Assembly: GCA_951812955.1 (NCBI GenBank)
Contig: OX638340.1
Location: forward strand, 224,001-288,000
From: an uncultured Gemmatimonadota bacterium
GTDB taxonomy: Bacteria; JAAXHH01
DNA: 64,000 nucleotides
Reading direction: 5' to 3'
Shown here: piece by piece, positions 1-64,000 of the stretch
Layout: the number at the start of each line of letters is the position of its first letter
Position numbering within the stretch: position 1 is the stretch's first letter
The notes under the pieces: generated by a model
What the model was told of the DNA's origin: nothing
The model's input: the letters and a program-made list of their open reading frames with translations, nothing else
Database searches by the model: none
Position numbers and translations under genes: made by a program

Positions 1-754
<754 letters not shown>

Positions 755-775
755 CGCCATCCCCGGAAATGGCCC

Positions 776-1735
776 ATGAACAGACTTGAATGCCCTGCCG
801 CGTTGACCGTGCTACAGGCGGTCGACTGGGCAGCCCGCAAGCTGGACGGCCGGGCGAATCCCGCCAGCCGCGTCGAATCCGAAATCCTGCTGGGGGAGGT
901 GTGCGCATCAAGCCGTCTCGCGTTGTACCTCGACCATGCCAGGCGTCTCGACATACTGGAGACTTCCCGGTTTTCGGCGCTGGTCAGCCGAAGAGTGCGC
1001 GGGGAACCAGTCCAGTATCTTACGGGTAGTGCGGAGTTTTACGGCCGTGAGTTCCTGGTATCGCCGGCCGTGCTGATCCCCCGGCCCGAGACCGAGCGGA
1101 TTGTAGACCACGTGCGTCCCTTTCTGAATGGGATTCGGCGCGTGCCCGTAGGAAACCCGGGCATGCGGGCCCGGGCGCGGAATACCGGCGGAACGCCTTC
1201 CGACCGCCCCGTTCATTTCGCGGACGTCGGCACTGGATCAGGGGTCCTCGCGGTCACGCTCGCCCTGGAATGCCCGTCGGTTCGGGGGTATGCAACCGAT
1301 GTCTCCGACGAGGCCCTGGGGATCGCGCGCAGAAATGCGGGCCGCCTGCTCCGGGACCGTAGCCGGATTGCCTTCGCGCGGGGTTCGTTACTGGCGCCGT
1401 TGAACGCGTCATCCATCCCCGCTTTGGACCTCATCGTGTCCAACCCGCCTTATGTCACTTCGCGGGAGATGGACAGCCTGCCGGATGAGATTCGCGCGTT
1501 TGAACCACGGCTGGCCCTCCATGGCGGCGAAGATGGCCTGATATGCTACCGCGAACTCATCGACCAGGCCCCGGCGTACCTGAAAAAAGGCGGGATGATC
1601 GCCCTGGAGATCGGCTCGGAACAGTCCGCGGCGGTGTCTCGTTTATTGACGGACCGCCGTGTATTCGGAAACATGAAGATCGTGAAGGATTACAATGGCC
1701 TGGACCGTATCGTGTCCGCCATCCACGTCGGGTGA
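776..1735 (+). CDS. prmC: release factor glutamine N5-methyltransferase
   Basis: Lies directly downstream of prfA in the conserved prfA-prmC order. It has the NPPY catalytic motif (VSNPPYV) and an AdoMet Rossmann motif (DVGTGSGVLAV). Confidence 0.85.
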   Translation: MNRLECPAALTVLQAVDWAARKLDGRANPASRVESEILLGEVCASSRLALYLDHARRLDILETSRFSALVSRRVRGEPVQYLTGSAEFYGREFLVSPAVLIPRPETERIVDHVRPFLNGIRRVPVGNPGMRARARNTGGTPSDRPVHFADVGTGSGVLAVTLALECPSVRGYATDVSDEALGIARRNAGRLLRDRSRIAFARGSLLAPLNASSIPALDLIVSNPPYVTSREMDSLPDEIRAFEPRLALHGGEDGLICYRELIDQAPAYLKKGGMIALEIGSEQSAAVSRLLTDRRVFGNMKIVKDYNGLDRIVSAIHVG

Positions 1736-1765
1736 TCCCCGGCTTCACCGACCGGAAGGTGCACC

Positions 1766-2584
1766 ATGCTGAACAACCGTCGCATCATGATACTTGGAAC
1801 TGGAAACATGGGATCCTGCCTGCTCGGCGGCATACGCAGAGCAAATCTCGTTCCCCCGGAACAAATCGTGATTACCGGTCTGCGGTCCGATTACCTCAAG
1901 GACCTGGCGGAGCAATGGGATGTTAGCTGGACAACGGACAACCGCAAAGCGGTGCGTGAAGCGGATATCGTCATGATCTGCCTCAAGCCCCAGGCCATAG
2001 AACGCGTGGTGGATCAAGTACGCGACTGTCTCCGTCCCGATCAGCTGCTGATTACGATCGCGGCGGGAATGACGACGACCTCGATTACGGAAATGGCACG
2101 CACCGAGAATCCTGTCGTCCGGGTGATGCCGAATATCGCCTCCCTGGTGGACGAGGGGGCTGCGGCTATTTCGCCGGGCACGTACGCCGGCGAAGAACAT
2201 AAACAGATTGCAGCCCGGATCTTCCAGGCGGTAGGGCGCGTCGTTTTCGTGAACGAGCATCTTCTGGACGCGGTAACCGGTCTCAGCGGCAGCGGCCCCG
2301 CCTATATATATATGGTAATAGAGGCATTGTCAGACGGCGGTGTGAAAATGGGCCTGCCCCGAGATGTCGCCCTGGACCTCGCGGCCCAGACCGTACTTGG
2401 CGCCGCGCGGCTTATTCAGGAGACCGGCAAGCATCCCGCGGTGTTGCGCGACCAGGTACTTACGCCGGGCGGCACCACCATCGCAGCGGTACATGACCTG
2501 GAAATCCGCGGATTGCGAAGCATGTTGATCAGCGCGGTCGAGACCGCCACGCGGCGATCAAGAGAACTCCGAGACGGCAATTAG
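1766..2584 (+). CDS. proC: pyrroline-5-carboxylate reductase
   Basis: N-terminal NADP Rossmann motif (IMILGTGNMGSCLLGG). The C-terminal dimerisation domain shows conserved ...GLSGSGPAYIYMVIEAL...LTPGGTTIAA, typical of P5CR. Confidence 0.85.
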   Translation: MLNNRRIMILGTGNMGSCLLGGIRRANLVPPEQIVITGLRSDYLKDLAEQWDVSWTTDNRKAVREADIVMICLKPQAIERVVDQVRDCLRPDQLLITIAAGMTTTSITEMARTENPVVRVMPNIASLVDEGAAAISPGTYAGEEHKQIAARIFQAVGRVVFVNEHLLDAVTGLSGSGPAYIYMVIEALSDGGVKMGLPRDVALDLAAQTVLGAARLIQETGKHPAVLRDQVLTPGGTTIAAVHDLEIRGLRSMLISAVETATRRSRELRDGN

Positions 2585-2908
2585 ACTCTCCCCGGGTCTT
2601 TTGAGAAACAGGGCCGGATGCTGCCGGCAGGCCGGCGCGCCCTGAAATGAATCGTCCGGATTCGGCAAGACCCCATCGCATTTTAATCCACACAGGCTGA
2701 CAAAAAGGATTTCACGTTCGGGAGGAATCCTCCCGGGGGCGTCTTTGCGCGTGAACGGCGCCATATAGTGCCTGAACCGACGGTATTTCGTAGTATATGG
2801 TGTCAACACCTGATGTGTATCAACACACATATAGTCTTTTGCGCACGTAGGAGTTACGAAGATTCCCTTATCCAAAGGTAAAGAAAATCGATGTAAGTCC
2901 ATTTTTTA

Positions 2909-2937
2909 TTGACAATATGGGGGGTGCTATGTAGTAT
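2909..2937 (+). promoter_or_regulatory. sigma70-type promoter TTGACA-17nt-TAGTAT upstream of mraZ
   Basis: Perfect -35 hexamer (2909-2914), a 17-nt spacer and a TAGTAT -10 (2932-2937). It sits ~125 nt upstream of the mraZ ATG, in the position of Pmra in other bacteria. Confidence 0.6.
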
Positions 2938-2963
2938 AGTGGGTAGAAGTGGGACGAAGTGGG
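2938..2963 (+). promoter_or_regulatory. three direct repeats AGTGGG phased at 10 bp (2938-2943, 2948-2953, 2958-2963): putative MraZ operator
   Basis: The sequence agtgggtagaagtgggacgaagtggg lies immediately after the -10 element. This matches the known architecture of MraZ-binding GTGGG direct repeats with 10-bp periodicity overlapping the mra promoter and transcription start. Confidence 0.55.
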
Positions 2964-3060
2964 TCCCAGAACATCCTGATTACCAAACACTTGTATAGTA
3001 ATCGTAAATAACTACCTCAGGACAGGGTGTTTACTCCTTTGTGTTACAGGGAGATCGTGA

Positions 3061-3501
3061 ATGGTTAACTTCCTGGGTTCATACACCTACACCGTGGACC
3101 ACAAAGGCCGGGTCAATGTCCCTGTGAAGTTTCGCAAGCACATCCGGACCGACGAGGACGACACGCTGATCATCACGCGGGGACTCGATGGATGTCTTTT
3201 CGTCTATCCAATCGACGAATGGGAACAGATCGACACCCGATTGCGAGAACTGCCCGTCACAAGGCAGAACACGCGGATCTTCATCAGGATGCTCTCGTCG
3301 GAGGCCGTGGCAGTCTCCATGGACAAGCAGGGTCGTATCGCCCTTCCCAGGCAGCTGATCGAACGCGCCGGCATTGAAACGGAAGTACTGATCATCGGAA
3401 CGCTTGACCACTTTGAACTCTGGAGTCCCGGGGAGTATGAGAAAGTAATGAACGAATCGGGACATACATACGAAGAGATCGCGGAGTCCCTGTTCGTTTG
3501 A
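3061..3501 (+). CDS. mraZ: transcriptional regulator MraZ
   Basis: Two tandem MraZ/SpoVT-AbrB-like halves, each with the DxxxR signature (TVDHKGRVNVP; SMDKQGRIALP). First gene of the dcw cluster. Confidence 0.9.
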   Translation: MVNFLGSYTYTVDHKGRVNVPVKFRKHIRTDEDDTLIITRGLDGCLFVYPIDEWEQIDTRLRELPVTRQNTRIFIRMLSSEAVAVSMDKQGRIALPRQLIERAGIETEVLIIGTLDHFELWSPGEYEKVMNESGHTYEEIAESLFV

Positions 3502-4511
3502 TGCTTTCCACCCATGCGGCTCCGTTAAATCACGGAATGATCATGGGTCTGGCAGACAAGTACAATCATGTTCCCGTTCTTGCGGGGAAGGTAGCCGAGA
3601 TGCTCGTCTGGAACACTTCCGGCACATATGTAGACGGTACAATCGGCGGAGGCGGTCACGCGCGCGCCATACTGGAGCGGCTTGGCGAATCCGGACGGTT
3701 GATCGGGCTGGACAGGGATTCCGAAGCGGTCGGCGCGGCAGGTGCGCGGCTTGCGCGGGGAAGTACTCCTCGCGTGGAGATCCTGCAACGGGACTATACG
3801 GAGTTGGCGTCCGTGCTGGAAGCGAAACGCATCTCCCGGGTGGACGGACTGATTCTGGACCTTGGCATTTCGTCCTACCAGGTCGATACGCCTGATCGCG
3901 GATTTTCATTCCAGTCCGACGGTCCGCTCGACATGCGCATGGACCGGGGCAAGCCGTTGACCGCGGCTCATATCGTCAACGAAAGTTCCCGGGATGAACT
4001 CGAGCGGATCATACGGGAATACGGCGAGGAACGGCAGGCGCGCGGCGTCGCGAACGCGATCGTCAGAACCCGCGACAGGGCGCCGCTGACTTCCACCGCC
4101 AGGCTGGCTGATACGATCAGGTCCGCGGTCCGCCGCAGATGGGCGGTCAAGTCCTGCGCCCGGGTGTTCCAGGCACTAAGAATCGCCGTCAACCAGGAAC
4201 TGGACAAATTGAAATTGGTTTTGGATACCATGCTTCCCCTCCTGAGCAACCGGGGTCGTTTCGGTATCATATCCTATCATTCACTGGAAGATCGACTGGT
4301 CAAGCGGACATTCGAAACCTGGGCATCGGACTGCATTTGTCCGCCCGGCTTTCCACAGTGCGTCTGCCAGCACAGGCGCGTTGCCGTGCTACATACGAAA
4401 CGGGCCGTCGTGGCCTCCCGTGAAGAAGTCGCGAAAAACCCGCGGGCGCGAAGCGCCAGGTTCCGGATGATTGAACGTTTGCCCGACGATCAACACGCAC
4501 ACTGTAATTAA
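3498..4511 (+). CDS. rsmH: 16S rRNA (cytosine1402-N4)-methyltransferase RsmH/MraW. The start is uncertain: TTG at 3498, ATG at 3501 or at 3537.
   Basis: HVPVL and GTxGGGGH motifs, then SYQVD and DMRMD motifs typical of RsmH. It overlaps the mraZ stop codon. Confidence 0.85.
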   Translation: MMLSTHAAPLNHGMIMGLADKYNHVPVLAGKVAEMLVWNTSGTYVDGTIGGGGHARAILERLGESGRLIGLDRDSEAVGAAGARLARGSTPRVEILQRDYTELASVLEAKRISRVDGLILDLGISSYQVDTPDRGFSFQSDGPLDMRMDRGKPLTAAHIVNESSRDELERIIREYGEERQARGVANAIVRTRDRAPLTSTARLADTIRSAVRRRWAVKSCARVFQALRIAVNQELDKLKLVLDTMLPLLSNRGRFGIISYHSLEDRLVKRTFETWASDCICPPGFPQCVCQHRRVAVLHTKRAVVASREEVAKNPRARSARFRMIERLPDDQHAHCN

Positions 4512-4541
4512 CATCTTTAATTCAGAACGGAGAAGCCCGTC

Positions 4542-4964
4542 ATGAAATCCGCTATCAGATTCCGCAGCGACCACTCGTACATGGGACAATTGATCGGCTG
4601 GATCGGTACGATCGCGCTCGTAACGTCGCTGAGCATGGGTTACATCTGGCACCAGGTGGAAACCACGACGCTGATGCGGGAGATCATCGAACTGAAGGAT
4701 CAGAAAGAAGCCTTGAAAAAGGAAAGCGCCTATTTGCACGTGCGGATCGTTCGGCTCGCGGAACAGCTTCGGAACGAAACAGTGGCCATGAGTCGTTTCG
4801 ATTTGGAACACGCTGCAGTCGGACAGGTTGTGAACATGGATGCGGTAGACACGGCCATGGCTTTGGCCAACACCGAGCCCGATGTAAGGGCGATTGCGGG
4901 TAAGCCGGCGGATGACGCGTTGATCCTTGCCTCGTACCCTGCGGCTCACGTGGATACCCGATGA
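4542..4964 (+). CDS. ftsL: FtsL-like cell division protein (single TM helix plus coiled coil)
   Basis: 140 aa with one N-terminal TM segment (LIGWIGTIALVTSLSMGYIW) followed by a heptad-like coiled coil (REIIELKDQKEALKKESAYLHVRIVRLAEQL). It lies between rsmH and ftsI, where ftsL normally sits. Primary-sequence similarity is weak, as is typical for FtsL. Confidence 0.55.
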   Translation: MKSAIRFRSDHSYMGQLIGWIGTIALVTSLSMGYIWHQVETTTLMREIIELKDQKEALKKESAYLHVRIVRLAEQLRNETVAMSRFDLEHAAVGQVVNMDAVDTAMALANTEPDVRAIAGKPADDALILASYPAAHVDTR

Positions 4965-4976
4965 GGGAATACCGTT

Positions 4977-7040
4977 ATGGTCGCGAAATCCTGTATGCGC
5001 AGACTGACCCTCCTGGCCGTAGTCGGAGTGGTACTGTGTGCAGGTCTCGGGATTCGTATCGCGCTAATTCAGATTCGCGACGGCGAGGCCTACAGGCAGC
5101 GGGCGCGTGACCAACAGCACCGGGTGGTCACCATCGACCCCCGCCGGGGCCGTATCTTCGACCGCAACCGTAACACGCTGGCGCTGAGTGTCGAGTTCGA
5201 CTCCTTCGGTATCCAGGATCTCGACCGGGACCGGTACGGCCCCTCCGATATCGGAAACCTGGCCGTTCAGCTTTCCCAGATCACCGGCGAAGATCCCCAG
5301 CATATCATCGACCGGGTTTCCGAGACCTCCGACTTCAGGTATTTGGTCCGCTGGGTGAATCCCGAAACCAGTGAACGGATTAGAAGCCTCTCCACCTATC
5401 CCTTGTTCGAACCCTATATACGCACGCAAAAGGAAGCCAGGCGGGTCTATCCCTATCGGACCGCGGCCGGCCAGATACTGGGTTTCAGCGTAGATGGTTC
5501 CGGTCGGGCCGGGTTCGAAATGGAACACAACCAGCTGTTATCTGGTTTAGAAGGGTACAGCGTGGTGCAGATAGACGCTCAGCGACGGGCGTATTCGTGG
5601 CTTGATGCCTACCAGAATCCGGCGGAGAACGGCGCGGACGTCGTACTGACGATCGATATCGCTGCCCAGGTTGCCGCGGAAGAGGCGCTGGAGGAGGCGA
5701 TAGCGTGGCACGGGGCGCTCGGCGGTATGGTCATCATGATGGATCCGGCGAACGGCGACATACTGGCCATGGCCAGTTCTCCGGACTTCGATCCGAATAC
5801 ACCGGGACGGTTTCCATTCGAAGCCCAGAAGATCAGGCCGGTGGTGGATATCTACGAACCTGGGTCGACTTTCAAGATCGTAGCAGCGACCGCGGCCCTG
5901 GAGACCGGTGCGTTCTCTCTTGAGGACCGGATCGATACCAGTGCAGGCCGGATCGAGGTGGGCGCGCAGACGATATCAGACCACGAGGTCTACGACGAAC
6001 TGAGCGTACGGGAAGTCATCGAGCGGTCCAGCAACGTGGGTACCGTCAAAATCGCCCTGGCCCTCGGTGAAAAGGAGTTTTTCAAATACACCCGGGCCTT
6101 CGGTTTCGGCATGAAAACGGGCGTGGCCCTCCCGGGCGAGGCAAGAGGTATCCTGCATAAACCGGCCGTTTGGTCCATGTCCACGCTTCCCGCCATGGCC
6201 ATCGGCTACGGGGTTTCCGTCACCGGAGTACAACTCGCGACCGCCTATTGCGCCGTAGCCAACGGAGGCCTGCTCCTGCGACCTCGGATAATCAGATCCA
6301 TCCTGAGAAACGACGGTTCCGTGCAGACCGAACCGCGGTTTGTCGTTCGCAGGGTGATGAAAGAGGAGACCGCCGAAGCCTTACTGGGCGTATTCGCCGG
6401 AGTGGTGGACCAGGGTACGGGCACAAAGGCCGCGGTAACGGGTTTCAAGGTCGCGGGAAAGACCGGCACAGCCTGGAAGACCCGTGAGGACGGCAGGGGA
6501 TACACCAGGAATTACCGGTCGTCGTTTGCCGGGATGTTTCCGGCGAATGACCCGGAAATCGTCGTGCTCGTCATGATCGACGAGCCGAAGAAACGCGGCT
6601 TCTATGGCGGATCCGTGGCCGCGCCGGTTTTCAACAAAATCGTTCGCCGCCTCGTCCATCTGCCGGACGGACCCGTTGAGTCGGTTCCCGAATCCGATGA
6701 CGGCCTGCCCCTTCACCTGGCCTCCATCAAGCCTGGTTCGTCCTCGGGCAGCAGACCGCAGGGTTCTGCTACGGCATCGGGAGGACCGATGACTGGAGAC
6801 TTACTGCAGCTTGGCGGCCACTGGGAAATCGAACGTCCCGGTACCGGGGCGGAACAGGCACCGGTGCCGCTTCCGTCGGTGACAGGCATGAGCGTTAGAG
6901 AAGCCGTAAGGACCCTGGCCGAACAGGGTATTGAAGCAACCATAGTCGGTAAGGGCTACGTCCGACGCCAGATTCCTTCACCGGGCCGCATGGTCTATCC
7001 CGGCGATCGATGCCTCATCGAATGTGGTCCCTACAACTAG
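4977..7040 (+). CDS. ftsI: peptidoglycan D,D-transpeptidase FtsI (class B PBP3) with a C-terminal Ser/Gly-rich linker and one PASTA domain
   Basis: N-terminal TM anchor. Transpeptidase motifs STFK (PGSTFKIV), SxN (SSNVG) and KTGT (AGKTGTA). C-terminal ...PLPSVTGMSVREAVRTLAEQGIEATIVGKGYVRRQIPSPGRMVYPGDRCLIE fits the PASTA fold. Confidence 0.85.
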   Translation: MVAKSCMRRLTLLAVVGVVLCAGLGIRIALIQIRDGEAYRQRARDQQHRVVTIDPRRGRIFDRNRNTLALSVEFDSFGIQDLDRDRYGPSDIGNLAVQLSQITGEDPQHIIDRVSETSDFRYLVRWVNPETSERIRSLSTYPLFEPYIRTQKEARRVYPYRTAAGQILGFSVDGSGRAGFEMEHNQLLSGLEGYSVVQIDAQRRAYSWLDAYQNPAENGADVVLTIDIAAQVAAEEALEEAIAWHGALGGMVIMMDPANGDILAMASSPDFDPNTPGRFPFEAQKIRPVVDIYEPGSTFKIVAATAALETGAFSLEDRIDTSAGRIEVGAQTISDHEVYDELSVREVIERSSNVGTVKIALALGEKEFFKYTRAFGFGMKTGVALPGEARGILHKPAVWSMSTLPAMAIGYGVSVTGVQLATAYCAVANGGLLLRPRIIRSILRNDGSVQTEPRFVVRRVMKEETAEALLGVFAGVVDQGTGTKAAVTGFKVAGKTGTAWKTREDGRGYTRNYRSSFAGMFPANDPEIVVLVMIDEPKKRGFYGGSVAAPVFNKIVRRLVHLPDGPVESVPESDDGLPLHLASIKPGSSSGSRPQGSATASGGPMTGDLLQLGGHWEIERPGTGAEQAPVPLPSVTGMSVREAVRTLAEQGIEATIVGKGYVRRQIPSPGRMVYPGDRCLIECGPYN

Positions 7041-7090
7041 CCGATTCATCGTTCATGAGGGTGAGGACGACGGCATAGAGGGTCAAGGCG

Positions 7091-8635
7091 TTGAAACAGC
7101 TTTCGAAATTGCTGGCCGCGTTACCTCAAAAAAAAGTCATCAGCCGGCTGAATGCCTCGAACCGGGCGGACCGGGCGGACCGGGCAGTCCAGGCGGACTA
7201 TGCGGACCATGCGGACCATGCGGACCAGGAGATTGGAACCATAGTCCATGACTCGAGGTCCGTAGAGCCAGGCGATGTTTTTGTCGCGCTCCGCGAGCCT
7301 TCGGGCCGCGACGGCCGCAGGTACGCCCGCGACGCGGTTGCACGGGGCGCTTCGGTAGTGGTACAGGAAAGCGAGGAGGGCCTGGATGACGCGATCGTGA
7401 TAAGCGTTCCGGACACTTCCAGGGCTCTGGGCTTGATGGCCGCGGCGTACTACGGTCAGCCGGCGACCGACCTTTGTCTGATCGGTATTACGGGGACCAA
7501 CGGAAAGACGACCGTGTCATTGCTGGTCGAGGCTATCCTTCGGGAATGTGGCTGGGCCGTGGGCGGGATCGGCACGCTGGGCAGCCGGTTCATGGGCAAT
7601 GTGCTCGACTGGAAACTGGGCCACACCACGCCCTATCCGATGGAGCTGCACGGCACCCTGAGGAAGATCCGGGACCGGGGAGGCGAATGCGTCGTCATGG
7701 AAGTATCCTCTCACAGCCTGGTCTGGCAACGCCTGTCCGGCCTGCGATTCACCACGGGCGTCTTTACGAATCTCTCCAGGGAACACCTGGACGACCACAA
7801 GACCTTCGACGCTTACAAGGAAGCGAAGATGGTGCTTTTCTCGAAATACCTCGAGGAGAAAGGCAACGCCGTCCTGAACATGGACGATCCGGCCTATGTC
7901 CATTTCAAGGACGCATCGCGCGCACAGGTGCGATCATACGGACTGGACAAGAAGGCTGACGTCCGCAGGGCGGGTCCAATAGGATACTATGCTGACCGGA
8001 CCGTCATGAAAGTGCAGATTCAATCCGGTCCCCCTTTCAACGTGACCTTGCCTCTCCTGGGTCGTTTCAACGCGTACAACGCCCTGGCAGCCATATCCGT
8101 GGGGCTGGGATTCGGCATCGACTGTGAACTGATGAGCCGGGCCATGTCACGAGTCAGGGTACCCGGCCGGCTTGAGCGCGTCGAGGCTGGACAGCCTTTC
8201 AACGTGCTCGTGGATTTCGCCCATACGCCCGACGCACTCGGCGCCGTACTGTCCGCCTGCCGGGAATGGACCCGTGGAAGCCTGACCGTCGTATTCGGTT
8301 GCGGCGGGGACCGTGATCCCGGCAAGCGGCCGCTGATGGCCCGTGCGGCGTCCACCCACGCCGACGTAGTCATCGTGACGACCGACAACCCGAGAACGGA
8401 ACCGCCCGACCGGATCATAAGAGATATCGAGCCGGGTCTCCTGCCCCACGTCCGGTCCCATATAGTCCAGGACCGCGGCGAAGCGATCCATAAGGCCCTC
8501 AGCGATGCCGGCGAAGGAGACACCGTGCTGATCGCCGGAAGAGGAGACACGGCCTACCAGATCGTTGGCGAATCGCAAATCGAGTTCGACGACCGGTTCA
8601 AGGCCAGGGAATGTCTCGAGGCGCACTATGGATAA
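7091..8635 (+). CDS. murE: UDP-MurNAc-L-Ala-D-Glu:meso-DAP ligase MurE. Apparent TTG start; the N-terminus carries an (X-Ala-Asp)7 tandem-repeat insertion.
   Basis: Mur ligase ATP site GITGTNGKTT, the N-terminal DSRSVEPGDVFVAL motif, and a C-terminal region consistent with a DAP-adding MurE. Confidence 0.85.
   Translation: MKQLSKLLAALPQKKVISRLNASNRADRADRAVQADYADHADHADQEIGTIVHDSRSVEPGDVFVALREPSGRDGRRYARDAVARGASVVVQESEEGLDDAIVISVPDTSRALGLMAAAYYGQPATDLCLIGITGTNGKTTVSLLVEAILRECGWAVGGIGTLGSRFMGNVLDWKLGHTTPYPMELHGTLRKIRDRGGECVVMEVSSHSLVWQRLSGLRFTTGVFTNLSREHLDDHKTFDAYKEAKMVLFSKYLEEKGNAVLNMDDPAYVHFKDASRAQVRSYGLDKKADVRRAGPIGYYADRTVMKVQIQSGPPFNVTLPLLGRFNAYNALAAISVGLGFGIDCELMSRAMSRVRVPGRLERVEAGQPFNVLVDFAHTPDALGAVLSACREWTRGSLTVVFGCGGDRDPGKRPLMARAASTHADVVIVTTDNPRTEPPDRIIRDIEPGLLPHVRSHIVQDRGEAIHKALSDAGEGDTVLIAGRGDTAYQIVGESQIEFDDRFKARECLEAHYG
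7163..7225 (+). repeat. in-frame tandem repeat of 7 degenerate 9-bp units (cgggcggac x2, cgggcagtc, caggcggac, tatgcggac, catgcggac x2) inside the murE 5' region
   Basis: Read directly from the sequence. It encodes RAD-RAD-RAV-QAD-YAD-HAD-HAD. The other reading frames of the same stretch give Pro/Gly repeats, as expected for a nucleotide-level repeat. Confidence 0.9.
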
Positions 8636-10049
8636 CCGCAATGGGTCGGCGGCGCCCACGTTGCTGGAAATAGCCGATATCATGGGCGGGAGACTGCATG
8701 TATCCATCCCCGCGCTTGGTCACAGACGGATCACGGGCGTTTGTTCCGATACGCGGCGTATCGCGGAGGGCAACCTGTTCGTCGCGATTGCAGGTGAACG
8801 GTACGACGGTCACGATTTCGTGCCTGAAGCCATGCGCTCGGGAGCGTGTGCGTCGCTGGTTGCGGCCGATTGGCTCGCGGGTCGGCCGGACCGGGAGACT
8901 CCGGATGACGCGCGGATCGTCGTGCCGGAAGTACTTCCGGCCCTGCAGGCATTCGCCGGTTGGCACCGAAGACGATTCGATCTGCCGGTAATCGCGGTTA
9001 CGGGTTCCAGCGGGAAGACCACCACGAAGAACATGATGGCCGCCGTGCTGGGAGAGCGCTACAGGGTTTTCAAAACACCGGGGAACCTGAATAGCCAGCT
9101 GGGAGTCTCCGAATCGCTGTTCTCGCTGCACGAAGGCCACGGCGCGGCGGTACTTGAACTGGGTATGAACCGGGCAGGTGAACTGACCCGGCTGTCCCGA
9201 ATGACCTGTCCATCCGTTGGCGTGATTACCAATGTGGGGCCCGCGCATATCGAGTTTTTCGAATCGATCGAAGGAATCGCCCGGGCCAAGGGCGAAATTC
9301 TCGACAATCTGCCAGGGGCGGGAAGCGCGGTGCTAAACGCCGACGACCCCCTCGTCATGAAGCAGGCCGTTCGCAGTCCGGCGCGAGTCGTTACGTTTGG
9401 ACGCAGCGAGGGAGCCGACGTAAGGCTGGCAAGCGCAACGACCGCACTGACCGGATCGACTTTCGCCTTGTCGGATGGCGCATCCTTTCGAATAAACCTG
9501 TTGGGGGAACACCAGGTCATGAATGCAATGGCCGCCGTGGCGGTGGGCAGGATTTCGGGAATCGACGACCAGGACATCGCTCGCGCGTTGCGAAACTTGG
9601 ATCCCACGCCCATGCGCATGGAATACAGGAAGGTGGGCGCCGTGCACCTGATCGACGACACATACAATGCCAATCCGTCGTCGATGAAGGCGGCCCTGGA
9701 CACGCTGGCGACTGCCGGAGGCCGTAAACTGGTCGTCCTCGGGGATATGCTGGAACTGGGCGAACTGGGCATGGCGGCGCACAGGGAAATCGGAAAACGC
9801 GCCGCGGATGTGGCGGAACGGATCGTCACGGTGGGAGAACTGGCCCGCGAAATCGCCGGAGCCGCGATGCATGCGGGGATGCCGGCGTCGCGCGTCTCGT
9901 CCTGCCTTTCCAACGACGAGGCGGTCGCTGAGGTAATGGCGGGAATCGAAGCCGTCGACGTCATACTCGTCAAGGGATCGCGCGGCATGCGGATGGAAAC
10001 GATCGTTGAATCCCTGGAACTAGCACTGGGCCATACCGAAACGGAGTGA
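8628..10049 (+). CDS. murF: UDP-MurNAc-tripeptide:D-Ala-D-Ala ligase MurF
   Basis: ATG at 8628 overlaps the murE stop within ATGGATAA. Mur ligase P-loop VTGSSGKTTTK; overall MurF-like sequence. Confidence 0.85.
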   Translation: MDNRNGSAAPTLLEIADIMGGRLHVSIPALGHRRITGVCSDTRRIAEGNLFVAIAGERYDGHDFVPEAMRSGACASLVAADWLAGRPDRETPDDARIVVPEVLPALQAFAGWHRRRFDLPVIAVTGSSGKTTTKNMMAAVLGERYRVFKTPGNLNSQLGVSESLFSLHEGHGAAVLELGMNRAGELTRLSRMTCPSVGVITNVGPAHIEFFESIEGIARAKGEILDNLPGAGSAVLNADDPLVMKQAVRSPARVVTFGRSEGADVRLASATTALTGSTFALSDGASFRINLLGEHQVMNAMAAVAVGRISGIDDQDIARALRNLDPTPMRMEYRKVGAVHLIDDTYNANPSSMKAALDTLATAGGRKLVVLGDMLELGELGMAAHREIGKRAADVAERIVTVGELAREIAGAAMHAGMPASRVSSCLSNDEAVAEVMAGIEAVDVILVKGSRGMRMETIVESLELALGHTETE

Positions 10050-10053
10050 TTCC

Positions 10054-11196
10054 GTGTTACATCAGCGAATCGATCTTCCACTGCTGGTTTCATCCCTGCT
10101 CCTCCTGGGCGTGGGATCGGTCATGATTTACAGCGCGAGTTCAGCCGTTGCCGAAGAGATGTTTTCCGGCGACAGTGGTTTCTTCGTCAAACGCTACCTG
10201 GTCAGGTTGATTCTCGGAATCGTCATCCTGGTCCTGTTCGCCAGCCTGAATTACCAGAAACTCGGGAAGTGGTCCCCATTACTGGTTGCCGTCGGCATGG
10301 TGTTTCTCGTGCTCCTCTTTGTTCCCGGTATCGGCCTGACCATCCGGGGCGCGACCCGCACCTTGAGCATGTTCTCCACGACGATTCAGCCCGCGGAAGG
10401 GATCAAGGTCGCCCTGGTCATATACCTGGCCTACTGGCTGGACAGGCGCCAGAACGTCATGGACCGTTTCTTCATCGGATTTCTGCCCGGAATAGCGGTG
10501 GTCGCGGCAGCCTGCCTGCTGATTGTCCTGCAGCCGGATTATGGTACCGCGATCGTGCTTGCCGCAACCTCGTTCGCGATGCTCTACATCGGCCGCGCGC
10601 GGATGCTGCACCTGGCAAGCACCGTGGGAATCATGTTGCCGGTCCTTTTCTACAGACTGTATTCGTCGGCTCACAGCCGGCAGCGTCTCATGGCTTATTT
10701 CGATCGGCTTTTCGGCAATTCCGTCGATCAGTCCGTCAATCTGCAAGGTGCGGACTACCAACTGCAACAAGCGCTGATCAGTCTGGGTACAGGCGGCGTA
10801 TTTGGAAACGGTCTGGGACAAAGCCGTCAGAAGTTTCTGTTCCTTCCCGATCCCCACACTGACTTCGTGTTCGCGGTGATTGGCGAAGAACTCGGTTTTC
10901 TGGGGTCGATGGCGGTGCTGGGCCTCTTTGTCGTATTCGCCTGGAGGGGTTTCAGGGTCGCCCGCATGGCACCTGACACCTTCGGGTTTTTCCTGGCGTC
11001 CGGGCTTACTATTCTTATCACACTGCACGTGCTGGTGAACATCGGTGTGGTGACGGGCATGCTCCCCACCACGGGGCTTCCGCTACCCTTCCTGAGCTAT
11101 GGCGGGTCCTGGCTGCTTTTCTGCATGATGAGCATCGGGATACTGCTGAACATTTCCAGAATGACATACCGGTGCCAGAGACTGAAATATGACTGA
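10054..11196 (+). CDS. ftsW: SEDS-family peptidoglycan glycosyltransferase / lipid II flippase FtsW
   Basis: Ten-TM SEDS protein with the conserved PDPHTDFVFAVIGEELGFLG loop and C-terminal LPLPFLSYGGS. It immediately follows murF, so mraY and murD are absent here. Confidence 0.85.
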   Translation: MLHQRIDLPLLVSSLLLLGVGSVMIYSASSAVAEEMFSGDSGFFVKRYLVRLILGIVILVLFASLNYQKLGKWSPLLVAVGMVFLVLLFVPGIGLTIRGATRTLSMFSTTIQPAEGIKVALVIYLAYWLDRRQNVMDRFFIGFLPGIAVVAAACLLIVLQPDYGTAIVLAATSFAMLYIGRARMLHLASTVGIMLPVLFYRLYSSAHSRQRLMAYFDRLFGNSVDQSVNLQGADYQLQQALISLGTGGVFGNGLGQSRQKFLFLPDPHTDFVFAVIGEELGFLGSMAVLGLFVVFAWRGFRVARMAPDTFGFFLASGLTILITLHVLVNIGVVTGMLPTTGLPLPFLSYGGSWLLFCMMSIGILLNISRMTYRCQRLKYD

Positions 11197-12607
11197 TCGG
11201 CAAAATACGGACATTGCATGCCGTCACGCGCATTTCATCGGCATAGGCGGAATCGGAATGAGCGGTCTGGCTGAACTGATGCTCGAATTTGGTTACGAAG
11301 TGAGCGGATCGGACCTGCGGCGAACACAGCTGACGGACCGGCTCAGCGGTCTCGGAGCGTCCGTCTTCCACAGCCACGACCCGGGCAACGCGGCGGGTGC
11401 GGACCTGATCGTGTACTCTTCCGCAATTCCGGAGGACAATCCCGAACTCGAAGCGGCCCGTAGGCATGGCGTACGTTTGGTCCGCCGCGCCGAACTGCTC
11501 GGTATACTGATGCGCGGGGCACGAAGTATCGCCGTGGCGGGCGCTCACGGCAAGACGTCCACGTCGGCGATGATCGTAAACGTACTGGCCGCCGCGGGCC
11601 TGGATCCGACCGCCGCCATAGGCGGGATCATGACGGAGAACGGATCCAACGTCCGGCACGGCAGCGGATCGTGGATGGTCGCGGAAGCCGATGAATATGA
11701 TCGTTCGTTCCATGCGCTGGCTCCGACTACGGCAGTAATCACATCGGTGGACGCAGACCACCTGGAATACTACGGATCGCAGGAAGCCATAGATGCAGCC
11801 TTCACTACTTTCGCCCATCTCGTACCCGAGGACAGGCCGTTGTTCGTGTGTGCCGACGACCCGGGCATCCGCAGGATCAGTCCCGCGCTGCGCCGACGGC
11901 TGGTGACCTACGGCCTTTCCGGTCACGCCTGCATCCGGGCAGACCGGGTGGCGACCGAAGGCTGGAGCATTTCCGCCGAAGTATTCGTGCGGGACGTTCC
12001 GGCCGGCCGGCTGGTTTTGCCTCAGCCCGGCGAGTGCAACCTGGTCAATGCCCTGGCGGCCATCAGTGTGGCCGACTACCTCGAAATACCCGTCGAGCGG
12101 ACCCTGGCGGCCCTGGCGGATTACCGGGGACTGAGGAGACGTTTCGAAGTACTCGGAAGGATTCAAGGTGTGGAGGTAGTGGACGACTATGCCCACCATC
12201 CCGTCGAAATCGAGGCGGCGTTGCTCGCCCTGTCAAACGCGGGAGCCCGGCGCATGTTCGTCATATTCCAACCCCACCTCTTCAGCCGAACGCAGCATCT
12301 GTGCCGCGAATTCGGGCGCGTACTCGGGCGGTTTCCCGCATATCGGAAGATCGTTACGGACGTGTACCCCTCCAGGGAAACGCCGCGGGAGGGGGTTACG
12401 GGTGAGTTGATCGTCAGGGCGTCGAGCGCATTCGGAGGAGGCGTCGCGTACATGCCGGACAAGAACCGCATCGCGACCACCCTGGTGGACGATCTCGAGA
12501 AAGGGGACATGGTGCTGACGCTCGGCGCGGGGGACATCGACGAAGTAGGACGGCAGGTTTGCGAACTACTTAGGAAACGCGGGGTCAGGTCCCATGCATG
12601 TATATGA
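11189..12607 (+). CDS. murC: UDP-N-acetylmuramate:L-alanine ligase MurC
   Basis: N-terminal HFIGIGGIGMSGLAE (the MurC Rossmann signature) and Mur ligase P-loop AGAHGKTSTS. It overlaps the ftsW stop within ATGACTGA, so there is no murG between ftsW and murC. Confidence 0.9.
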   Translation: MTDRQNTDIACRHAHFIGIGGIGMSGLAELMLEFGYEVSGSDLRRTQLTDRLSGLGASVFHSHDPGNAAGADLIVYSSAIPEDNPELEAARRHGVRLVRRAELLGILMRGARSIAVAGAHGKTSTSAMIVNVLAAAGLDPTAAIGGIMTENGSNVRHGSGSWMVAEADEYDRSFHALAPTTAVITSVDADHLEYYGSQEAIDAAFTTFAHLVPEDRPLFVCADDPGIRRISPALRRRLVTYGLSGHACIRADRVATEGWSISAEVFVRDVPAGRLVLPQPGECNLVNALAAISVADYLEIPVERTLAALADYRGLRRRFEVLGRIQGVEVVDDYAHHPVEIEAALLALSNAGARRMFVIFQPHLFSRTQHLCREFGRVLGRFPAYRKIVTDVYPSRETPREGVTGELIVRASSAFGGGVAYMPDKNRIATTLVDDLEKGDMVLTLGAGDIDEVGRQVCELLRKRGVRSHACI

Positions 12608-13520
12608 AATGCTCAGTGGGTCGATCGCTTCCGAACGGCTGCGGTGCGACGAGGGCCTTGATCGGCATTCTACTTACCGGGTCGGAGGGCCGGCGGACGT
12701 GATGTGCCTGCCTCGAACCCGATCGGAACTGCTGGATGTCGTCACCGCTGCAAGCGTGCGCGGGATACCCTGGCTGGTGGTGGGAAACGGGAGCAATATC
12801 CTCTTCTCGGATGACGGATTCCGCGGTCTGGTGATCAAGATAAGAGGCGCGGTCCCGGTGGAGGGGACGCTGTGGCAATTGGCGCAGGAAGGTGATTTCA
12901 TCCGGGCGGGCGCGGGCGTCAGCCTGCCTCGACTCGCCAGGTCGGCGGCGGCCGCGGGACTGAGCGGACTGGAGTTCTGCACCGGGATACCCGGCGTGGT
13001 TGGCGGATCCATCCGGGGCAACGCCGGCGCTCACGGGAGTGATCTGGGCGCTGTAGTGGAGTCTGTGGAAATGATTCGGCCATCCGGTGACATCGTGACG
13101 ATCAGGGCTTCGGAGGCCGGGTTTTCCTATCGGGAAAGTGAAATTGAGCCGGACAGCATCGTGACCGGGGCGGTGTTCAGGCTGACGCCGGATGAACCGG
13201 AGAACGTGCAAGAACGCATAAGGGTCTTCACCGAATACAGAAAGCGCACGCAGCCGTCCTCCGATCAGAGTGCCGGGTGCATGTTTAAAAACCCGGTGGG
13301 CGACAGTGCCGGAAGGCTGATCGACGCGGCCGGGTGCAAAGGACTTCAGGTCGGCGGATCGAGGGTGTCCGAAATCCACGGTAATTTCGTAATCAACCTG
13401 GGTGGTGCAACGGCGTCGGACGCGTTGCGGTTGATCGACCTGGTTCGCGAACGGGTCTTCGAGCGAACCGGCGTAGCCCTCGAACTCGAGGTGCGCGTGA
13501 TGAAATCGGGCGTGGTATGA
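12594..13520 (+). CDS. murB: UDP-N-acetylenolpyruvoylglucosamine reductase MurB
   Basis: FAD-binding PCMH-type domain (YRVGGPADVM...GNGSNILFSD) and the C-terminal MurB domain (GCMFKNP, RVSEIHGNFVIN). Confidence 0.85.
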   Translation: MHVYEMLSGSIASERLRCDEGLDRHSTYRVGGPADVMCLPRTRSELLDVVTAASVRGIPWLVVGNGSNILFSDDGFRGLVIKIRGAVPVEGTLWQLAQEGDFIRAGAGVSLPRLARSAAAAGLSGLEFCTGIPGVVGGSIRGNAGAHGSDLGAVVESVEMIRPSGDIVTIRASEAGFSYRESEIEPDSIVTGAVFRLTPDEPENVQERIRVFTEYRKRTQPSSDQSAGCMFKNPVGDSAGRLIDAAGCKGLQVGGSRVSEIHGNFVINLGGATASDALRLIDLVRERVFERTGVALELEVRVMKSGVV

Positions 13521-14359
13521 ATTCGAACAGGATGCGTTTCACATTCCGTTTGATGACCGGACTTGCGATTGTCCTGCTCGCCTCAGGTACGACGGCCGGA
13601 CTGGTCATGGGAGGCCTGGCGCTGTCCAGGTGGACTGAGAACTCGCCGGTTTTCAATCTGGACGCCATCGTCGTCGAGGGGAACAGGATCGCTGGCAAGG
13701 AGGACATCATCCGGGTTTCCGGCCTCGAAATGGGCAAGAACATCTGGTCGGCCGACCTCGAGGAGACCGGACGGCGACTCATGCTCGACACGCGGTTCGA
13801 TCGGGTCGCGCTGAGCAGGAGGTTACCCGGTACCGTCGTCGTTCGGGTGAAGGAACTGCAGCCCATCGCCATTGTACAGCTGGATCGCCTCTACGGAGTC
13901 TCCGAACGCGCCGAGCTGATCCCGCTTTCACCGGGAAACGGGTTGCCGGACCTTCCCGTGATTACCATCGACGCTTCAGGTTTCCGGCCGGAGTCAGGCG
14001 CCGCGGAATCGCGGGACCTTCATTTCGAAACGCTCAGGGAAGCCATGCTGGTCGATCCCGAGATGGGCCGCGCCCTCTACCTCATGCGGGTGCTCAGAGC
14101 GATGTCTCCGGGGATGTACGACGAGTTATCCGAGATTCACATGTCCAGACCGAATGACCCGATCGCCTACATGGTGGAAGGCGGATTGGCCATACGGTTC
14201 GGAACGGGACACTACCCCCGGAAGATCGAGATGCTCAGACGAACTGTGGAGCGGTTGGAAGCCGACGCCATCAGGACCCGGTTGATCGATCTGAGGTTCA
14301 AGGACCAGGTTATCGTCCGCCCGGTTGTATCCAGCCGGTCCCTGGACAGGCGTTCGTAG
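13517..14359 (+). CDS. ftsQ: cell division protein FtsQ (TM plus POTRA domain)
   Basis: Single TM helix then a POTRA-like segment (IVVEGNRIAGKEDIIRVSGLEMGKNIWSADLEE) and a FtsQ beta domain. It occupies the position between murB and ftsA and overlaps the murB stop (ATGA), so no ddl is present. Confidence 0.75.
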   Translation: MNSNRMRFTFRLMTGLAIVLLASGTTAGLVMGGLALSRWTENSPVFNLDAIVVEGNRIAGKEDIIRVSGLEMGKNIWSADLEETGRRLMLDTRFDRVALSRRLPGTVVVRVKELQPIAIVQLDRLYGVSERAELIPLSPGNGLPDLPVITIDASGFRPESGAAESRDLHFETLREAMLVDPEMGRALYLMRVLRAMSPGMYDELSEIHMSRPNDPIAYMVEGGLAIRFGTGHYPRKIEMLRRTVERLEADAIRTRLIDLRFKDQVIVRPVVSSRSLDRRS

Positions 14360-14377
14360 CGGTAAAAGGAGTTTCGC

Positions 14378-15598
14378 ATGGCCCGTGAATGTATAGCTGC
14401 ACTCGACCTGGGCACGACCAAAACGGTCGTGTTGATCGGCGAGATGACTGACGCCGGCCTCCGGATCCTGGGCGAGGGTACGTGCCGGTCCCAGGGCCTC
14501 CGGCGAGGCGTCCCGGTCAATATGGACGAAGCTGCCCGTTCGATCGCGGAGACGATTCAGGTCGCGGAACAGGCGGCCGAAGCCAGGATAAGCGAGGTCT
14601 ATGTCGGGTGTTCCGGCGATCACATCGAAAGTGTCAACAGCAGAGGCGTCGTGGCCATTTCGTCCGACGGGGGACGGGGCGTGACGCGTAAGGACGTTGC
14701 TCGCGCCTTCGATTCCGCGACGGCCCTGAGGATTCCCATGGACCGCCAGGTCATCCATGTGCTCGCACAGGACTATATCGTGGACGACCAGTGCGGTATC
14801 CGCGACCCGTGCGGCATGTCCGGCGTCCGGCTTGAAGTGCTGGTGCACATCGTGACCGGGGCGATCACCTCGTTGCGGAATGTACGCAATTGCATCATGC
14901 AGTCCGGAATTCAAGTCCGGGAAATCGTCCTCGATTCGCTCGCCGCGAGCCAGGCGGTGCTCACATCCGACGAAAAAGAGCTGGGTGTCGTTCTCCTCGA
15001 CCTCGGCGGGGGCACCACGAACATCGCGCTGTTCCAAGACGGCAGCATCCGGCATTCGTCGGTTATTCCCGCCGGAGGAATCAACCTTACGAACGATATC
15101 GCGATCGGTCTCCGCACCCCGCATGAAGATGCCGAACGAATAAAGCGGCACTACGCGAGCGCGGTATATGTCCGCTCGGAAAGGGACAACATGATTGAAG
15201 TACCCGGGGTCGGCGGACGCGAGTCGCGTATGGTGACGCGGGAGGAATTGGCGTTCGTGGTCGGCCCACGGATCAAGGAGCTTCTGGTCCTCGCTCGGGA
15301 GACGATCAGGAACAGTGGATTCGAACACCTGGTCCGCACCGGTATCGTTATCACAGGGGGCGGTGCGCTGATGCCGGGTATTGCGAAACTGACGGAACAG
15401 GTCTTCGGCATGTCCGCGAAAATCGGTGCGCCGGAGGAAGTTCACGGCCTGGCCGATGATGGGAACGCCCCCCTGTACGCAACCGGTGTAGGCTTGTTGC
15501 GCCACGCAGCGGACAGCTCGTCAGGAAAAAAGTGGCACCATGATACGGAAGGAGGATGGCTGGATCGTGTGAGAAGCCGGATCGTAGCCATGTTGTAG
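14378..15598 (+). CDS. ftsA: cell division protein FtsA
   Basis: Actin/Hsp70-fold motifs IAALDLGTTKTVVLIGE, DLGGGTTNIALF and VITGGGALMPGI. Lies directly upstream of ftsZ. Confidence 0.9.
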   Translation: MARECIAALDLGTTKTVVLIGEMTDAGLRILGEGTCRSQGLRRGVPVNMDEAARSIAETIQVAEQAAEARISEVYVGCSGDHIESVNSRGVVAISSDGGRGVTRKDVARAFDSATALRIPMDRQVIHVLAQDYIVDDQCGIRDPCGMSGVRLEVLVHIVTGAITSLRNVRNCIMQSGIQVREIVLDSLAASQAVLTSDEKELGVVLLDLGGGTTNIALFQDGSIRHSSVIPAGGINLTNDIAIGLRTPHEDAERIKRHYASAVYVRSERDNMIEVPGVGGRESRMVTREELAFVVGPRIKELLVLARETIRNSGFEHLVRTGIVITGGGALMPGIAKLTEQVFGMSAKIGAPEEVHGLADDGNAPLYATGVGLLRHAADSSSGKKWHHDTEGGWLDRVRSRIVAML

Positions 15599-15666
15599 CA
15601 CACACCATGCGCTATCGTACGGATTCGGCGGTTTGCTAACTCAAACCCCACAGAAGGAGGCAGGAA

Positions 15667-16839
15667 ATGTCTACTTTCGACTTTGATGCGGAACCGGGAT
15701 TGTTTGCCCGCATGAAAATAATCGGCGTAGGCGGCGCAGGAAAGAACGCCGTCAACCACATGGTTGAAATCGGCGTCCCGGGCGTTGATTTTCTAGTCGC
15801 CAACACCGACGCGCAGGACCTGGCGGGTTCCAATGTGAAGTACAAGATACAGCTGGGACAGGAAACTACCCGTGGACTCGGCGCCGGCGCTAATCCCGAC
15901 GTGGGCCGCAAAGCCGCGGAGGAAAGCCGGGACGAAATCGCGGAACACCTGACCGACATCGACATGGTGTTCATCACGGCGGGTATGGGGGGAGGCACGG
16001 GAAGCGGCGCCGCGCCGGTGATTGCCCAGATTGCGAAGGAACTGGGTGTGCTGGCCGTCGGCGTCGTGACCAAGCCGTTCGCGTTCGAGGGACCCAAGCG
16101 TGCGGCGAACGCCGAGACCGGGCTCTCAGCTTTGAAGGAACATGTAGATACGGTGGTCATCATACCAAACCAGAAACTGAAGGAGGCCGTGAGCCGCAAC
16201 ACCACATTCAAAGACGCGCTCAAGGTGGCCGACGAAGTCCTGTTGCAGGCCACGCGCGGCATTTCGGACCTGGTTACACTGCCCGGATTGATCAATGTCG
16301 ATTTCGCCGATATCAGGACGACCATGGAGAACAAGGGCGAAGCCCTGATGGGAACCGGCGAAGCCGATGGCGACAAGCGTGCGCTGGAAGCGGCGGAACG
16401 GGCCATGCGGCACCCGTTGCTGGCGGACATGGACATCGACGGGGCCAAGGATATTCTGCTCAATATATCGGGCGGCCAGGACATGACCCTGTTCGAAGTG
16501 GAAGAGGTGATGACCACGGTTCAGGCGGCCGCGGGACATACCAACATCATCATGGGTACGGTCCTCGACGAAAGCCTCGACGGCAAGGTCCGCGTAACGG
16601 TGATCGCCACGGGGCTGGACCAGTCGATGGCTGCCCCTGACGATATGTTGACGCGTAACATCCTGAAGTTTCAGCCGGACCGCCCTAACGAACTGGAAAC
16701 GCCGGCCTTTCAGCGTGTCAAGCGCAACGGGTTCGATACGGAAGAAGTGACCGTCGGCGACCCTTCTGACGACGCGGTCGACAACAACGGGCTGGACGTG
16801 CCGACCTACATGCGTCGCAGGCGGGCTTTCGGTTCGTAG
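15667..16839 (+). CDS. ftsZ: cell division GTPase FtsZ
   Basis: Tubulin signature GGGTGSG (GMGGGTGSGAAPV), N-terminal KIIGVGGAGKNAVNHM, and a conserved C-terminal tail (DVPTYMRRR). Confidence 0.95.
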   Translation: MSTFDFDAEPGLFARMKIIGVGGAGKNAVNHMVEIGVPGVDFLVANTDAQDLAGSNVKYKIQLGQETTRGLGAGANPDVGRKAAEESRDEIAEHLTDIDMVFITAGMGGGTGSGAAPVIAQIAKELGVLAVGVVTKPFAFEGPKRAANAETGLSALKEHVDTVVIIPNQKLKEAVSRNTTFKDALKVADEVLLQATRGISDLVTLPGLINVDFADIRTTMENKGEALMGTGEADGDKRALEAAERAMRHPLLADMDIDGAKDILLNISGGQDMTLFEVEEVMTTVQAAAGHTNIIMGTVLDESLDGKVRVTVIATGLDQSMAAPDDMLTRNILKFQPDRPNELETPAFQRVKRNGFDTEEVTVGDPSDDAVDNNGLDVPTYMRRRRAFGS

Positions 16840-16902
16840 CATTCCGCATCATTCCGCGCCCGCAAGGGCGATTCGGGTGACTGCCATACAGGGTGAATTT
16901 GA

Positions 16903-16931
16903 TTGACAGACCCGCGTCGGCGCGGTATTTT
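16903..16931 (+). promoter_or_regulatory. TTGACA-17nt-TATTTT element in the ftsZ-valS spacer. It is either a valS promoter or, because the spacer forms a 5-bp GC hairpin (ccgcg/cgcgg) followed by TATTTT, a weak intrinsic terminator for ftsZ.
   Basis: Read from the sequence. The -35 hexamer is perfect and the spacer is 17 nt. Confidence 0.3.
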
Positions 16932-17079
16932 GAGGCAGGCGATTTTCGCGTTGCTGCTTTCAAGATACCGTCCCGATGGAGGGCGTAGTCTTACCTGTTC
17001 CGGTATACAGTCTGATTACGGCCATTCCATAACCTGTTCTATTTAGTAACGCTCGATACGACAGGGAGAAACATCCTAG

Positions 17080-19749
17080 ATGGCCGAGGGCTTGTCCCCG
17101 CAATACGATCCCGGAACCGTCGAACGGAAGTGGTACGCTTTCTGGGAAGAAAACCAGTTCTTTCACGCCGACCCCGACTCCGGCAAGCCGCCCTATTCCA
17201 TCGTTATACCCCCTCCCAACATCACCGGCATACTCCATCTCGGACACGTGCTGAACAACACGATCCAGGACGTGCTTATCCGATTCAAGCGCATGCAGGG
17301 CTTCGAAACCCTCTGGATGCCGGGAACGGATCATGCCGGTATCGCCACGCATGTCGTAGTCGAAAGGATGCTCGCCGAGCGGGGCATCGACCGAGAGGAA
17401 ATAGGTCGAGAGAGATTTGTGGAGGAAGTATGGAAATGGCGGGAGCAGTACGGCGGCACGATCGTCCGCCAGTTGAAGGAACTCGGTTGCTCATGTGACT
17501 GGAAGCGCGAGCGTTTCACCTTGGATGAAGGGCTTTCCAGGGCGGTTGCCACGGTATTCGTCGCGCTTTTCGAAAAGAAGATGATCTATCGGGGCGATCG
17601 CATCATCAACTGGTGCACCCGCTGCAATACAGCCCTGTCCAATGAGGAAGCCGTTCCCCTGGAAGAGCAGGGATCGCTGTGGCAGATCCGATATCCCCTG
17701 GAAAACCGAGATGGAGGGATCAGTATCGCCACGACGAGACCGGAGACCATGCTCGGTGACGCGGCGGTCGCGGTCCATCCGGAGGACGACCGTCACGCAC
17801 ACCTGGTGGGCGAACGGGTGAAGCTGCCTTTGACGGATCGGACCATCCCGGTCATTGCGGACGCGGAACTGGTGGACATGGCATTCGGAACGGGTGCCGT
17901 TAAAGTGACGCCGGCCCATGATTTCAACGATTTCATCATCGGCAACAAACACGATTTACCCCGAGTCGTGGTTATGGACGAGGACGGCGTGATGAACGAT
18001 GCCGCGGGCCTCGTCTACAAGGGACTGGACCGGTTCGACTGCAGGCGCAGGGTCGTGAAAGACCTCGAAGATCTCGGCTTGCTCGAAGGGATCGATGGGC
18101 ACGTCCATGCCGTGCGCCACTGCCAGCGTTGCGACTCGGTCCTCGAACCCCGGCTTTCACGACAGTGGTTTCTGAAGACCCGGCCACTCGCCCTGCGCCT
18201 CCTGCACGCCCTCGAAAAGGACGGATTGCCGGGTTTTACGCCGGAGCACTGGAAAAAGACGTACCGCCACTGGCTGGAGAACATCGAAGACTGGTGTCTT
18301 TCCCGGCAGCTGTGGTGGGGGCACCGCATCCCGGTCTGGTATTGCGAGTCGTGCGAAAGCGCGCACGCGGGCGTCGAAGCGCCCGCCGGTTGCGGCAGTT
18401 GCGGCCACGGCGTCCTGCGTCAGGACGAAGACGTGCTCGACACGTGGTTTTCCTCGGCCCTCTGGCCCTTTTCGACCATGGGCTGGCCGGACCGGACCGG
18501 GGAACTCCGAACCTTCTATCCCACTTCCACACTGGTTACCGGCCACGATATCCTGTTCTTCTGGGTCGTTCGCATGATGATGATGGGTTATGAGTTCATG
18601 GACGACCGGCCCTTCGACGACGTCTATCTGACGAGCCTGGTCCGCGACATTAAGGGACGCAAACTGAGCAAATCGCTCGGTAATTCGCCCGATCCCCTCG
18701 AGGTCATGGACACCTACGGCACCGACGCGCTGCGATACGCGATGATGCTGATCGCGCCGCACGGACAGGACTTGCTCTATTCCAACGAACAGGTTGAGGT
18801 GGGCCGTAATTTCGCGAACAAGATGTGGAACGCCGCACGGCTGGTGCTTATGCATCAAAAGCAGCCCGCACCCCAACACCTGATTCCCGAAAACCTCTGG
18901 GACCGCTGGATTTTGTCACGAATGGCGAGAACCGTCGATCAGGTAACCCAGTCCCTGGAGAGATACGCTTTCCACGAGACGGCGCTGCTGCTATACGATT
19001 TTTTCTGGCACGACTACTGCGATTGGTATCTCGAAACGATAAAGCAACGGGTCTACGACGAATCGAATCTCGATTCCGGGGAACAGGCACGGCGCACGGC
19101 CCTGCTTGTACTGGAACGGACGCTACGCCTGTTTCATCCGTTCATGCCGTTCATCACCGAGGAAATCTGGCAGCAGTTGAGGCCCTATCTGGCGGATGAT
19201 GACGCGGAACCGCCCGGCATCGTCGTAGCTCCCTGGCCGGAGGCGCATCCGGATTGGATTCAAACGGACGCCGAAGGGGACGTTCGCTTCGTACAGGAAT
19301 TGATCGGGGCCATCCGGGGCGTACGAGCCGATTTCCGGGTTCATCCTACCCGGGAAATGACGGTGTACTGCCAGGTCGCGGACACCGGGCTGATTGACGT
19401 GCTGTCCGGCGAGGCCGCGACGGTCCGGTCTCTGGCCAGAAGCGAATTGGTGTTTGTCGACGGCGACGGGGACCGGCCGGCCGGTTGCGCGTCCGGCGTG
19501 CTGCGAGACATGGAGTTCTACATCCCACTTATTGGACTGATCGACCTGGAGATCGAAACGGAACGTCTTTCGAAGGAGAGGAACCGGGTCGAGCAGGAGC
19601 TGGAAAAGGTCCGCAAGCGCCTGTCGAATGGCCAGTTCGTAAACAAGGCGCCAGCGGATGTCGTAGAGAAGGAAAAGAACAAGCAGAACGACTACGAGGA
19701 CATGATCGGCAGACTGAATCGGAATCTCGAAATGATTTGTGCCGGATGA
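17080..19749 (+). CDS. valS: valine--tRNA ligase
   Basis: Class I aaRS HIGH-type motif (PPPNITGILHLGHVLNN) and KMSKS variant (KLSKSLGN). CP1 editing domain present, plus a C-terminal coiled-coil tail typical of ValRS. Length is 889 aa. Confidence 0.95.
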   Translation: MAEGLSPQYDPGTVERKWYAFWEENQFFHADPDSGKPPYSIVIPPPNITGILHLGHVLNNTIQDVLIRFKRMQGFETLWMPGTDHAGIATHVVVERMLAERGIDREEIGRERFVEEVWKWREQYGGTIVRQLKELGCSCDWKRERFTLDEGLSRAVATVFVALFEKKMIYRGDRIINWCTRCNTALSNEEAVPLEEQGSLWQIRYPLENRDGGISIATTRPETMLGDAAVAVHPEDDRHAHLVGERVKLPLTDRTIPVIADAELVDMAFGTGAVKVTPAHDFNDFIIGNKHDLPRVVVMDEDGVMNDAAGLVYKGLDRFDCRRRVVKDLEDLGLLEGIDGHVHAVRHCQRCDSVLEPRLSRQWFLKTRPLALRLLHALEKDGLPGFTPEHWKKTYRHWLENIEDWCLSRQLWWGHRIPVWYCESCESAHAGVEAPAGCGSCGHGVLRQDEDVLDTWFSSALWPFSTMGWPDRTGELRTFYPTSTLVTGHDILFFWVVRMMMMGYEFMDDRPFDDVYLTSLVRDIKGRKLSKSLGNSPDPLEVMDTYGTDALRYAMMLIAPHGQDLLYSNEQVEVGRNFANKMWNAARLVLMHQKQPAPQHLIPENLWDRWILSRMARTVDQVTQSLERYAFHETALLLYDFFWHDYCDWYLETIKQRVYDESNLDSGEQARRTALLVLERTLRLFHPFMPFITEEIWQQLRPYLADDDAEPPGIVVAPWPEAHPDWIQTDAEGDVRFVQELIGAIRGVRADFRVHPTREMTVYCQVADTGLIDVLSGEAATVRSLARSELVFVDGDGDRPAGCASGVLRDMEFYIPLIGLIDLEIETERLSKERNRVEQELEKVRKRLSNGQFVNKAPADVVEKEKNKQNDYEDMIGRLNRNLEMICAG

Positions 19750-20573
19750 GCGTCGAACGCTATATTGATTTACACGCCCACAGCGACTGTTCGGATGGCG
19801 TCGATACCCCCGAAGAGCTCGTTGCCAAGGCCCGCGCCGCCGGTTTGCACGCACTGGCGATCACTGACCACGACGCGGTGGACGGCGTTGAGCGGGCGCG
19901 TCGCGTTTCTCCCGGGGACCTGGAGATCGTGTCCGGCGTGGAACTCAGTGCGAGGGAAGGCGCTTCCGACGTGCATGTGCTGGGTTATTGCTTCGATCCG
20001 GCCAACCCGGAGTTGCTTGCTTATCTGGAAACCTTCAGGTCAAACCGGTTGAGCCGGGCGGAAGGAATCGTACAGAAGCTCAATGACCTGGGCGTGACGC
20101 TCGAACTGGAATCGGTCTTCGCCCACGCGCGGGACGCCAAAGCCAGCATTGGCAGACCGCATATCGCCCGGGCGTTGGTGGAAAGCCGCCAGGTCGGTTC
20201 CATGCAGGACGCCTTTACGAAGTACCTCGGCAATCATGCCCCCGCCTATGTGCCCAAGATGCTGTTCACTGTCGGGAATGCGGTTCAGATCATTCACGAC
20301 GCGGGCGGCGTGGCGGTGCTGGCCCACCCGGGTTCCCTTCGGCGGGACGAGTTGATTCCCGGATTCATCGAATCCGGATTGGACGGCCTGGAGGTCATCC
20401 ACCCGGACCACTCGTCAACGGTCCGTCGTTATTACGGACAACTGGCGTCAAAGAACAGGCTGGTTACAACGGGTGGATCGGACTACCACGGACCGCGGCC
20501 GGACCGATGCGGCCTGGGTGGAATGAAGGTTCCTTATCGACATCTGGCCGACTTGAAACGGATTTCGGACTGA
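19746..20573 (+). CDS. PHP-domain metal-dependent phosphoesterase (TrpH/YciV, RNase AM-like)
   Basis: N-terminal YIDLHAHSDCSDG (the PHP His/Asp metal-binding motif) and a C-terminal GGSDYHG. The ATG overlaps the valS stop (ATGA). The long upstream extension of the ORF call (from 19485) is rejected. Confidence 0.8.
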   Translation: MSVERYIDLHAHSDCSDGVDTPEELVAKARAAGLHALAITDHDAVDGVERARRVSPGDLEIVSGVELSAREGASDVHVLGYCFDPANPELLAYLETFRSNRLSRAEGIVQKLNDLGVTLELESVFAHARDAKASIGRPHIARALVESRQVGSMQDAFTKYLGNHAPAYVPKMLFTVGNAVQIIHDAGGVAVLAHPGSLRRDELIPGFIESGLDGLEVIHPDHSSTVRRYYGQLASKNRLVTTGGSDYHGPRPDRCGLGGMKVPYRHLADLKRISD

Positions 20574-20633
20574 ATCCAGCTGACTTGCCGCGCTTTCGGT
20601 CTAGGGTTTCAGAAGGAATCAAGGAGACGAAAT

Positions 20634-21668
20634 ATGCGTTTTATCCTGCCGGACTTCTTTTCTAATGATATCGGCATCGATCTGGGTACGGCCAATACGC
20701 TCGTATATGTCCGTGGCAGAGGCATTGTGATCAACGAGCCATCCGTGGTGGCCGTCAATACCAAGTCCGGGAAAGTCGTCGCCGTCGGTGCCGAGGCTAA
20801 AGTCATGCTCGGAAGGGAGCCGCCCGATCTCAAGGCGCACCGGCCGTTGCGCGATGGCGTGATTGCCGACTTCGAGTATACGGAAGCGATGATTCGATAC
20901 TTCATCCGCAAGGTCCTCAAGAATTCATTCTTCATTCGGCCACGCGTCGTGGCATGTATTCCCTCGGGAGTGACCGACGTTGAAATGAGGGCGGTCCGGG
21001 ATTCGGCGGAGCGAGCGGGCGCCAAGGAAGTGATGTTGATATCCGAGCCCATGGCGGCCGCTATCGGTTGTTCGTTGCCCGTGGATGAACCGGTGGGCAG
21101 CATGATCATCGATATCGGCGGCGGGACGTCGGAGATCGCCGTGATCTCCCTTGGCGGCATCGTGACGGCAAAGTCGGTACGCATCGGCGGCGATGAAATG
21201 GACGAGGCAATCATCAACCACATGAAGAACGACTGCAACCTTCAGATCGGCTACAATATGGCCGAACAGATCAAGTGGAATCTCGGGTCGGCCTATCCGG
21301 TGTTCGACAAGGAACTGGATATGACGGTAAAGGGGCTCGATCTGATCGACAGGATACCACGTTCTGTAGTTGTCGATTCCCTGGCGATTCGCAGGGTACT
21401 TTCCCAGCCGCTCGACGGGGTGATCATGGCAGTGCGGCAAACCCTGGAATTGACACCGGCGGAACTGGCGGCCGATATTATCGATCGCGGTATCATCATA
21501 AGCGGAGGCGGGTCCCGGCTGCCCGGCCTGGACAGGCAGATCACGAAGGAGACCAAGCTGCCGGTAAGGCTCGATGAGGAGCCTATGACGTCCGTTGTTC
21601 GGGGAGCGGGAAAGATCATAGAGAACTTTGCCGCTTACGAGACTATGCTGAGCGTCCTGAAGGACTAG
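20634..21668 (+). CDS. mreB: rod-shape determining actin homolog MreB
   Basis: Motifs IGIDLGTANTLVYV and DIGGGTSEIAV; 344 aa; followed by mreC and mreD. Confidence 0.95.
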   Translation: MRFILPDFFSNDIGIDLGTANTLVYVRGRGIVINEPSVVAVNTKSGKVVAVGAEAKVMLGREPPDLKAHRPLRDGVIADFEYTEAMIRYFIRKVLKNSFFIRPRVVACIPSGVTDVEMRAVRDSAERAGAKEVMLISEPMAAAIGCSLPVDEPVGSMIIDIGGGTSEIAVISLGGIVTAKSVRIGGDEMDEAIINHMKNDCNLQIGYNMAEQIKWNLGSAYPVFDKELDMTVKGLDLIDRIPRSVVVDSLAIRRVLSQPLDGVIMAVRQTLELTPAELAADIIDRGIIISGGGSRLPGLDRQITKETKLPVRLDEEPMTSVVRGAGKIIENFAAYETMLSVLKD

Positions 21669-21669
21669 C

Positions 21670-22485
21670 ATGTTCCGGTTCTTTTACGTTCTGTATCACC
21701 AACGCCAGTACACAGCTTTCGCGCTCGCCATGGTCATCTCGATCCTGCTTCTGACGGCGTCCCCGCAGCGGCAGATCGGTGTCATGCGGATCGTCTGGTT
21801 GACTGTGCTGACGCCTTTTCAGGAAGCGTTCGCCTTCATTCCGTCGTATTTCAACCTCAAATCCGAAAACCAGCTGCTGCGACAGAAACTCGTCCAGATG
21901 CAATTGCAGACCGCCGATCTCGAGGAACGAAGATTTGAAAACCAGCGGCTGCGCGGGCTCCTCAGTCTGAAGGACAGAAAGAAGTATACCTATGTGCCCG
22001 CCGAAGTCGTCGGCTGGAATACCGATCAGAGGCTGAACACCATTATCATCGATGTCGGTCGTTTCGATCAGATCCGCAAGTACATGGCCGTAGTGATGGA
22101 AGACGGTGTCCTGGGTAGAATCATCGAAGTCGGCCTGACTTCGTCCTACGTGCAATTGCTTTCCGACAGAAACTGCCGTATCAGCGGCCTGGTCCAGCGA
22201 AGCCGGGAACAGGGAATCATCCGCTACCAGAATGAAGCGTTGTATATGCAGTTGCCATTACGGGCAGACGTCCGTCTAGGCGACCGCGTGGTGACATCCG
22301 GCCTGGGGGAGACCTTTCCTTCGGGATTGCCCGTTGGCAGTATAAGCCGGATCGCACTCGGAAGCCGGAACCTTTTCAAGCAGGTAACGATCACTCCCGC
22401 GGTGGAACTGAATCGTCTGGAGGAGGTGTTTGTGATCGCGGGTGAAGAAACACCTGCCGCGGCCGATTCGCTCCAGGTCGAGTAA
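21670..22485 (+). CDS. mreC: rod-shape determining protein MreC
   Basis: N-terminal TM, a coiled coil, then a beta-rich C-terminal domain (VVTSGLGETFPSGLPVG). Positioned between mreB and mreD. Confidence 0.8.
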   Translation: MFRFFYVLYHQRQYTAFALAMVISILLLTASPQRQIGVMRIVWLTVLTPFQEAFAFIPSYFNLKSENQLLRQKLVQMQLQTADLEERRFENQRLRGLLSLKDRKKYTYVPAEVVGWNTDQRLNTIIIDVGRFDQIRKYMAVVMEDGVLGRIIEVGLTSSYVQLLSDRNCRISGLVQRSREQGIIRYQNEALYMQLPLRADVRLGDRVVTSGLGETFPSGLPVGSISRIALGSRNLFKQVTITPAVELNRLEEVFVIAGEETPAAADSLQVE

Positions 22486-22526
22486 TCTCGGGTTCGACGA
22501 GCCGGTTTTTATGATCCAGCTATTCC

Positions 22527-23027
22527 ATGCACTTAAAACACGCTATCCTACTGTTCCTGGCATTTGTAATCGACAGTACCTGGGGACACGAAATCGCCAT
22601 ACGGACTATCAGGCCGGATTTCGTACTGATGATCCTGATCTTTGGCGCGATGGGATCGGGCGCCTTCTGGGGGACCATCCTGGGCTTCAGCGTAGGGCTC
22701 ATGGAGGATTTCAACAGCACGCCTGTGAACCTGGGACTCAATGCCATGTGCAATACGCTGATCGCATACGGCGTGGGAATTGCCGGAAAAACGCTCTACA
22801 GGGACAGTCTCTCTACCCTGCTGCTCACGCTGCTTGCCGCCAGCCTGGTCCACGCCGTCATTTACTGGCTGGTATTCACCCGGTTCCAACTGGCTGAATC
22901 TGTATTCATGCTGGCAACGGTCTCATTGCCCACGATGCTTTACACCGTCTCCGTAGCCCTGTTGCTCGTGCTCGGATTGACCTATCGACAGGGACAGATC
23001 AATGTCCGGTGGCTTTTCCCAGAATGA
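22527..23027 (+). CDS. mreD: rod-shape determining protein MreD
   Basis: Small 166-aa polytopic membrane protein lying between mreC and mrdA. Confidence 0.7.
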   Translation: MHLKHAILLFLAFVIDSTWGHEIAIRTIRPDFVLMILIFGAMGSGAFWGTILGFSVGLMEDFNSTPVNLGLNAMCNTLIAYGVGIAGKTLYRDSLSTLLLTLLAASLVHAVIYWLVFTRFQLAESVFMLATVSLPTMLYTVSVALLLVLGLTYRQGQINVRWLFPE

Positions 23028-24822
23028 CAATTCCTCGCACAGGGGCCAGTTGTACCTGTTTATGGGCATCGTAACGGCACTCTTTCTGCTACTGGCCGTT
23101 CGCCTGTTTTATTTTCAGGTCATTTCGGGCGAGGAGTACCGGGCGCATTCGGAACGGAACCGGATTCGGCCGGTCGTGCTCGAAGCGCTGCGTGGATTGA
23201 TCCTGGACCGCTACGGGGTCGTCCTGGCGGAGAACAGTCCATCCTATACCATTGACGCCGTTCCTTTCGAGACCTCCGACGAAACAGTGGACTACTTGGG
23301 GGAACTCACCGGGCAGGATGTCCAGGCTATTCGAAGGCGTATTCGCGATCCGTCCGTGAACCGGTTCAATCCCATACCCGTTCAGCGGAACGTTTCCTTT
23401 AATATCGCGTCCCAGGTCGAAGAACACTTGCTGGACCTTCCCGGTGTATTCGTTCAGATAACCCCCGGCCGGATGTACGGCAAGGGAACGCTGGCGAGCC
23501 ACGTGCTCGGTTACGTTTCCGAAATAAGCCGTGCGGAACTCGATGGACTGGCCGACGAAGGATATCGATCCGGCGACATCATCGGAAAACTGGGGGTAGA
23601 AAAGTCCTTTGAACAACACCTTCGCGGCCAGAACGGCCTGGAGTTCATGGAAGTCAACGCGCGCGGCGAGGAACTCGGACCACTGCCCGGCATGCCGGTC
23701 CTTCTGCCGGAGACGGGAAACAACGTTTATCTGACCCTGGATACCCGGATTCAGTCCGTAGCCGAGGAGGCGGTTCCCGACAGCCTGGCCGGAGCGCTGG
23801 TCGCGGTGGAACCCAGGACAGGCGCGGTCATCGCGATCGTCAGCAGGCCCGGATACGACCCGAACCTGTTCACGGAGTGGATTCCCCAGGAGACGTGGGA
23901 TACGCTTCGCAATCATCCACTGAAGCCGCTGTTGGACCGGACCCGGGACGGGCAGTATCCGCCGGCTTCGACGATGAAAATCGTAACAGCCAGCGCCGCG
24001 CTGGAAGAAGATCTGGTCACGCCGAACTCGGTATTCCGTTCCTGTAACCGAGGTTACCAATTTGGCAATCGCTGGGCGGGTTGCTGGACCTCCGGTCACG
24101 GTTCCATGTCATTCAGGGATGCTATGACCAATTCCTGCGATGTCTATTTCTACCAGGTGGGACACCTGCTTGGATTGGATCGATGGGGCAGGTACGCGCG
24201 GGGCTTCGGCTTCGGAGTCCCTTCCGGTATCGACGCGGGCGTCGAACAGGCCGGACTGGTACCCGATGCCGACTATTACGATCCGGCGAAGAACCGTGTC
24301 TGGACTCCCGGCAAGATTCTCAACCTGGCGATCGGCCAGGGCGAGCTGCTCGTTACTCCCCTGCAGATGGCAATGATGACAGCCGCGGTGGCGAATGGAG
24401 GCGTGCTGTACAAGCCATACATACTCGACCGGGTTGAATCGGCCGACGGAGAAACGGTGACAACCGGCGAGCCGAGGATCAGGGACTGGCTGCCTGTTTC
24501 CGTCGAAACACTGCGTCTGATCCAGGATTCCATGATCGCTGTGGTGAACGAAGGAACCGCGAGGTCGGCGCAACTGCCCTACGCGCAATTGGCGGGGAAG
24601 ACGGGCACGGCGGAGAATCCGCACGGCCTGGATCATTCGTGGTTTATCGCGTACGCTCCGGCGGAAGCGCCCCGTATAGCCGTTGCTGCGGTCATGGAGA
24701 ACGCGCCTTCGGGCTCTGCCGTACCCGTCGTACGGAAGGTAATCGACGCCTATCTCTCCCTGGAGAACCGACCTGTTGCCGGCCGCATCGACGAAGATTC
24801 CGCGGATTACGCCATACCCTAG
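23002..24822 (+). CDS. mrdA: peptidoglycan D,D-transpeptidase PBP2 (MrdA)
   Basis: TM anchor, a PBP dimerisation domain, and transpeptidase motifs STMK (PASTMKIVTA), SCD (NSCDVYF) and KTGT (AGKTGTAE). Paired with rodA. An alternative ATG lies at 23062. Confidence 0.85.
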   Translation: MSGGFSQNDNSSHRGQLYLFMGIVTALFLLLAVRLFYFQVISGEEYRAHSERNRIRPVVLEALRGLILDRYGVVLAENSPSYTIDAVPFETSDETVDYLGELTGQDVQAIRRRIRDPSVNRFNPIPVQRNVSFNIASQVEEHLLDLPGVFVQITPGRMYGKGTLASHVLGYVSEISRAELDGLADEGYRSGDIIGKLGVEKSFEQHLRGQNGLEFMEVNARGEELGPLPGMPVLLPETGNNVYLTLDTRIQSVAEEAVPDSLAGALVAVEPRTGAVIAIVSRPGYDPNLFTEWIPQETWDTLRNHPLKPLLDRTRDGQYPPASTMKIVTASAALEEDLVTPNSVFRSCNRGYQFGNRWAGCWTSGHGSMSFRDAMTNSCDVYFYQVGHLLGLDRWGRYARGFGFGVPSGIDAGVEQAGLVPDADYYDPAKNRVWTPGKILNLAIGQGELLVTPLQMAMMTAAVANGGVLYKPYILDRVESADGETVTTGEPRIRDWLPVSVETLRLIQDSMIAVVNEGTARSAQLPYAQLAGKTGTAENPHGLDHSWFIAYAPAEAPRIAVAAVMENAPSGSAVPVVRKVIDAYLSLENRPVAGRIDEDSADYAIP

Positions 24823-24841
24823 GAAATACGCCTGAAATCCC

Positions 24842-26059
24842 ATGGAAATCCACTTAAACCGCACACTCGTCATCATATCCCTCCTGTTGTCCGTGATCGG
24901 CATTATCGTGATCTACAGCGCCACGCGGGACGTAACCGGTCTGGGCATGTCCCGTTTCATGCTGCAGTCCATGTGGTTCCTGACCGGTATCGGGGTCATG
25001 TACGTGACTTCGGTGTTGCCGACCCGGTTCCTTCAGGCCATTACCATCCCGGTATTCGTGCTGGTGATGGTCCTGCTGGTCATCGTTCTGACCACCGAGA
25101 CAGTCAAGGGGTCCAGCCGGTGGATCAGATTCGGCTTTATCGGCATACAGCCTTCCGAGCTGGCGAAAATCGCCGTCATCATGGCGCTCGCACTGTATCT
25201 TTCCCAGGTGCGGTCCAACATTCACCGGCCATCGGTTATAGCCACCTGCGGGTTTATCGTGGCGCTGCCCGTTTTCCTGATTCTGTCGCAGCCCGACCTG
25301 GGCACTTCCATCGTTTTTGGAGCGATCCTATGCGGCGTGCTGCTCTGGGCGGGGTTGAGCGTCCTCGAACTGATTCTCATGGTTTCTCCCCTGATCGGTG
25401 TCGTTATCGGCGTCGTGAGCGGGTTCGACTGGGTAATCTGGTCGGTATTCATTCTGAGCGTGGCCGGGATCATGTATCTGAAGCGGCCTCCCCGGTTCGT
25501 CACCATATTCCTGATCGTGGCTCATCTGGGCGTTGGCCTGGGCGCCGAACCGCTCTGGGATTCGCTGCACGACTATCAGCAGCAGCGCGTCGAAACCTTT
25601 CTGAATCCTCAGGTCGATCCCAAAGGCGCGGGTTACCAGATCATCCAATCCAAAATCGCCATCGGATCAGGCGGATTGACCGGGCGTGGGTTTCTGCAGG
25701 GATCTCAAACCCACCTTGCGTTCCTCCCCGAACAGCACACTGATTTCATCTTCTCCGTCATCGCCGAGGAATTCGGGTTCTTGGGCTCGATCGCCGTCCT
25801 CGGGCTGTACTACGTCTTCATACTCATCGGCATCAATATCGCCATGAACGTCAAGAGCCGGTACCAGGCCATGCTGGCGGCCGGTTGCGTTTCCGTTTTC
25901 ACTTTTCACGTGGTCATGAACATTGGGATGGCCGTCGGTGTGCTGCCGATCGCCGGCGTACCCCTTCCTTTTCTCAGCTACGGCGGCTCTTTTTTAATGT
26001 CCAGCCTGATACTGTGCGGCCTGTTGTTGAATGTCTGGCGTCATCGATTTGACTACTGA
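24842..26059 (+). CDS. rodA: SEDS-family peptidoglycan glycosyltransferase RodA
   Basis: PEQHTDFIFSVIAEEFGFLG loop and C-terminal VPLPFLSYGGS. Lies directly downstream of mrdA. Confidence 0.85.
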   Translation: MEIHLNRTLVIISLLLSVIGIIVIYSATRDVTGLGMSRFMLQSMWFLTGIGVMYVTSVLPTRFLQAITIPVFVLVMVLLVIVLTTETVKGSSRWIRFGFIGIQPSELAKIAVIMALALYLSQVRSNIHRPSVIATCGFIVALPVFLILSQPDLGTSIVFGAILCGVLLWAGLSVLELILMVSPLIGVVIGVVSGFDWVIWSVFILSVAGIMYLKRPPRFVTIFLIVAHLGVGLGAEPLWDSLHDYQQQRVETFLNPQVDPKGAGYQIIQSKIAIGSGGLTGRGFLQGSQTHLAFLPEQHTDFIFSVIAEEFGFLGSIAVLGLYYVFILIGINIAMNVKSRYQAMLAAGCVSVFTFHVVMNIGMAVGVLPIAGVPLPFLSYGGSFLMSSLILCGLLLNVWRHRFDY

Positions 26060-26091
26060 ATCCCATCTCCCGTCGCGAACAAGGATATAAA

Positions 26092-26925
26092 ATGCATCCC
26101 ATACTTTTTGAGATCGGCCCACTGACTGTACGAACCTACGGCCTTTTGCTTGCCGTATCCTTCATGGTTGGGATTCTCCTGGCGCTTAGACGATCCAGGG
26201 CCCGTGGCTTGAACCAGAACAAGATGGTCAACATGAGCCTGCTCATCATGCTCACGGGCATCGTCGGCGCCAGGATCATGTATGTCATACCCCACTGGAA
26301 CGAGTTCAGTGCGAACCCCCTCGATATCATCAGTCCCTTTCAAAGCTCCGGTTCGATCGGTCTGACCGGATTGACCCTGTACGGCGGATTCATCGCGGCG
26401 GTCCTGGCATCCATACTGTACCTTCGCATGAACAGGCTGTCGGTATGGAAGGCCTGCGACGCCTTTGCACCGAGTATCGCCCTCGGTATCGGGATCAGCC
26501 GCGTCGGTTGCTTTATGAACGGCTGCTGTTTCGGACTTCCCACCGAGTCGGCCCTGGGTGTAGTCTTCCCGGCGTTCAGCGCGGCGGGCTCTTTCTATCC
26601 GGACGTCTCGCTTCATCCCGCCCAGCTGTACAACGCCGTACTGGGCTTCAGCCTCTTCGGCCTGTTGATGTGGCTGGACCGTAAGCCTCGATTCGACGGA
26701 TTCCTCTTTGCCATGCTGCTGATTACAGAACCCATCACTCGGTTTTTCGTCGATCTGTTCAGGTACTATGAATCCAGCATGACGCTGGGCAACCTGGGCG
26801 GCGCGGTCCTTTCGGTAAACCAGGGGATCAGTATCGTTTTGTGCGGCGTTGGGTTCCTCCTCCTGGGGTGGCTCAGAAACCGCGCCCGGCGACGTTCGGA
26901 TCGGAGTCGGCCCCGTCGTGCGTGA
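26092..26925 (+). CDS. lgt: prolipoprotein diacylglyceryl transferase
   Basis: N-terminal FEIGPLTVRTYGLLLAVSFMVG, and the Lgt signature region with conserved G and H residues (MYVIPHW...RVGCFMNGCCFG). Confidence 0.85.
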   Translation: MHPILFEIGPLTVRTYGLLLAVSFMVGILLALRRSRARGLNQNKMVNMSLLIMLTGIVGARIMYVIPHWNEFSANPLDIISPFQSSGSIGLTGLTLYGGFIAAVLASILYLRMNRLSVWKACDAFAPSIALGIGISRVGCFMNGCCFGLPTESALGVVFPAFSAAGSFYPDVSLHPAQLYNAVLGFSLFGLLMWLDRKPRFDGFLFAMLLITEPITRFFVDLFRYYESSMTLGNLGGAVLSVNQGISIVLCGVGFLLLGWLRNRARRRSDRSRPRRA

Positions 26926-26958
26926 CGTAATCCGGTACGGCGGTCCATTTTCTTTCGC

Positions 26959-27062
26959 GCTTCAGTCCAGCCATCATCCGTGCTGACGCGGGCCGATGAT
27001 CCGCCGGAACGCTTCAGTCCAGCCATCATCCTTGCTGACGCGGGCCGTTGATCCGCCGGAAC
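26959..27062. repeat. perfectly tandem 2 x 52-bp direct repeat (2 mismatches) in the lgt-comF intergenic region
   Basis: Unit gcttcagtccagccatcatccgtgctgacgcgggccgatgatccgccggaac spans 26959-27010, and the second copy spans 27011-27062. A perfect 7-bp/5-nt-loop hairpin, tctcgca-caata-tgcgaga, follows at 27076-27094. Confidence 0.9.
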
Positions 27063-27204
27063 GATTACGCCGGTATCTCGCACAATATGCGAGAAACGGG
27101 CTGCGGTTATAGACTGATATAAGAAAGGAACCGCTGGAAACAGGTTTCGCTTCGACGGACGCGCCGGTCTTCGGTGATCCCCTTCCTATACGAATCGATC
27201 GTGC

Positions 27205-27966
27205 ATGCTTCGTTCAGCATCGATCGGACAGAGTCCCAAAGCCCAATTAACCAACATGTTACGTACGGTAGGCAGCGCGGTAATGGACCTGGTCTATCCC
27301 CCATGCTGCGTGTCCTGCCGGGTCCGGGTTTTCGATGGCTGCCGCGTAATCTGCAGGGTCTGCGAATCGGGACTGCTGCCGATTGATGCGCCATTCTGCG
27401 AACGATGCGGCAATCCGCTGGACACACCGGTAGTCCCCTGTCCGGCCTGCCCGGGCCGTACGTTCTATTTCGACGGCGCAATTTCCGGGTTCGAGTTCAA
27501 CCGGCCGCTACAGGATCTAATCCATCAGCTCAAGTACCGGAACCGGCCCGGCATCGGGTTGTTCCTGGGATCCTTACTGGCAAAAAGGGTTGAACAGGAA
27601 CCGGGGATGCCGCATATTACGGGCGTTATGCCCGTGCCCCTGCATCCCTTGAGAAACCGGGAAAGGGGGTATAACCAGAGCGCGTACATCGCGCGGGGTA
27701 TATCGGATGTAATGGGGATTCCGGTATTGGAAAACGTGCTTGCCCGGACCCGTAACACCCCGACGCAGACCTCGTTGAGTCCCGAAGAACGAATGGCCAA
27801 TGTCGAGGGCGTATTCGAAATCTGCGATGTCGAGGCCGTGCGTGACGCCACGATATCGCTTGTAGACGATATATTCACGACTGGGGCAACGATTAACAGT
27901 TGCGCCCGAGCTTTGCTTCAGGCCGGCGCCGAAAGGGTATTCGCCCTGACCGTTGCGCGCGCCTGA
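27205..27966 (+). CDS. comF: ComF-family protein (double zinc-ribbon plus phosphoribosyltransferase domain). Start uncertain: 27205, 27256 or 27283.
   Basis: Cys-rich N-terminus (CCVSCRVR...CRVC...CERCGNPL) and a C-terminal PRTase motif (ISLVDDIFTTGATINSCARAL). Confidence 0.75.
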   Translation: MLRSASIGQSPKAQLTNMLRTVGSAVMDLVYPPCCVSCRVRVFDGCRVICRVCESGLLPIDAPFCERCGNPLDTPVVPCPACPGRTFYFDGAISGFEFNRPLQDLIHQLKYRNRPGIGLFLGSLLAKRVEQEPGMPHITGVMPVPLHPLRNRERGYNQSAYIARGISDVMGIPVLENVLARTRNTPTQTSLSPEERMANVEGVFEICDVEAVRDATISLVDDIFTTGATINSCARALLQAGAERVFALTVARA

Positions 27967-27995
27967 AACCCCTCCGTTTCACATTCAGGCGGGAG

Positions 27996-29039
27996 ATGAA
28001 ATCACAAATGCAAATCGGCATATTGACGGGTGGCGGCGATTGTCCGGGATTGAACGCCGCGATCCGGGCGGTGACAAGGCGCTCGATCAAGACCTATGGA
28101 TCGACGGTCCTGGGTATACGTAATGGATGGGCTGGATTGATAAACAACAATACCAGTCCACTCGACCTGGTTTCCGTATCGGGTATCCTTCACAGGGGCG
28201 GCACCATCCTGGGCACTTCCAGGACCAACCCGTTGAAGAACGAAGGAGATATCGATCGAATCCAGGAGAACGTCGGGAAACTGGGCCTGGACGCGGTGGT
28301 CGCCATAGGCGGCGAGGATACACTTGGCGCCGCGGCTGCCTTGAACGAAGCCGGCATACCCATGGTGGGCCTGCCGAAGACGATCGACAATGACATCGTC
28401 GGAACGGACATGACATTCGGTTTCGACACGGCGGTGACGATTGCCACAGACGCCATAGACCGCCTGCATACTACCGCGGAGTCCCACCACCGTGTGATGG
28501 TCATCGAGGTGATGGGGAGGCATACCGGCTGGATAGCGATCAAGTCGGGTATCGCCGGTGGAGCAGACTGCATCCTGATCCCGGAGGTGCCCATGACTCT
28601 GGACGAGGTCTGCGCACTCGTCAAACAGCGCATTGACCGGGGCAAGACCTTCAGCCTCGTCGTGGTAGCCGAAGGCTTCACGATGAAGGATTCCCAGGGC
28701 CACGTGACCCAGGATGACCAGGTAGATGAATTTGGACACGTGCGCCTGGGCGGTATCGGTGAAGTGATCGGCGCCGAGATCGAACGGCGGGCGCGGATAG
28801 AAACCCGTGTGACCACACTGGGATACACTCAGCGCGGAGGATCTCCGACGCCCTACGACCGGGTCCTGGCGACGAGATACGGAGTCACCGCGGCCGACCT
28901 GGTTCACAGCGGCGATTTTGGCAAGATGGTGGCACTGAAGGGCTCGAAGATCGGAACGGTGCCGCTCGCCGAAGTGACCGGCAGGATACGCACCGTCGAC
29001 ATGGAACTGTATGACATTGCCCAGGTATTTTTCGGTTAG
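27996..29039 (+). CDS. pfp: 6-phosphofructokinase, probably pyrophosphate-dependent (PPi-PFK)
   Basis: Core PFK motifs GILTGGGDCPGLNAAIRAV and PKTIDNDI. At the positions equivalent to E. coli Gly104/Gly124 it has GGEDT (Asp) and GLPKTIDND (Lys), the residue pair associated with PPi-dependence. Start ATG 27996 is preceded by GGGAG. Confidence 0.8.
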   Translation: MKSQMQIGILTGGGDCPGLNAAIRAVTRRSIKTYGSTVLGIRNGWAGLINNNTSPLDLVSVSGILHRGGTILGTSRTNPLKNEGDIDRIQENVGKLGLDAVVAIGGEDTLGAAAALNEAGIPMVGLPKTIDNDIVGTDMTFGFDTAVTIATDAIDRLHTTAESHHRVMVIEVMGRHTGWIAIKSGIAGGADCILIPEVPMTLDEVCALVKQRIDRGKTFSLVVVAEGFTMKDSQGHVTQDDQVDEFGHVRLGGIGEVIGAEIERRARIETRVTTLGYTQRGGSPTPYDRVLATRYGVTAADLVHSGDFGKMVALKGSKIGTVPLAEVTGRIRTVDMELYDIAQVFFG

Positions 29040-29051
29040 TAAAACAACGGA

Positions 29052-29843
29052 GTGGATTTGAGTACGGCGTCGCGCCGGTTGATTATCGCCGGCAATTGGA
29101 AAATGCATACCGACGTGGTCGACGGCGCTTCGCTGGTCGCCGAGGTGGTCGAGTGCACGGCATCGCTTGCACTGGCCGCGGACCTTGTGCTGTGCCCTCC
29201 TTTTACCCATCTTGCCGTGGCCGCCACGCAGTTGTCACGCAGTTCGATTTCACTGGGCGCCCAGAACATGCACCAGGCGCCGGAAGGCGCGTACACGGGG
29301 GAAGTGTCGGCCAGAATGCTGTTGACTTCGGGGTGCAGGTACGTTATATTGGGGCACTCTGAAAGGCGGACGTATTTCGACGAAACGAATCACTCCGTCA
29401 ACGAAAAAGTGAAATCGGCCATTGCGGCGGGTCTAACCCCGATCCTCTGCGTCGGCGAGACGCTTCAGGACCGCGAAGCCGGCCGTACCGAACAGGTTGT
29501 CGACGAGCAGGTACGACAGGGTCTGTCGGATACGAAGCCGGAAAGTGCCGAAGATCTCGTCCTGGCTTACGAGCCGGTCTGGGCGATCGGGACCGGAAGG
29601 GTAGCCACGCCCGATCAGGCGGACCGGGTGCATGGTCACCTGAGGACGGTGATCGCGGATATGTATGACGACGATTTCGCCAGTCGGATCCGAATTCAGT
29701 ACGGGGGAAGTGTCAAACCTGAAAACGCGGGCGCGTTGATGTCCCGTCCGCACATTGATGGAGCACTTGTGGGTGGAGCCAGCCTGGACGCCTCGTCTTT
29801 CGAGGCCATTGTCCGGGCCGGACTGGGATTTGACGGCGGCTAA
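29052..29843 (+). CDS. tpiA: triosephosphate isomerase
   Basis: Motifs AGNWKMH, ILGHSERR and a catalytic-Glu region (AYEPVWAIGTG). Confidence 0.9.
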   Translation: MDLSTASRRLIIAGNWKMHTDVVDGASLVAEVVECTASLALAADLVLCPPFTHLAVAATQLSRSSISLGAQNMHQAPEGAYTGEVSARMLLTSGCRYVILGHSERRTYFDETNHSVNEKVKSAIAAGLTPILCVGETLQDREAGRTEQVVDEQVRQGLSDTKPESAEDLVLAYEPVWAIGTGRVATPDQADRVHGHLRTVIADMYDDDFASRIRIQYGGSVKPENAGALMSRPHIDGALVGGASLDASSFEAIVRAGLGFDGG

Positions 29844-29890
29844 CGAATCCTGATCCGCTGCCGCCTTTCGCCAATCGAAGGATACATACC

Positions 29891-30262
29891 GTGTTTACCA
29901 CCGCAGTTGCAATACACGTCGTGGTCTGTCTCGTTTTGATCCTGTCTGTCCTGTTGCAGTCGGGCAAGGGCGGTGGCTTGTCCAGCGCTTTCGGAGCGGG
30001 TGGCCCAACCGGCGGCATGGCCGGCCAGATGTTCGGCGGCCGGGGCGCCGCGACTTTCCTGGGTAAGGTGACGACCATATTGGCGACGCTTTACATGCTG
30101 ATCGTCATCGGTCTGAACCTGTTGCCCGACGATGCGCAACGCACACGCAGCATTATCCAGGAAGAAGCCCTGAGAAACCAGCAGGCGTCTCCCGCCCAGG
30201 GATTGCCCGACGCGGAATCGGGACTGCCCGCCGCTCCAGCGGACCAAGGGACCACGCCCTGA
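29891..30262 (+). CDS. secG: preprotein translocase subunit SecG
   Basis: N-terminal TM followed by the Gly-rich LLQSGKGGGLSSAFGAGG motif. The position tpiA-secG-tRNALeu matches E. coli secG-leuU. Confidence 0.85.
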   Translation: MFTTAVAIHVVVCLVLILSVLLQSGKGGGLSSAFGAGGPTGGMAGQMFGGRGAATFLGKVTTILATLYMLIVIGLNLLPDDAQRTRSIIQEEALRNQQASPAQGLPDAESGLPAAPADQGTTP

Positions 30263-30310
30263 CCCGTCGACCATCTCGCGGCGGTCCTTCCGCCGGGAAA
30301 TCGACGTGAC

Positions 30311-30394
30311 GCCGAAGTGGTGGAATTGGTAGACACGCTGTCTTGAGGGGGCAGTGGGAGAAATCCCGTCGCGGTTCGAATCCGCGCTTCGGCA
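30311..30394 (+). tRNA. leuU: tRNA-Leu(GAG), class II with long variable arm; CCA not encoded
   Basis: Manual fold: acceptor gccgaag/cttcggc, 3-bp D-stem, anticodon stem ctgtc/gggcag with loop ttGAGgg, long variable arm tgggagaaatccc, T-arm gcggttcgaatccgc. The 5' half is nearly identical to E. coli leuU. Confidence 0.85.
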
Positions 30395-30455
30395 TCCTTA
30401 CCTTTACCTTTACACGCGTCTAACTTACCAGTCCACGTCATCCGGAAGGCGTCCT

Positions 30456-32114
30456 ATGCGTCCGGTGCGTCCATTGGTTCGCATGATCGCAGGCCTTGCG
30501 ACCCTCGCGATCGTCTCCACGTCCCCCGGCCAAAGCCAGCGGACGAATTCGGTAGGCAAGATCATGCCTCCGGATGCCGCTCCCCTGTCCCGTCAAATCA
30601 TCCGCGTGATGAACATGGAGCCGCGCGGCCTCGATTCCGGCATCCATCCCTACGACGACGAAGGGCTGGTCCTGAGACCCTTCGAAATGCTGATGTGGCG
30701 GGACGAATTCATGCGTCCGATACCGGGCGCGGCCGAACGTTACGAGCGTTCCGAAGATGGACTGACGTGGACGTTCCACCTGCGGCCCGGCGCCCGGTGG
30801 AGCGACGGCCGCCCGGTCACCGCGCACGACTTCGTCTATACGTTCAGGCGCAACATCGATCCTGCGTCGGGAAACATCTACGCGAACTTCTATTACGATT
30901 TCAAGAATGCGCGGGCGATAAACCAGGGTTGGATCGAGGACATCGAACAGCTGGGCGTACGTGCGCTGGACGACCTGACTCTGGTGATCGAGACCGAACA
31001 GCCGACGCCCTACCTACTATACATCATCTCATTTCCGGACACCTTTCCTGCGCCGCGCTGGGCCGTGGAAAAGTATGGGCGCAAATGGACAGAACAGGGC
31101 AACATCGTCACCAACAGCGGCTTCAAGATGGCCGAGTGGGCGCCCGGCAGCCACATCAAATACGTGCCGGATCCCATGTATAACGGTCCCCACAAGCCCT
31201 TTCTGGAACAGGTCGTCCAGTTGTTCCGCGAGGCCGCGGTGGCCAACATACTGCCCTATGAGAATGACGAGGTGGACATGGAAGCCGTCGATCTCGCGGA
31301 GCTCCACCGCATAGAAAACGACCCCCGCCTGGGGAAGGAGATCGTCCGTTCGCCGAGTTACCAGACCTGGTACTTTATCTTCCGAACCCGGGAACCGCCC
31401 TTTGATGACGTCCGGGTCCGGGAAGCTTTCACCCGGGCCATCGACCGCGAGTCGATCTGCCGCGTTATTCTCCAGGGTGCTGGCATCCCGGCTTACTCGA
31501 TGATTCCGCCTGGTTTCGACGCCTACGCGGGGCCGGAATACAAGCTGTATCAGGGTTATGATCCGGGACGGGCCCGGCAGCTCATGGCAGAGGCCGGCTA
31601 CCCGAGGGGGCGGGGGTTCCCAACCGTAGAAACCTGGCTCAGGGCGCCCAATCCCATCACCCGCCGTATCGCCGAGGCGATTCAGGGGATGTTGCGAACA
31701 GATCTCGGGGTGAATATCACTTTCCGCAGCAGCGATATGGGTTCCTACATGAGCGCACTCTTCGACTGGCAGATACCCCTCGGTTTCATTGCCTGGGGAG
31801 CGGATTATCTCGACCCGAGGAACATGCTGGACATGACCTGGCATTCGCGGCCGCGCGGGGCGCAGCGGCAGGATTGGACCCATCCGGCCTTCGACGATCT
31901 CGTGGACCGGGCGATCGCGGAGCCCGATCCCGCCCGGCGCACGGAGATGTACCGGCAGGCCGAACGGATCCTCGTATCCGACTACGGCGGCGCCTTCATC
32001 TACCATCCGATCGGTTACGGACTCCGAAAACCCTGGGTGAAGGGATATGCCACGCGTCCCGACGGCACGGTAGGCAGCATGGTGTGGGACAAGGTTTATA
32101 TCGGTGAACACTGA
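30456..32114 (+). CDS. ABC-transporter family-5 (OppA/DppA-type) substrate-binding protein, orphan copy 1
   Basis: Signal peptide (MRPVRPLVRMIAGLATLAIVSTSPG); SBP_bac_5-like sequence; start ATG 30456 is preceded by GGAAGG. The longer ORF call from 30354 overlaps the tRNA and is rejected. Confidence 0.75.
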   Translation: MRPVRPLVRMIAGLATLAIVSTSPGQSQRTNSVGKIMPPDAAPLSRQIIRVMNMEPRGLDSGIHPYDDEGLVLRPFEMLMWRDEFMRPIPGAAERYERSEDGLTWTFHLRPGARWSDGRPVTAHDFVYTFRRNIDPASGNIYANFYYDFKNARAINQGWIEDIEQLGVRALDDLTLVIETEQPTPYLLYIISFPDTFPAPRWAVEKYGRKWTEQGNIVTNSGFKMAEWAPGSHIKYVPDPMYNGPHKPFLEQVVQLFREAAVANILPYENDEVDMEAVDLAELHRIENDPRLGKEIVRSPSYQTWYFIFRTREPPFDDVRVREAFTRAIDRESICRVILQGAGIPAYSMIPPGFDAYAGPEYKLYQGYDPGRARQLMAEAGYPRGRGFPTVETWLRAPNPITRRIAEAIQGMLRTDLGVNITFRSSDMGSYMSALFDWQIPLGFIAWGADYLDPRNMLDMTWHSRPRGAQRQDWTHPAFDDLVDRAIAEPDPARRTEMYRQAERILVSDYGGAFIYHPIGYGLRKPWVKGYATRPDGTVGSMVWDKVYIGEH

Positions 32115-32133
32115 CCGAAGAGAGGGCGGGGAC

Positions 32134-33432
32134 ATGGCCAGCGATCTCACTTCCGCGCCGGCGAATCAGCGTATCAACATGAGTTGCGGGCAGACGCCCC
32201 TCTCACCTGCCTGCCTCGCGGCCATCGGGGAGCAGCTCGTGGAACCGGTCTATTATGCTCATTACCCCGAGGTCGAAAAAGAAACCTGTCTCCTGCTCAA
32301 GCGGTTGATGCATACCAAAAACGGTCCCATGCTCATGCCGGGATCCGCCGTTTACGGCCTCGAAGCGGCCATGCTAAGCACCGTCGAGTCCGGTGACCAT
32401 GTGCTGACAGTCCAGACCGGCGTCTTCGGCCGGCTGCTGACGGAATTGGCCCGGTTCGCGGGCGGTAATACGACTGAGATCGCCCTCGAGGAAGGACAGG
32501 CTGTCGACCCGGAAACGATCCGTGGATATCTGCTCGACGACCCGGAAATCAGGCAGGTTGCACTGGTTCACTGCGAGACCACGACGGGCACCCTGAATCC
32601 CATCGAGGCAATCGGGCGAATGCTGAAGATGGAGTTTCCCCACGTGATCTACATGGTAGACTGCGTGTCGTCCTTCGGAGGGATCGAAGTGCGTGTCGAC
32701 GACTGGGGCATCGATCTGATGGTCACCACGACGCAGAAGTGCCTGAACGCGCCGCAGGGCCTGGCGTTAGTCGTAGCCAGTGAAAAGGCCTGGGACAAGA
32801 TCGAAAACCTACGTAGCGCGCCGCGCGCCATGTGCCTCGATCTCCACTCCTGGCGCCGCTACGGCATGGACGGAGGCGCCGCGCTGGGGTACGACACGTT
32901 CGACAGGGCGGGCGTTCCGCGTGCGCAAAGACCACATCCACGGGACTGGCCCGTTCACGGCCCCCATCCGTCCTACACCCTGGTCGTGGGACTGCACGCG
33001 TCGCTGAAGGCCATCATGGACGAGGGGCCGAAACGCGTCTACCGCCGCCAGTACGTCGCGTCCAGGGCGGTGCACGCGGCGTTGAGCGCCATGGGTCTCA
33101 GCATCGTAGCCGCGACAGAGAAGTCGGCCGCGCCTGTGGCGACGCGTATCGCGCAGCCCGCATCGCCGGACCAGCTCGACATGACCGAATTGCACCGGAT
33201 CCTCTTCGAAGATCACGGCATCGCGATCAGCAGCCTTGCCCGTATAGGGACCATGGGCTTTATGGCCGAACCCGGGCCGGTGCTTCGCACCATGTCTGCG
33301 TTGGAGCATACCCTGAACACATTGGGATGGGATGTGGAAGTAGGCACGGGCGTAACGGCGGCCAGGGAGGTATTCGAGCGCTCGGAGGTTTTTTACGGCC
33401 GGGCAGTCGGAAGCCAGGACGTATCCCCATGA
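32134..33432 (+). CDS. class-V (AGXT/serine-pyruvate type) PLP-dependent aminotransferase. Start is 32134 or 32179.
   Basis: PLP-lysine context TTQKCLNAPQG, a small-domain motif DxH...YLDL-like (MCLDLHSW), and overall AGXT-family N-terminus (TPLSP..L.A...........E). Confidence 0.6.
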   Translation: MASDLTSAPANQRINMSCGQTPLSPACLAAIGEQLVEPVYYAHYPEVEKETCLLLKRLMHTKNGPMLMPGSAVYGLEAAMLSTVESGDHVLTVQTGVFGRLLTELARFAGGNTTEIALEEGQAVDPETIRGYLLDDPEIRQVALVHCETTTGTLNPIEAIGRMLKMEFPHVIYMVDCVSSFGGIEVRVDDWGIDLMVTTTQKCLNAPQGLALVVASEKAWDKIENLRSAPRAMCLDLHSWRRYGMDGGAALGYDTFDRAGVPRAQRPHPRDWPVHGPHPSYTLVVGLHASLKAIMDEGPKRVYRRQYVASRAVHAALSAMGLSIVAATEKSAAPVATRIAQPASPDQLDMTELHRILFEDHGIAISSLARIGTMGFMAEPGPVLRTMSALEHTLNTLGWDVEVGTGVTAAREVFERSEVFYGRAVGSQDVSP

Positions 33433-33437
33433 CCGCG

Positions 33438-33460
33438 CTCCGACAGGCCTGCTGTCGGAG
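33438..33460. terminator. perfect 9-bp stem / 5-nt loop hairpin (ctccgacag-gcctg-ctgtcggag) between convergent genes
   Basis: Read from the sequence. It lies between the aminotransferase stop (33432) and the minus-strand SBP stop (33481). No U-tract, so it may act as a bidirectional or Rho-assisted terminator. Confidence 0.4.
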
Positions 33461-33480
33461 TCCTGGCTCCATCCCCGTCG

Positions 33481-35250
33481 CTACTGATCGTCCTCAGGAC
33501 CGCTGGATCCGAACAGCCACTGCCACATATTCATGCTTCGGTCCTCAGCTGCACCGTCCTTCACGACGTCCTCGGTGACGTACAGCGTTGTAGACAGGTT
33601 CAGATGCTTGTCGACGCGTAACGCGAAACCGCCCAGGTCGTTACGCTCCAGCGCCTCGGTCCGCAGGTAGGGCTTCCACAGTTCGTTATGCTGACTGTGC
33701 CACAGGAACACGCCGGCCACGTCTTCGACCAATACGCGTTCTGCCTCGCGGTACAGCGCCATGCGACGGGACGGATCTCCAATCAGGTGATTGGCGATCT
33801 CCATGATGGATTCGAAACGTTCGTTGTACCAGGCATGGCGGCCCGTCGAAAGCCAGATACCAAGTAGATTGCTGGGATCCAGGTAGTCGTATCCATAGGG
33901 GATCATGGCGAAGGCGATGTTGCCTTCGTACATGGATTCCATGAAGAGTTTGGCCTCGGTGTTCTGCACGCCGATGTCGATGTTCAGATTCTGCTTGAGC
34001 ATAGCCTGTACCGCCTGGGGAGCCTGCCCCCCTTGCAGGTTGGTCCCCCTGATCCACATAATGGTCGGCGGAAACCCCTTGCCGTTCGGATAGCCGGCTT
34101 CCGCAAGCCGTTGACGTGCCAGGACAGGGTCGTATCGCTGTATGGGGGCGAGTTTCCCGGGATTCGCCGCGGGGAAACCTTCGGGCAACATCGACGTTGC
34201 GGGTACGGCAACCCCCCGAAGAGCGGAGTCGACCATCGCGTCGTTGTCTATGGCATGGCTGAAGGCCTGCCGCACCCGCAGGTCGTTGAATGGCGGCTTG
34301 AAGGTGTCCATCATCAGGTAGGTGGTACCGAAGGCCATGTAGGTGTCTAACTGGTCCCTTAGCCGGGGATCCGCCCTGACGCGGTTGATTTCCGCCTGGT
34401 TGGACAGCACGACGTGGTCCACGTCCCCGGTTTCGTAGGAGGAAAGCATGGGTGGCTGGGCCGCCACGTTGAACAGCCTGTTGACCACCCGCTCAAGATA
34501 GGGTTTGTGGGGCCCCCGGTAGTGGGGATTCGGCTCCAGCACGATGCGGTCAAGCTTCGACCATTCCACCAGCCTGAAGGGTCCGCTTCCCATCAGTGTT
34601 TCCGGCTTTGTAGACCAGCCCGCACCATATTTATCGAAAAGATGAGTGGGCGTCACCCAGCTGAAGGCCAGGATCAGGGGCAGGTAGGGAGTGGGATCTT
34701 CGGTTGTTATTGCCAGGGTGTGATCGTCCAGCGCTTTGACACCCAGGGAGTCGAGAGGCTGCTTGCCGGCAACGACCGCGCCCCAGTTCGTGATCGAACG
34801 GTAGTACCATTCGAGATCAAACCCCGTATTGGGGTCCGCCCACCGCTTGAAGGTGTCTTCGAAGTCATGCGCCGTAAGGGGATGACCGTCGGCGAAGATC
34901 AGGTTGGACTGGAGGTAAAAGGTCCAGGCGAGCCCGTCGTCCGATACAACCCACCGCGTCGCCGCGGCCGGCAGCAGGTTGTAGTTCCGATCCATGCGCA
35001 CAAGCGGTTCGTTGACCAGCGCATAGTCGTGTCCGACCACCTGGTAGTGGGAGGTGGCCATGTCAAGGTAGCGGTTCTCGGCCTTGAAACTGGTGAAGAC
35101 CTGGTACTCGGGCGGGGCCGCGTCGGGAGGAAGTGGTATGCCGATGGAGTTGATGTAGGGAGCGGGCGGGTCCGCGTCCTGCCAGGCCAATGCGGCCGTG
35201 CAGGCAATGCACGTCGCGGAGAGGAGCGCGACTATGAACCGGACTCTCAC
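33481..35250 (-). CDS. ABC-transporter family-5 substrate-binding protein, orphan copy 2
   Basis: Signal or lipoprotein-like N-terminus (MRVRFIVALLSATCIAC). Paralogous to copies 1 and 3; for example PLTAHDFEDTFKRW in this copy compares with PVTAHDFVYTFRRN in copy 1. Confidence 0.75.
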   Translation of the reverse strand: MRVRFIVALLSATCIACTAALAWQDADPPAPYINSIGIPLPPDAAPPEYQVFTSFKAENRYLDMATSHYQVVGHDYALVNEPLVRMDRNYNLLPAAATRWVVSDDGLAWTFYLQSNLIFADGHPLTAHDFEDTFKRWADPNTGFDLEWYYRSITNWGAVVAGKQPLDSLGVKALDDHTLAITTEDPTPYLPLILAFSWVTPTHLFDKYGAGWSTKPETLMGSGPFRLVEWSKLDRIVLEPNPHYRGPHKPYLERVVNRLFNVAAQPPMLSSYETGDVDHVVLSNQAEINRVRADPRLRDQLDTYMAFGTTYLMMDTFKPPFNDLRVRQAFSHAIDNDAMVDSALRGVAVPATSMLPEGFPAANPGKLAPIQRYDPVLARQRLAEAGYPNGKGFPPTIMWIRGTNLQGGQAPQAVQAMLKQNLNIDIGVQNTEAKLFMESMYEGNIAFAMIPYGYDYLDPSNLLGIWLSTGRHAWYNERFESIMEIANHLIGDPSRRMALYREAERVLVEDVAGVFLWHSQHNELWKPYLRTEALERNDLGGFALRVDKHLNLSTTLYVTEDVVKDGAAEDRSMNMWQWLFGSSGPEDDQ

Positions 35251-35285
35251 GGCAAATCCCCTTCTTCCCCGTCGGGTGATTCCGG

Positions 35286-35642
35286 TTACTCCAGGTACAG
35301 GATCACCTTGCCCGCTTCAATCTCCACCCGGTAGGTCTTGACCCGCATGCGGGGATCGTAGAGCGCCTGGCCGGTGGCGAGGTCGAACTCCCACTGGTGC
35401 CACGCGCACTTCAGGACCTGCTTCTCGTGGTGATCGACCGAGTATACTTCATCGGCCGTGACATAGGGTCTCAGTCGGCCGAGGCAGAGCGGTCCGCCCT
35501 TGTGTGGACAACGGTTCCTCAGGGCGTAGTACCGGCCGTCGACGTTGAACACGCCGATCCCGCCGCGCCCGCCCGCGGGGACGATCCGCCGCTCTCCGGG
35601 GGGCAGGTCATCCACGGCGGCGACCTCGTATCGCTCGCTCAT
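35286..35642 (-). CDS. Rieske [2Fe-2S] ferredoxin-like protein
   Basis: 118 aa with the Rieske ligands CPHKGGPL...CAWHQWEF (CxH...CxxH). Its start overlaps the upstream amidohydrolase stop (ATGA). Confidence 0.8.
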   Translation of the reverse strand: MSERYEVAAVDDLPPGERRIVPAGGRGGIGVFNVDGRYYALRNRCPHKGGPLCLGRLRPYVTADEVYSVDHHEKQVLKCAWHQWEFDLATGQALYDPRMRVKTYRVEIEAGKVILYLE

Positions 35643-36748
35643 CTGGTGGGGCTTCCCTGTTCGTCCAGGCCGTATAGATCCCGCGCGGTTTCCACGAATA
35701 CCTTTCGCTTCAGTCCCGAGTCAATCCCGGGCAGCACCGAATCGGGTGATTCCCAGTCCCAGTGAGGATAGTCGCTGGCGTAAACGAGGATCTCGTCCGC
35801 GTGAAGCCAGTCCAGGAAAGTACTGAGATCCCGGCGGGTCGGCGGCTGTTCCATGGGCTGGCATCCAAACCGGATGTGGCCGCGTATGTATTCACTGGGC
35901 AGGCGCTTGACCCAGGGCGTGTAGTCGCGTACCGCCTTCCAGTCCGCGTCCATATGCCACATCAGGCCCGGTACCCAGAAGGTGTCGTGTTCAATGAAAA
36001 GGAATTTGAGATCGGGGAATTTCTCGAAGGTCCCTTCGCAGATCAGGCTAACGACGTGGGCCATGGCGATCTGGGGACGGGCCATGCGCATTTCCAGGTA
36101 GTATGAAGGGTACCCGGCCGCCGTGGGGGCGTTGGCTATCCCGGCGCCCTCGACACCGAAGTGCACGCACATGGGAAGACGGCACGCCTGCGCGGCCTCG
36201 TAGATCGGGTCGTAGAACCGGTTGCCGAAGGGCATCCGTCCGCCGGCGGGCATGATGACCTGCAATACCTCGGGACGGTCGCCGATGCGCCGGATTTCCG
36301 CGGCCGCCTGCTGCGGATCCGTCGGCGCCACCGCCACCGACGCGCGGAAACGGCCGTCCGCCTTGATCCAGGTCTCCAGGGTCCAGTCGTTGAAAGCCCG
36401 GCACATGGCGGCGCCATAATCCGCGTTCGGGTGCACCGCCGCGCCGTACACGGTCACGCCCGTCAGTAGAGCCACGTCAATGCCGTACTCGTCGAGATGA
36501 TGCTCACGCGCCAGGTCGATGTTGCTGCTGGGGTGGGTCTCGGTGTGTTCCCATAATTCGGCGCGGCATCCGCCTTTCGGGAGGTTGGTGTACCCGACGC
36601 CGGGCATCATGGACCCGAAGTCCTTCACGTATTCCACGTAATGATCGGGGAGATAGGGGAACAGGTCTTCGATTTCCACCACACCGTGGTGCAGGTCGCA
36701 GTCGATGAGATTTAACTTCGAAGCGGACTTTCGTGCGACCTCGGCCAT
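35639..36748 (-). CDS. amidohydrolase-2 family (PF04909-type TIM-barrel metal-dependent hydrolase/decarboxylase)
   Basis: N-terminal LIDCDLHHG metal-binding motif, overall Amidohydro_2 pattern, and a conserved C-terminal Asp region (SDYPHWD). ATG at 36748 is preceded by GGAAGG; the TTG at 36820 is rejected. Confidence 0.7.
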   Translation of the reverse strand: MAEVARKSASKLNLIDCDLHHGVVEIEDLFPYLPDHYVEYVKDFGSMMPGVGYTNLPKGGCRAELWEHTETHPSSNIDLAREHHLDEYGIDVALLTGVTVYGAAVHPNADYGAAMCRAFNDWTLETWIKADGRFRASVAVAPTDPQQAAAEIRRIGDRPEVLQVIMPAGGRMPFGNRFYDPIYEAAQACRLPMCVHFGVEGAGIANAPTAAGYPSYYLEMRMARPQIAMAHVVSLICEGTFEKFPDLKFLFIEHDTFWVPGLMWHMDADWKAVRDYTPWVKRLPSEYIRGHIRFGCQPMEQPPTRRDLSTFLDWLHADEILVYASDYPHWDWESPDSVLPGIDSGLKRKVFVETARDLYGLDEQGSPTR

Positions 36749-37068
36749 GGTCTGAGAAAACCTTCCAGAAGCTCCGCGTAACAGGTGGGAATGGTGTTTC
36801 TGCCATAAACACGCAATCAAGCGGTCCTGTCAAGCTGATTCAGTGATTCCGCGCCTCGGGCCGATGCCGGGGTTGCCAGATACGCGGAAGACGCTCAATT
36901 TAAAGCATGGCCCGGTATCGCGGCGAGCCTGCGGGACCGGCTCTGCCGGCGAACGAGGCGACCCGGTGAAATTTGTACTTTTCATTTATCGGCCAGACAC
37001 TAAATTTCCATACCGTTTCGTACTTGCGCCTTAAATCGACCGCGTAGCCAAATCTGCATTGGACGCCT

Positions 37069-37791
37069 ATGATATCCTGGATTTACGACCCCGAGGCATG
37101 GGTCGCCCTCGTCACGCTTACGACCCTTGAGATTGTGCTGGGCATCGACAACATCGTCGTGCTCTCGATTCTCGTAGGGCGTCTGCCGGCCCACCAACGG
37201 CAACGCGCACGCATCATAGGACTCGGGCTGGCCATGATCATGCGGCTGGGGCTGCTGCTCACGCTGGCCTGGATAATGACCCTGACGGCAACACTGTTCA
37301 CCGTGTTCAGCGAAGCTATTTCGGGCCGGGACCTCATTCTGATATTAGGAGGACTGTTCCTGCTCGTAAAGAGTACGACCGAGATCCATGGCACGTTCGA
37401 GGAACATCGCAAGACCGAAACTACCCCCAAAGTGAGCTCCTATGCAGGCGTGTTGATACAGATCGCGCTGATCGACATCATTTTCTCGCTGGATTCGGTC
37501 ATTACCGCGGTCGGTATGGCGGAACACGTACCCGTGATGATGCTCGCGATCATCATCGCCGTACTCTTCATGATGATGGCCGCCAGATCGATCGGGGATT
37601 TTGTCGATACCAATCCTACGGTGAAAATGCTGGCGCTGAGTTTTCTCGTGTTGATAGGCGTAGCGCTTATCGCCGACGGACTCGATCTTCATATTCCCAA
37701 GGGTTACATCTACTTCGCCATGGCCTTTTCGGTCGGCGTGGAGATGCTGAACATGCGCCTGCGGCGCCACCAGGACGGTTCCGGCAGTTAG
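37069..37791 (+). CDS. TerC-family integral membrane protein
   Basis: Hallmark TerC motifs LEIVLGIDNIVVLSIL and SLDSVITAVGM; roughly 7 TM helices. Confidence 0.85.
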   Translation: MISWIYDPEAWVALVTLTTLEIVLGIDNIVVLSILVGRLPAHQRQRARIIGLGLAMIMRLGLLLTLAWIMTLTATLFTVFSEAISGRDLILILGGLFLLVKSTTEIHGTFEEHRKTETTPKVSSYAGVLIQIALIDIIFSLDSVITAVGMAEHVPVMMLAIIIAVLFMMMAARSIGDFVDTNPTVKMLALSFLVLIGVALIADGLDLHIPKGYIYFAMAFSVGVEMLNMRLRRHQDGSGS

Positions 37792-37825
37792 CAGGTACAG
37801 AAACACCGAAACTGGAGATGACCAC

Positions 37826-38806
37826 ATGGAATACCGGCAACTCGGCCGTTTCGGCGTGCGCGTGTCTCCCATCTGCCTCGGCACGGCGTTCCGGGGCTTC
37901 TGGGCCGGCCGGACAAACGAGAAGACCTGCATCCGGACGATAGAAACGGCGGTGGATCTTGGGATCAACTTCATCGACTGCGCGAACTTCTACTTCGGCG
38001 GCAGGTGCGAGGAAGTGCTGGGCAAGGCCCTGGCCGGCATGAAGGACAAACGGGACAACCTGGTGATCACCAGCAAGGTCTGGAGCGAGATCGGGCCGGG
38101 CCCTAACGACAGGGGCACCTCGCGCTACCATATCATGCGGGAGATCGACCGTTCGTTGAGACGCCTGGGCCTGGACCATATCGATCTCTATCTACTGCAC
38201 CACTTCGATCCCGACACCCCCCTGGACGAAACAATGGACGCCATGAACGATTTGGTCAGGCAGGGCAAGGCCAGGTATGTCGGCATGTGCAACTACACGG
38301 CCGCGCAGGTCGTCGAGGCGTTGTGGGTAGCCGACAAACACGGCTTTGCCAGGCCGGTCTGCCTCCAGAATCACTACAACCTGATCCATCGTTCCGCCGT
38401 GGAGACCGAACTCCTCGACCGGTGCCGTCGGCACGGGCTGGGGATGATGACGTACAGTCCCATCGCCGTAGGCCTGCTTACGGGCCGGTGCCGGCGGGGC
38501 GAGGATCCGCCCGAGGGCTCGATCTGGACGAAAGATATCGAGCGGTACAGGAAAACCATGACGCCAGCCGTCGATCAACTCATCGCCACGTTGATCGACG
38601 TGGCCGCGGAGCTTGACAGAACCCCCGCGCAGGTCGCTTTCGCGTGGATCCTGGATCATCCCGATGTAACGGCCGCGATGACCGGTCCGGACCAGCCGGA
38701 ACACGTGGAAGAGGTCTGCGGCGGGACGGGCTGGAAACTGCCTGCCGAGATCCGAAGTAAGCTGGACGAGGCTTCCGCCCCGGAACGCCTCGGTCAGTCT
38801 GCGTAG
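37826..38806 (+). CDS. aldo/keto reductase
   Basis: AKR N-terminus MEYRQLGRFGVRVSPICLGT and the catalytic tetrad context (D...Y...K...H: IDCANFYF, LVITSKV, LQNHYNL). Confidence 0.85.
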   Translation: MEYRQLGRFGVRVSPICLGTAFRGFWAGRTNEKTCIRTIETAVDLGINFIDCANFYFGGRCEEVLGKALAGMKDKRDNLVITSKVWSEIGPGPNDRGTSRYHIMREIDRSLRRLGLDHIDLYLLHHFDPDTPLDETMDAMNDLVRQGKARYVGMCNYTAAQVVEALWVADKHGFARPVCLQNHYNLIHRSAVETELLDRCRRHGLGMMTYSPIAVGLLTGRCRRGEDPPEGSIWTKDIERYRKTMTPAVDQLIATLIDVAAELDRTPAQVAFAWILDHPDVTAAMTGPDQPEHVEEVCGGTGWKLPAEIRSKLDEASAPERLGQSA

Positions 38807-38858
38807 CAAGATTTCCTGCCGGGCCGTTGTGCTCCGCTGGTCCGCGGCTCATTGCCAT

Positions 38859-38885
38859 CCCCGGCACGGTCCTGCGGGGTTTTAT
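38859..38885 (+). terminator. hairpin ccccg-N11-cgggg followed by TTTTAT: putative intrinsic terminator of the AKR gene
   Basis: Read from the sequence, in the convergent gap between the AKR gene (+) and the CorC gene (-). Confidence 0.35.
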
Positions 38886-38887
38886 CC

Positions 38888-40204
38888 CTATCCGTCTCCC
38901 GTATCCTGCTCATCCATATCGGCCATCCGATCGATCCTGAGCCGTTGGACACGGGTAGGCAAAACGCGCAGCGCCGTCATCAGATGTGCTCCGGTACGGA
39001 CCTGTTCCCCCTGCTTGGGAATGTGACCCAGCAGTTCGATCATGACCCCGCCCGTGGTATCCGAGGTCAGTTCATCGGGAAGTTGCAGCCCGCAGGCGCG
39101 GATGACCTGGTCGACGGGACAACTGGCTTCGACCTCGAAACGGTGGGGTCCGGTCCGCACGATGAGCGGCGCCTCACTGTCGAATTCGTCTTGAATTGGA
39201 CCTACCAGTTCCTCGAGTACGTTTTCCAATGTAATCATACCGGAAACCGTGCCGAACTCGTCCACCAGGACGGCAAGCATGGTATTTCGGCGCTGGAATT
39301 CCAGGAGCAGCGCGTCCAGCTTGATGGTCTCGGGCAGGAACAACGGATCCCGTGCGATTCCTTCCAGACTGGAGGAGCCCTGTTCGTCGAACAGGATCCG
39401 GAACAGGTCCTTGACGTGTACAATCCCGACGATCTGATCCAGGTCCTCGTCGCACAGCGGGAAACGCGTATGTCCCGATTCGGCTACCACGCGCAGTTTC
39501 GTTTCCCGTTCGTCGTGCTGGTTCAGGTACACGATCTGGTTGCGGGGCAGCATGTAACGGCGCGCGACTTTTTCTTCCAGGTCGAGCACGTTTTCCATGA
39601 TCCTTCGCTCCCGCCTGGTGACGTGGCCTCCGGCTACCATGGTGACCAGGGTCATCCGCAATTCAGGTTCCGTGATGGATTCGCCCTGTTCGTTCATGAT
39701 ACGTATACCCAGGCACCTCAGCATGAGGTTGGCGCTGATGTTCAGCAACCAGATGAATGGCCGGAATATCCGGTAGAAGACGACGAGCGGAATCCCAATG
39801 GCGAGGGCCACCTGCCGGCACTTCTGCAGTGCGACGAACTTGGGGACAAGCTCTCCCGCGGTGATCAGCAGGAAGGTCATGACCGCAAAGGCAACTGGAA
39901 TCGCAATGAGATGGGAGGTCTCCGCGGAGAAACCCAGGGTGATTACGAGCGGTTCGAGCAGCGCGGCCATGGTCCGTTCGCTGAACCAACCGAGACCAAG
40001 GCTGCCGAGCGTGACGCCAAGTTGGCACGAAGAAAGGTAGGTGTCGAGGCTGTACAGGATGTTACGAACGGTCTGCGCGGTTCTGCTGCCGTCCTTCGCC
40101 AGCACTTCGATTTCAGACAGGCGTATCTTCACCAGCGCGAATTCCGCAGCTACGAAGAAGCCGTTGAACGCGACCAGCAGCAGGACGATGATTAGGTCAT
40201 TCAT
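38888..40204 (-). CDS. HlyC/CorC (CNNM) family transporter: DUF21 TM domain, CBS pair, CorC_HlyC C-terminal domain
   Basis: N-terminal DUF21 (LLLVAFNGFFVAAEFALVKIR), a central CBS pair, and a C-terminal transporter-associated domain. Confidence 0.85.
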   Translation of the reverse strand: MNDLIIVLLLVAFNGFFVAAEFALVKIRLSEIEVLAKDGSRTAQTVRNILYSLDTYLSSCQLGVTLGSLGLGWFSERTMAALLEPLVITLGFSAETSHLIAIPVAFAVMTFLLITAGELVPKFVALQKCRQVALAIGIPLVVFYRIFRPFIWLLNISANLMLRCLGIRIMNEQGESITEPELRMTLVTMVAGGHVTRRERRIMENVLDLEEKVARRYMLPRNQIVYLNQHDERETKLRVVAESGHTRFPLCDEDLDQIVGIVHVKDLFRILFDEQGSSSLEGIARDPLFLPETIKLDALLLEFQRRNTMLAVLVDEFGTVSGMITLENVLEELVGPIQDEFDSEAPLIVRTGPHRFEVEASCPVDQVIRACGLQLPDELTSDTTGGVMIELLGHIPKQGEQVRTGAHLMTALRVLPTRVQRLRIDRMADMDEQDTGDG

Positions 40205-40263
40205 GGTTCAGGGGGATGATCGGAGCGTACCCGTCGCGGTTGAAGTTAGTGAACCAGGGGAAT

Positions 40264-40731
40264 TCAGCGAACGGAACCACCGAATTTATCGGTCAGCACT
40301 TCACGACGGTAATCGAAAATCGCGTTGAGCTGGTTCTTGACGATCGCTGCATGTACCATACGGCCCAGGAATCCAAATGGCAAGGCATAATGGATCAGGT
40401 CGACCATTTCCACGCCGTGCTCTGTAGACCGCAATCGGTGTTCATGGTGCCAGAATCTGTATGGTCCGGATCTCTGCTCGTCAATAAAATACCTAAGTGG
40501 TTCTGCCTGAGTAATTTCCGTGACCCAGTTAAAGCAGAACATTTTGTATAGCGCGAGCCTGTAGGTGATGATGAGGCCCGGGTATACGCAGTCGGGCAGT
40601 TCGGAAGTAACGGTCAGTCCGACCCCCGGCGGAGTCAGATTGCGAAGATGCTCGGGGCGGCACAGGAAATCCCAGGCGGCGTCCAGGGATACGGGCAGAA
40701 TCTGCGTACGCTGCAACCGGTAGACATGCAT
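40264..40731 (-). CDS. SRPBCC (START/Bet v1-like, polyketide_cyc2-type) domain protein
   Basis: ~155 aa with a START-like pattern. The ATG at 40731 gives a typical domain-sized product; the upstream-extended ORF is rejected. Confidence 0.55.
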   Translation of the reverse strand: MHVYRLQRTQILPVSLDAAWDFLCRPEHLRNLTPPGVGLTVTSELPDCVYPGLIITYRLALYKMFCFNWVTEITQAEPLRYFIDEQRSGPYRFWHHEHRLRSTEHGVEMVDLIHYALPFGFLGRMVHAAIVKNQLNAIFDYRREVLTDKFGGSVR

Positions 40732-40939
40732 GGAATCCGGATCTCCTGTTCGAATTATCCGACTAACCGGGGTCTGCCCCGTCGCAATGCCGACAGGTGT
40801 GCCCCTCCAGTCCGAAGCCGCTATTCCGGATACTACGGGAATCCTCAATGCGAGTCAATCCACATTGGCCGGGTGGGGGAATCGCGCGTGCGCACCGACC
40901 TTGACATTGCGTGGTCCCGGTCTTAACTTTCGCCACACT

Positions 40940-41848
40940 ATGGTCATACTCGTTACTGGCGGATCGGGGTTGATCGGCCGCCGGCTGATCCCATACCTCG
41001 AGACGCGCGGCCACCGGGTCGTTCGCTTGGTCAGATCCAGAGACAAGGTCGGCGAGAATGCGATCTTCTGGTCCTCCTCCGAAGGCCGCGTTTATTGGGA
41101 CGAATCCGGTGGAATAGACGCCATCGTGCACCTGGCGGGCGAGTCGATCCTGGGCCGATGGACCAGGGCCAAGAAGGCCCGGATACGCGACAGCCGCGTC
41201 GACCCCACCCGCAACCTCTGTGCGTTTCTCGCAGGGATGGAGGCACCGCCCAGGGTCCTGGTGGCCGCGTCGGCCACCGGATTTTACGGCAACCGCGGCA
41301 AAGAACCGCTCGTCGAGGAGTCCCAGTCAGGTAACGGCTTTCTTCCCGGGGTATGCAGGCAGTGGGAAGCGGCGACGGGACCGGCCCGCGACGCAGGGAT
41401 CCGGGTCGCGAATCTGCGCATCGGTATGGTACTGACTCCCGAAGGAGGCGCGCTGGCCGCCATGCGCATGCCCTTCCGGCTGGCGCTGGGCGGAAGAGTC
41501 GGGGACGGTAGACAGTACATGAGCTGGATTACCCGGGACGACCTGGTTGCCGCAATCCGTTTCATCCTGGAATCGGACGAACTGGACGGACCCATAAACG
41601 CCGTTGCCCCCGGGTCCGTTGACAATGCGGAGTTTACGCGGGTTCTGGGTCTTGCGCTGCATCGTCCGACCCCCTTTTCGGTACCCGCCTTCGCAGTCCG
41701 CCTGTTGTTCGGCCAAATGGGAAACGACCTGCTTCTCGCGAGCGCGAAAGTCATACCCGAACGTCTTCAGCAAGCGGGTTTTCAATTCGAGCACGCGGAT
41801 CTGAAGTCTGCGCTGAACGACCTGTTGCAGACGAGACCTTCGACATGA
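40940..41848 (+). CDS. TIGR01777-family (YfcH-like) NAD-dependent epimerase/dehydratase with C-terminal DUF1731
   Basis: N-terminal VTGGSGLIGRRL Rossmann motif; C-terminal region matches the DUF1731 tail (PAFAVRLLFGQMGNDLLLASAKVIPERLQQAGFQF). A TTGACA-17-TAACTT element lies at 40901-40929. Confidence 0.75.
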   Translation: MVILVTGGSGLIGRRLIPYLETRGHRVVRLVRSRDKVGENAIFWSSSEGRVYWDESGGIDAIVHLAGESILGRWTRAKKARIRDSRVDPTRNLCAFLAGMEAPPRVLVAASATGFYGNRGKEPLVEESQSGNGFLPGVCRQWEAATGPARDAGIRVANLRIGMVLTPEGGALAAMRMPFRLALGGRVGDGRQYMSWITRDDLVAAIRFILESDELDGPINAVAPGSVDNAEFTRVLGLALHRPTPFSVPAFAVRLLFGQMGNDLLLASAKVIPERLQQAGFQFEHADLKSALNDLLQTRPST

Positions 41849-41909
41849 ACAGGAAGGACCGGTTCTCCACGAATGCGGCGCCTCATGCCGCGTCGATCCC
41901 TATGCAACG

Positions 41910-43528
41910 ATGGTCATGAACTCCGATAACCCGCATCAGCCGGCACAAACAAGGCCATCAGCTTCGGGTGGATTCCTGGACGCCATAGAGCGGATCGGAA
42001 ATCGCCTGCCTGACCCCACGACGCTCTTCCTGGTCGGTGCACTGTTCATCGTCTTCCTCTCAGACATCGCGGCCCGCGGGGAGTGGACCGTAGTGCAGCG
42101 CCTGCCGGAACAGGTTATCCTGCAAGATGGATCGGCCGGTGTGGCGTGGCGCGAGACCGGGGAGACCTTCACGTCCACCAGCCTGCTCACCCGGGACGGG
42201 CTCTTCTGGGTCGTCGGCAACATGGTTGAGAATTTCATGCGCTTCCCGCCCCTCGGCGTTGTCCTCGTGGGCATGCTGGGCATCGGAGTGGCGGAACGGA
42301 CGGGGATGATCGCCACCGTGCTCAAGGCGTTCATGCTGGCGGTCCCGGGGAGGTTGCTGACTCCGGCCATGGTCTTCATCGGAATTATGTCGTCCCTTAC
42401 ACTGGACGCCGGATACGTCATACTTCCGCCCCTCGCGGCGGCGCTGTACAAGGCCGTGGGCCGGTCTCCGCTGGCCGGACTGGCCGCCGTATTCGCCGGC
42501 GTATCCGCGGGATTCAACGCCAATCTGTTCGTGACCGGGCTGGACCCCCTCCTGGCCGGTCTGTCCACGGCCGGGGCACAGACGATCGACGCGGCATACC
42601 AGGTTGCCGCCACGTGCAACTGGTATTTCATGATTGCGTCGACAGTAGTCATGACGCTGGTAGGGTGGCTCGTTACGGCCTGGTTCGTCGAAAGGCGCCT
42701 GGCGGGCAAGTCACCCGAGGAAGGCGGTCCGGCGCCCGCGACGTCGGCCGGACCGGAAGAACACGCTATGACGGCGGTGGAGAAGCGGGGCATGGTCCGG
42801 GCGTCCCTGGCGTTCTGCGTGGTGCTTTCGGCCATCGTGTTCCTGATTCTGTGGCCGGGCGCACCGCTGTACGGGACGGGCAGGTTGTTCGACCGCTGGG
42901 TGGAGGCCATCGTGCCCCTGCTTCTTTTCTGCTTCATCCTGCCCGGCATCGTGTATGGCATCTCGGTGGGCGCCATTAAGAACGACAAGGATGCGGCCCG
43001 CCTGCTCATAGAAACGATCGCCACCATGGCCCCGATCATCGTGCTTGCCTTCTTCGCCGCCCAGTTCATCGCCTACTTCCAGTATTCGGGTCTGGGCCGG
43101 ATGCTGGCGATGGCTGGCGGCCAGGCCCTCGGCCAGGCGCAGATGCCGGCGTGGATGCTGATCATCGCCTTCATCCTGGTCACCCTGGTGTTCAACCTGC
43201 TCATCGGGTCCATGTCGGCCAAGTACGCGCTCTTCGCGCCAATCTTCATACCCATGTTCATGATGGTGGGCATAAGCCCCGAACTGACGCAGGCGGCCTA
43301 CCGGATCGGCGACTCCGTGAGCAACACCATCACGCCGCTGAATCCCTACCTGGTGATCATCCTGGTCTTCATGCGCCAGTTTGTGCCCAGGGGGGCATGG
43401 GCACGCTGATTTCCACGATGCTCCCCTATACCGTGGTGTTTGCCGTCATCTGGACCCTTGTCCTCGTGATCTGGATGGCGATGGGCATCCCCCTCGGGCC
43501 GGCGGGCGGCCTGGTCTATGTCCCCTGA
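41910..43528 (+). CDS. AbgT-family (p-aminobenzoyl-glutamate-type) transporter with an apparent 1-nt deletion in a G6 run (43390-43395), which makes it a pseudogene or a homopolymer sequencing error
   Basis: Frame 0 (41910-43409) reads ...IILVFMRQFVPRG and then stops. The conserved AbgT C-terminus GMGTLISTMLPYTVVFAVIW... continues in a second frame up to 43528. One extra G would restore ...FVPRGGMGTLIS... Confidence 0.7.
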
Positions 43529-43594
43529 ACAGGCGTATACGTCGGATTTTAGGCGCCGTTCGAGCGCTGAACGGCCGTTGAGGCAGCGTGATGG

Positions 43595-45019
43595 TCACGG
43601 ATTTTCTGTCTTCGCCGCCGCATTCGAGCGCCGGCGCAGGTACAGGTAGGCAGGGATGCCGAGGGCAATCAGGGCGAGGCCCGATATGGACTCAACGGGG
43701 GTTTCGAAGAGCATGTTGGCGAGAATGCCGGCGGAACCGGCGATGAACAGCAGGGGAACGGCCGGGTAGCCCCAGGCTTTGTAGGGCCTGGGCAGGTCGG
43801 GCTGTTTCCTGCGCAGGGTGAATACCGCGGCCGCCCCGGCGATCCACAGCATGAGATTGGCGAAGGTGACAAAGGTAATCAGGTCTTCGAACGTACCGCT
43901 GAGGGTGAGCACGCATGCCCATGCGGCCTGAAAAATCACTGCCTGACCCGGTGTGCGGTACCTCGGATGTACCGTGCCCGCCCGTTTGAAGAACAGCCCG
44001 TCCCGCGCCATGGCGAAATAGACACGGGGTCCCACCAGGATGCTGGCGTTCAGCGCGCCGACGATGGACACGATGACGGCAGCCGAGATCAGTACGGCGC
44101 CCGTTTCTCCGAAGAGGGCGTTGGCAGCCACTTCACCGACCCGGACGATCCCGGCCATTTCCCCTACCGGCATGGCCTTCAGGTAGATGTAGTTCACCAG
44201 CAGATAGACCACGGTGACGCTCGCGGTGCCCACGACGAGAGCCCGGGGCAGGTTTCGCGCCGGGTCCCTGACCTCTCCCGCTACGAAGGTAACTTCCTCC
44301 CATCCGGCGAAGGCCCAGGCGACGGCGATAAGGGCGACGCCGAAAGCGACCACCAGTTGCCCGAAGTCAATATCCTGCGGGTTGATCCTGAAGTCGATGG
44401 GCTGTGTGGACCCGCTCCAGAGTCCGAACAGGATGAACAAACCGAGCGCGGCGACCTTGATCACCGAGGACACGTTGGTGATGTGCTTGCTGAAGGTGAC
44501 GCCCCGGTAATTTACGACCGTAAGCAGGACGACCAGGGCCAGTGCCGTGACGTGGCCGGCGGAAAGGGAATACTGAAACGTCCAGCCTGGAAGGGCGATT
44601 TCGGTTTCGAAGAATACGTTGGCCATCCCGAAGGAGGGGATGAAGTACCCGGCGTATTCTGCGAATCCCACGGCGAGCGCGGCGATGATTCCGGTCAGGT
44701 ACATGGTGAAGGACACCCAGCCGAAGAGGAATCCGCAGAACGGACCGTAAGCTTCCCGGAGATATACGTACTGGCCGCCGGCCCTGGGCATGGCGGCTCC
44801 GAGCTCGGAGTAGGCCAGCGCGCCGGCGAGGGCGTGCAGTCCGCCGAACAGCCAGGCAAGGAGTATGAGCGAGGCCGAGGGTATGCCCCGGGCCATCAGG
44901 CCGGTGGTGAGGAAAATCCCCGAACCGATCACGATGCCGATAATGATCATCGTGGTGTCGAAAAGACCGAGCTGGCGGACCAGGCCAGTCTTTTCTTTTT
45001 GATCGCTCGGAATTGCCAT
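43595..45019 (-). CDS. APC-superfamily amino acid/polyamine permease
   Basis: 12-TM protein with the APC N-terminal signature (TTMIIIGIVIGSGIF) and an overall amino-acid permease pattern. Confidence 0.8.
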   Translation of the reverse strand: MAIPSDQKEKTGLVRQLGLFDTTMIIIGIVIGSGIFLTTGLMARGIPSASLILLAWLFGGLHALAGALAYSELGAAMPRAGGQYVYLREAYGPFCGFLFGWVSFTMYLTGIIAALAVGFAEYAGYFIPSFGMANVFFETEIALPGWTFQYSLSAGHVTALALVVLLTVVNYRGVTFSKHITNVSSVIKVAALGLFILFGLWSGSTQPIDFRINPQDIDFGQLVVAFGVALIAVAWAFAGWEEVTFVAGEVRDPARNLPRALVVGTASVTVVYLLVNYIYLKAMPVGEMAGIVRVGEVAANALFGETGAVLISAAVIVSIVGALNASILVGPRVYFAMARDGLFFKRAGTVHPRYRTPGQAVIFQAAWACVLTLSGTFEDLITFVTFANLMLWIAGAAAVFTLRRKQPDLPRPYKAWGYPAVPLLFIAGSAGILANMLFETPVESISGLALIALGIPAYLYLRRRSNAAAKTENP

Positions 45020-45057
45020 ATATTGAGAATAGGGGACGTTCCGCGGGGTGGCCGCAC

Positions 45058-45969
45058 ATGGATGCGATCACGGCCCAGGCGGGCATATGGAAGTGGAAAG
45101 CGAACCTCCATGTTACGGGGACGGTTCGCCTAAGTCAAGGTGGGATTGCTGCAGGAAGGAAACCTCGATTGAACGATACGGCGCTGGACCTCATCGACTC
45201 GACGACCTACCCCATTCACCGGCCAGGATCGGCCACGTACAGCGCACTTGTCGCAAGGTGCAGGGATGATCTGGCGGACCGAAGCGCCTGCCTGTTGCCC
45301 GGATTCGTCACGGAGGAGGCCAGGGTACGGATGGTGGCCGAGGTGGACCGTGCCGCGCCCAGCGCTTTTCCTTGCCGGAACGCCCATAACGTATACCTCG
45401 AGGAGCACGACGGCGCCTTTCCGCCCGACCACCCCCGGCGAAGGCTCCAGGCAACGGACCTGGACTCGGTCGCCTTCGATCAGATGCGTCCCACAGACGG
45501 TCTGCACCAGTTGTATTCCTGGGATCCGCTCCTTTCCTTCATAGCCGACGTCCTCAACAAGGAACACTATTACAGGATGGCCGACCCCTTTGCCGCGCTG
45601 ACGGTTAACGTCATGCGAGAGGGACAGAACCACGGCTGGCATTTCGACGAGTCCGAGGCTACGACTACCCTGATGGTACAGGCGCCCGAAGAAGGCGGCG
45701 CATTTGAGTACGCACCGAACGTCCGTCCGGAGGAAGGCGGGTCATACGATACCGTGGAACGGGTGCTGCGCGGCAGCTATCCGGACGTACGTACACTCGC
45801 CGTGAAGCCCGGTACGCTGATCCTCTTCGTCGGCTACCATTCCATGCACCAGGTGACACCGGTCAAGGGTCCGGTTACCCGGTATGTCGCCACGCTCTGC
45901 TATAAGGACCGGCCCAATGTCTGCAACAGCCCCGAGGTACAGAAGCTGTTCTACGGTCGGACGGCATGA
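45058..45969 (+). CDS. putative Fe(II)/2-oxoglutarate-dependent oxygenase-like protein (cupin/DSBH fold), family unassigned
   Basis: Candidate facial triad HxD...H (HGWHFDESE ... VGYHSMHQV) with a downstream Arg (VTRYVATL). No closer family could be assigned by eye. Confidence 0.4.
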   Translation: MDAITAQAGIWKWKANLHVTGTVRLSQGGIAAGRKPRLNDTALDLIDSTTYPIHRPGSATYSALVARCRDDLADRSACLLPGFVTEEARVRMVAEVDRAAPSAFPCRNAHNVYLEEHDGAFPPDHPRRRLQATDLDSVAFDQMRPTDGLHQLYSWDPLLSFIADVLNKEHYYRMADPFAALTVNVMREGQNHGWHFDESEATTTLMVQAPEEGGAFEYAPNVRPEEGGSYDTVERVLRGSYPDVRTLAVKPGTLILFVGYHSMHQVTPVKGPVTRYVATLCYKDRPNVCNSPEVQKLFYGRTA

Positions 45970-46032
45970 CGAAGGGAGTTTACGGGAAGAAGGTCGTTTT
46001 TGGAGATCGCTCAAGGACCAGGAGGTGGACCA

Positions 46033-47307
46033 TTGCACGCAGTGATCATTGGGAACGGCGTAACAGGGGTAACAGCCGCCACGCGGCTCCGGCAGCTTCA
46101 GCCCGACTGGAAGGTCACGCTGGTATCGGGTGAATCGGCCTTCCACTATTCCCGCCCCGCACTCATGTACATCTTCATGGGGCACATGACCTACGAGGCG
46201 ACGAAACCCTTCGAGGACAGTTTCTGGCGAGACCAGCGGCTGGACCTGGTCCGAGACTGGGTCACCGCCATCGATATCGACGACAGGCAACTGGTTCTAC
46301 ACCGGAACGGACGCCTGCCCTACGACCGTCTGCTGATCGCCACCGGCGCCAAATCGAACAAGTTCGGATGGCCGGGCCAGGACCTCGATGGCGTCCAGGG
46401 CCTGTACAACCTGAAAGACCTGCATCAACTGTATAAAAACGCCGAACGGGCCAGTCACGCGGTCATCGTCGGCGGCGGGCTGATCGGCATCGAACTCGCC
46501 GAGATGCTGCATTCGAGGCATATCCACGTCACGTTTCTCATACGCGAGCCCTCCTACTGGCGCAACATCCTGCCCATGGAAGAATCGGGCATGCTGAACC
46601 GGCTGATCGAGGAGCAGGGCATCGGCCTGATCAAGGAGACCAACCTGAAGGAAATCGTGGACGACGGCACAGGAAAGGTCGAAGCGGTCATTACCGAGTT
46701 CGACGACCGGATCGACTGCCAGCTGGTCGGTCTGACGCCGGGTGTTTCGCCCAACACGGACCTGGTCAAGTCGACGCCCATCGAAACGGGGCGGGGCGTC
46801 CTGGTCGACAACGCGTTCCGTACGAACATACCCGACATCTACGCCGCCGGGGACTGTGCGGAAATCGTCAGCCGGAACGGGGGACGCAACCTGATCCAGC
46901 AGGTCTGGTACACGGGCAAGAAGCAGGGCAAGGTCGCCGGTGAGGTGCTGGCCGGACAGGATACGGAGTACGACCCTGGGATCTGGTACAATTCGGCCAA
47001 GTTCTTCGACCTGGAGTACCAGACCTACGGCATGATTCTGAATACGCCCCAGCCCGGAGAGCGCCACCTTTTCTGGGAACATCCATCCCATCGCCACGCC
47101 GTCCGCATCGTCGGCGTCGACGGGTGCATCAAGGCATTCAATTTCATGGGGATCAGGGCCCGCCACGAAGTATGTGAGCGGTGGATTGCCGAGCGGCGTA
47201 CCGTGGAGTACGTCCTGGACCACCTGGAAGAAGCCAACTTCGATCCGGAGTTTTTCGTCCGCCACGAGTCGGAGATCGTTCGCTCATTAAAGGAGCAACT
47301 CGCATGA
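46033..47307 (+). CDS. FAD/NAD(P)-binding pyridine nucleotide-disulfide oxidoreductase family reductase (ferredoxin/rubredoxin-reductase-like, with no redox-active CxxxxC pair)
   Basis: Two Rossmann motifs (AVIIGNGVTGVTAA and AVIVGGGLIGIELAE) and a C-terminal dimerisation-like domain. The TTG at 46033 is preceded by AGGAGGTG at a 5-nt spacing. Confidence 0.75.
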   Translation: MHAVIIGNGVTGVTAATRLRQLQPDWKVTLVSGESAFHYSRPALMYIFMGHMTYEATKPFEDSFWRDQRLDLVRDWVTAIDIDDRQLVLHRNGRLPYDRLLIATGAKSNKFGWPGQDLDGVQGLYNLKDLHQLYKNAERASHAVIVGGGLIGIELAEMLHSRHIHVTFLIREPSYWRNILPMEESGMLNRLIEEQGIGLIKETNLKEIVDDGTGKVEAVITEFDDRIDCQLVGLTPGVSPNTDLVKSTPIETGRGVLVDNAFRTNIPDIYAAGDCAEIVSRNGGRNLIQQVWYTGKKQGKVAGEVLAGQDTEYDPGIWYNSAKFFDLEYQTYGMILNTPQPGERHLFWEHPSHRHAVRIVGVDGCIKAFNFMGIRARHEVCERWIAERRTVEYVLDHLEEANFDPEFFVRHESEIVRSLKEQLA

Positions 47308-48758
47308 GCACACCGCCCGCTGCACCGACGTTGATCGATCCGGAATCCATTTCGTACTTCTACGACGAGGAGGCCGAAGGGTTCGGCGAGCCCGAGTCCG
47401 CGGCGGAGGCGCCCAGGAACCCGGGCATGATGGTCTCCGCCGGCGTGATCGGGCTGGGTTTCCTCGCGCTCGTCGTATCCCTGCTCGGTATGCCGCTCTC
47501 AGGCGCCTGGACGCCCTTCCTGCTGTCCTTCGGCCTGCTGTCTGCCGGAACCATCGGTTACGTCTGGTTCACGTACAGGGACACGGTGCCCGGTATCAAG
47601 CACGACGGCATCATGTTCGGAAACACGACACACCGCGGCGCCATCGCCTGGGCGCTGGGCATCGCGCTCACCGGGTTCTACGTCGTACTGTACTGGTGGC
47701 CCGAATACCTGTCGCGTGCCATCGCGCTCGTTGAGCCGCTGTCGCAGGTCCTGGCGGGGCAGCCGGCGAACCAGTGGTTTCTATACGGGTTTCTCTACAC
47801 GATGGCCGTGGTGCTCTTCGGATTCCGCATGTTCATGCGTTACCGCCACAACCGTTATCACATCATCCGAACGATTTCGGTCATGTTCTTTCAACTGGTC
47901 CTGGCCTTCGTCCTTCCCCAGTTCCTCCGCGCGCTGAACGAACCGGAGTTCTACTTCAGCTACTTCTGGCCCCTGAAGTACGACTACCTGTTCCCCGGTA
48001 CCGTGGATTACCTGGTCAACAGCCCGGGCGCCCTGGGTTCGTTCATGGTGTTCTGGGGGGTGGCCTGCACGTTTATCGCCACGCCCGTGCTGACCTATTT
48101 CTACGGCAAGCGGTGGTACTGTTCCTGGGTATGCGGCTGCGGCGGGCTCGCCGAAACCCTCGGCGACCCCTGGCGGCACCTGACGCCCAAATCGACCGTA
48201 TCGTGGAAAATCGAACGGGCGATCATTTACGCGGTGCTCCTGCTCATCATCGCGACGACGGCCGTGCTCTGGGTGAGCAGCACGTCCGAAGGCGCGCTGA
48301 GCGCCATTTCCGCTCCGTTGAAACAGTGGTACGGTTTCTACATCGGCGCGGTCTTCGCCGGGGTCATCGGAGTAGGGTTCTATCCCATACTCGGCAATCG
48401 GGTCTGGTGCCGCTTCGGGTGCCCGATGGCCGCGGTGCTGGGCATCATCCAGCGCTTCTTCTCCCGGTTCCGAATCACAACCAACGGCGGGCAGTGCATG
48501 TCCTGCGGTAACTGCACGACCTATTGCGAAATGGGCATCGACGTGCGGGCCTATGCGGAGCGCGGCGAGAATATCGTCCGGTCTTCCTGCGTGGGATGCG
48601 GGGTCTGTTCGGCCGTGTGTCCCCGGGGCGTGCTCAAGCTCGAGAACGGCATGTCCCACGGAGACCGCTACCCGGGGTCCGACAAACCGCTGAGCGCTTT
48701 CTCCGAGGCCGTCAGCAAGGGCGCCAGGGTCTACGGCGACCGCGATGGCTACGTATAG
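47304..48758 (+). CDS. NapH/MauN-like membrane-bound polyferredoxin (multi-TM, CxxxCP motifs plus two C-terminal 4Fe-4S clusters)
   Basis: About 8 predicted TM helices. Cytoplasmic motifs are CSWVCGCGG and CRFGCP (NapH-type Cx3CP). C-terminal CMSCGNCTTYCEM and CVGCGVCSAVCP are 4Fe-4S ferredoxin signatures. Its ATG overlaps the stop of the upstream reductase (ATGA) and is preceded by AAGGAG. Confidence 0.75.
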   Translation: MSTPPAAPTLIDPESISYFYDEEAEGFGEPESAAEAPRNPGMMVSAGVIGLGFLALVVSLLGMPLSGAWTPFLLSFGLLSAGTIGYVWFTYRDTVPGIKHDGIMFGNTTHRGAIAWALGIALTGFYVVLYWWPEYLSRAIALVEPLSQVLAGQPANQWFLYGFLYTMAVVLFGFRMFMRYRHNRYHIIRTISVMFFQLVLAFVLPQFLRALNEPEFYFSYFWPLKYDYLFPGTVDYLVNSPGALGSFMVFWGVACTFIATPVLTYFYGKRWYCSWVCGCGGLAETLGDPWRHLTPKSTVSWKIERAIIYAVLLLIIATTAVLWVSSTSEGALSAISAPLKQWYGFYIGAVFAGVIGVGFYPILGNRVWCRFGCPMAAVLGIIQRFFSRFRITTNGGQCMSCGNCTTYCEMGIDVRAYAERGENIVRSSCVGCGVCSAVCPRGVLKLENGMSHGDRYPGSDKPLSAFSEAVSKGARVYGDRDGYV

Positions 48759-48767
48759 TGGCCTTGC

Positions 48768-48790
48768 AGTACAGGGCGCCACCCTGTACT
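48768..48790. terminator. perfect 9-bp stem / 5-nt loop hairpin (agtacaggg-cgcca-ccctgtact) between convergent genes
   Basis: Read from the sequence, between the polyferredoxin stop (48758) and the AEC permease stop (48789-48791). Confidence 0.4.
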
Positions 48791-49694
48791 ACCTGACCAG
48801 GAAAATAACCACCGCGACCGTGACGATGCTGCAGATGGTGGACAGGAACACGGCGTTGGCCGCGAAATCCTCCCGGCTGCCGAATTCCATCGCGATCAGC
48901 ACGGTATTGATCGCGGTTGGATAACTGGTGGATACAACCAGGATCGGGGCGATTCTGGGATCGATGTCCAGCAGGAGCACGAGGCCGTAGCCGATCAGGG
49001 GAGAGACCAGCAGACGGCAGACCAGGGACGCCAGGCTGGCTTTCCACTCCAGCGTGATGGGGGTCCGGGCCAGCTGCATGCCCAGGGTGACCAGAGCCAT
49101 GGGAACGAGCGCTTCGGCCAGGTACTCGATCGGAAGCCAGATAAAGCCCGGGAGCTGCAGGCCGTAGTTCCGGATCGCGAAGGCCAGGATCAGCGCATAG
49201 ACGAATGGCATCTTGAAGGACTGCAGGAAGGCTCTCCGGGCGGACAGGCGTCCAATCGAAACGAAGAACAACCCCAGGGTGAAAACCAGAAAGTTCTGGA
49301 CGGCCAGGACGATGGACTGGACGGCCAGGCCCAGGGAGGGAAAAGACAGTTCACTGGCCGGAAAGCCGTAATTCCCGCTGTTGTAATACATGACGGACAG
49401 GCTGAAGGCCTGTTTCATGTCATTCCGGTACCGCATGACCAGGGATCCGATCACACTGAGCACGTAAAGCGCGACCAGCATGAGCAGGCAGAATACGGCG
49501 GTGTCCCATACGAATTCGGAGGAAAGCTCAGACTGGGTGAGGGATACGACGAGCGTAGCGGGCATGACTAGGTACAGCAGTATCCGCGTCAGGGCCTGCA
49601 GGTCGAACCGCCATTTTTTCTGGAACAGGTACCCGAGCGAAATGAGAACGAAAATCGGGGCGATGATGTCGATCAGGATGTTCAGAAATGGCAT
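48789..49694 (-). CDS. AEC-family (auxin efflux carrier / malate-permease-like) transporter
   Basis: 10-TM membrane protein with an AEC N-terminus (MPFLNILIDIIAPIFVLISLGYL) and an internally repeated architecture. Confidence 0.75.
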   Translation of the reverse strand: MPFLNILIDIIAPIFVLISLGYLFQKKWRFDLQALTRILLYLVMPATLVVSLTQSELSSEFVWDTAVFCLLMLVALYVLSVIGSLVMRYRNDMKQAFSLSVMYYNSGNYGFPASELSFPSLGLAVQSIVLAVQNFLVFTLGLFFVSIGRLSARRAFLQSFKMPFVYALILAFAIRNYGLQLPGFIWLPIEYLAEALVPMALVTLGMQLARTPITLEWKASLASLVCRLLVSPLIGYGLVLLLDIDPRIAPILVVSTSYPTAINTVLIAMEFGSREDFAANAVFLSTICSIVTVAVVIFLVR

Positions 49695-49755
49695 CGGATC
49701 GCCAGGGAAGGGGTCAGGACAGGTTAAGGTGGAGAGCTCGCGCCGATGTCAGCTT

Positions 49756-50538
49756 TCACGCAAAAGGATCGAAGCGGCCGTCCGCCGCCGTCCACCCCCC
49801 GTCGACGAACATGACGGAACCCGTGGTGTATGAGCTGGCGTCAGAGGCCAGGTAGAGGACGGCCCCCGCGATTTCCTCCGGTTTGGCCCATCGCCGGAGC
49901 ATGGTCTTGTCGGCGTATGCGCCGTACCAGTCCGGCTGCCGTTTGATCTGGGCCGTCAGCGGCGTATCCACGACGCCGGGGGCGATTGCGTTGGCCCGTA
50001 CGCCCTTGTCGGCGAGTTCGGCCGCCAACGCGCGGATCATGAGGACCACGCCGGACTTGGTCGCTGCGTAGACGCCCTGTCCGGGCTCCACCACCTGGGA
50101 CCGGATACTCGAGAAAACGATGATGCTGCCTCCGCCGTTTTCAGACATGGACCGTGCAGTTTCACGTACGAGGCGGAAGGTTCCCTTCAGGTTGAGATCG
50201 ACGACCCGGTCGTATTCCTCGTCCGTGTAGTCGAGAAGCTTTTTTCGAATGTTGACGCCAGGCGTGCTGACGAGGGCGTCGGGGGGAGAAATCCGATCAA
50301 GCACCTGCTGGATCTGTCCGGTATCCCGCATATCGAGCGCGACCGCTTCGGCCGATTCACCGTGTGCGCGAATCTCGTCGGATACGGAGTCCGCCGCCTC
50401 CTCCCGCACGTCCGCGCAGACCACGTGTGCGCCGAACTGGGCGAGGCACATGGCAGAGCACCGGCCGATGCCGCTGCCGGCGCCGACGACCAGCGCGTTT
50501 CGGCCCGTCATATCGAAGAGGTTCTTGTAGTCGGCCAT
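49756..50538 (-). CDS. SDR-family short-chain dehydrogenase/reductase
   Basis: TGxxxGIG motif (VVGAGSGIGR), the NAG region, and the catalytic YxxxK (VYAATKSGV). Confidence 0.85.
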   Translation of the reverse strand: MADYKNLFDMTGRNALVVGAGSGIGRCSAMCLAQFGAHVVCADVREEAADSVSDEIRAHGESAEAVALDMRDTGQIQQVLDRISPPDALVSTPGVNIRKKLLDYTDEEYDRVVDLNLKGTFRLVRETARSMSENGGGSIIVFSSIRSQVVEPGQGVYAATKSGVVLMIRALAAELADKGVRANAIAPGVVDTPLTAQIKRQPDWYGAYADKTMLRRWAKPEEIAGAVLYLASDASSYTTGSVMFVDGGWTAADGRFDPFA

Positions 50539-50753
50539 GTAGGGTCTCGGGTTATCGATGATTACGTCCTGCCGTGCGTCATGTTGGCCGGTCGATCCGG
50601 GATCCGGTGGACCAGCGGAACGGCCACTATCTTAGAGTGAGGGTCCGCCCCTGTCAAGAGGTTCGGTCCCGAACGGGTTGGGCGTTTAGTGTCGAATGAA
50701 GCAAGTATGCTCCAATGGAACCAGGGGCACGGAACTGCCTGGGGAGGAAGGTA

Positions 50754-51644
50754 ATGACCGGGAAAACGCTCATTGTCGCGAATCCGAAATCGGGGTGCGG
50801 GCGTGGCGTGACCTACGCGGAGCGGGTACGGGAATTGTTGGCTGCGAACCAGGTGTCCGCCGAAATCCGCCACACATCGACCCGGGGCGAGGCGGAGACC
50901 ATCGCGGCGGAAGCCGTGCGCACCGGGTATTCCTGCGTCGCCGCGTGCGGCGGCGACGGGACCGTGCACGAAGTAGTGAACGCACTGGCTGGAACGGATG
51001 TCAACCTCTGCATCCTTCCCTGCGGGCGCGGAAACGATTTCGCCCGGGCGATCGGTATCCCTGCCTCACCCGAAAAGGCGGCATCCATTCTACTTCAGAG
51101 CCATGTCAGGCCCTTCGACCTGGGAAAGGTGAACAACCGGTACTTCGCGACAGTGGTGACGCTGGGATTCGATTCGGAGGTGGCCAGGCTGGTCTATGAC
51201 GGCGAAGTGCCGCTCAAGGGCATGGCAGCCTACCTCTGGGGCCTGGCGCGTATGCTGCGTATTTACCGGGGCGTGGATCTGCGCATGTCCGGCGATTTCG
51301 GTACGATTAATCAAACGGTCCTGCTGGCGGCCACCGGGAACACCAGCACTTACGGCGGCGGGATAAAGATCGTGCCGAATGCCAGTCCGACGGACGGGGA
51401 ACTCGATGTCTGCCTCGTGCGCATGATGAGCCCGAGCCGTGTCCTGCGCATATTTCCAAGGGTCTACTGGGGCGGCCACCTGAATCACCCCAGCATCTTC
51501 TCGTACAGGACGGGTAGTTTGAAAATGGAAACGGAACAGCCGGTTGTGCTGTTCGCCGACGGCGAACCCATTGGCGAGACGCCCGCGGAGATCAGGTCCG
51601 CGCCCGGCGCGCTGCGGGTAGTGTGCCCGGACCCTGCGGCCTGA
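50754..51644 (+). CDS. diacylglycerol-kinase-family lipid kinase (YegS/DagK-like)
   Basis: DAGK_cat N-terminus (KTLIVANPKSGCGRG) and the GGDGT motif (VAACGGDGTVHEV). ATG 50754 is preceded by GGAGGAAGG. Confidence 0.8.
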   Translation: MTGKTLIVANPKSGCGRGVTYAERVRELLAANQVSAEIRHTSTRGEAETIAAEAVRTGYSCVAACGGDGTVHEVVNALAGTDVNLCILPCGRGNDFARAIGIPASPEKAASILLQSHVRPFDLGKVNNRYFATVVTLGFDSEVARLVYDGEVPLKGMAAYLWGLARMLRIYRGVDLRMSGDFGTINQTVLLAATGNTSTYGGGIKIVPNASPTDGELDVCLVRMMSPSRVLRIFPRVYWGGHLNHPSIFSYRTGSLKMETEQPVVLFADGEPIGETPAEIRSAPGALRVVCPDPAA

Positions 51645-51667
51645 ACGGCGTACTGGATTCTACTGCG

Positions 51668-53311
51668 TTATTTCCGGCTTTTGTATAGCCGTGAATACAT
51701 GAGGCCGCCTACGGTGCCGTCGGGGTACCTGGTATAACCCTTCAGGTTCGATTTGCGAAGCTGCATCGTGAGGGGATGGAACACGAAGGCGGCGGCGTAG
51801 TCCCCCACGAGAATCTCCTCCGCCTGCCTGTAGAGACTCGTGCGCCTTACCGGGTCCAGTTCCGCACCGGCGCTTTCCACCAGCGCATCGAATTCGGAAT
51901 CCGCCCAGTCGTGCCGCCCCGCGCCTTTCGGCTGGGAGTGCCAGGTCATGTCGAGCATGTTGCGGGGGTCCATGTAATCGGCGACGAACCGCAGAAAGCC
52001 GAAGTCCATTTCCCAGTTGTACAGTTTGCTCATGTAGGCCGTCCGGTCCAGGGTCCGGATGGAGACTTTAACCCCGAGGTGCTCCAGCAGCATGCTCTGA
52101 ATAGCGACGCCCGCCATCTGCATGGAAGGCGTCGGCGCCCGAATCCACATTTCCTGCCTGGGAAACCCTCTTCCGTTCGGATAGCCGGCCTCCCGCATCA
52201 GCGTTTTCGCCCGCTCGGGATCGAAAGCCTGGTACGGTTTCATGGCATCGCCGTTGTACTCCTTGAAGTCCGGGGGCATCATGGAATAGGCCGGTGCAGC
52301 AGCCCCTCTCAGGACCACCTGGCTGATAGCCTCCCTATTCAGCGCACGTGCAAAGGCCTCCCTTACTCGTATGTCATTGAAGGGCGGATCGGACGTGTTG
52401 AAGAACAGGTACCAGGTCGTTCTTCCGGGAGATCTGACGAGTTCCCGGCTGAGCACCGGGTGCCGTTCGATTCGATCCAGGTCGTTGATGTCTACCGTTT
52501 CCACGTCCACTTCGTTGTTTTCGTAGGCCAGGACGGTCTGCGCCGCCGCGTAGCGGAAGGGATGAATGACCTTCTCCAGCAAAGGTTTGTGGGGACCGTT
52601 GTACATGGGATCGGGCACGAAGGTCATGTGGCTGCCGGTCGCCCATTCGGCCATCCGGAAGCCGGAATTCGACACGATGTTTTCGACTTCGGTCCATCTC
52701 CGGCCATGTTTCTCGACGGCCCATCGCGGCGTGGGGTACGCCAGGCCGAAGGACACGACGTGGGGAAAATGGGGCGCGCCGCGCTCCAGAAGCACCTGCA
52801 GCGTTAGATCGTCCACGGCCCTGACGCCCAGTTGAGCCAGATCCTCGATATCTCCGAGACTGATTTCCTTCGCGTTCATGATGTCATAATAGAAGAAGGC
52901 GTAGGGATTGGCGTTGGCGGGATCGAGCATGCGTCTGAAAGCGTAGACGAAATCGTGGGCCGTAACGGGCCTGCCATCGTTCCAACGCGCGCCGGGACGC
53001 AGATGGAACGTCCATTCCCGGGCGTCGTCGGAGACGTCGTAACCGGTGGCGGCGGCCGGGATGGGCTGCCACAACTCGTCTCTGATGAGCAGGGTCTCGA
53101 AGGGCAGCAGCGTGGACTCGCCGTCGTACAGGTTGATCTGGATGTCGAGGCTGCGCGGTTCGGGACTCATCACGCGGAAAACCTGCTGGTCCGGCGGCGC
53201 CGCGTCGGCGGGCAAGGCGACACCGACCGAATTGGAGTGTTGACCATGGATAAGACAAGCCGGCGACAGAGTAGCCGCGGCCAGAAGCAAGACGGAGCGT
53301 ATCCTGAACAT
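51668..53311 (-). CDS. ABC-transporter family-5 substrate-binding protein, orphan copy 3
   Basis: Signal or lipoprotein-like N-terminus (MFRIRSVLLLAAATLSPAC). About 60% identical over long stretches to copy 1 (for example WTFHLRPGARWNDGRPVTAHDFVYAFRR versus WTFHLRPGARWSDGRPVTAHDFVYTFRR). Confidence 0.8.
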   Translation of the reverse strand: MFRIRSVLLLAAATLSPACLIHGQHSNSVGVALPADAAPPDQQVFRVMSPEPRSLDIQINLYDGESTLLPFETLLIRDELWQPIPAAATGYDVSDDAREWTFHLRPGARWNDGRPVTAHDFVYAFRRMLDPANANPYAFFYYDIMNAKEISLGDIEDLAQLGVRAVDDLTLQVLLERGAPHFPHVVSFGLAYPTPRWAVEKHGRRWTEVENIVSNSGFRMAEWATGSHMTFVPDPMYNGPHKPLLEKVIHPFRYAAAQTVLAYENNEVDVETVDINDLDRIERHPVLSRELVRSPGRTTWYLFFNTSDPPFNDIRVREAFARALNREAISQVVLRGAAAPAYSMMPPDFKEYNGDAMKPYQAFDPERAKTLMREAGYPNGRGFPRQEMWIRAPTPSMQMAGVAIQSMLLEHLGVKVSIRTLDRTAYMSKLYNWEMDFGFLRFVADYMDPRNMLDMTWHSQPKGAGRHDWADSEFDALVESAGAELDPVRRTSLYRQAEEILVGDYAAAFVFHPLTMQLRKSNLKGYTRYPDGTVGGLMYSRLYKSRK

Positions 53312-53459
53312 ACTGTTTCCCGGGTTGGTTGGAACTGGACCGTTTGTACCGTTGATGCGCGGTCAATATAGACCCGCCGGCGAAGGAAGGTCAAGAGATA
53401 GTCCATCGTCTTGTATTTGCTTGACATCCTCCATCCCGGTGACTACTTGATTACACTGT

Positions 53460-54611
53460 TTGTCAGTCACTATCCATGCGCTGTTCCCGGTCATGCCCAT
53501 AATGTCCGAAAACACCTTTACCTTCGACCGCGTCGTCCGGATCGCAATCGCCGCGGCAGTGATCTGGCTGCTGATTGCCTTTATCGCCTACGTGAGCGAC
53601 ATTCTCATCCCTTTCGCGGTCGCGCTGCTGCTCGCCTACCTGATTAACCCACTGACTTCATGGCTGCAGCGAAAGCTGCCGTTCAAACAGCGGATCGTCT
53701 CCGTACTGCTGAGCCTGACGGTTATCCTGGGCGGCGTGGTCCTTTTTCTGGCGATTCTGATCCCCATGGTCGTTTCCGAGGTCGTGCATATGCAAAATCT
53801 GCTGACCGGAGTGGTGAACACGGATCAGTGGCAGGCGGCTCTGCAGGACTACGTGCCCGAGGAAATCCGGGTCTACATCACGGATCTCGTCGCGTTTGAA
53901 GAACTCGTCCACCTGCTGAACTTCGAAAACATCAGGGTTTTCTTCCAGCAGATCCTGCCAGGCATCTGGGGTGTGTTCTCGGGTACAGTCAGCTTCGTGA
54001 TCGGGTTGGCGGTCGTGATCATCATATTGCTCTACCTGGTCTTCATTCTGCTGGATTATGATGAGATCACCGAGGGATGGAAGGAATTGATCCCCGATCG
54101 GTACAGGCAGGTGGTGCTGGACGTTGTATGCGACTTCACTACGGCCATGAGAGTGTATTTCCGTGCCCAGGCCCTCATAGCCTTTATCGTGGGACTGCTC
54201 TTCGCGCTGGGATTCTGGTTGATCGGGCTGCCGATGGGTATTCTGCTGGGCCTTTTTATCGGCCTGCTCAACATGGTGCCCTACCTGCAGGTCGTGGGGC
54301 TCATTCCGTCCGTGCTGTTTGCAGTTGTGGCGGCGTTGGGCGCGGGCGAGAGTATCTGGATCATGCTGGGTCTCGTGCTTGCCGTGTTCGCCGTCGTGCA
54401 GATAATCCAGGACGCCATACTGGTTCCCCGGATCATGGGAAAGGTGACCGGGTTCAATCCGGCCGTCATCCTGCTCTCCCTGTCCGTCTGGGGCAAGCTG
54501 CTGGGCATTCTGGGACTGCTGATCGCGCTTCCGGCGACGTTCCTGATCCATTCGTACTACAAGAGATACCTGAAAGGCGCTCTTACGGAGGAGAAGCCGG
54601 TTCAGCCTTGA
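53460..54611 (+). CDS. AI-2E family (PerM/UPF0118) transporter. Start may be 53460 or 53502.
   Basis: 8-TM protein with an AI-2E architecture and a conserved C-terminal region (GLLNMVPYLQ...). Confidence 0.75.
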   Translation: MSVTIHALFPVMPIMSENTFTFDRVVRIAIAAAVIWLLIAFIAYVSDILIPFAVALLLAYLINPLTSWLQRKLPFKQRIVSVLLSLTVILGGVVLFLAILIPMVVSEVVHMQNLLTGVVNTDQWQAALQDYVPEEIRVYITDLVAFEELVHLLNFENIRVFFQQILPGIWGVFSGTVSFVIGLAVVIIILLYLVFILLDYDEITEGWKELIPDRYRQVVLDVVCDFTTAMRVYFRAQALIAFIVGLLFALGFWLIGLPMGILLGLFIGLLNMVPYLQVVGLIPSVLFAVVAALGAGESIWIMLGLVLAVFAVVQIIQDAILVPRIMGKVTGFNPAVILLSLSVWGKLLGILGLLIALPATFLIHSYYKRYLKGALTEEKPVQP

Positions 54612-54695
54612 TTGGACCATGACGACGAAGCGCCGTAACATTCCGTTCAATAGCCGACACAACCTGGGAAGCAGACGACGAATAAGGAGCGGTAA

Positions 54696-55190
54696 ATGGA
54701 AAGAATCTCATGGGACGAGTATTTCCTTCGCATCGCATATGCCGTTTCGGCGCGTTCGAATTGCATTCGCAGGCATGTCGGCGCCGTGATCGTGAACGAC
54801 AAGATCATTACCAGCACGGGCTACAACGGTACCCCCATGGGCATACCCAACTGCTTCGACGGTGGATGTAAACGATGCAACTCGGACGGGCCGTCCGGGG
54901 CGAACCTCGACGAATGTGTCTGCATGCACGCCGAGGAAAACGCCATCCTTTTTGCCGCGCGCCACGGTTCGTCCACGAGCGGCGCAACGCTTTACGCCAC
55001 CAACAAACCCTGCCTGGGCTGTCTTAAAAAGTCCATTCAGGCGGGGATTCGCCGGGTTGTTTATGCGGAGCAGTACACCTACACGAAATCCATTGAGGAA
55101 GTGTATGACTGGCTGGTGGAAGAATCCGGTATCGAGATGGTCGAATTGAAATTGGACGCGAGTCCTGAAGCGGTCGTGAATACCGCCTGA
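54696..55190 (+). CDS. dCMP deaminase (ComEB-type zinc deaminase)
   Basis: Zinc-binding motifs HAEENAI and PCLGCLK; overall dCMP_cyt_deam_1 pattern; 164 aa. Confidence 0.85.
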   Translation: MERISWDEYFLRIAYAVSARSNCIRRHVGAVIVNDKIITSTGYNGTPMGIPNCFDGGCKRCNSDGPSGANLDECVCMHAEENAILFAARHGSSTSGATLYATNKPCLGCLKKSIQAGIRRVVYAEQYTYTKSIEEVYDWLVEESGIEMVELKLDASPEAVVNTA

Positions 55191-55284
55191 GGTTGGTGAG
55201 ATTCTGCTTGACGCATGAATCGGAAGCACGGAAATTACGCGGCGACTCCTCCATCGATTCTGTACCCCTGTTACGGGGGGCGTA

Positions 55285-56022
55285 TTGCATACCAGCGATC
55301 GCATAACGCAATCGGATTTCGAGTATCTCCGGCTGCAGGATACCGGGCCGGTGGGCATATCATTTTCCGATGTGTATCCCGATTACCATCCACAGGATCG
55401 CGTGGGGTTTGTTTGCCCCCGGCTGGAAGACGGTGTGCTCGGGCTGTGCGCTGCCGTCCTGGGCCTGGCGACCGGGTTCTACGATCGCCTCCGGTCGAAA
55501 GGGAACGAATTCTTCGACTATCCACTGCACCATGCCTTCATCGGAGGGAGTGAGGCGCGGGTACGCACGCGAAGCGGAGATCTGGACCTGTCCACCTGGG
55601 AGATGGGAAGCGCCTGGGGATGGCTGGACGTCTGGCCGGAGACCAACTGGCATCTCTGCCCGGCGACTCCGGAATGTATGCTCGAAGCGTTGTTTAGACA
55701 CCAGGTCAACCGGGTATGTTGGCCGGCTTCGTTCATGCCGGGTTCCGTAGAGAAACCGCTTTCGCATTACGCGTATAAGCTGTTGAGCGGCAGGCTGAAA
55801 TCAGTCTGGTATTACGACTGCGGGGACGGGAACCTGGAAGTCCGTGCATCGGGTTCCGCGGCGGACGTCATCCGGGAGAGCCTGGAACGTCTTCCCCAGG
55901 GTGCAGCGGTTAGGGACCACGCGTCGGAAATATCATTCGGTCCATGGATTGGTAACCATTTCAAAACAGTGAAACCCCAGGCATTTCTAGAAGATATGGC
56001 GGTCTGCTTCACTGATGATTGA
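55285..56022 (+). CDS. hypothetical protein, family not recognised
   Basis: 245-aa ORF with good coding periodicity, Trp- and Cys-containing, codirectional with its neighbours. No motif was identified by eye. Confidence 0.5.
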   Translation: MHTSDRITQSDFEYLRLQDTGPVGISFSDVYPDYHPQDRVGFVCPRLEDGVLGLCAAVLGLATGFYDRLRSKGNEFFDYPLHHAFIGGSEARVRTRSGDLDLSTWEMGSAWGWLDVWPETNWHLCPATPECMLEALFRHQVNRVCWPASFMPGSVEKPLSHYAYKLLSGRLKSVWYYDCGDGNLEVRASGSAADVIRESLERLPQGAAVRDHASEISFGPWIGNHFKTVKPQAFLEDMAVCFTDD

Positions 56023-56122
56023 ACCAGTGGCAGGACCTGAAATCAGATTTCGAACGAACTACAGAAGGCCTGTCATGATGACCGTCAGGACCGGCCGCTG
56101 TGCAAGAAAGGAGAAGTGATTC

Positions 56123-57523
56123 ATGGTGGACAGATCCTTCCTGTTCGATGACGACGCCATGCGCGACTTTATCGTAAACGGCTACCACGTGATCAACGTG
56201 GATCAGCCGGTTGCGCTCCACGACGGGATTTACGAGAAGACGAAGGCGATCATCGACGATGACGGGAATCCGGGAAACAACCTGTTGCCGCGTGTGCCCG
56301 AGATCCAACAGGTCTACGACGATCCTGCTGTTCAAGGCGCACTGACGAGCCTGCTCGGACCGGACTACGTCATGCACGCTCACCGCCACCCGCACGTAAA
56401 CCCGCCGAACAGCCGTGGAGGCAGCTGGCACAAGGACAGTTACTGGGGTTACACCAAGGTGCGGGATCACCATCCGCGGTGGATCATGGCCATGTACTAC
56501 CCCCAGGACACCCCGGTTGAAATCGGACCGACGGGGGTAATACCCGGCAGCCACTACTTCGAGTCCCGCGAAGAGACCGTAGGAGGGAACGGGTCGGTCC
56601 CAGATGGATTCCCCGCGAGCGGCAAGGCGGGAACCATTACCATCATACACTTCGACCTCTGGCACCGGGCGTTTCCGAACGCAACGGACAAGGTCCGCTA
56701 TATGATGAAATTCCAGTTTACGAGAATGTCAGAGCCGAACCGCCCCTGCTGGAACAATCAACGAGATGAAATCGACCTGGGCGACCTGTCGGACGATCCC
56801 CGGAGCGCCATGTGGCGGAACATGTGGCACTGGCTTGCCGGAAACGGCTCGGCGGGAGCCAGGCGGGAAGGCGAGGAACACGTCGAGGCGCTTGCCCGGG
56901 ACCTGACGCATGAACTCGAACAGAAGCGTTTGCACGCGGCCTATAACCTGGCCGAGTGCGGAGAATCCGCGCTTCCGCATTTCCTCGAAGCACTGCAACA
57001 CGAAAGGGATGAAGTCCGGCGTGAAGCGTGTTATGGACTAAGCGCGCTGGGTACCGCCGCCGTAGATCCGTTGGTCTCTCTGCTCGGACACGAGAACGAA
57101 CGCGTCAGGGGATACGCGGTTTACGCCCTTGGAGACATCCGGCACCACAACCCATCGGTTACGGGGCACCTCGCGGGTCATACAGACGACCCATCGCCTT
57201 TTGTCCGGCAGAACGTGGCCGATGCACTGGGCCAGATCAGGCTGGCTGCGGATTCGTCCGTTCCCGCGCTGATCGGTATGATGAAGGACGAGGATGAGCA
57301 GGTTCGGTCCAGAACCGCCTATGCGCTGGCCCGATTCGGAGTCGAGGCTCAGACGGCCGTTCAAGACCTTGCGGATGCGTGCTACGATGAAAACCGGTAT
57401 GTACAGGGGCATGCCGCCGTTGCCCTCGAACAGATCGGCACGCCAGAAGCCCTGCGCACGCTGCTGCACTGGCTGCAGGCCTCGCGGTGGTGTCCACTGA
57501 CGACGGCGAAGAGCACGTTTTAG
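56123..57523 (+). CDS. PhyH-like Fe(II)/2OG dioxygenase domain fused to a C-terminal HEAT (PBS-lyase-type) repeat domain
   Basis: N-terminal ~230 aa carry a PhyH-type facial triad (HKDSY ... HFDLWHRAF). The C-terminal ~200 aa contain at least five ~31-aa HEAT-like repeats (for example DEVRREACYGLSALG, NERVRGYAVYALGDI, SPFVRQNVADALGQI, DEQVRSRTAYALARFG, NRYVQGHAAVALEQIG). Confidence 0.7.
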   Translation: MVDRSFLFDDDAMRDFIVNGYHVINVDQPVALHDGIYEKTKAIIDDDGNPGNNLLPRVPEIQQVYDDPAVQGALTSLLGPDYVMHAHRHPHVNPPNSRGGSWHKDSYWGYTKVRDHHPRWIMAMYYPQDTPVEIGPTGVIPGSHYFESREETVGGNGSVPDGFPASGKAGTITIIHFDLWHRAFPNATDKVRYMMKFQFTRMSEPNRPCWNNQRDEIDLGDLSDDPRSAMWRNMWHWLAGNGSAGARREGEEHVEALARDLTHELEQKRLHAAYNLAECGESALPHFLEALQHERDEVRREACYGLSALGTAAVDPLVSLLGHENERVRGYAVYALGDIRHHNPSVTGHLAGHTDDPSPFVRQNVADALGQIRLAADSSVPALIGMMKDEDEQVRSRTAYALARFGVEAQTAVQDLADACYDENRYVQGHAAVALEQIGTPEALRTLLHWLQASRWCPLTTAKSTF

Positions 57524-57617
57524 CGGTCGGCACACCCCGATTTAATCCGTGGTCTTGCGCTGTCCATGCGGTCCGCCAGCCCATGCGGTCCGCCAGGTAC
57601 GAGTTCACTCCCGCCTG

Positions 57618-59588
57618 CTACCAGTCGTGTATCATGTGGCCCTGTCCGGGATAGAACAAGGCATCCACAAAGAACGACAGAACGATACCCAGCGTGTAAC
57701 CGAGCAGGACGCCAAGGAAGAACCGCTGACCCGTGCGGTAGGTGCTGGTCCCGACCTTCAGCAGAATGAACTTGGCGAGCCATGCGAGGAAGACGGACAG
57801 GATCGAGTCCCGGATATTGCTGGCGAAACAAATGGCGAAACCCACCGGGGCGAGGGGCCACCAGACCAGCCAGTGCCGGAGTTTCAGCAGCAACAGGAAG
57901 GTCGCCGCGCCAGCCGCCATGAACCAGGGCTCGTTCTGACCCAGGGACAGCGGGTTCTTCATCCAGGTTACGATCTCGTCGTAGTAGTTCTTGTTGAGCC
58001 CGTCGAACGCCCCGCCTCCGAAGTTATATGCTCCGATCGCATAGCCCGACTGTATCGAGTAAGCCAACGCCGTGACCATGCTGACGAGAAAGGTGGCGGC
58101 GAGTACGAGCAGCAACCCTTTCTTCCTCGGCCAGAATCCGTCCGCCAGGCGATCTGCCAGCACGACCGAACCCATACCCAGCCCGCGCCAGTTCCGCGCA
58201 TACGCGCTGGCCAGGCCCAGTGCCGTAAGACTTGGCGCCGATACGTTCCCTGAACCCAGGGACAGCACCGTGATCTGGTGCGCGTTCACGGGCAAATCGA
58301 GGAACACCACCCCTGTTTCGGCGATTACCTTTGTCGTGCCGAAGTATAGAATGAACAGAAATGCCAGGAACACCGCCATCACCGAAAACGCCAGGCCGGA
58401 CTGGTACAGCCATGCGCAGATAAATACGGATCCAAGCAGGAATCCGATCACGGCGGTCCTGTAGGACACGAGTTCCTTTGTATCGTCCAGTCCGGAGTCC
58501 CGCCCAATCGCTTTCTTGACTACGCCCGCCAGGTGCCGCCTGGCGGCCCAGAGACTGTAACCCACGTACACCAGGAATCCGCCGAAAAACTGTGCGTTGA
58601 CGCCGCCGCTGCCGCCGGGACCGCTGCTGGCCGTGTTGAGTCCTATGTAATTCAGTGCGCCGATTTCGAGCAGCCCCAGCATGAAGAAGACCCAGATGCT
58701 CAGCAGGATATCTACGTTGATAAAGTAGCCGAAGCCGAGCATGTAGGGGCTGATACGCAGGGGAATGGAGGGGAACATCGGACTCAATTGGAGCGGAGTC
58801 TCGAAGAAGGTGCCGACGGGGAGCTGCGGCACGATATGGGCGAAGGACACGATATTCCAGAGTGCGATGGCCAGCGCGAGGATGAACCCGATCTGGAACA
58901 GGCGGTCGTAGACGAGTCCTGGCCAGCGGCCGGGAGACTGGTCCCCGGCTATGAGTTCGAGGGGTACCTGGACGAGGGGAAAAGTTAGCCGCTCGTACTC
59001 CACCCACTGTTTTCTGAATATGGTAGCCACGCAGGCGCCGACGACGAATATCGCGACGAAAAAGCTCATCCACCAGGCGACGGGGATGATCCACGGGGAC
59101 CAGGGTATGGCGCCTCCCGGAGGCAGTCCTTCGTAAAACCACCCCATGGCGTTGTTCTGGTTGCTCGCCACGAGCCATTCCGGCAGAAAGGGGTGGAAGA
59201 GCTCCACCCACTGGTTTTCCGGCTGGGCGAAGTAAAAGGGCGTCGATATGATGGTCAGGAAGTACGACACGAAGGCCTTGCCGGGTATGAGGCTCGAAAT
59301 CAGCAGGATGCAGAAGATCAGCGCGAGTTCTCTGCCGGTGAATGCGGCCCGTTGGGACATACCGCGTACCAGGGGATTGTACACGAAGGTGACGAGCAGA
59401 AAGAGCGCCAGGGCGGAAATGGGCAGGTGGGCCACCGACATGCGGGACGTGTGCAGGATATAGGTCCCGTACGTCACCCAGATGTTGAGGATGATGGCCA
59501 GGACCAGTCCCGTGGCGAGTGACCTCGACGTGATCACGGAGGCTGGCGGGGATTCCCTTGTCGGTATATGCTTGGTTGTGTCAGTCAA
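57618..59588 (-). CDS. large polytopic membrane protein (656 aa, about 14 or more TM helices), family unknown. TTG start.
   Basis: Hydrophobic segments throughout, aromatic-rich, with a Gly-rich loop SSGPGGSGG. No transporter signature recognised. Confidence 0.6.
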   Translation of the reverse strand: MTDTTKHIPTRESPPASVITSRSLATGLVLAIILNIWVTYGTYILHTSRMSVAHLPISALALFLLVTFVYNPLVRGMSQRAAFTGRELALIFCILLISSLIPGKAFVSYFLTIISTPFYFAQPENQWVELFHPFLPEWLVASNQNNAMGWFYEGLPPGGAIPWSPWIIPVAWWMSFFVAIFVVGACVATIFRKQWVEYERLTFPLVQVPLELIAGDQSPGRWPGLVYDRLFQIGFILALAIALWNIVSFAHIVPQLPVGTFFETPLQLSPMFPSIPLRISPYMLGFGYFINVDILLSIWVFFMLGLLEIGALNYIGLNTASSGPGGSGGVNAQFFGGFLVYVGYSLWAARRHLAGVVKKAIGRDSGLDDTKELVSYRTAVIGFLLGSVFICAWLYQSGLAFSVMAVFLAFLFILYFGTTKVIAETGVVFLDLPVNAHQITVLSLGSGNVSAPSLTALGLASAYARNWRGLGMGSVVLADRLADGFWPRKKGLLLVLAATFLVSMVTALAYSIQSGYAIGAYNFGGGAFDGLNKNYYDEIVTWMKNPLSLGQNEPWFMAAGAATFLLLLKLRHWLVWWPLAPVGFAICFASNIRDSILSVFLAWLAKFILLKVGTSTYRTGQRFFLGVLLGYTLGIVLSFFVDALFYPGQGHMIHDW

Positions 59589-59620
59589 TCAGGTCTCGCA
59601 TCGGTCTATGGATACCGGAT

Positions 59621-59686
59621 CAGCAGGCCGTCGCGGCGTATGTCCTTGCGTCAGCAGGCCGTCGCGGCGTATGTCCTTGCGTCAGG
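59621..59686. repeat. tandem 2.1 x 31-bp direct repeat (cagcaggccgtcgcggcgtatgtccttgcgt)
   Basis: Copies at 59621-59651 and 59652-59682 are identical, and a partial third copy follows. The repeat abuts the sulfatase stop codon and lies upstream of the membrane-protein start. Confidence 0.9.
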
Positions 59687-61031
59687 CAGACTGGCGTTCC
59701 CGCCATTCGACCTCCATGGGATCGGGGATGGCGTAGGGTTTGACGCGTTGTTCGTGCAGCCACTCCGACAGGTAGTGATCCATGCGTTGCTGGATTTCCG
59801 GCCGTTCCAGGGCCAGGTTGTACGTCTGATTCGGGTCGTTACGCATATCATACAAGGCCACTGGATCGAACCGGTAACCGAAGTCGTCGTACGTCCTGAC
59901 CATGAGATGGCCGGGTGTCCGCACCGCCCGTTGCAACGTGTACAGGCCGTGACCCCAGACCAGGAAGTCGTGCAGGTGGCAGCGTCCGGTCGCGAGTCCT
60001 TCCGCGAAAGACCGGCCGTCATAGTATTCCGGTACTTCCCCGCCAATCAGGTCGATCAGCGTGGCGCTGAAATCTACATTGTATAGCAGGTCGTCACAAG
60101 AGGATCCTGGCGGCGTAGTCCCCGGCCACTTGATGATCAGCGGGACCCGGTGTATGCATTCGTCGGCGCAGACGTGATCCCCGTAGATGCCGTGCTCTCC
60201 CATGGCCTCGCCGTGATCCGCCGAGACGATGACCGCCGTGTCGTCCAGGCTGCCCAGGGCGTCCAGCACCTGCTCCACGTGATGGTCGGCGTACCGGATC
60301 TCCGCGTCGTATCCGGTCACCAGGTGATTCAGGTCGTCCGTGTTCCGGATGGCGTCCGGCATATTCGGCGTGGGACTGGGCCGGTTCTGGGGAAAGAGGT
60401 GGGACGCGGTGAACCAACCGTCGATGTCCTGGTGGCCGCGGATCGCTTCGTTGTCCGGCCAGCTCACCGCCGGCGGATGGGCCGTCATACGTTCGAACCG
60501 GTCGCGGGGGGCTTCGTAAACCCGGTGCGGGTCCCAGTAGTTGATGTACAGGAAGTAATCGTCCCGGTCGCCGTTCGCGGCGATCCATTTCAGTACGGCT
60601 TCGTTGACCTCGTCCGCCGTCTCGTCCCCCGTCTTCAGGTTGGGCGAATGGAACTCCGACCAGCCCAGCCCGAACCAGGTCGCGCAGTGCCGGGTGGGGA
60701 AGTTGGAGAAGCAGACCGTGTCGTAGCCGTGCTGGCGCAGCCGTCTTTGCACCAACTGGTTCCGCTCGTCGGGCCCGCCGTAGCGCTGCTCCAGGATGTG
60801 AAGCCTGGAAGCGGGACCGCCGTGGGTCACCACGCCGTTGTTGATCCCGAAACGGCCGGTTATCCAGCCGTGCCGCGAAGGCATGCAGGGAGAGTCTGCG
60901 CAGTAGTACCGGTCGAACCGCATCCCCTGCGCGGCGATTTCATCGATGGCGGGCGAGGTGGGCCGGCCGTAGCCGTAGCAACCCAGGTGGTCGGGCCTCA
61001 GACTGTCGATGTCGAAATAGACGATGCGCAA
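59682..61031 (-). CDS. Cys-type sulfatase (arylsulfatase family) without a signal peptide. TTG start.
   Basis: N-terminal sulfatase domain begins at residue 2 (RIVYFDIDSLRPDHLGCYG). The formylglycine motif is C-x-P-S-R-xxx-[LI]TGR (SPCMPSRHGWITGR). Confidence 0.8.
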   Translation of the reverse strand: MRIVYFDIDSLRPDHLGCYGYGRPTSPAIDEIAAQGMRFDRYYCADSPCMPSRHGWITGRFGINNGVVTHGGPASRLHILEQRYGGPDERNQLVQRRLRQHGYDTVCFSNFPTRHCATWFGLGWSEFHSPNLKTGDETADEVNEAVLKWIAANGDRDDYFLYINYWDPHRVYEAPRDRFERMTAHPPAVSWPDNEAIRGHQDIDGWFTASHLFPQNRPSPTPNMPDAIRNTDDLNHLVTGYDAEIRYADHHVEQVLDALGSLDDTAVIVSADHGEAMGEHGIYGDHVCADECIHRVPLIIKWPGTTPPGSSCDDLLYNVDFSATLIDLIGGEVPEYYDGRSFAEGLATGRCHLHDFLVWGHGLYTLQRAVRTPGHLMVRTYDDFGYRFDPVALYDMRNDPNQTYNLALERPEIQQRMDHYLSEWLHEQRVKPYAIPDPMEVEWRERQSA

Positions 61032-61070
61032 GGAGGATTACCGGAATCCTGTGTATATTGAGGGAGACCG

Positions 61071-62351
61071 CTACGCCGCAACGGCCTTGTCGATGATTAC
61101 CTTCATCTTGTCGCCGTGTTTGTGTCGGCTGGCGGCTTCGATGAGGGCTTCGATGGGCAGAAACCCGTTGTCCTGGAGCCAGTGGGCGATGGCGGCCAGT
61201 GCGGCGCCTTTCGGTCCGCCCGTCTTTCTGAAATCCCCGGTCACCACGTTGGACGGACCGGACTGATCGGGCGGATCGAGCGGACCGGGACTCCCTCCAA
61301 GCTCGGTACCAAGCTTCTCGTCCGCGATCACAAGGGTGTGGCCGCCGATGCGGGACTGCACCTTGTCCAGCCCATCCTGCGATATGACGATCATGATGTC
61401 GGGACAGTCGATCCCGGTGTAATGGATGGGGTCCCTGGAGAGGATGACTTCCGCGACGGAAAACCCCGTGCCGATCGTGATGGGGTAATCGCCCTTCTTG
61501 GTGGCGGACAGGCCGGCCGTAATGCCCGCGGTGGACAGCAGGTCACCCGCGGACTGAATGGCCTCACCGGCCGAACCGGCGACGATGATCTCCAGGCGGC
61601 CGTCCAGCGGCGCATCGCATGTGCGTTCGATTGGTTTCAATCCATCCAGCAGGGAGCGGCCGGTAGCCCGGTGCGGCATGCCAACCGCGCGACTGTTCCG
61701 CGTTACTACGCTCTCGTAGTCCGCCGTATCATGGAGTTCCTGTACTTTCCTCAATCCGTACGCAGGACACATCTCCACGATTTCGATGAGGGAGAATCCG
61801 GAGGTGGACAGGGCCTCCTTCCAAAGCTCTGACGTGTCCTTGCCGATGAACGTCCGTGCGGTGTACGCCGCGCCGGCGTTGTGCGCCAGGGCGCAGATGT
61901 CGTATCCTGGCACGGCCGATTCCGGGCGCTCCGGTTCTTTGAACTCGGTGGAGGACAGTCCACTGGTCTGTCCGCCCGTCATCCCGTATACCATGTTGTT
62001 CTGAACCACGAGGGTGAGATCCAGATTGTGCCGTGCCGCTTCGAGCAGGTGCTGCAGGCCGATCGTGGCGCCACCGTCGCCCTGCAGGGCGATGATCTTC
62101 TTCTCCGGATGCTCCAGTCCCATGCGGATGCCCATGGCCAGGGCGACCGCCCGGCCGTGGAGCCCGTGAATGGTGTGGCAGGTCAGGAGCGGATCAACGA
62201 GCCCCGTGCAGCCGATGTCGCTTACCACGATGACGTCGAGCGGGTCCACGTCCATGTCCGCGATCGCCTTGCTCATGGATTTGTTGGCGACGGTATGACC
62301 ACAGCCCGGGCAGTAGGGCATTTTCAGGTCATTCAGGATGGTTTCCTGCAT
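61071..62351 (-). CDS. 2-oxoacid:ferredoxin oxidoreductase beta (TPP-binding) subunit fused to a C-terminal gamma-like domain
   Basis: N-terminus matches KorB/PorB (YCPGCGH..., TPP motif GDGGATIGLQHL...NNMVYGMTGGQ). The C-terminal ~170 aa resemble the POR gamma-domain (PF01558-like: LEIIVAGSAGEAIQSAGDLL...). Confidence 0.7.
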   Translation of the reverse strand: MQETILNDLKMPYCPGCGHTVANKSMSKAIADMDVDPLDVIVVSDIGCTGLVDPLLTCHTIHGLHGRAVALAMGIRMGLEHPEKKIIALQGDGGATIGLQHLLEAARHNLDLTLVVQNNMVYGMTGGQTSGLSSTEFKEPERPESAVPGYDICALAHNAGAAYTARTFIGKDTSELWKEALSTSGFSLIEIVEMCPAYGLRKVQELHDTADYESVVTRNSRAVGMPHRATGRSLLDGLKPIERTCDAPLDGRLEIIVAGSAGEAIQSAGDLLSTAGITAGLSATKKGDYPITIGTGFSVAEVILSRDPIHYTGIDCPDIMIVISQDGLDKVQSRIGGHTLVIADEKLGTELGGSPGPLDPPDQSGPSNVVTGDFRKTGGPKGAALAAIAHWLQDNGFLPIEALIEAASRHKHGDKMKVIIDKAVAA

Positions 62352-63466
62352 TGCCTTACTCCTTCCGCGATCTCCTGCGGGGTGATCATATTGCCGATTT
62401 TGTTGACGCCGAATACCCGGCCGTCCTGACGGTTGCCAAAGAGCAGTTCCCGTAGCAGGCCGGAGATATTTTCTTCCACGACGACGATGTGCTCGTATGC
62501 ATCAAGCAACTCGTAGATACGCGGCGGTACCGGCAGCAGCGTTTTCATGACCAGGAGCGAAACGGAGTCGCCGCCCGAGCGGAGTGAACCGACCGCTTCC
62601 CTCGCGGCTTCCGCCGAGATGCCGTAGGTCAGGATGACCGTGTCGGCGTCCTCGGCCCGATCATGGTCGTAAAAGGTGTAATCATCGATACGCTGTTCGA
62701 TCTTGTTCTTGAGCCGTTCGGTATTGCCGAGGGCTTCGGGGCTGTTCTTCTGCGTAATACCTTCCATGTCATGGGTAGATGAATTCAGCCGGACCTGGTG
62801 CAGGTCGTTGCCCAGTGGCAGGAATGGCGGCGCCAGGTTCCCGTTGACCCCGTAAGTCTTGTACTCCCCATTTCCTTCGAACACGTGGCGTTCCGCCCGC
62901 TGCACTTCCCTCAAGCTGGAAATGTTCATGTTCTGGTTGGTCATGACCATTTCCTTCGAGGTCAATAACACCACCGGTGTGCGGAGGTTTACCGACGTAT
63001 GCACGCTGGCGGCCGCCATGTCCCAGCAATCGTTCAGGTTCGAGGGACAGAACACCGGAATCGAATACCCTCCGGAGATGCAACCCCTTAGGAGGAGCAG
63101 ATCCCCCTGGCCGCCCGTGGTGGCCGAACCGGTACTCGGCCCGAGGCGCTGGGCGAGGATAATGACCATGGGCAGTTCCATCATGAAGGACATGTTGATG
63201 GATTCGATCATCAGGGCGAAGCCTGGAAAGGCGGAGGCGGTGACAGGAAACACGCCCGAAGACGAAAAACCTGCGGACCACTGTAGCGCGGTGATCTCGT
63301 CCGGTGCTTCCAGGGCAATGGGGATGCGCTGTTTGGCGCCCGCGAAGAGCCAGTTGACGGGGGTGATGGGGTATCCGATGTAAGCGCCCACCCCGGCCCG
63401 GGCCATCGCTTCGATGATCAGTCTGGATCCGTCCAGAAAGACCATGCGTTCACCGTCAGCAGTCAT
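62333..63466 (-). CDS. 2-oxoacid:ferredoxin oxidoreductase alpha subunit
   Basis: Por-A domains I and II (LIIEAMARAGVGAYIGYPITP..., GFALMIESINMS, ILAQRLGPSTG). Its stop overlaps the start of the beta-gamma gene. Confidence 0.8.
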   Translation of the reverse strand: MTADGERMVFLDGSRLIIEAMARAGVGAYIGYPITPVNWLFAGAKQRIPIALEAPDEITALQWSAGFSSSGVFPVTASAFPGFALMIESINMSFMMELPMVIILAQRLGPSTGSATTGGQGDLLLLRGCISGGYSIPVFCPSNLNDCWDMAAASVHTSVNLRTPVVLLTSKEMVMTNQNMNISSLREVQRAERHVFEGNGEYKTYGVNGNLAPPFLPLGNDLHQVRLNSSTHDMEGITQKNSPEALGNTERLKNKIEQRIDDYTFYDHDRAEDADTVILTYGISAEAAREAVGSLRSGGDSVSLLVMKTLLPVPPRIYELLDAYEHIVVVEENISGLLRELLFGNRQDGRVFGVNKIGNMITPQEIAEGVRQCRKPS

Positions 63467-63481
63467 CGTCGTGTTCTCCGG

Positions 63482-64000
63482 TTATTCCTGCATGGATTCC
63501 GCCACGATCTCGGCGATATCCCGGACCCGCATGGGTTCGCCGGCCCGCTTGTTGGCGTCGTTCATCATCCTGGCACAAAAGGGACAACCCACGGCCAGGG
63601 TATCAGCCCCGGTTTCTCTGGCCTCCCGGAAGCGATTATCGCTGACCGCTTCCCTGCCTTCTTCTTCTTCTTTCCAGACCTGGGCGCCGCCCGCTCCGCA
63701 GCAGAATGACCGGTTCCTGCTCCGGGCCATCTCCACCAGGTTTGGCCCGGCGGCCGCCAGCGCTTCCCGAGGCGCTTCGTACTCGCCGCCGTGGCGTCCC
63801 AGATAACACGGGTCGTGATAGGTTGCCCGCGTCCCTTCCTCTCCGTTTACCGCGATCCTGCCGTCGTTCCTGAGATCGGCGATGAGCTGCGTGTGGTGCA
63901 TGACCTCGTAACGCCCACCCAGCGCGCCGTACTCGTTCTTCAGGGTATGGAGGCAGTGGGGGCAACCCGTGACGATGCGTTTGCGGTCGGCGCCCGCCGC
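63482..64000 (-). CDS. CCG-domain (Cys-rich, HdrD/GlcF/LutA-like) Fe-S protein, C-terminal part; the 5' end lies beyond the window
   Basis: Two CCG-type motifs (HDPCYLGRHGG and FCCGAGGAQ) followed by GCPFCARMM. Confidence 0.6.
   Translation of the reverse strand, partial: AAGADRKRIVTGCPHCLHTLKNEYGALGGRYEVMHHTQLIADLRNDGRIAVNGEEGTRATYHDPCYLGRHGGEYEAPREALAAAGPNLVEMARSRNRSFCCGAGGAQVWKEEEEGREAVSDNRFREARETGADTLAVGCPFCARMMNDANKRAGEPMRVRDIAEIVAESMQE

Follow-up and report, generated by a model that had tools for sequence, protein, structure and literature searches.

The locus lies in a 64-kb stretch of DNA (the window), whose positions are used throughout, and contains the following features:

30354–33432, plus strand: convergent two-gene unit, made up of a second OppA-like SBP gene (30354–32114) and a class-V aminotransferase gene (32104–33432) with an 11-nt overlap.
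33438–33460, no strand: perfect inverted repeat (9 bp) within the 48 nt separating the converging genes; a candidate bidirectional stem, though no canonical terminator.
33481–35250, minus strand: OppA-like family-5 solute-binding protein gene (SBP_A), 589 aa, GTG start.
35251–35285, minus strand: spacer of 35 nt between the Rieske and SBP_A genes, with GAAGGGGA, a Shine-Dalgarno-like run, ahead of GTG 35250.
35286–35642, minus strand: gene of an SfbR-like small Rieske [2Fe-2S] ferredoxin, 118 aa.
35639–35642, minus strand: ATGA, in which the ARO stop codon and the Rieske start codon overlap, as the sequence itself shows (…ACC AGA TGA / ATG AGC…).
35639–36748, minus strand: putative SfbO-like ARO gene, 369 aa, ATG start as in the earlier note.
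46000–47307, plus strand: FAD/NAD(P)H ferredoxin-reductase-like gene (Pyr_redox_2; PF07992, 4e-48), 9.3 kb from the ARO operon.

The operon anatomy given in the earlier note was confirmed by the ORF calls and the sequence: three minus-strand genes, the first two joined by the ATGA overlap and the third set off by the 35-nt spacer. The longest ORF of the ARO gene starts upstream, at TTG 36820 (alternative start). A sigma-70-like promoter for the three-gene operon was searched for and none was found; the terminator scan found no terminator in the spacer 35251–35285. A terminator hairpin shared with the aminotransferase gene had also been proposed; the 9-bp inverted repeat and the converging gene are in place, but the stem has no U-tract, was missed by the terminator scan and folds no better than shuffled sequences (z = −0.3), and a canonical intrinsic terminator was rejected. 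Also rejected was a Mn riboswitch in front of the divergently oriented TerC gene: Rfam at gathering thresholds gave no match anywhere in the window.

The 35639–36748 product was assigned by Pfam to Amidohydro_2 (PF04909; 4.9e-32, model positions 1–289 of 289); no NCBIfam model matched. It aligned over the full length with SfbO of Litorilinea aerophila (PDB 8SM6; 2.4e-167, 560 bits, 65% identity, 236/361). AROs other than SfbO gave 293–155 bits, three of them from the 2024 paper (293, 234 and 222 bits), and LigW, γ-resorcylate decarboxylase and similar enzymes gave 21–52 bits in partial alignments. SfbO belongs to the amidohydrolase-related dinuclear oxygenases (AROs) and uses a Mn/Fe or Fe2 cofactor to hydroxylate C–H bonds (PMC10811679; PMC13154177). 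In AROs a D-x-H motif on the first β strand supplies ligands of metal site 1, and a C-terminal D-x-P-H-x-[D/E] loop, with at least ~200 residues ahead of it, makes metal site 2; according to the 2026 paper, the hydrolases and decarboxylases of PF04909 that have been characterised all lack both motifs (PMC13154177). Both are found here: D18-L19-H20 (D30-V-H32 in SfbO) and D326-Y-P328-H329-W330-D331, followed by W332; in an alignment of 23 homologues (A1) D18, H20, D326, P328, H329, W330 and D331 are invariant and Y327 is nearly so. Low-potential, Mn-using AROs are marked by a hydrophobic γ1, an aromatic γ4 and a hydrophobic γ5 residue and by an adjacent small Rieske ferredoxin (PMC13154177); the γ residues of the ARO protein (γ1 = L19, γ3 = Ala, γ4 = W330, γ5 = W332) fit these marks, and the Rieske gene overlaps the ARO stop codon. 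On the strength of the 560-bit match to SfbO and of the two motifs, the "amidohydrolase" is itself very probably the oxygenase catalytic subunit that had been thought missing from the locus, an SfbO-type ARO of a two-component, SfbO/SfbR-like monooxygenase.

The 35286–35642 product matched Rieske (PF00355, 1e-15) and Rieske_2 (PF13806, 7e-10; residues 6–114, model positions 4–102 of 104). Its ligands, C45-P-H47 … C79-A-W-H82, are invariant among one representative from each of 16 clades. The stand-alone carrier proposed earlier was thus borne out: at 118 aa, with essentially the full Rieske_2 model covered, the protein is complete and not the truncated remnant of a larger oxygenase, and it agrees with the SfbR/AibG type in size (<250 aa), in its C-x-H … C-x2-H ligands and in being encoded next to an ARO. 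Of the 91 related loci, which span 17 clades, 90 have a Rieske gene 3' of the ARO gene and in the same orientation; in most of the other clades the two genes overlap or are separated by ≤ ~70 nt. EPR evidence of an SfbO–SfbR interaction has been published (PMC13154177), and by sequence the 118-aa protein is the predicted SfbR-type electron donor to the ARO.

No dedicated reductase was found in the operon or in the 64-kb window apart from the distant Pyr_redox_2 gene 46000–47307. The product of that gene is HcaD-like (140 bits, under the 450-bit cutoff) and the gene has no linkage to the ARO in other clades; that it is the missing third component is speculative.

The earlier note had read the first gene as a PF04909 decarboxylase or hydrolase of the ACMSD/LigW/γ-resorcylate decarboxylase type, acting on an aromatic or heterocyclic acid, with the Rieske protein serving an oxygenase encoded elsewhere. 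PF04909 subfamilies are inseparable by Pfam alone, and the Rieske protein has a weak HcaC/BphF-type ferredoxin similarity, below every curated cutoff. Against this, the score to SfbO is 560 bits and that to LigW or γ-resorcylate decarboxylase at most 52; the protein carries the ARO motifs, reported absent from those enzymes, in place of a mononuclear ligand set; the Rieske gene follows the ARO gene in all but one of the related loci; and the search for a cognate Rieske oxygenase α subunit (Rieske domain plus Ring_hydroxyl_A) gave none among the Pfam-scanned called genes of the 64-kb window. LigW, γ-resorcylate decarboxylase and ACMSD share the Pfam family and the TIM-barrel fold with the window ARO, but have a mononuclear Zn/Mn or metal-free site, other N-terminal ligands and neither a D-x-P-H-x-D/E loop nor a redox partner. 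Membership in the aromatic decarboxylase/hydrolase subfamilies was rejected, and the reading as a whole is regarded as extremely improbable.

With SfbO/SfbR of L. aerophila (Liu et al., JACS 2024, PMC10811679; JACS 2026, PMC13154177) the window pair shares, besides the 65% identity, both ARO motifs, the γ1, γ3, γ4 and γ5 residues, four of the five residues reported for the sulfate site and a small Rieske ferredoxin gene immediately 3'. It differs in coming from another lineage, an uncultured one (the closest MAGs carry the labels Latescibacterota, Gemmatimonadetes or "bacterium" and have chromosomes of ~3.9 Mb), in the overlap of the ARO and Rieske genes (ATGA) and in the OppA-like SBP gene added to the operon; its ARO function is predicted from sequence. 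Complete related chromosomes include OY762445.1 and OZ241838.1. The 2-aminoisobutyrate hydroxylase AibH1H2/AibG/AibF of Rhodococcus wratislaviensis (PDB 6M1W, 8FUL; 196 and 155 bits) has the same ARO fold, a dinuclear Mn/Fe-type site and a small Rieske ferredoxin in the operon; AibH1H2 is, however, a heterodimer of two PF04909 paralogues with its own reductase gene, AibF, whereas the present locus has a single ARO gene and an operon without a reductase. PtmU3 and DitZ (54 and 44 bits), high-potential diiron AROs, are likewise dinuclear hydroxylases on a PF04909 TIM barrel, but are diiron-only, have a hydrophilic γ1 and variable γ4 and γ5 residues and are usually without a Rieske neighbour.

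In SfbO, sulfate is reported to be bound by N67, R232, R235, Y280 and W341 (PMC10811679; PMC13154177). N67, R232, R235 and W341 correspond to N55, R221, R224 and W330 of the ARO protein, all invariant in A1; four of the five residues are thus kept, the tyrosine being unmapped since position 280 of 8SM6 was counted as Asp. The only substrates reported for the SfbO family are aliphatic 2-aminoethylsulfonates (PMC10811679; PMC13154177), which places the enzyme in a non-aromatic subfamily, and nothing in the evidence points to an aromatic substrate. Oxidative N-dealkylation of 2-aminoethylsulfonates to sulfoacetaldehyde was shown for L. aerophila SfbO only, with surrogate substrates; PIPES, with a Km of 83 mM, was deemed a surrogate by the authors (PMC10811679; PMC13154177). 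A literature search for the native SfbO substrate yielded nothing beyond the 2024 and 2026 papers. The sulfoacetaldehyde-consuming enzyme Xsc was considered beside homologues and rejected: the TPP enzyme of the Litorilinea locus best matches PRK08266, and that near a Poribacteria homologue is acetolactate-synthase-like (PRK08322, 770 bits). De novo ORF clustering of neighbours (≤7 kb, 91 loci) gave no substrate-revealing conserved neighbour, only ARO and Rieske occurring in more than 3 of 17 clades; other widely shared clusters were overlapping-frame artefacts of these two genes. The remaining neighbours are heterogeneous (sulfatases, UxuA-like, galactonate-dehydratase-like, GH109/GFO, PhyH, SSF symporter, DUF1501).

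A phosphonate, namely a 2-aminoethylphosphonate (AEP) derivative, might instead be the substrate, the enzyme being paired with the neighbouring aminotransferase as a PhnW-like enzyme. The latter (32104/32134–33432, plus strand) is of class V (AGXT/PucG/PhnW family; Pfam, 7.5e-20) and scores 125–135 bits with PhnW models, and the Mn/Fe EPR signal of SfbO is strongly perturbed by 20 mM AEP (PMC10811679; PMC13154177). These PhnW scores are, however, far under the cutoffs of 296–401 bits, and the best matches are pyridoxamine-pyruvate transaminase and PucG; the gene belongs to a separate convergent unit, the SBP–aminotransferase unit, which is syntenic in 16 of the 19 loci of the window's clade and linked to the pair in that clade only; and the two SfbO papers cited here report no phosphonate turnover (PMC10811679; PMC13154177). 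A phosphonate substrate is considered very improbable.

SBP_A, the third gene product, is an SBP_bac_5 protein (PF00496, 1.6e-82) with an N-terminal signal peptide ending …AALA/WQ, the mature protein beginning at about residue 23. Among solved structures, ordinary OppA and MppA come closest to it (OppA 1b05: 189 bits, residues 90–529). With these cluster-C peptide-binding proteins it has in common the Asp that anchors the ligand ammonium (OppA Asp419 equivalent); unlike them it is without the carboxylate-binding residues Arg413 (Met in SBP_A) and His371 (Gly), has no OppBCDF genes nearby and lies in an oxygenase operon. No permease or ATPase gene (BPD_transp_1, ABC_tran) was found among the Pfam-scanned genes of the operon or of the 64-kb window; SBP_A is an orphan, the Opp/Dpp importer set (SBP, two permeases and one or two ATPases) being incomplete in the window.

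All 19 loci from the window's clade have an SBP gene directly after the ARO–Rieske pair (start 392–450 nt past the ARO stop in 18 of them; ~85% nucleotide identity), and no other clade has this arrangement. The uptake-plus-transformation module suggested earlier may exist, its support being synteny in a single lineage; the aromatic part of that suggestion was not upheld. Quite possibly, with a likelihood somewhat short of even, the ARO–Rieske pair is a monooxygenase and SBP_A a bystander, an OppA paralogue for general peptide uptake placed there by lineage-specific gene order. This would agree with the ordinary OppA/MppA character of its closest structures, with the occurrence of SBP_bac_5 within 7 kb of the pair in just 4 of 17 clades (directly downstream in one), with three SBP_bac_5 paralogues in the window, none of them near permease or ATPase genes, and with ~60% identical paralogues in transporter-less tandem arrays of three in a related genome. 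Since SBP_A belongs to such an expanded family with orphan tandem arrays, its adjacency may be lineage history and not function. It is less easily squared with the 35-nt spacer, which has a ribosome-binding-like site and no terminator, with the conservation of the arrangement throughout the clade, with the replacement of the OppA residues that bind the peptide carboxylate and with the Litorilinea locus, where the ARO–Rieske pair independently has an Opp-type ABC system, family-5 SBP included, beside it. A functional tie between SBP_A and the enzyme is plausible. The more specific proposal, that SBP_A is a dedicated receptor for the physiological substrate of the SfbO family, an amine-bearing organosulfonate (such as an N-substituted taurine or a taurine-peptide conjugate), is considered unlikely.

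For the SfbO-type monooxygenase the following course of reaction is proposed. A dinuclear Mn/Fe (or Fe2) cofactor would be bound in the TIM barrel via D18, H20, D326, H329 and further conserved His/Glu residues. The Rieske ferredoxin, translationally coupled to the ARO and itself reduced by an NAD(P)H:ferredoxin reductase presumably encoded elsewhere than in the operon, would probably dock at the W330/W332 surface and supply the cofactor with electrons one by one; O2 would be activated and an aliphatic C–H of an anionic substrate then hydroxylated. Most likely that substrate is a sulfonate with an amine β to the sulfonate group, held by N55, R221, R224 and W330; if it were an N-substituted taurine, the hemiaminal product would break down to sulfoacetaldehyde and the free amine. 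In the window's lineage SBP_A would be co-transcribed and would probably pass the substrate, or a precursor of it, to a shared ABC translocator of the Opp type whose genes lie beyond the window.

The ARO–Rieske pair is a further member of the known SfbO system, and a binding protein directly behind it is confined to the window's lineage. The apparent puzzle of a ferredoxin without an oxygenase is already answered in print. Some 17,000 "putative amidohydrolases" are, by the authors' estimate, really dinuclear oxygenases (PMC13154177), and the window enzyme is an example that corrects this common misannotation. As binding proteins are easily screened for ligands, SBP_A gives a practical way of approaching SfbO's native substrate. 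Homologues number 2,766, and the family is frequent among MAGs with the labels Poribacteria, Latescibacterota, Acidobacteriota and Spirochaetia, a distribution suggestive of some ecological function in marine bacteria that live with hosts. Were SBP_A indeed a dedicated receptor, a new route of sulfonate scavenging would be outlined, from Opp-type import through Mn/Fe-dependent oxidative N-dealkylation to sulfoacetaldehyde; amine-bearing organosulfonates are plausibly abundant in marine-invertebrate hosts.

The three minus-strand ORFs of the operon, their ATGA coupling and the 35-nt gap were all found as the earlier note had claimed (ORF calls and sequence). Genes of the operon and its surroundings referred to here (window positions):

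30354-32114, plus strand: SBP_B, family-5 binding protein (SBP_bac_5, Pfam)
32104-33432, plus strand, convergent on the operon: class-V aminotransferase (Pfam)
33481-35250, minus strand: SBP_A, OppA-like family-5 binding protein (SBP_bac_5; 589 aa, GTG start; Pfam 1.6e-82)
35286-35642, minus strand: small Rieske ferredoxin (118 aa; Pfam Rieske 1e-15 and Rieske_2 7e-10, whole model)
35639-36748, minus strand: PF04909 protein (Amidohydro_2; 369 aa from the ATG chosen in the earlier note; Pfam 4.9e-32, whole model)
37069-37791, plus strand: TerC/YkoY-family membrane protein, divergent from and adjoining the PF04909 gene
45013-48758, plus strand: three-gene run of a HalD-like 2OG/Fe(II) oxygenase, a reductase-like flavoprotein and a membrane protein
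46000-47307, plus strand: middle gene of that run, Pyr_redox_2 ferredoxin-reductase-like flavoprotein
51668-53311, minus strand: third SBP_bac_5 paralogue (Pfam)

The longest ORF for the PF04909 gene starts at TTG 36820. The ATGA stop/start overlap with the Rieske gene was read at 35639-35642, and the spacer 5' of the SBP_A gene holds a ribosome-binding-like run, GAAGGGGA; SBP_A is very probably co-transcribed with the pair. Of the terminator hairpin said to be shared with the aminotransferase gene, a perfect 9-bp inverted repeat (33438-33460, between the convergent genes) was confirmed; it is without a U-tract, was not called by the terminator scan and does not exceed shuffled sequence in stability.

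The PF04909 protein had been taken for an enzyme of aromatic acids, with the oxygenase catalytic subunit missing. In a search of solved structures it matched SfbO, the Mn/Fe monooxygenase of Litorilinea aerophila, over the full length (PDB 8SM6; 560 bits, E = 2.4e-167; BLASTP identity 65%, 236/361 residues); three other amidohydrolase-related dinuclear oxygenases (AROs) of PMC10811679 gave 293, 234 and 222 bits, AibH1/AibH2 196 and 155 bits, and PtmU3 and DitZ 54 and 44 bits, whereas LigW and gamma-resorcylate decarboxylase gave just 21–52 bits in partial alignments. NCBIfam contains no model for the protein. The motifs defining AROs, an N-terminal D-x-H and, after ca. 200 residues or more, a C-terminal D-x-P-H-x-[D/E], are both reported to be lacking in the characterised hydrolases and decarboxylases of PF04909 (PMC13154177); the window protein carries D18-L-H20 and D326-Y-P-H329-W330-D331, and the specified residues do not vary among 23 aligned homologues (61–89% identity). 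Judged by its sequence, the "amidohydrolase" is predicted to be the oxygenase itself, of SfbO type. Identity as an aromatic-acid decarboxylase is contradicted by the low, partial scores and the presence of the ARO motifs; a non-aromatic subfamily is what the earlier note itself had named as refutation, and the aromatic-substrate reading is thus refuted.

The puzzle of a ferredoxin without its oxygenase already has its answer in the literature: SfbO was discovered via PF04909 genes adjoining small Rieske genes (Liu et al., JACS 2024, PMC10811679). Its cofactor is dinuclear, Fe2 or Mn/Fe, and it catalyses O2-dependent C–H hydroxylation of the 2-aminoethylsulfonates MES and PIPES with release of sulfoacetaldehyde; the class name ARO was coined there, AibH2 and PtmU3 being earlier members (PMC10811679). 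As in SfbO, position gamma1 of the window protein is hydrophobic (Leu), gamma3 small (Ala), gamma4 aromatic (W330) and gamma5 W332; the gamma residues distinguish low-potential, Mn-capable AROs, and the gamma5 Trp is implicated in docking of the Rieske partner (PMC13154177). Four of the five reported sulfate residues of SfbO (N67, R232, R235, W341) correspond to N55, R221, R224 and W330, all invariant; the fifth is listed as Tyr280 (PMC10811679), but by count in the alignment the 8SM6 chain has Asp at position 280.

The Rieske protein is a complete ferredoxin with both ligand pairs (C45-P-H47 and C79-A-W-H82) and a whole-model Pfam match, which bears out a stand-alone carrier and not a remnant of a larger oxygenase. 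Among 91 loci (the window and collected loci encoding SfbO-like proteins, 62–100% identical) a same-strand Rieske gene was found downstream of the ARO gene in 90 (tblastn), the exception being a short contig; the cluster ligands and the Trp within C-x-W-H were invariant in one representative from each of 16 clades, and no Rieske oxygenase alpha subunit was present among the Pfam-scanned called genes of the 64-kb window. These results point to an SfbR/AibG-type electron donor serving the ARO; SfbR is the ferredoxin partner of SfbO, and EPR data for their interaction are published (PMC13154177).

In two Poribacteria-clade loci (L085 and L086) a HEPN-domain gene and an AAA_16/ORC-CDC6-like ATPase gene stand between the ARO and Rieske genes (10282-12458 in L085), with transposase genes nearby; the inserted pair, which splits the two-component enzyme, has the look of a defence-type or mobile element. 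About ten more Poribacteria loci have ca. 2.4-kb spacing (L024, L031-L035, L037, L038, L043; 2.36–2.43 kb).

Electrons from NAD(P)H would reach the Rieske cluster by way of a reductase whose gene lies elsewhere, and would then move on to the Mn/Fe site; the Pyr_redox_2 gene is a speculative candidate for the reductase. At the Mn/Fe site O2 would be activated and a C–H bond hydroxylated in an anionic substrate that the Asn/Arg/Arg/Trp pocket binds; were the substrate an N-substituted taurine, the hemiaminal formed would break down into sulfoacetaldehyde and an amine (after PMC10811679). A literature search found no paper naming a native SfbO substrate, and no Xsc-type enzyme was found near any homologue. 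The HalD-like and Pyr_redox_2 genes are syntenic in L001, a locus with an 89% identical ARO; the third gene of the run codes for a membrane protein of 525 aa that bears 4Fe-4S dicluster motifs. At 56123-61031 a PhyH dioxygenase carrying fused HEAT repeats is grouped with a sulfatase and a DUF6785/DUF6784 membrane protein; a distant genome labelled Latescibacterota also has DUF6785 proteins directly 3' of its ARO–Rieske pair (L004 12512-21110).

The window is chromosomal (dcw cluster, ftsZ, valS, mreBCD, pfk, tpi). The closest loci (ARO identity 85–95%; nucleotide identity ca. 85% across ca. 13 kb) belong to MAGs labelled Latescibacterota, Gemmatimonadetes or "bacterium", with chromosomes of ca. 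3.9 Mb; 28 Poribacteria loci come next, then Spirochaetia, Acidobacteriota, other Latescibacterota and Caldilineaceae. Poribacteria and several isolate-name prefixes presumably trace to sponge and coral microbiome studies. SfbO-like proteins of 62–80% identity (L005-L084) occur in MAGs labelled with at least six phyla (Poribacteria, Latescibacterota, Acidobacteriota, Spirochaetia, Gemmatimonadota, Chloroflexota); such similarity, unusually high for lineages so distant, suggests horizontal spread or habitat-linked retention. TerC/YkoY-family proteins are linked to Mn export and often riboswitch-controlled; no Rfam match to yybP-ykoY or any other RNA family was obtained anywhere in the window, and TerC–ARO adjacency is confined to the window's clade.

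ARO proteins were grouped into 17 clades (single linkage, 82% identity) and all ORFs within 7 kb were clustered; only the ARO and Rieske proteins recurred in more than three clades. A family-5 binding protein was found within 7 kb in 4/17 clades (HMM). In the window's clade it is directly downstream in 19/19 loci, starting 392–450 nt past the ARO stop in 18; in a Spirochaetia clade it is divergent, behind housekeeping-type genes; in a Litorilinea locus the ARO/Rieske pair is followed by a binding protein together with a luciferase-like oxidoreductase and an Opp-type ABC system that is complete; Caldilineaceae provide a weak case. An OppA-like binding protein within the ARO operon is an addition peculiar to the window's lineage. 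The SBP_A orthologue of L001 (11998-13086) was called at just 362 aa with split tblastn/HMM matches: either a frameshift has made it a pseudogene or the assembly is at fault. The SBP_B and aminotransferase genes, which form the convergent unit, are syntenic only inside the window's clade; the aminotransferase best matched pyridoxamine-pyruvate transaminase and PucG-type enzymes, under all curated cutoffs.

SBP_A resembles OppA and MppA (189 bits to 1b05); the equivalent of OppA Asp419, which binds the ligand ammonium group, is kept, Arg413 is replaced by Met and His371 by Gly. From the gene order of one lineage we infer that SBP_A may be dedicated to the oxygenase. The case is weakened by the three window paralogues, with no ABC permease or ATPase gene in the 64-kb window, and by tandem orphan arrays: a related genome has three paralogues, ca. 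60% identical, in one such array (L091 4395-9782), which stands after a Peptidase_M23 gene and is without transporter genes. Orphan binding proteins form an expanded family in the window's lineage. As a lead to the substrate of this orphan enzyme, the in-operon binding protein is modest but practical.

Follow-up and report, generated by a model that had tools for sequence, protein, structure and literature searches.

Three codirectional genes, here called A, B and C, lie between two permease genes on a contig of an uncultured Gemmatimonadota bacterium, and the question they raise is whether they act together. The window analysed is a 64,000-nucleotide stretch of this contig. An earlier note on this DNA had read A, B and C as one redox module, in which a reductase and a polyferredoxin serve an oxygenase while the flanking permeases take up the substrate and export the modified product. 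The comparative data lead us to a different reading, to which we assign a probability of roughly 0.6: two independent functional units stand side by side in this Gemmatimonadota lineage, one formed by B and C and the other by the APC permease and gene A. B-C is an uncharacterized but widespread pair of an NAD(P)H flavoprotein and a membrane iron-sulfur partner. The features of the locus are listed in Table 1.

Table 1. Features of the locus, with positions counted from the first nucleotide of the window
Feature	Position	Strand	Basis or remark
APC-family amino-acid permease	43595..45019	-	AA_permease_2 4.7e-57; TIGR00909 6e-72; conserved divergent partner of A
Gene A, BesD/HalD-family Fe(II)/2-oxoglutarate oxygenase, predicted hydroxylase type	45169..45969	+	HalD PF23169
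Gene B, FAD/NAD(P)H oxidoreductase, ferredoxin/rubredoxin-reductase type	46033..47307	+	Pyr_redox_2 4e-48
B/C junction	47290..47307	+	AAGGAG RBS 47290-47295; ATGA stop/start overlap 47304-47307
Gene C, 8-TM polyferredoxin, NapH/CcoG superfamily, cytoplasmic 2x[4Fe-4S] domain	47304..48758	+	Fer4_5 and dicluster Fer4
C, cysteine motif 1, C273-S-W-V-C277-G-C279-G-G (residues 273-281)	48120..48146	+	Invariant in 47 homologs
C, cysteine motif 2, C369-R-F-G-C373-P374 (residues 369-374), canonical CX3CP	48408..48425	+	Invariant; aligned to NapH WCGHICP
C, two [4Fe-4S] motifs, C398/401/404/408 and C429/432/435/439	48495..48623	+	CxxCxxCxxxC; eight Cys invariant
AEC/Mem_trans permease	48789..49694	-	Mem_trans 2.6e-27; convergent neighbour, in neither unit

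The reading frame of gene A is open from ATG 45058 and that of gene B from TTG 46000. Because homologs of A are mostly 266 aa long, its start is probably TTG 45169, preceded by a ribosome-binding site (GGAAGG, 45154-45159). The start of B is probably TTG 46033, with AGGAGG at 46020-46025, and its homologs are 421-428 aa long. The coupling of B to C that had been proposed can be read directly from the sequence of their junction; among 67 loci in which this junction was analysed, 15 have the same 4-nt overlap and 30 a gap of 0-30 nt (together 45/67).

Gene B is, as described earlier, of the ferredoxin/rubredoxin-reductase type. Besides Pyr_redox_2 it matches Pyr_redox (2e-17), and the motifs GNGVTG and GGGLIG lie at nt 46051-46068 and 46471-46488. 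A redox-active cysteine pair was sought in B and is absent, the only conserved cysteines being C240 and C286 (in GDCA). Ser51, in a conserved 'SRxALMY', stands at what we take, from reading the motif rather than from an alignment, to be the expected position of the CoADR/Npx active-site cysteine. We judge NADH to be a likelier donor than NADPH, since Glu183 ends the second Rossmann beta-strand. B reaches no curated equivalog (best score 149 bits against a cutoff of 579). Its best PDB match is 8c0z_E (AorC; 2e-34), and its other best solved relatives are the NADH oxidase/nitrite reductase 1xhc and rubredoxin or ferredoxin reductases. B falls in the same flavoprotein class as AorC of the tungsten aldehyde oxidoreductase AorC-AorA, with two Rossmann domains and no active-site disulfide, and as the ferredoxin/rubredoxin reductases PdR, BphA4, RubB/AlkT and NorW. 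AorC is annotated as a ferredoxin:NADH-oxidoreductase-like subunit of an aldehyde oxidoreductase; it is the FAD-carrying partner of a polyferredoxin subunit, on which it docks and whose [4Fe-4S] chain it donates to or accepts from. Unlike in AorC-type systems, the iron-sulfur partner of B is an integral membrane protein.

The features ascribed to C in the earlier note are all present: the AlphaFold model has eight long helices, and the motifs CSWVCGCGG and CRFGCP and both CxxCxxCxxxC motifs are in place. All 13 cysteines of C are invariant among 47 homologs, and Fer4_21, Fer4_9 and Fer4_10 match across residues 393-447. The model is of moderate confidence (pLDDT 71.6), with the cysteine-motif and ferredoxin regions at pLDDT 45-63, and a structure search with it found no solved structure resembling the membrane core. 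The likeness to NapH is weak but real: TIGR02163 (NapH/MauN) matches at 2.8e-15, far under its cutoff, and E. coli NapH aligns to residues 262-455 with 24% identity (E 2e-9). Homology to E. coli NapH extends over the C-terminal 225 residues of C, and the two proteins share a plan of a TM helix, C-S-W-V-C, two TM helices, W-C-x-x-x-C-P and a cytoplasmic 2x[4Fe-4S] domain. C differs from the NapH/NosH/MauN type (TIGR02163, COG0348) in several ways: it has eight TM helices where that type has four, its partner is not the periplasmic NapG but a cytoplasmic FAD/NAD(P)H reductase, and there is no nap, nos or mau context. Its first motif, aligned to NapH CSWVCP, corresponds to the first CX3CP of NapH, with the proline replaced and a cysteine added (CX3CGCGG, three Cys and no Pro).

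Evidence for a functional pair comes from the neighbourhood analysis that had been suggested for the reductase and polyferredoxin. B lies immediately upstream of C and codirectional with it in 77 of 80 loci; in the other three, a contig end cuts the locus. These loci span at least 12 phylum-level lineages, including Gemmatimonadota, Latescibacterota, Thermodesulfobacteriota, Dadabacteria, Planctomycetota, Calditrichia, Ignavibacteria, Kapaibacteria, Rhodothermales, Bacteroidota and Myxococcota. Fusions add to this picture. About 25 of the top 150 distant representatives of C are 670-900 aa long, and in all seven long relatives tested an N-terminal Pyr_redox_3/2 flavoprotein is fused to the same core as in C. 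The fused proteins share the signature ...C(T/S)W(I/A)CGCGGLAETLGD... and keep motif 1, and Q197, W-P223-L224, Y165 and Y360 are invariant in two-gene and fused forms alike. The flavoprotein part of these fusions is no ortholog of B (E 0.009), so a flavoprotein has been recruited independently. The proposal of a dedicated B-C pair for electron transfer, anchored in the membrane and probably driven by NAD(P)H, is thus borne out, and we consider the pair to be probably a self-contained membrane-anchored iron-sulfur reductase. It also appears to be undescribed: no curated family covering it was found among curated family profiles, and no paper describing it was found in the literature.

The synteny and the fused distant relatives support a path from NAD(P)H through FAD and two [4Fe-4S] clusters to a five-cysteine site at the membrane. 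The pairing, the cofactor motifs and the topology are results of the analysis, while the route of the electrons and their acceptor are our inference. Soluble B would take hydride from NAD(P)H onto FAD and, docked at the cytoplasmic domain of C that carries two [4Fe-4S] clusters, hand over single electrons along these. The electrons would then pass to the invariant five-cysteine centre (CX3CGC plus CX3CP) at the inner face of the eight-helix membrane domain, which may hold a further Fe-S cluster or offer thiolates to a thiophilic substrate. At this centre the electrons would reduce a small acceptor, situated within or at the membrane, rather than a dedicated protein partner. CcoG/FixG/RdxA (and E. 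coli YccM), like C, are membrane-bound COG0348 proteins with two [4Fe-4S] clusters and cytoplasm-facing cysteine motifs. CcoG is a cupric reductase: it reduces Cu(II), a small thiophilic substrate, with no protein as acceptor, and no physiological electron donor is known for it (PMC7558416). C differs from CcoG in lacking the periplasmic Ig-like FixG_C domain (a Pfam domain search found neither FixG_C nor FMN_bind) and any ccoGHIS or cbb3 context, and in having its dedicated donor encoded next door or fused.

The best lead to the acceptor comes from other phyla, where B-C is found within or next to arsenosugar-type clusters (ArsS, ArsM, TIGR04282/04283, DUF547 and glycosyltransferases). In two loci (L080 and L041) the pair lies between TIGR04283 and a GT2 gene in a codirectional cluster of ArsS, FA-hydroxylase, TIGR04282, PNP, PHO4, DUF547, TIGR04283, B, C, GT2 and ArsM, the last scoring 573 bits against NF038099 (cutoff 400). 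ArsM and PHO4 directly follow C in an Ignavibacteria locus (L019), and ArsS (TIGR04167) or TIGR04282 lies near the pair in four more (L018, L030, L055 and L070). Genes that adjoin the pair include a 499-aa and a 232-aa GT2 (27-28 of 80 loci) and DUF547 (16 of 80). Our leading guess, a tentative one, is that B-C performs CcoG-like reductase chemistry for an arsenosugar or glycolipid pathway, for example by keeping arsenic species or pathway thiols reduced. The curated arsenosugar system does not count B and C as members, and most B-C loci have no ars genes within 10 kb. Against the guess, about 50 of the 80 loci have no informative neighbour, and no arsenosugar, DUF547 or glycosyltransferase gene lies within the window itself. 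Since ArsS is reported to catalyse a redox-neutral reaction (PMC13598754), it is not obvious why the pathway would require a reductase. Further, signal peptides are present on DUF547 and on the clustered MsrA proteins, whereas the redox centres of B-C are all predicted to be cytoplasmic.

Nearly as likely as the arsenosugar/glycolipid reading is quinone as the acceptor. B-C would then be a possible alternative NAD(P)H:quinone oxidoreductase, passing electrons from FAD through the Fe-S clusters to quinone in the eight-helix domain, the reverse of the role as quinol dehydrogenase that is ascribed to NapH and NosH. The homology of residues 262-455 to NapH fits this, NapGH acting as a quinol dehydrogenase, as do the invariant polar and aromatic membrane-domain residues noted above and the self-contained, widespread and highly conserved nature of a pair that is often found among housekeeping genes, where the fused forms and Dadabacteria-type pairs are located. 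It leaves unexplained both the recurrent ArsS/ArsM/DUF547/glycosyltransferase embedding and the subfamily-specific extra cysteine (CX3CGC), and the model of C has no structural match to support it.

We consider it unlikely that B-C is instead a transmembrane conduit, functionally like DsbD/CcdA with thioredoxin reductase, carrying reductant from cytoplasmic NAD(P)H to periplasmic thiol-redox proteins (DUF547, secreted MsrA/MsrB or a TlpA-like redoxin). In about 16 loci the gene immediately upstream of B encodes a DUF547 protein with a signal peptide, secreted MsrA or MsrBA occurs in the same clusters in about eight and an AhpC/TSA redoxin in L080, and C shows strong conservation in its outer loop around W222-P223-L224. 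In plants, DUF547 occurs as a fusion with glutaredoxin (PMC13621322). These neighbours are, however, mostly confined to Bacteroidota; the predicted outer face of C has no conserved Cys, His or Met and no paired histidines for heme, and its five motif cysteines all follow positively charged cytoplasmic boundaries.

Gene A can be placed in a family, which the earlier note had not been able to name. Pfam HalD (PF23169) matches it with 52.5 bits against a cutoff of 26, and a Foldseek search with its AlphaFold model (pLDDT 94.8), the fold check that had been proposed, returned HalB, HalA, BesD, HalD or the BesD hydroxylase homolog, all BesD/HalD-type Fe/2OG enzymes, as its top 41 PDB matches (E 1e-16 to 1e-11). 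Solved members share only 13-17% identity with A, and A belongs to a distinct clade tied to the APC permease. The suspected HxD...H triad holds as an invariant W-H195-x-D197...H264...R275 (H195-x-D197 at nt 45640-45648, H264 at 45847-45849 and R275 at 45880-45882), so that the two-His metal ligands and 2OG-binding Arg of the family are kept. Because its HxD carries Asp, A is predicted to be of the hydroxylase type, in contrast to the family's halogenases. The APC permease is its conserved partner and lies outside the B-C pair: it is directly upstream and divergent in 35 of 35 loci where A is at least 44% identical, and Marinimicrobia loci have A and the permease with B-C missing. In this second unit, the permease would import a free amino acid, which gene A would hydroxylate. 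No external reductase would be needed; Fe/2OG oxygenases draw electrons from 2-oxoglutarate as co-reductant.

That point of general enzymology also counts against the single-module model, which the comparative data largely refute and which we now regard as very improbable. In its favour, A, B and C point the same way with little space between them, and of the 10 loci with A at least 57% identical, seven have the A-B-C adjacency, a contig labelled Zixibacteria among them. In a relative, moreover, a single gene call (P0192) combines an A fragment with a B homolog. Yet A adjoins B-C in only 3 of 80 C-carrying genomes, B is beside A in none of 53 loci with A below 57% identity, A keeps its permease where B-C is missing, and conservation of the AEC permease does not reach beyond the close lineage.

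Weakest of all, and scarcely credible, is the idea that B-C assists some known respiratory enzyme, of the Nap, Nos, Mau or cbb3-oxidase assembly type, whose genes lie elsewhere. The weak family similarity of C to the NapH/MauN, NosR and CcoG class speaks for it. Against it, C scores far below curated cutoffs (NapH/MauN 56 against 213, NapH 56 against 234, NosR 18 against 1000) and lacks FMN_bind and FixG_C, and no large recurrent neighbour cluster was found around the pair. The earlier note saw no obvious terminal reductase or oxidase next to the pair, and in none of the loci is there a NapA, NapG, NapB or NapC homolog within 10 kb.

Since the gap from A to B measures about 63 nt and no terminator is predicted in it, A may be co-transcribed with B-C in this organism. 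Of the flanking permeases, both are present in the orientations first described, divergent for APC and convergent for AEC, though neither belongs to the B-C unit. The AEC permease adjoins C only in close Gemmatimonadota relatives (L001, L002, L003, L008 and L127), and its position is lineage synteny only.

The FAD/NAD(P)H oxidoreductase encoded by gene B and the membrane polyferredoxin encoded by gene C are, judging from their genomic conservation, a highly conserved two-component membrane oxidoreductase. Among 80 loci found with C, B is the codirectional gene immediately 5′ of C in 77, and the remaining three end at a contig edge within 120 nt. The loci come from at least a dozen phylum-level lineages, and cultured carriers include Pedobacter glucosidilyticus DSM 23534, Daejeonella rubra DSM 24536 and Pontibacter sp. 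FD36. C retains 52–78% identity across phyla, with all 13 cysteines and many membrane residues invariant. Of the 67 B/C junctions analysed, 15 overlap by 4 nt and 30 have a gap of 0–30 nt. Exhaustive searching with C at E ≤ 1e-30 yielded 255 representative clusters; at 90% identity the clusters number more than 8000. A co-evolution test of the two proteins (Pearson r 0.78, Spearman 0.23, p 0.06) was set aside because close relatives drive the result. The earlier note had read an Fe/2OG oxygenase (gene A), B, C and two flanking permeases as a single redox module. Neighbourhood conservation, which it had proposed as a check, retains the reductase and polyferredoxin as a real, uncharacterised module and removes the oxygenase and the permeases from it.

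Five genes occupy 43.6–49.7 kb of the window. The stop of B and the start of C overlap as ATGA at 47304–47307, with AAGGAG 5′ of the overlap; this coupling, the cysteine motifs of C and the gene order are all present as the note had reported them. Most homologs of A have a length of 266 aa, which fits TTG 45169 with its upstream GGAAGG site, while homologs of B measure 421–428 aa and an AGGAGG site precedes TTG 46033. Because of these lengths and ribosome-binding sites we moved both starts downstream, and the two TTG codons are probably the correct ones. The window resembles a Gemmatimonadota metagenome-assembled lineage: a protein with 100% identity to C is found on contig JAPOOT010000318, and one identical to A on a contig of 3.8 Mb. 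Promoter and terminator scans gave no more hits than expected from shuffled sequence, and an Rfam scan of window positions 40000–52000 gave no match.

Genes and open reading frames discussed, in window coordinates
Feature	Position	Strand	Remark
AbgT-family transporter	41910–43528	+	Apparent frameshift in G6 run, ~43386–43391
APC amino-acid permease	43595–45019	−	
Gene A, 2OG/Fe oxygenase		+	Likely start TTG 45169; ATG 45058 probably too far 5′
Gene B, FAD/NAD(P)H oxidoreductase		+	Likely start TTG 46033; TTG 46000 probably too far 5′
Gene C, membrane polyferredoxin	from 47304	+	Overlaps B
AEC/Mem_trans permease	48789–49694	−	
PhyH-type 2OG/Fe oxygenase domain with HEAT repeats	56123–57523	+	466 aa
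ORF with TPP_enzyme_C and POR domains	61071–62351	−	~12 kb from B–C
ORF overlapping the preceding one	62333–63466	−	

The AbgT-family open reading frame stops as 'FVPRGAWAR*' at 43409, and the normal C-terminus 'GGMGTLISTMLPYTV...LVYVP*' continues in the next frame. The gene is in a single frame at this place in two relatives (L002 and L008), and the frameshift must stem from faulty sequencing or assembly or else mark a pseudogene. The TPP_enzyme_C and POR domains matched by one of the minus-strand ORFs are those of 2-oxoacid:ferredoxin oxidoreductase.

B matches Pyr_redox_2 at 4e-48 and Pyr_redox at 2e-17, and its conserved GNGVTG and GGGLIG mark two Rossmann domains. It has no CxxxxC or other redox-active cysteine pair, its sole conserved cysteines being C240 and C286 (GDCA), which agrees with its earlier assignment to the ferredoxin/rubredoxin-reductase type. 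Ser51 presumably occupies the expected position of the CoADR/Npx cysteine, on a reading of the motif rather than an alignment. The closest solved relative is AorC (8c0z_E, E 2e-34), annotated as the ferredoxin:NADH-oxidoreductase-like subunit of aldehyde oxidoreductase, which we take to be an FAD subunit seated on a polyferredoxin subunit. Against curated reductase equivalogs (HcaD, NorW, AndAa and others) B scores 118–149 bits, below all of their cutoffs of 392–650.

The AlphaFold model of C, of moderate quality (pLDDT 71.6, pTM 0.75), has eight long helices, in line with the roughly eight transmembrane helices first counted, followed by a ferredoxin domain. By the positive-inside rule, the N-terminus would be cytoplasmic, as would the two cysteine motifs and the ferredoxin domain. 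The part of C that begins with motif 1 and runs to the C-terminal end aligns with Escherichia coli NapH at 24% identity (E 2e-9), GKRWYCSWVCGCGG pairing with GKRLFCSWVCPLNP and WCRFGCP with WCGHICP. The subfamily of C can therefore be described as a NapH-superfamily core extended by four N-terminal helices, its first motif altered to carry three cysteines. Structural comparison of the model found no solved structure resembling the membrane core. The most economical electron path would run from NAD(P)H to FAD, through the two [4Fe-4S] clusters to a five-cysteine centre (C273, C277 and C279 of motif 1, CX3CGC, and C369 and C373 of motif 2, CX3CP), and then to a membrane-embedded or membrane-associated acceptor.

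The same core occurs in a fused form. Among the best 150 representatives, about 25 are 670–900 aa long, and all seven tested join an N-terminal Pyr_redox_3/Pyr_redox_2 flavoprotein to the polyferredoxin core, retaining ...CxWxCGCGGLAETLGD... and WCR(Y/F)xCP. B and the flavoprotein domain of these fusions are no more than remote relatives (27% identity over 128 residues, E 0.009), and a flavoprotein donor has therefore been joined to this polyferredoxin at least twice. Invariant in both architectures are Q197, P223-L224, C273, C277, C369, C373-P374 and the cluster cysteines, with C279 nearly so. The fused genes lie amid unrelated or housekeeping genes, one of them after the Maf-YggS-DivIVA-YggU cell-division genes. 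The fused proteins recorded (P0293, P0303, P0309, P0321, P0325, P0342 and P0367; loci L172–L175) have about five transmembrane helices and a CX3CGCGG core. Another variant of C (P0219 and similar, 580–640 aa) carries a ~170-residue N-terminal extension behind a signal-anchor-like helix, in which no Pfam domain was found.

Two further observations concern individual B–C loci. In nine of them (L023, L027, L028, L038, L058, L060, L068, L072 and L076), eight Rhodothermales-type and one a Bacteroidetes-labelled metagenome-assembled genome (MAG), a divergent NAD kinase gene adjoins B–C on its upstream side, which may reflect lineage synteny or hint at NADPH use. A contig labelled Candidatus Paceibacteria (L065) carries a Planctomycetota-like pair (B 59%, C 54% identity), and its CPR assignment is probably a binning error.

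The likeness of C to NapH, MauN and NosR that had been proposed holds for its C-terminal homology to NapH and fails at the level of family membership. C scores 56.5 bits against the NapH/MauN model TIGR02163 (cutoff 213.05) and 55.7 against the NapH equivalog NF007013 (cutoff 234). It shares motif 2 (CRFGCP) and two C-terminal [4Fe-4S] clusters with NapH/MauN, but these proteins have four transmembrane helices and two CX3CP motifs, whereas C has eight helices and a first motif, CSWVCGCGG, that lacks the proline and has an extra cysteine. NapH and MauN also belong to napA/napG/napB or mau clusters, whereas no nap genes lie near any copy of B–C: tblastn with E. coli NapA, NapB, NapC, NapF and NapG, at a cutoff of E < 1e-4, gave no hit either in the window or among ~88 loci. 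With nap genes absent there and family scores so far under the cutoffs, we rejected B–C as a Nap/Nos accessory. NosR/NirI proteins carry an N-terminal periplasmic FMN-binding domain; C has no FMN_bind hit and reaches 17.9 bits against NF046105, where 1000 are needed. With CcoG/FixG, C shares a membrane anchor bearing two [4Fe-4S] motifs and cysteine motifs predicted to face the cytoplasm, but it has neither a hit to the C-terminal Ig-like FixG_C domain nor recurrent cco neighbours, in contrast to the ccoGHIS/cbb3 context of CcoG.

B–C thus falls outside NapH/MauN, NosR, CcoG and all the curated reductase equivalogs. In its mode of action it resembles a ferredoxin reductase joined to a polyferredoxin of the NapH/CcoG type, and its chemistry extends that of known electron-transfer modules. 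We found no curated family for the pair and no publication on it, in keeping with the initial impression that no system of this composition had been described. CcoG is a cupric reductase whose physiological donor is unknown (PMC7558416). Built to the same plan as C, it therefore offers a precedent for reduction of a small thiophilic substrate at such a site, and B–C would supply this polyferredoxin class with a defined physiological electron donor.

Gene neighbourhoods bear on the acceptor. Neighbours were taken from called genes and cluster HMMs; crude ORF calling produced spurious antisense ORFs in high-GC loci. Clustering showed that certain genes recur around the pair in Bacteroidota and in a number of other lineages, namely those for a DUF547 protein with a signal peptide directly 5′ of B (16 loci), a 499-aa membrane GT2 (28 loci), a 232-aa Dpm1/AglJ-like GT2 (27 loci), an MptA/B-like GT-C (~20 loci, and also L007, L165 and L168) and a secreted MsrA (~8 loci). 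In L080 and L041, codirectional genes flank B–C on both sides, in the order ArsS, FA-hydroxylase (OlsE-like), TIGR04282, purine-nucleoside phosphorylase, PHO4, DUF547, TIGR04283, B, C, 499-aa GT2, ArsM, MsrBA and then an AhpC/TSA redoxin. The ArsM of these loci scores 573 bits, against a cutoff of 400, with the model 'arsenosugar biosynthesis arsenite methyltransferase' (NF038099). In the Ignavibacteria locus L019, C is followed directly by ArsM and PHO4, and ArsS or TIGR04282 is close by in L018, L030, L055 and L070. The L080 cluster, from a Bacteroidota MAG, spans positions 2403–15658 with at least 13 codirectional genes, and L041 is similar; its PHO4 is a phosphate, possibly arsenate, transporter. 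The cluster looks like an extended arsenosugar/arsenolipid pathway, of which we know no description.

We commit to B–C as a self-contained NAD(P)H-dependent membrane Fe-S reductase, the acceptor of which we infer. Our leading reading, to which we give a probability of about 0.3, is a CcoG-like reduction linked to an arsenosugar/glycolipid pathway. Seven of the 80 loci have an ArsS/ArsM neighbourhood, and these show no fewer than five arrangements; for a cluster present once per 4-Mb genome, a rough estimate puts the chance expectation at ~0.4 loci. This repeated placement makes B–C a candidate redox step in arsenosugar/arsenolipid biosynthesis. Against it, no ArsS, ArsM, TIGR04282, TIGR04283, DUF547 or glycosyltransferase neighbour lies within the 64-kb window, ~50 of the 80 loci have no informative neighbour, Dadabacteria-type loci show the housekeeping synteny B-C-PriA-GlnE, and the reaction of ArsS has been reported as redox-neutral (PMC13598754).

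Reduction of a quinone is an alternative of nearly equal probability. The most far-reaching form of the arsenic reading makes B–C a dedicated, hitherto unrecognised reductase of bacterial organoarsenical (arsenosugar/arsenolipid) biosynthesis, in which the subfamily-specific three-cysteine CX3CGC site would bind As and NAD(P)H electrons passing down the Fe-S chain would keep methylarsenicals or ArsM thiols reduced for ArsM/ArsS; we regard it as unlikely. Relay of electrons to periplasmic thiol proteins is also unlikely, there being no conserved cysteine, histidine or methionine on the predicted outer face of C and no paired histidines for heme. The pair is widespread and strongly conserved, and its connection to organoarsenical biosynthesis can be tested.

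Gene A belongs with the APC permease. Its loci were collected by a metagenome scan with an alignment of A homologs, followed by tblastn with the proteins of the window. Where A is at least 57% identical to that of the window, a divergent APC gene lies alongside in 10/10 loci and B is downstream in 7/10; at 44–57% identity the counts are 25/25 and 0/30, and below 44% they are 2/28 and 0/23. Conversely, A and the APC permease accompany C in only three of 80 C genomes, all close Gemmatimonadota relatives; a further Gemmatimonadota genome, with a C of 72% identity, lacks them there. C is followed by the AEC permease solely in the close lineage of those three. Marinimicrobia have the order APC, A and then a PhyH oxygenase, with B–C absent. 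Fe/2OG enzymes take their electrons from 2-oxoglutarate, so A has no mechanistic need for a reductase. These synteny counts place A and both permeases outside the B–C module. In this organism A and B are ~63 nt apart with no terminator predicted between them, and co-transcription is possible, but in our reading incidental. In one gene call from a relative (P0192, 416 aa), half of an A homolog, the C-terminal one (76% identity), shares a reading frame with a Pyr_redox_2 domain, probably through a frameshift or read-through at the A–B junction rather than a true fusion.

The DSBH fold and family of A, which the note had left to be checked, could be assigned. A passes the Pfam HalD model PF23169 (52.5 bits, gathering threshold 26), and its predicted model (pLDDT 94.8) is a double-stranded β-helix closest to the BesD type: the 41 best Foldseek matches are all BesD-family halogenases or hydroxylases (E 1e-16 to 1e-11, TM 0.62–0.76). 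H195-x-D197, H264 and R275 are invariant among 61 homologs. Halogenases of the BesD/HalD family have Gly or Ala in place of the Asp (HxG/A), which opens a halide site. A differs from this subclass in keeping D197, which rules out a halogenase and makes it a predicted hydroxylase, new to the family. With the APC amino-acid permease alongside in 35/35 loci at ≥44% identity, the permease and A would represent a new clade of predicted BesD-type amino-acid hydroxylases, enzymes of interest for biocatalysis.

In two Marinimicrobia loci (L083 and L084, positions 8001–9613), the A homolog overlaps the PhyH-family oxygenase gene that follows it by 4 nt. Around them lie genes for hydantoinase/oxoprolinase, amidohydrolase and M20 peptidase; these neighbours suggest amino-acid catabolism as the setting of this hydroxylase clade. 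The window itself encodes another 2OG/Fe oxygenase of unusual architecture, in which the PhyH-type domain is followed by C-terminal HEAT repeats.
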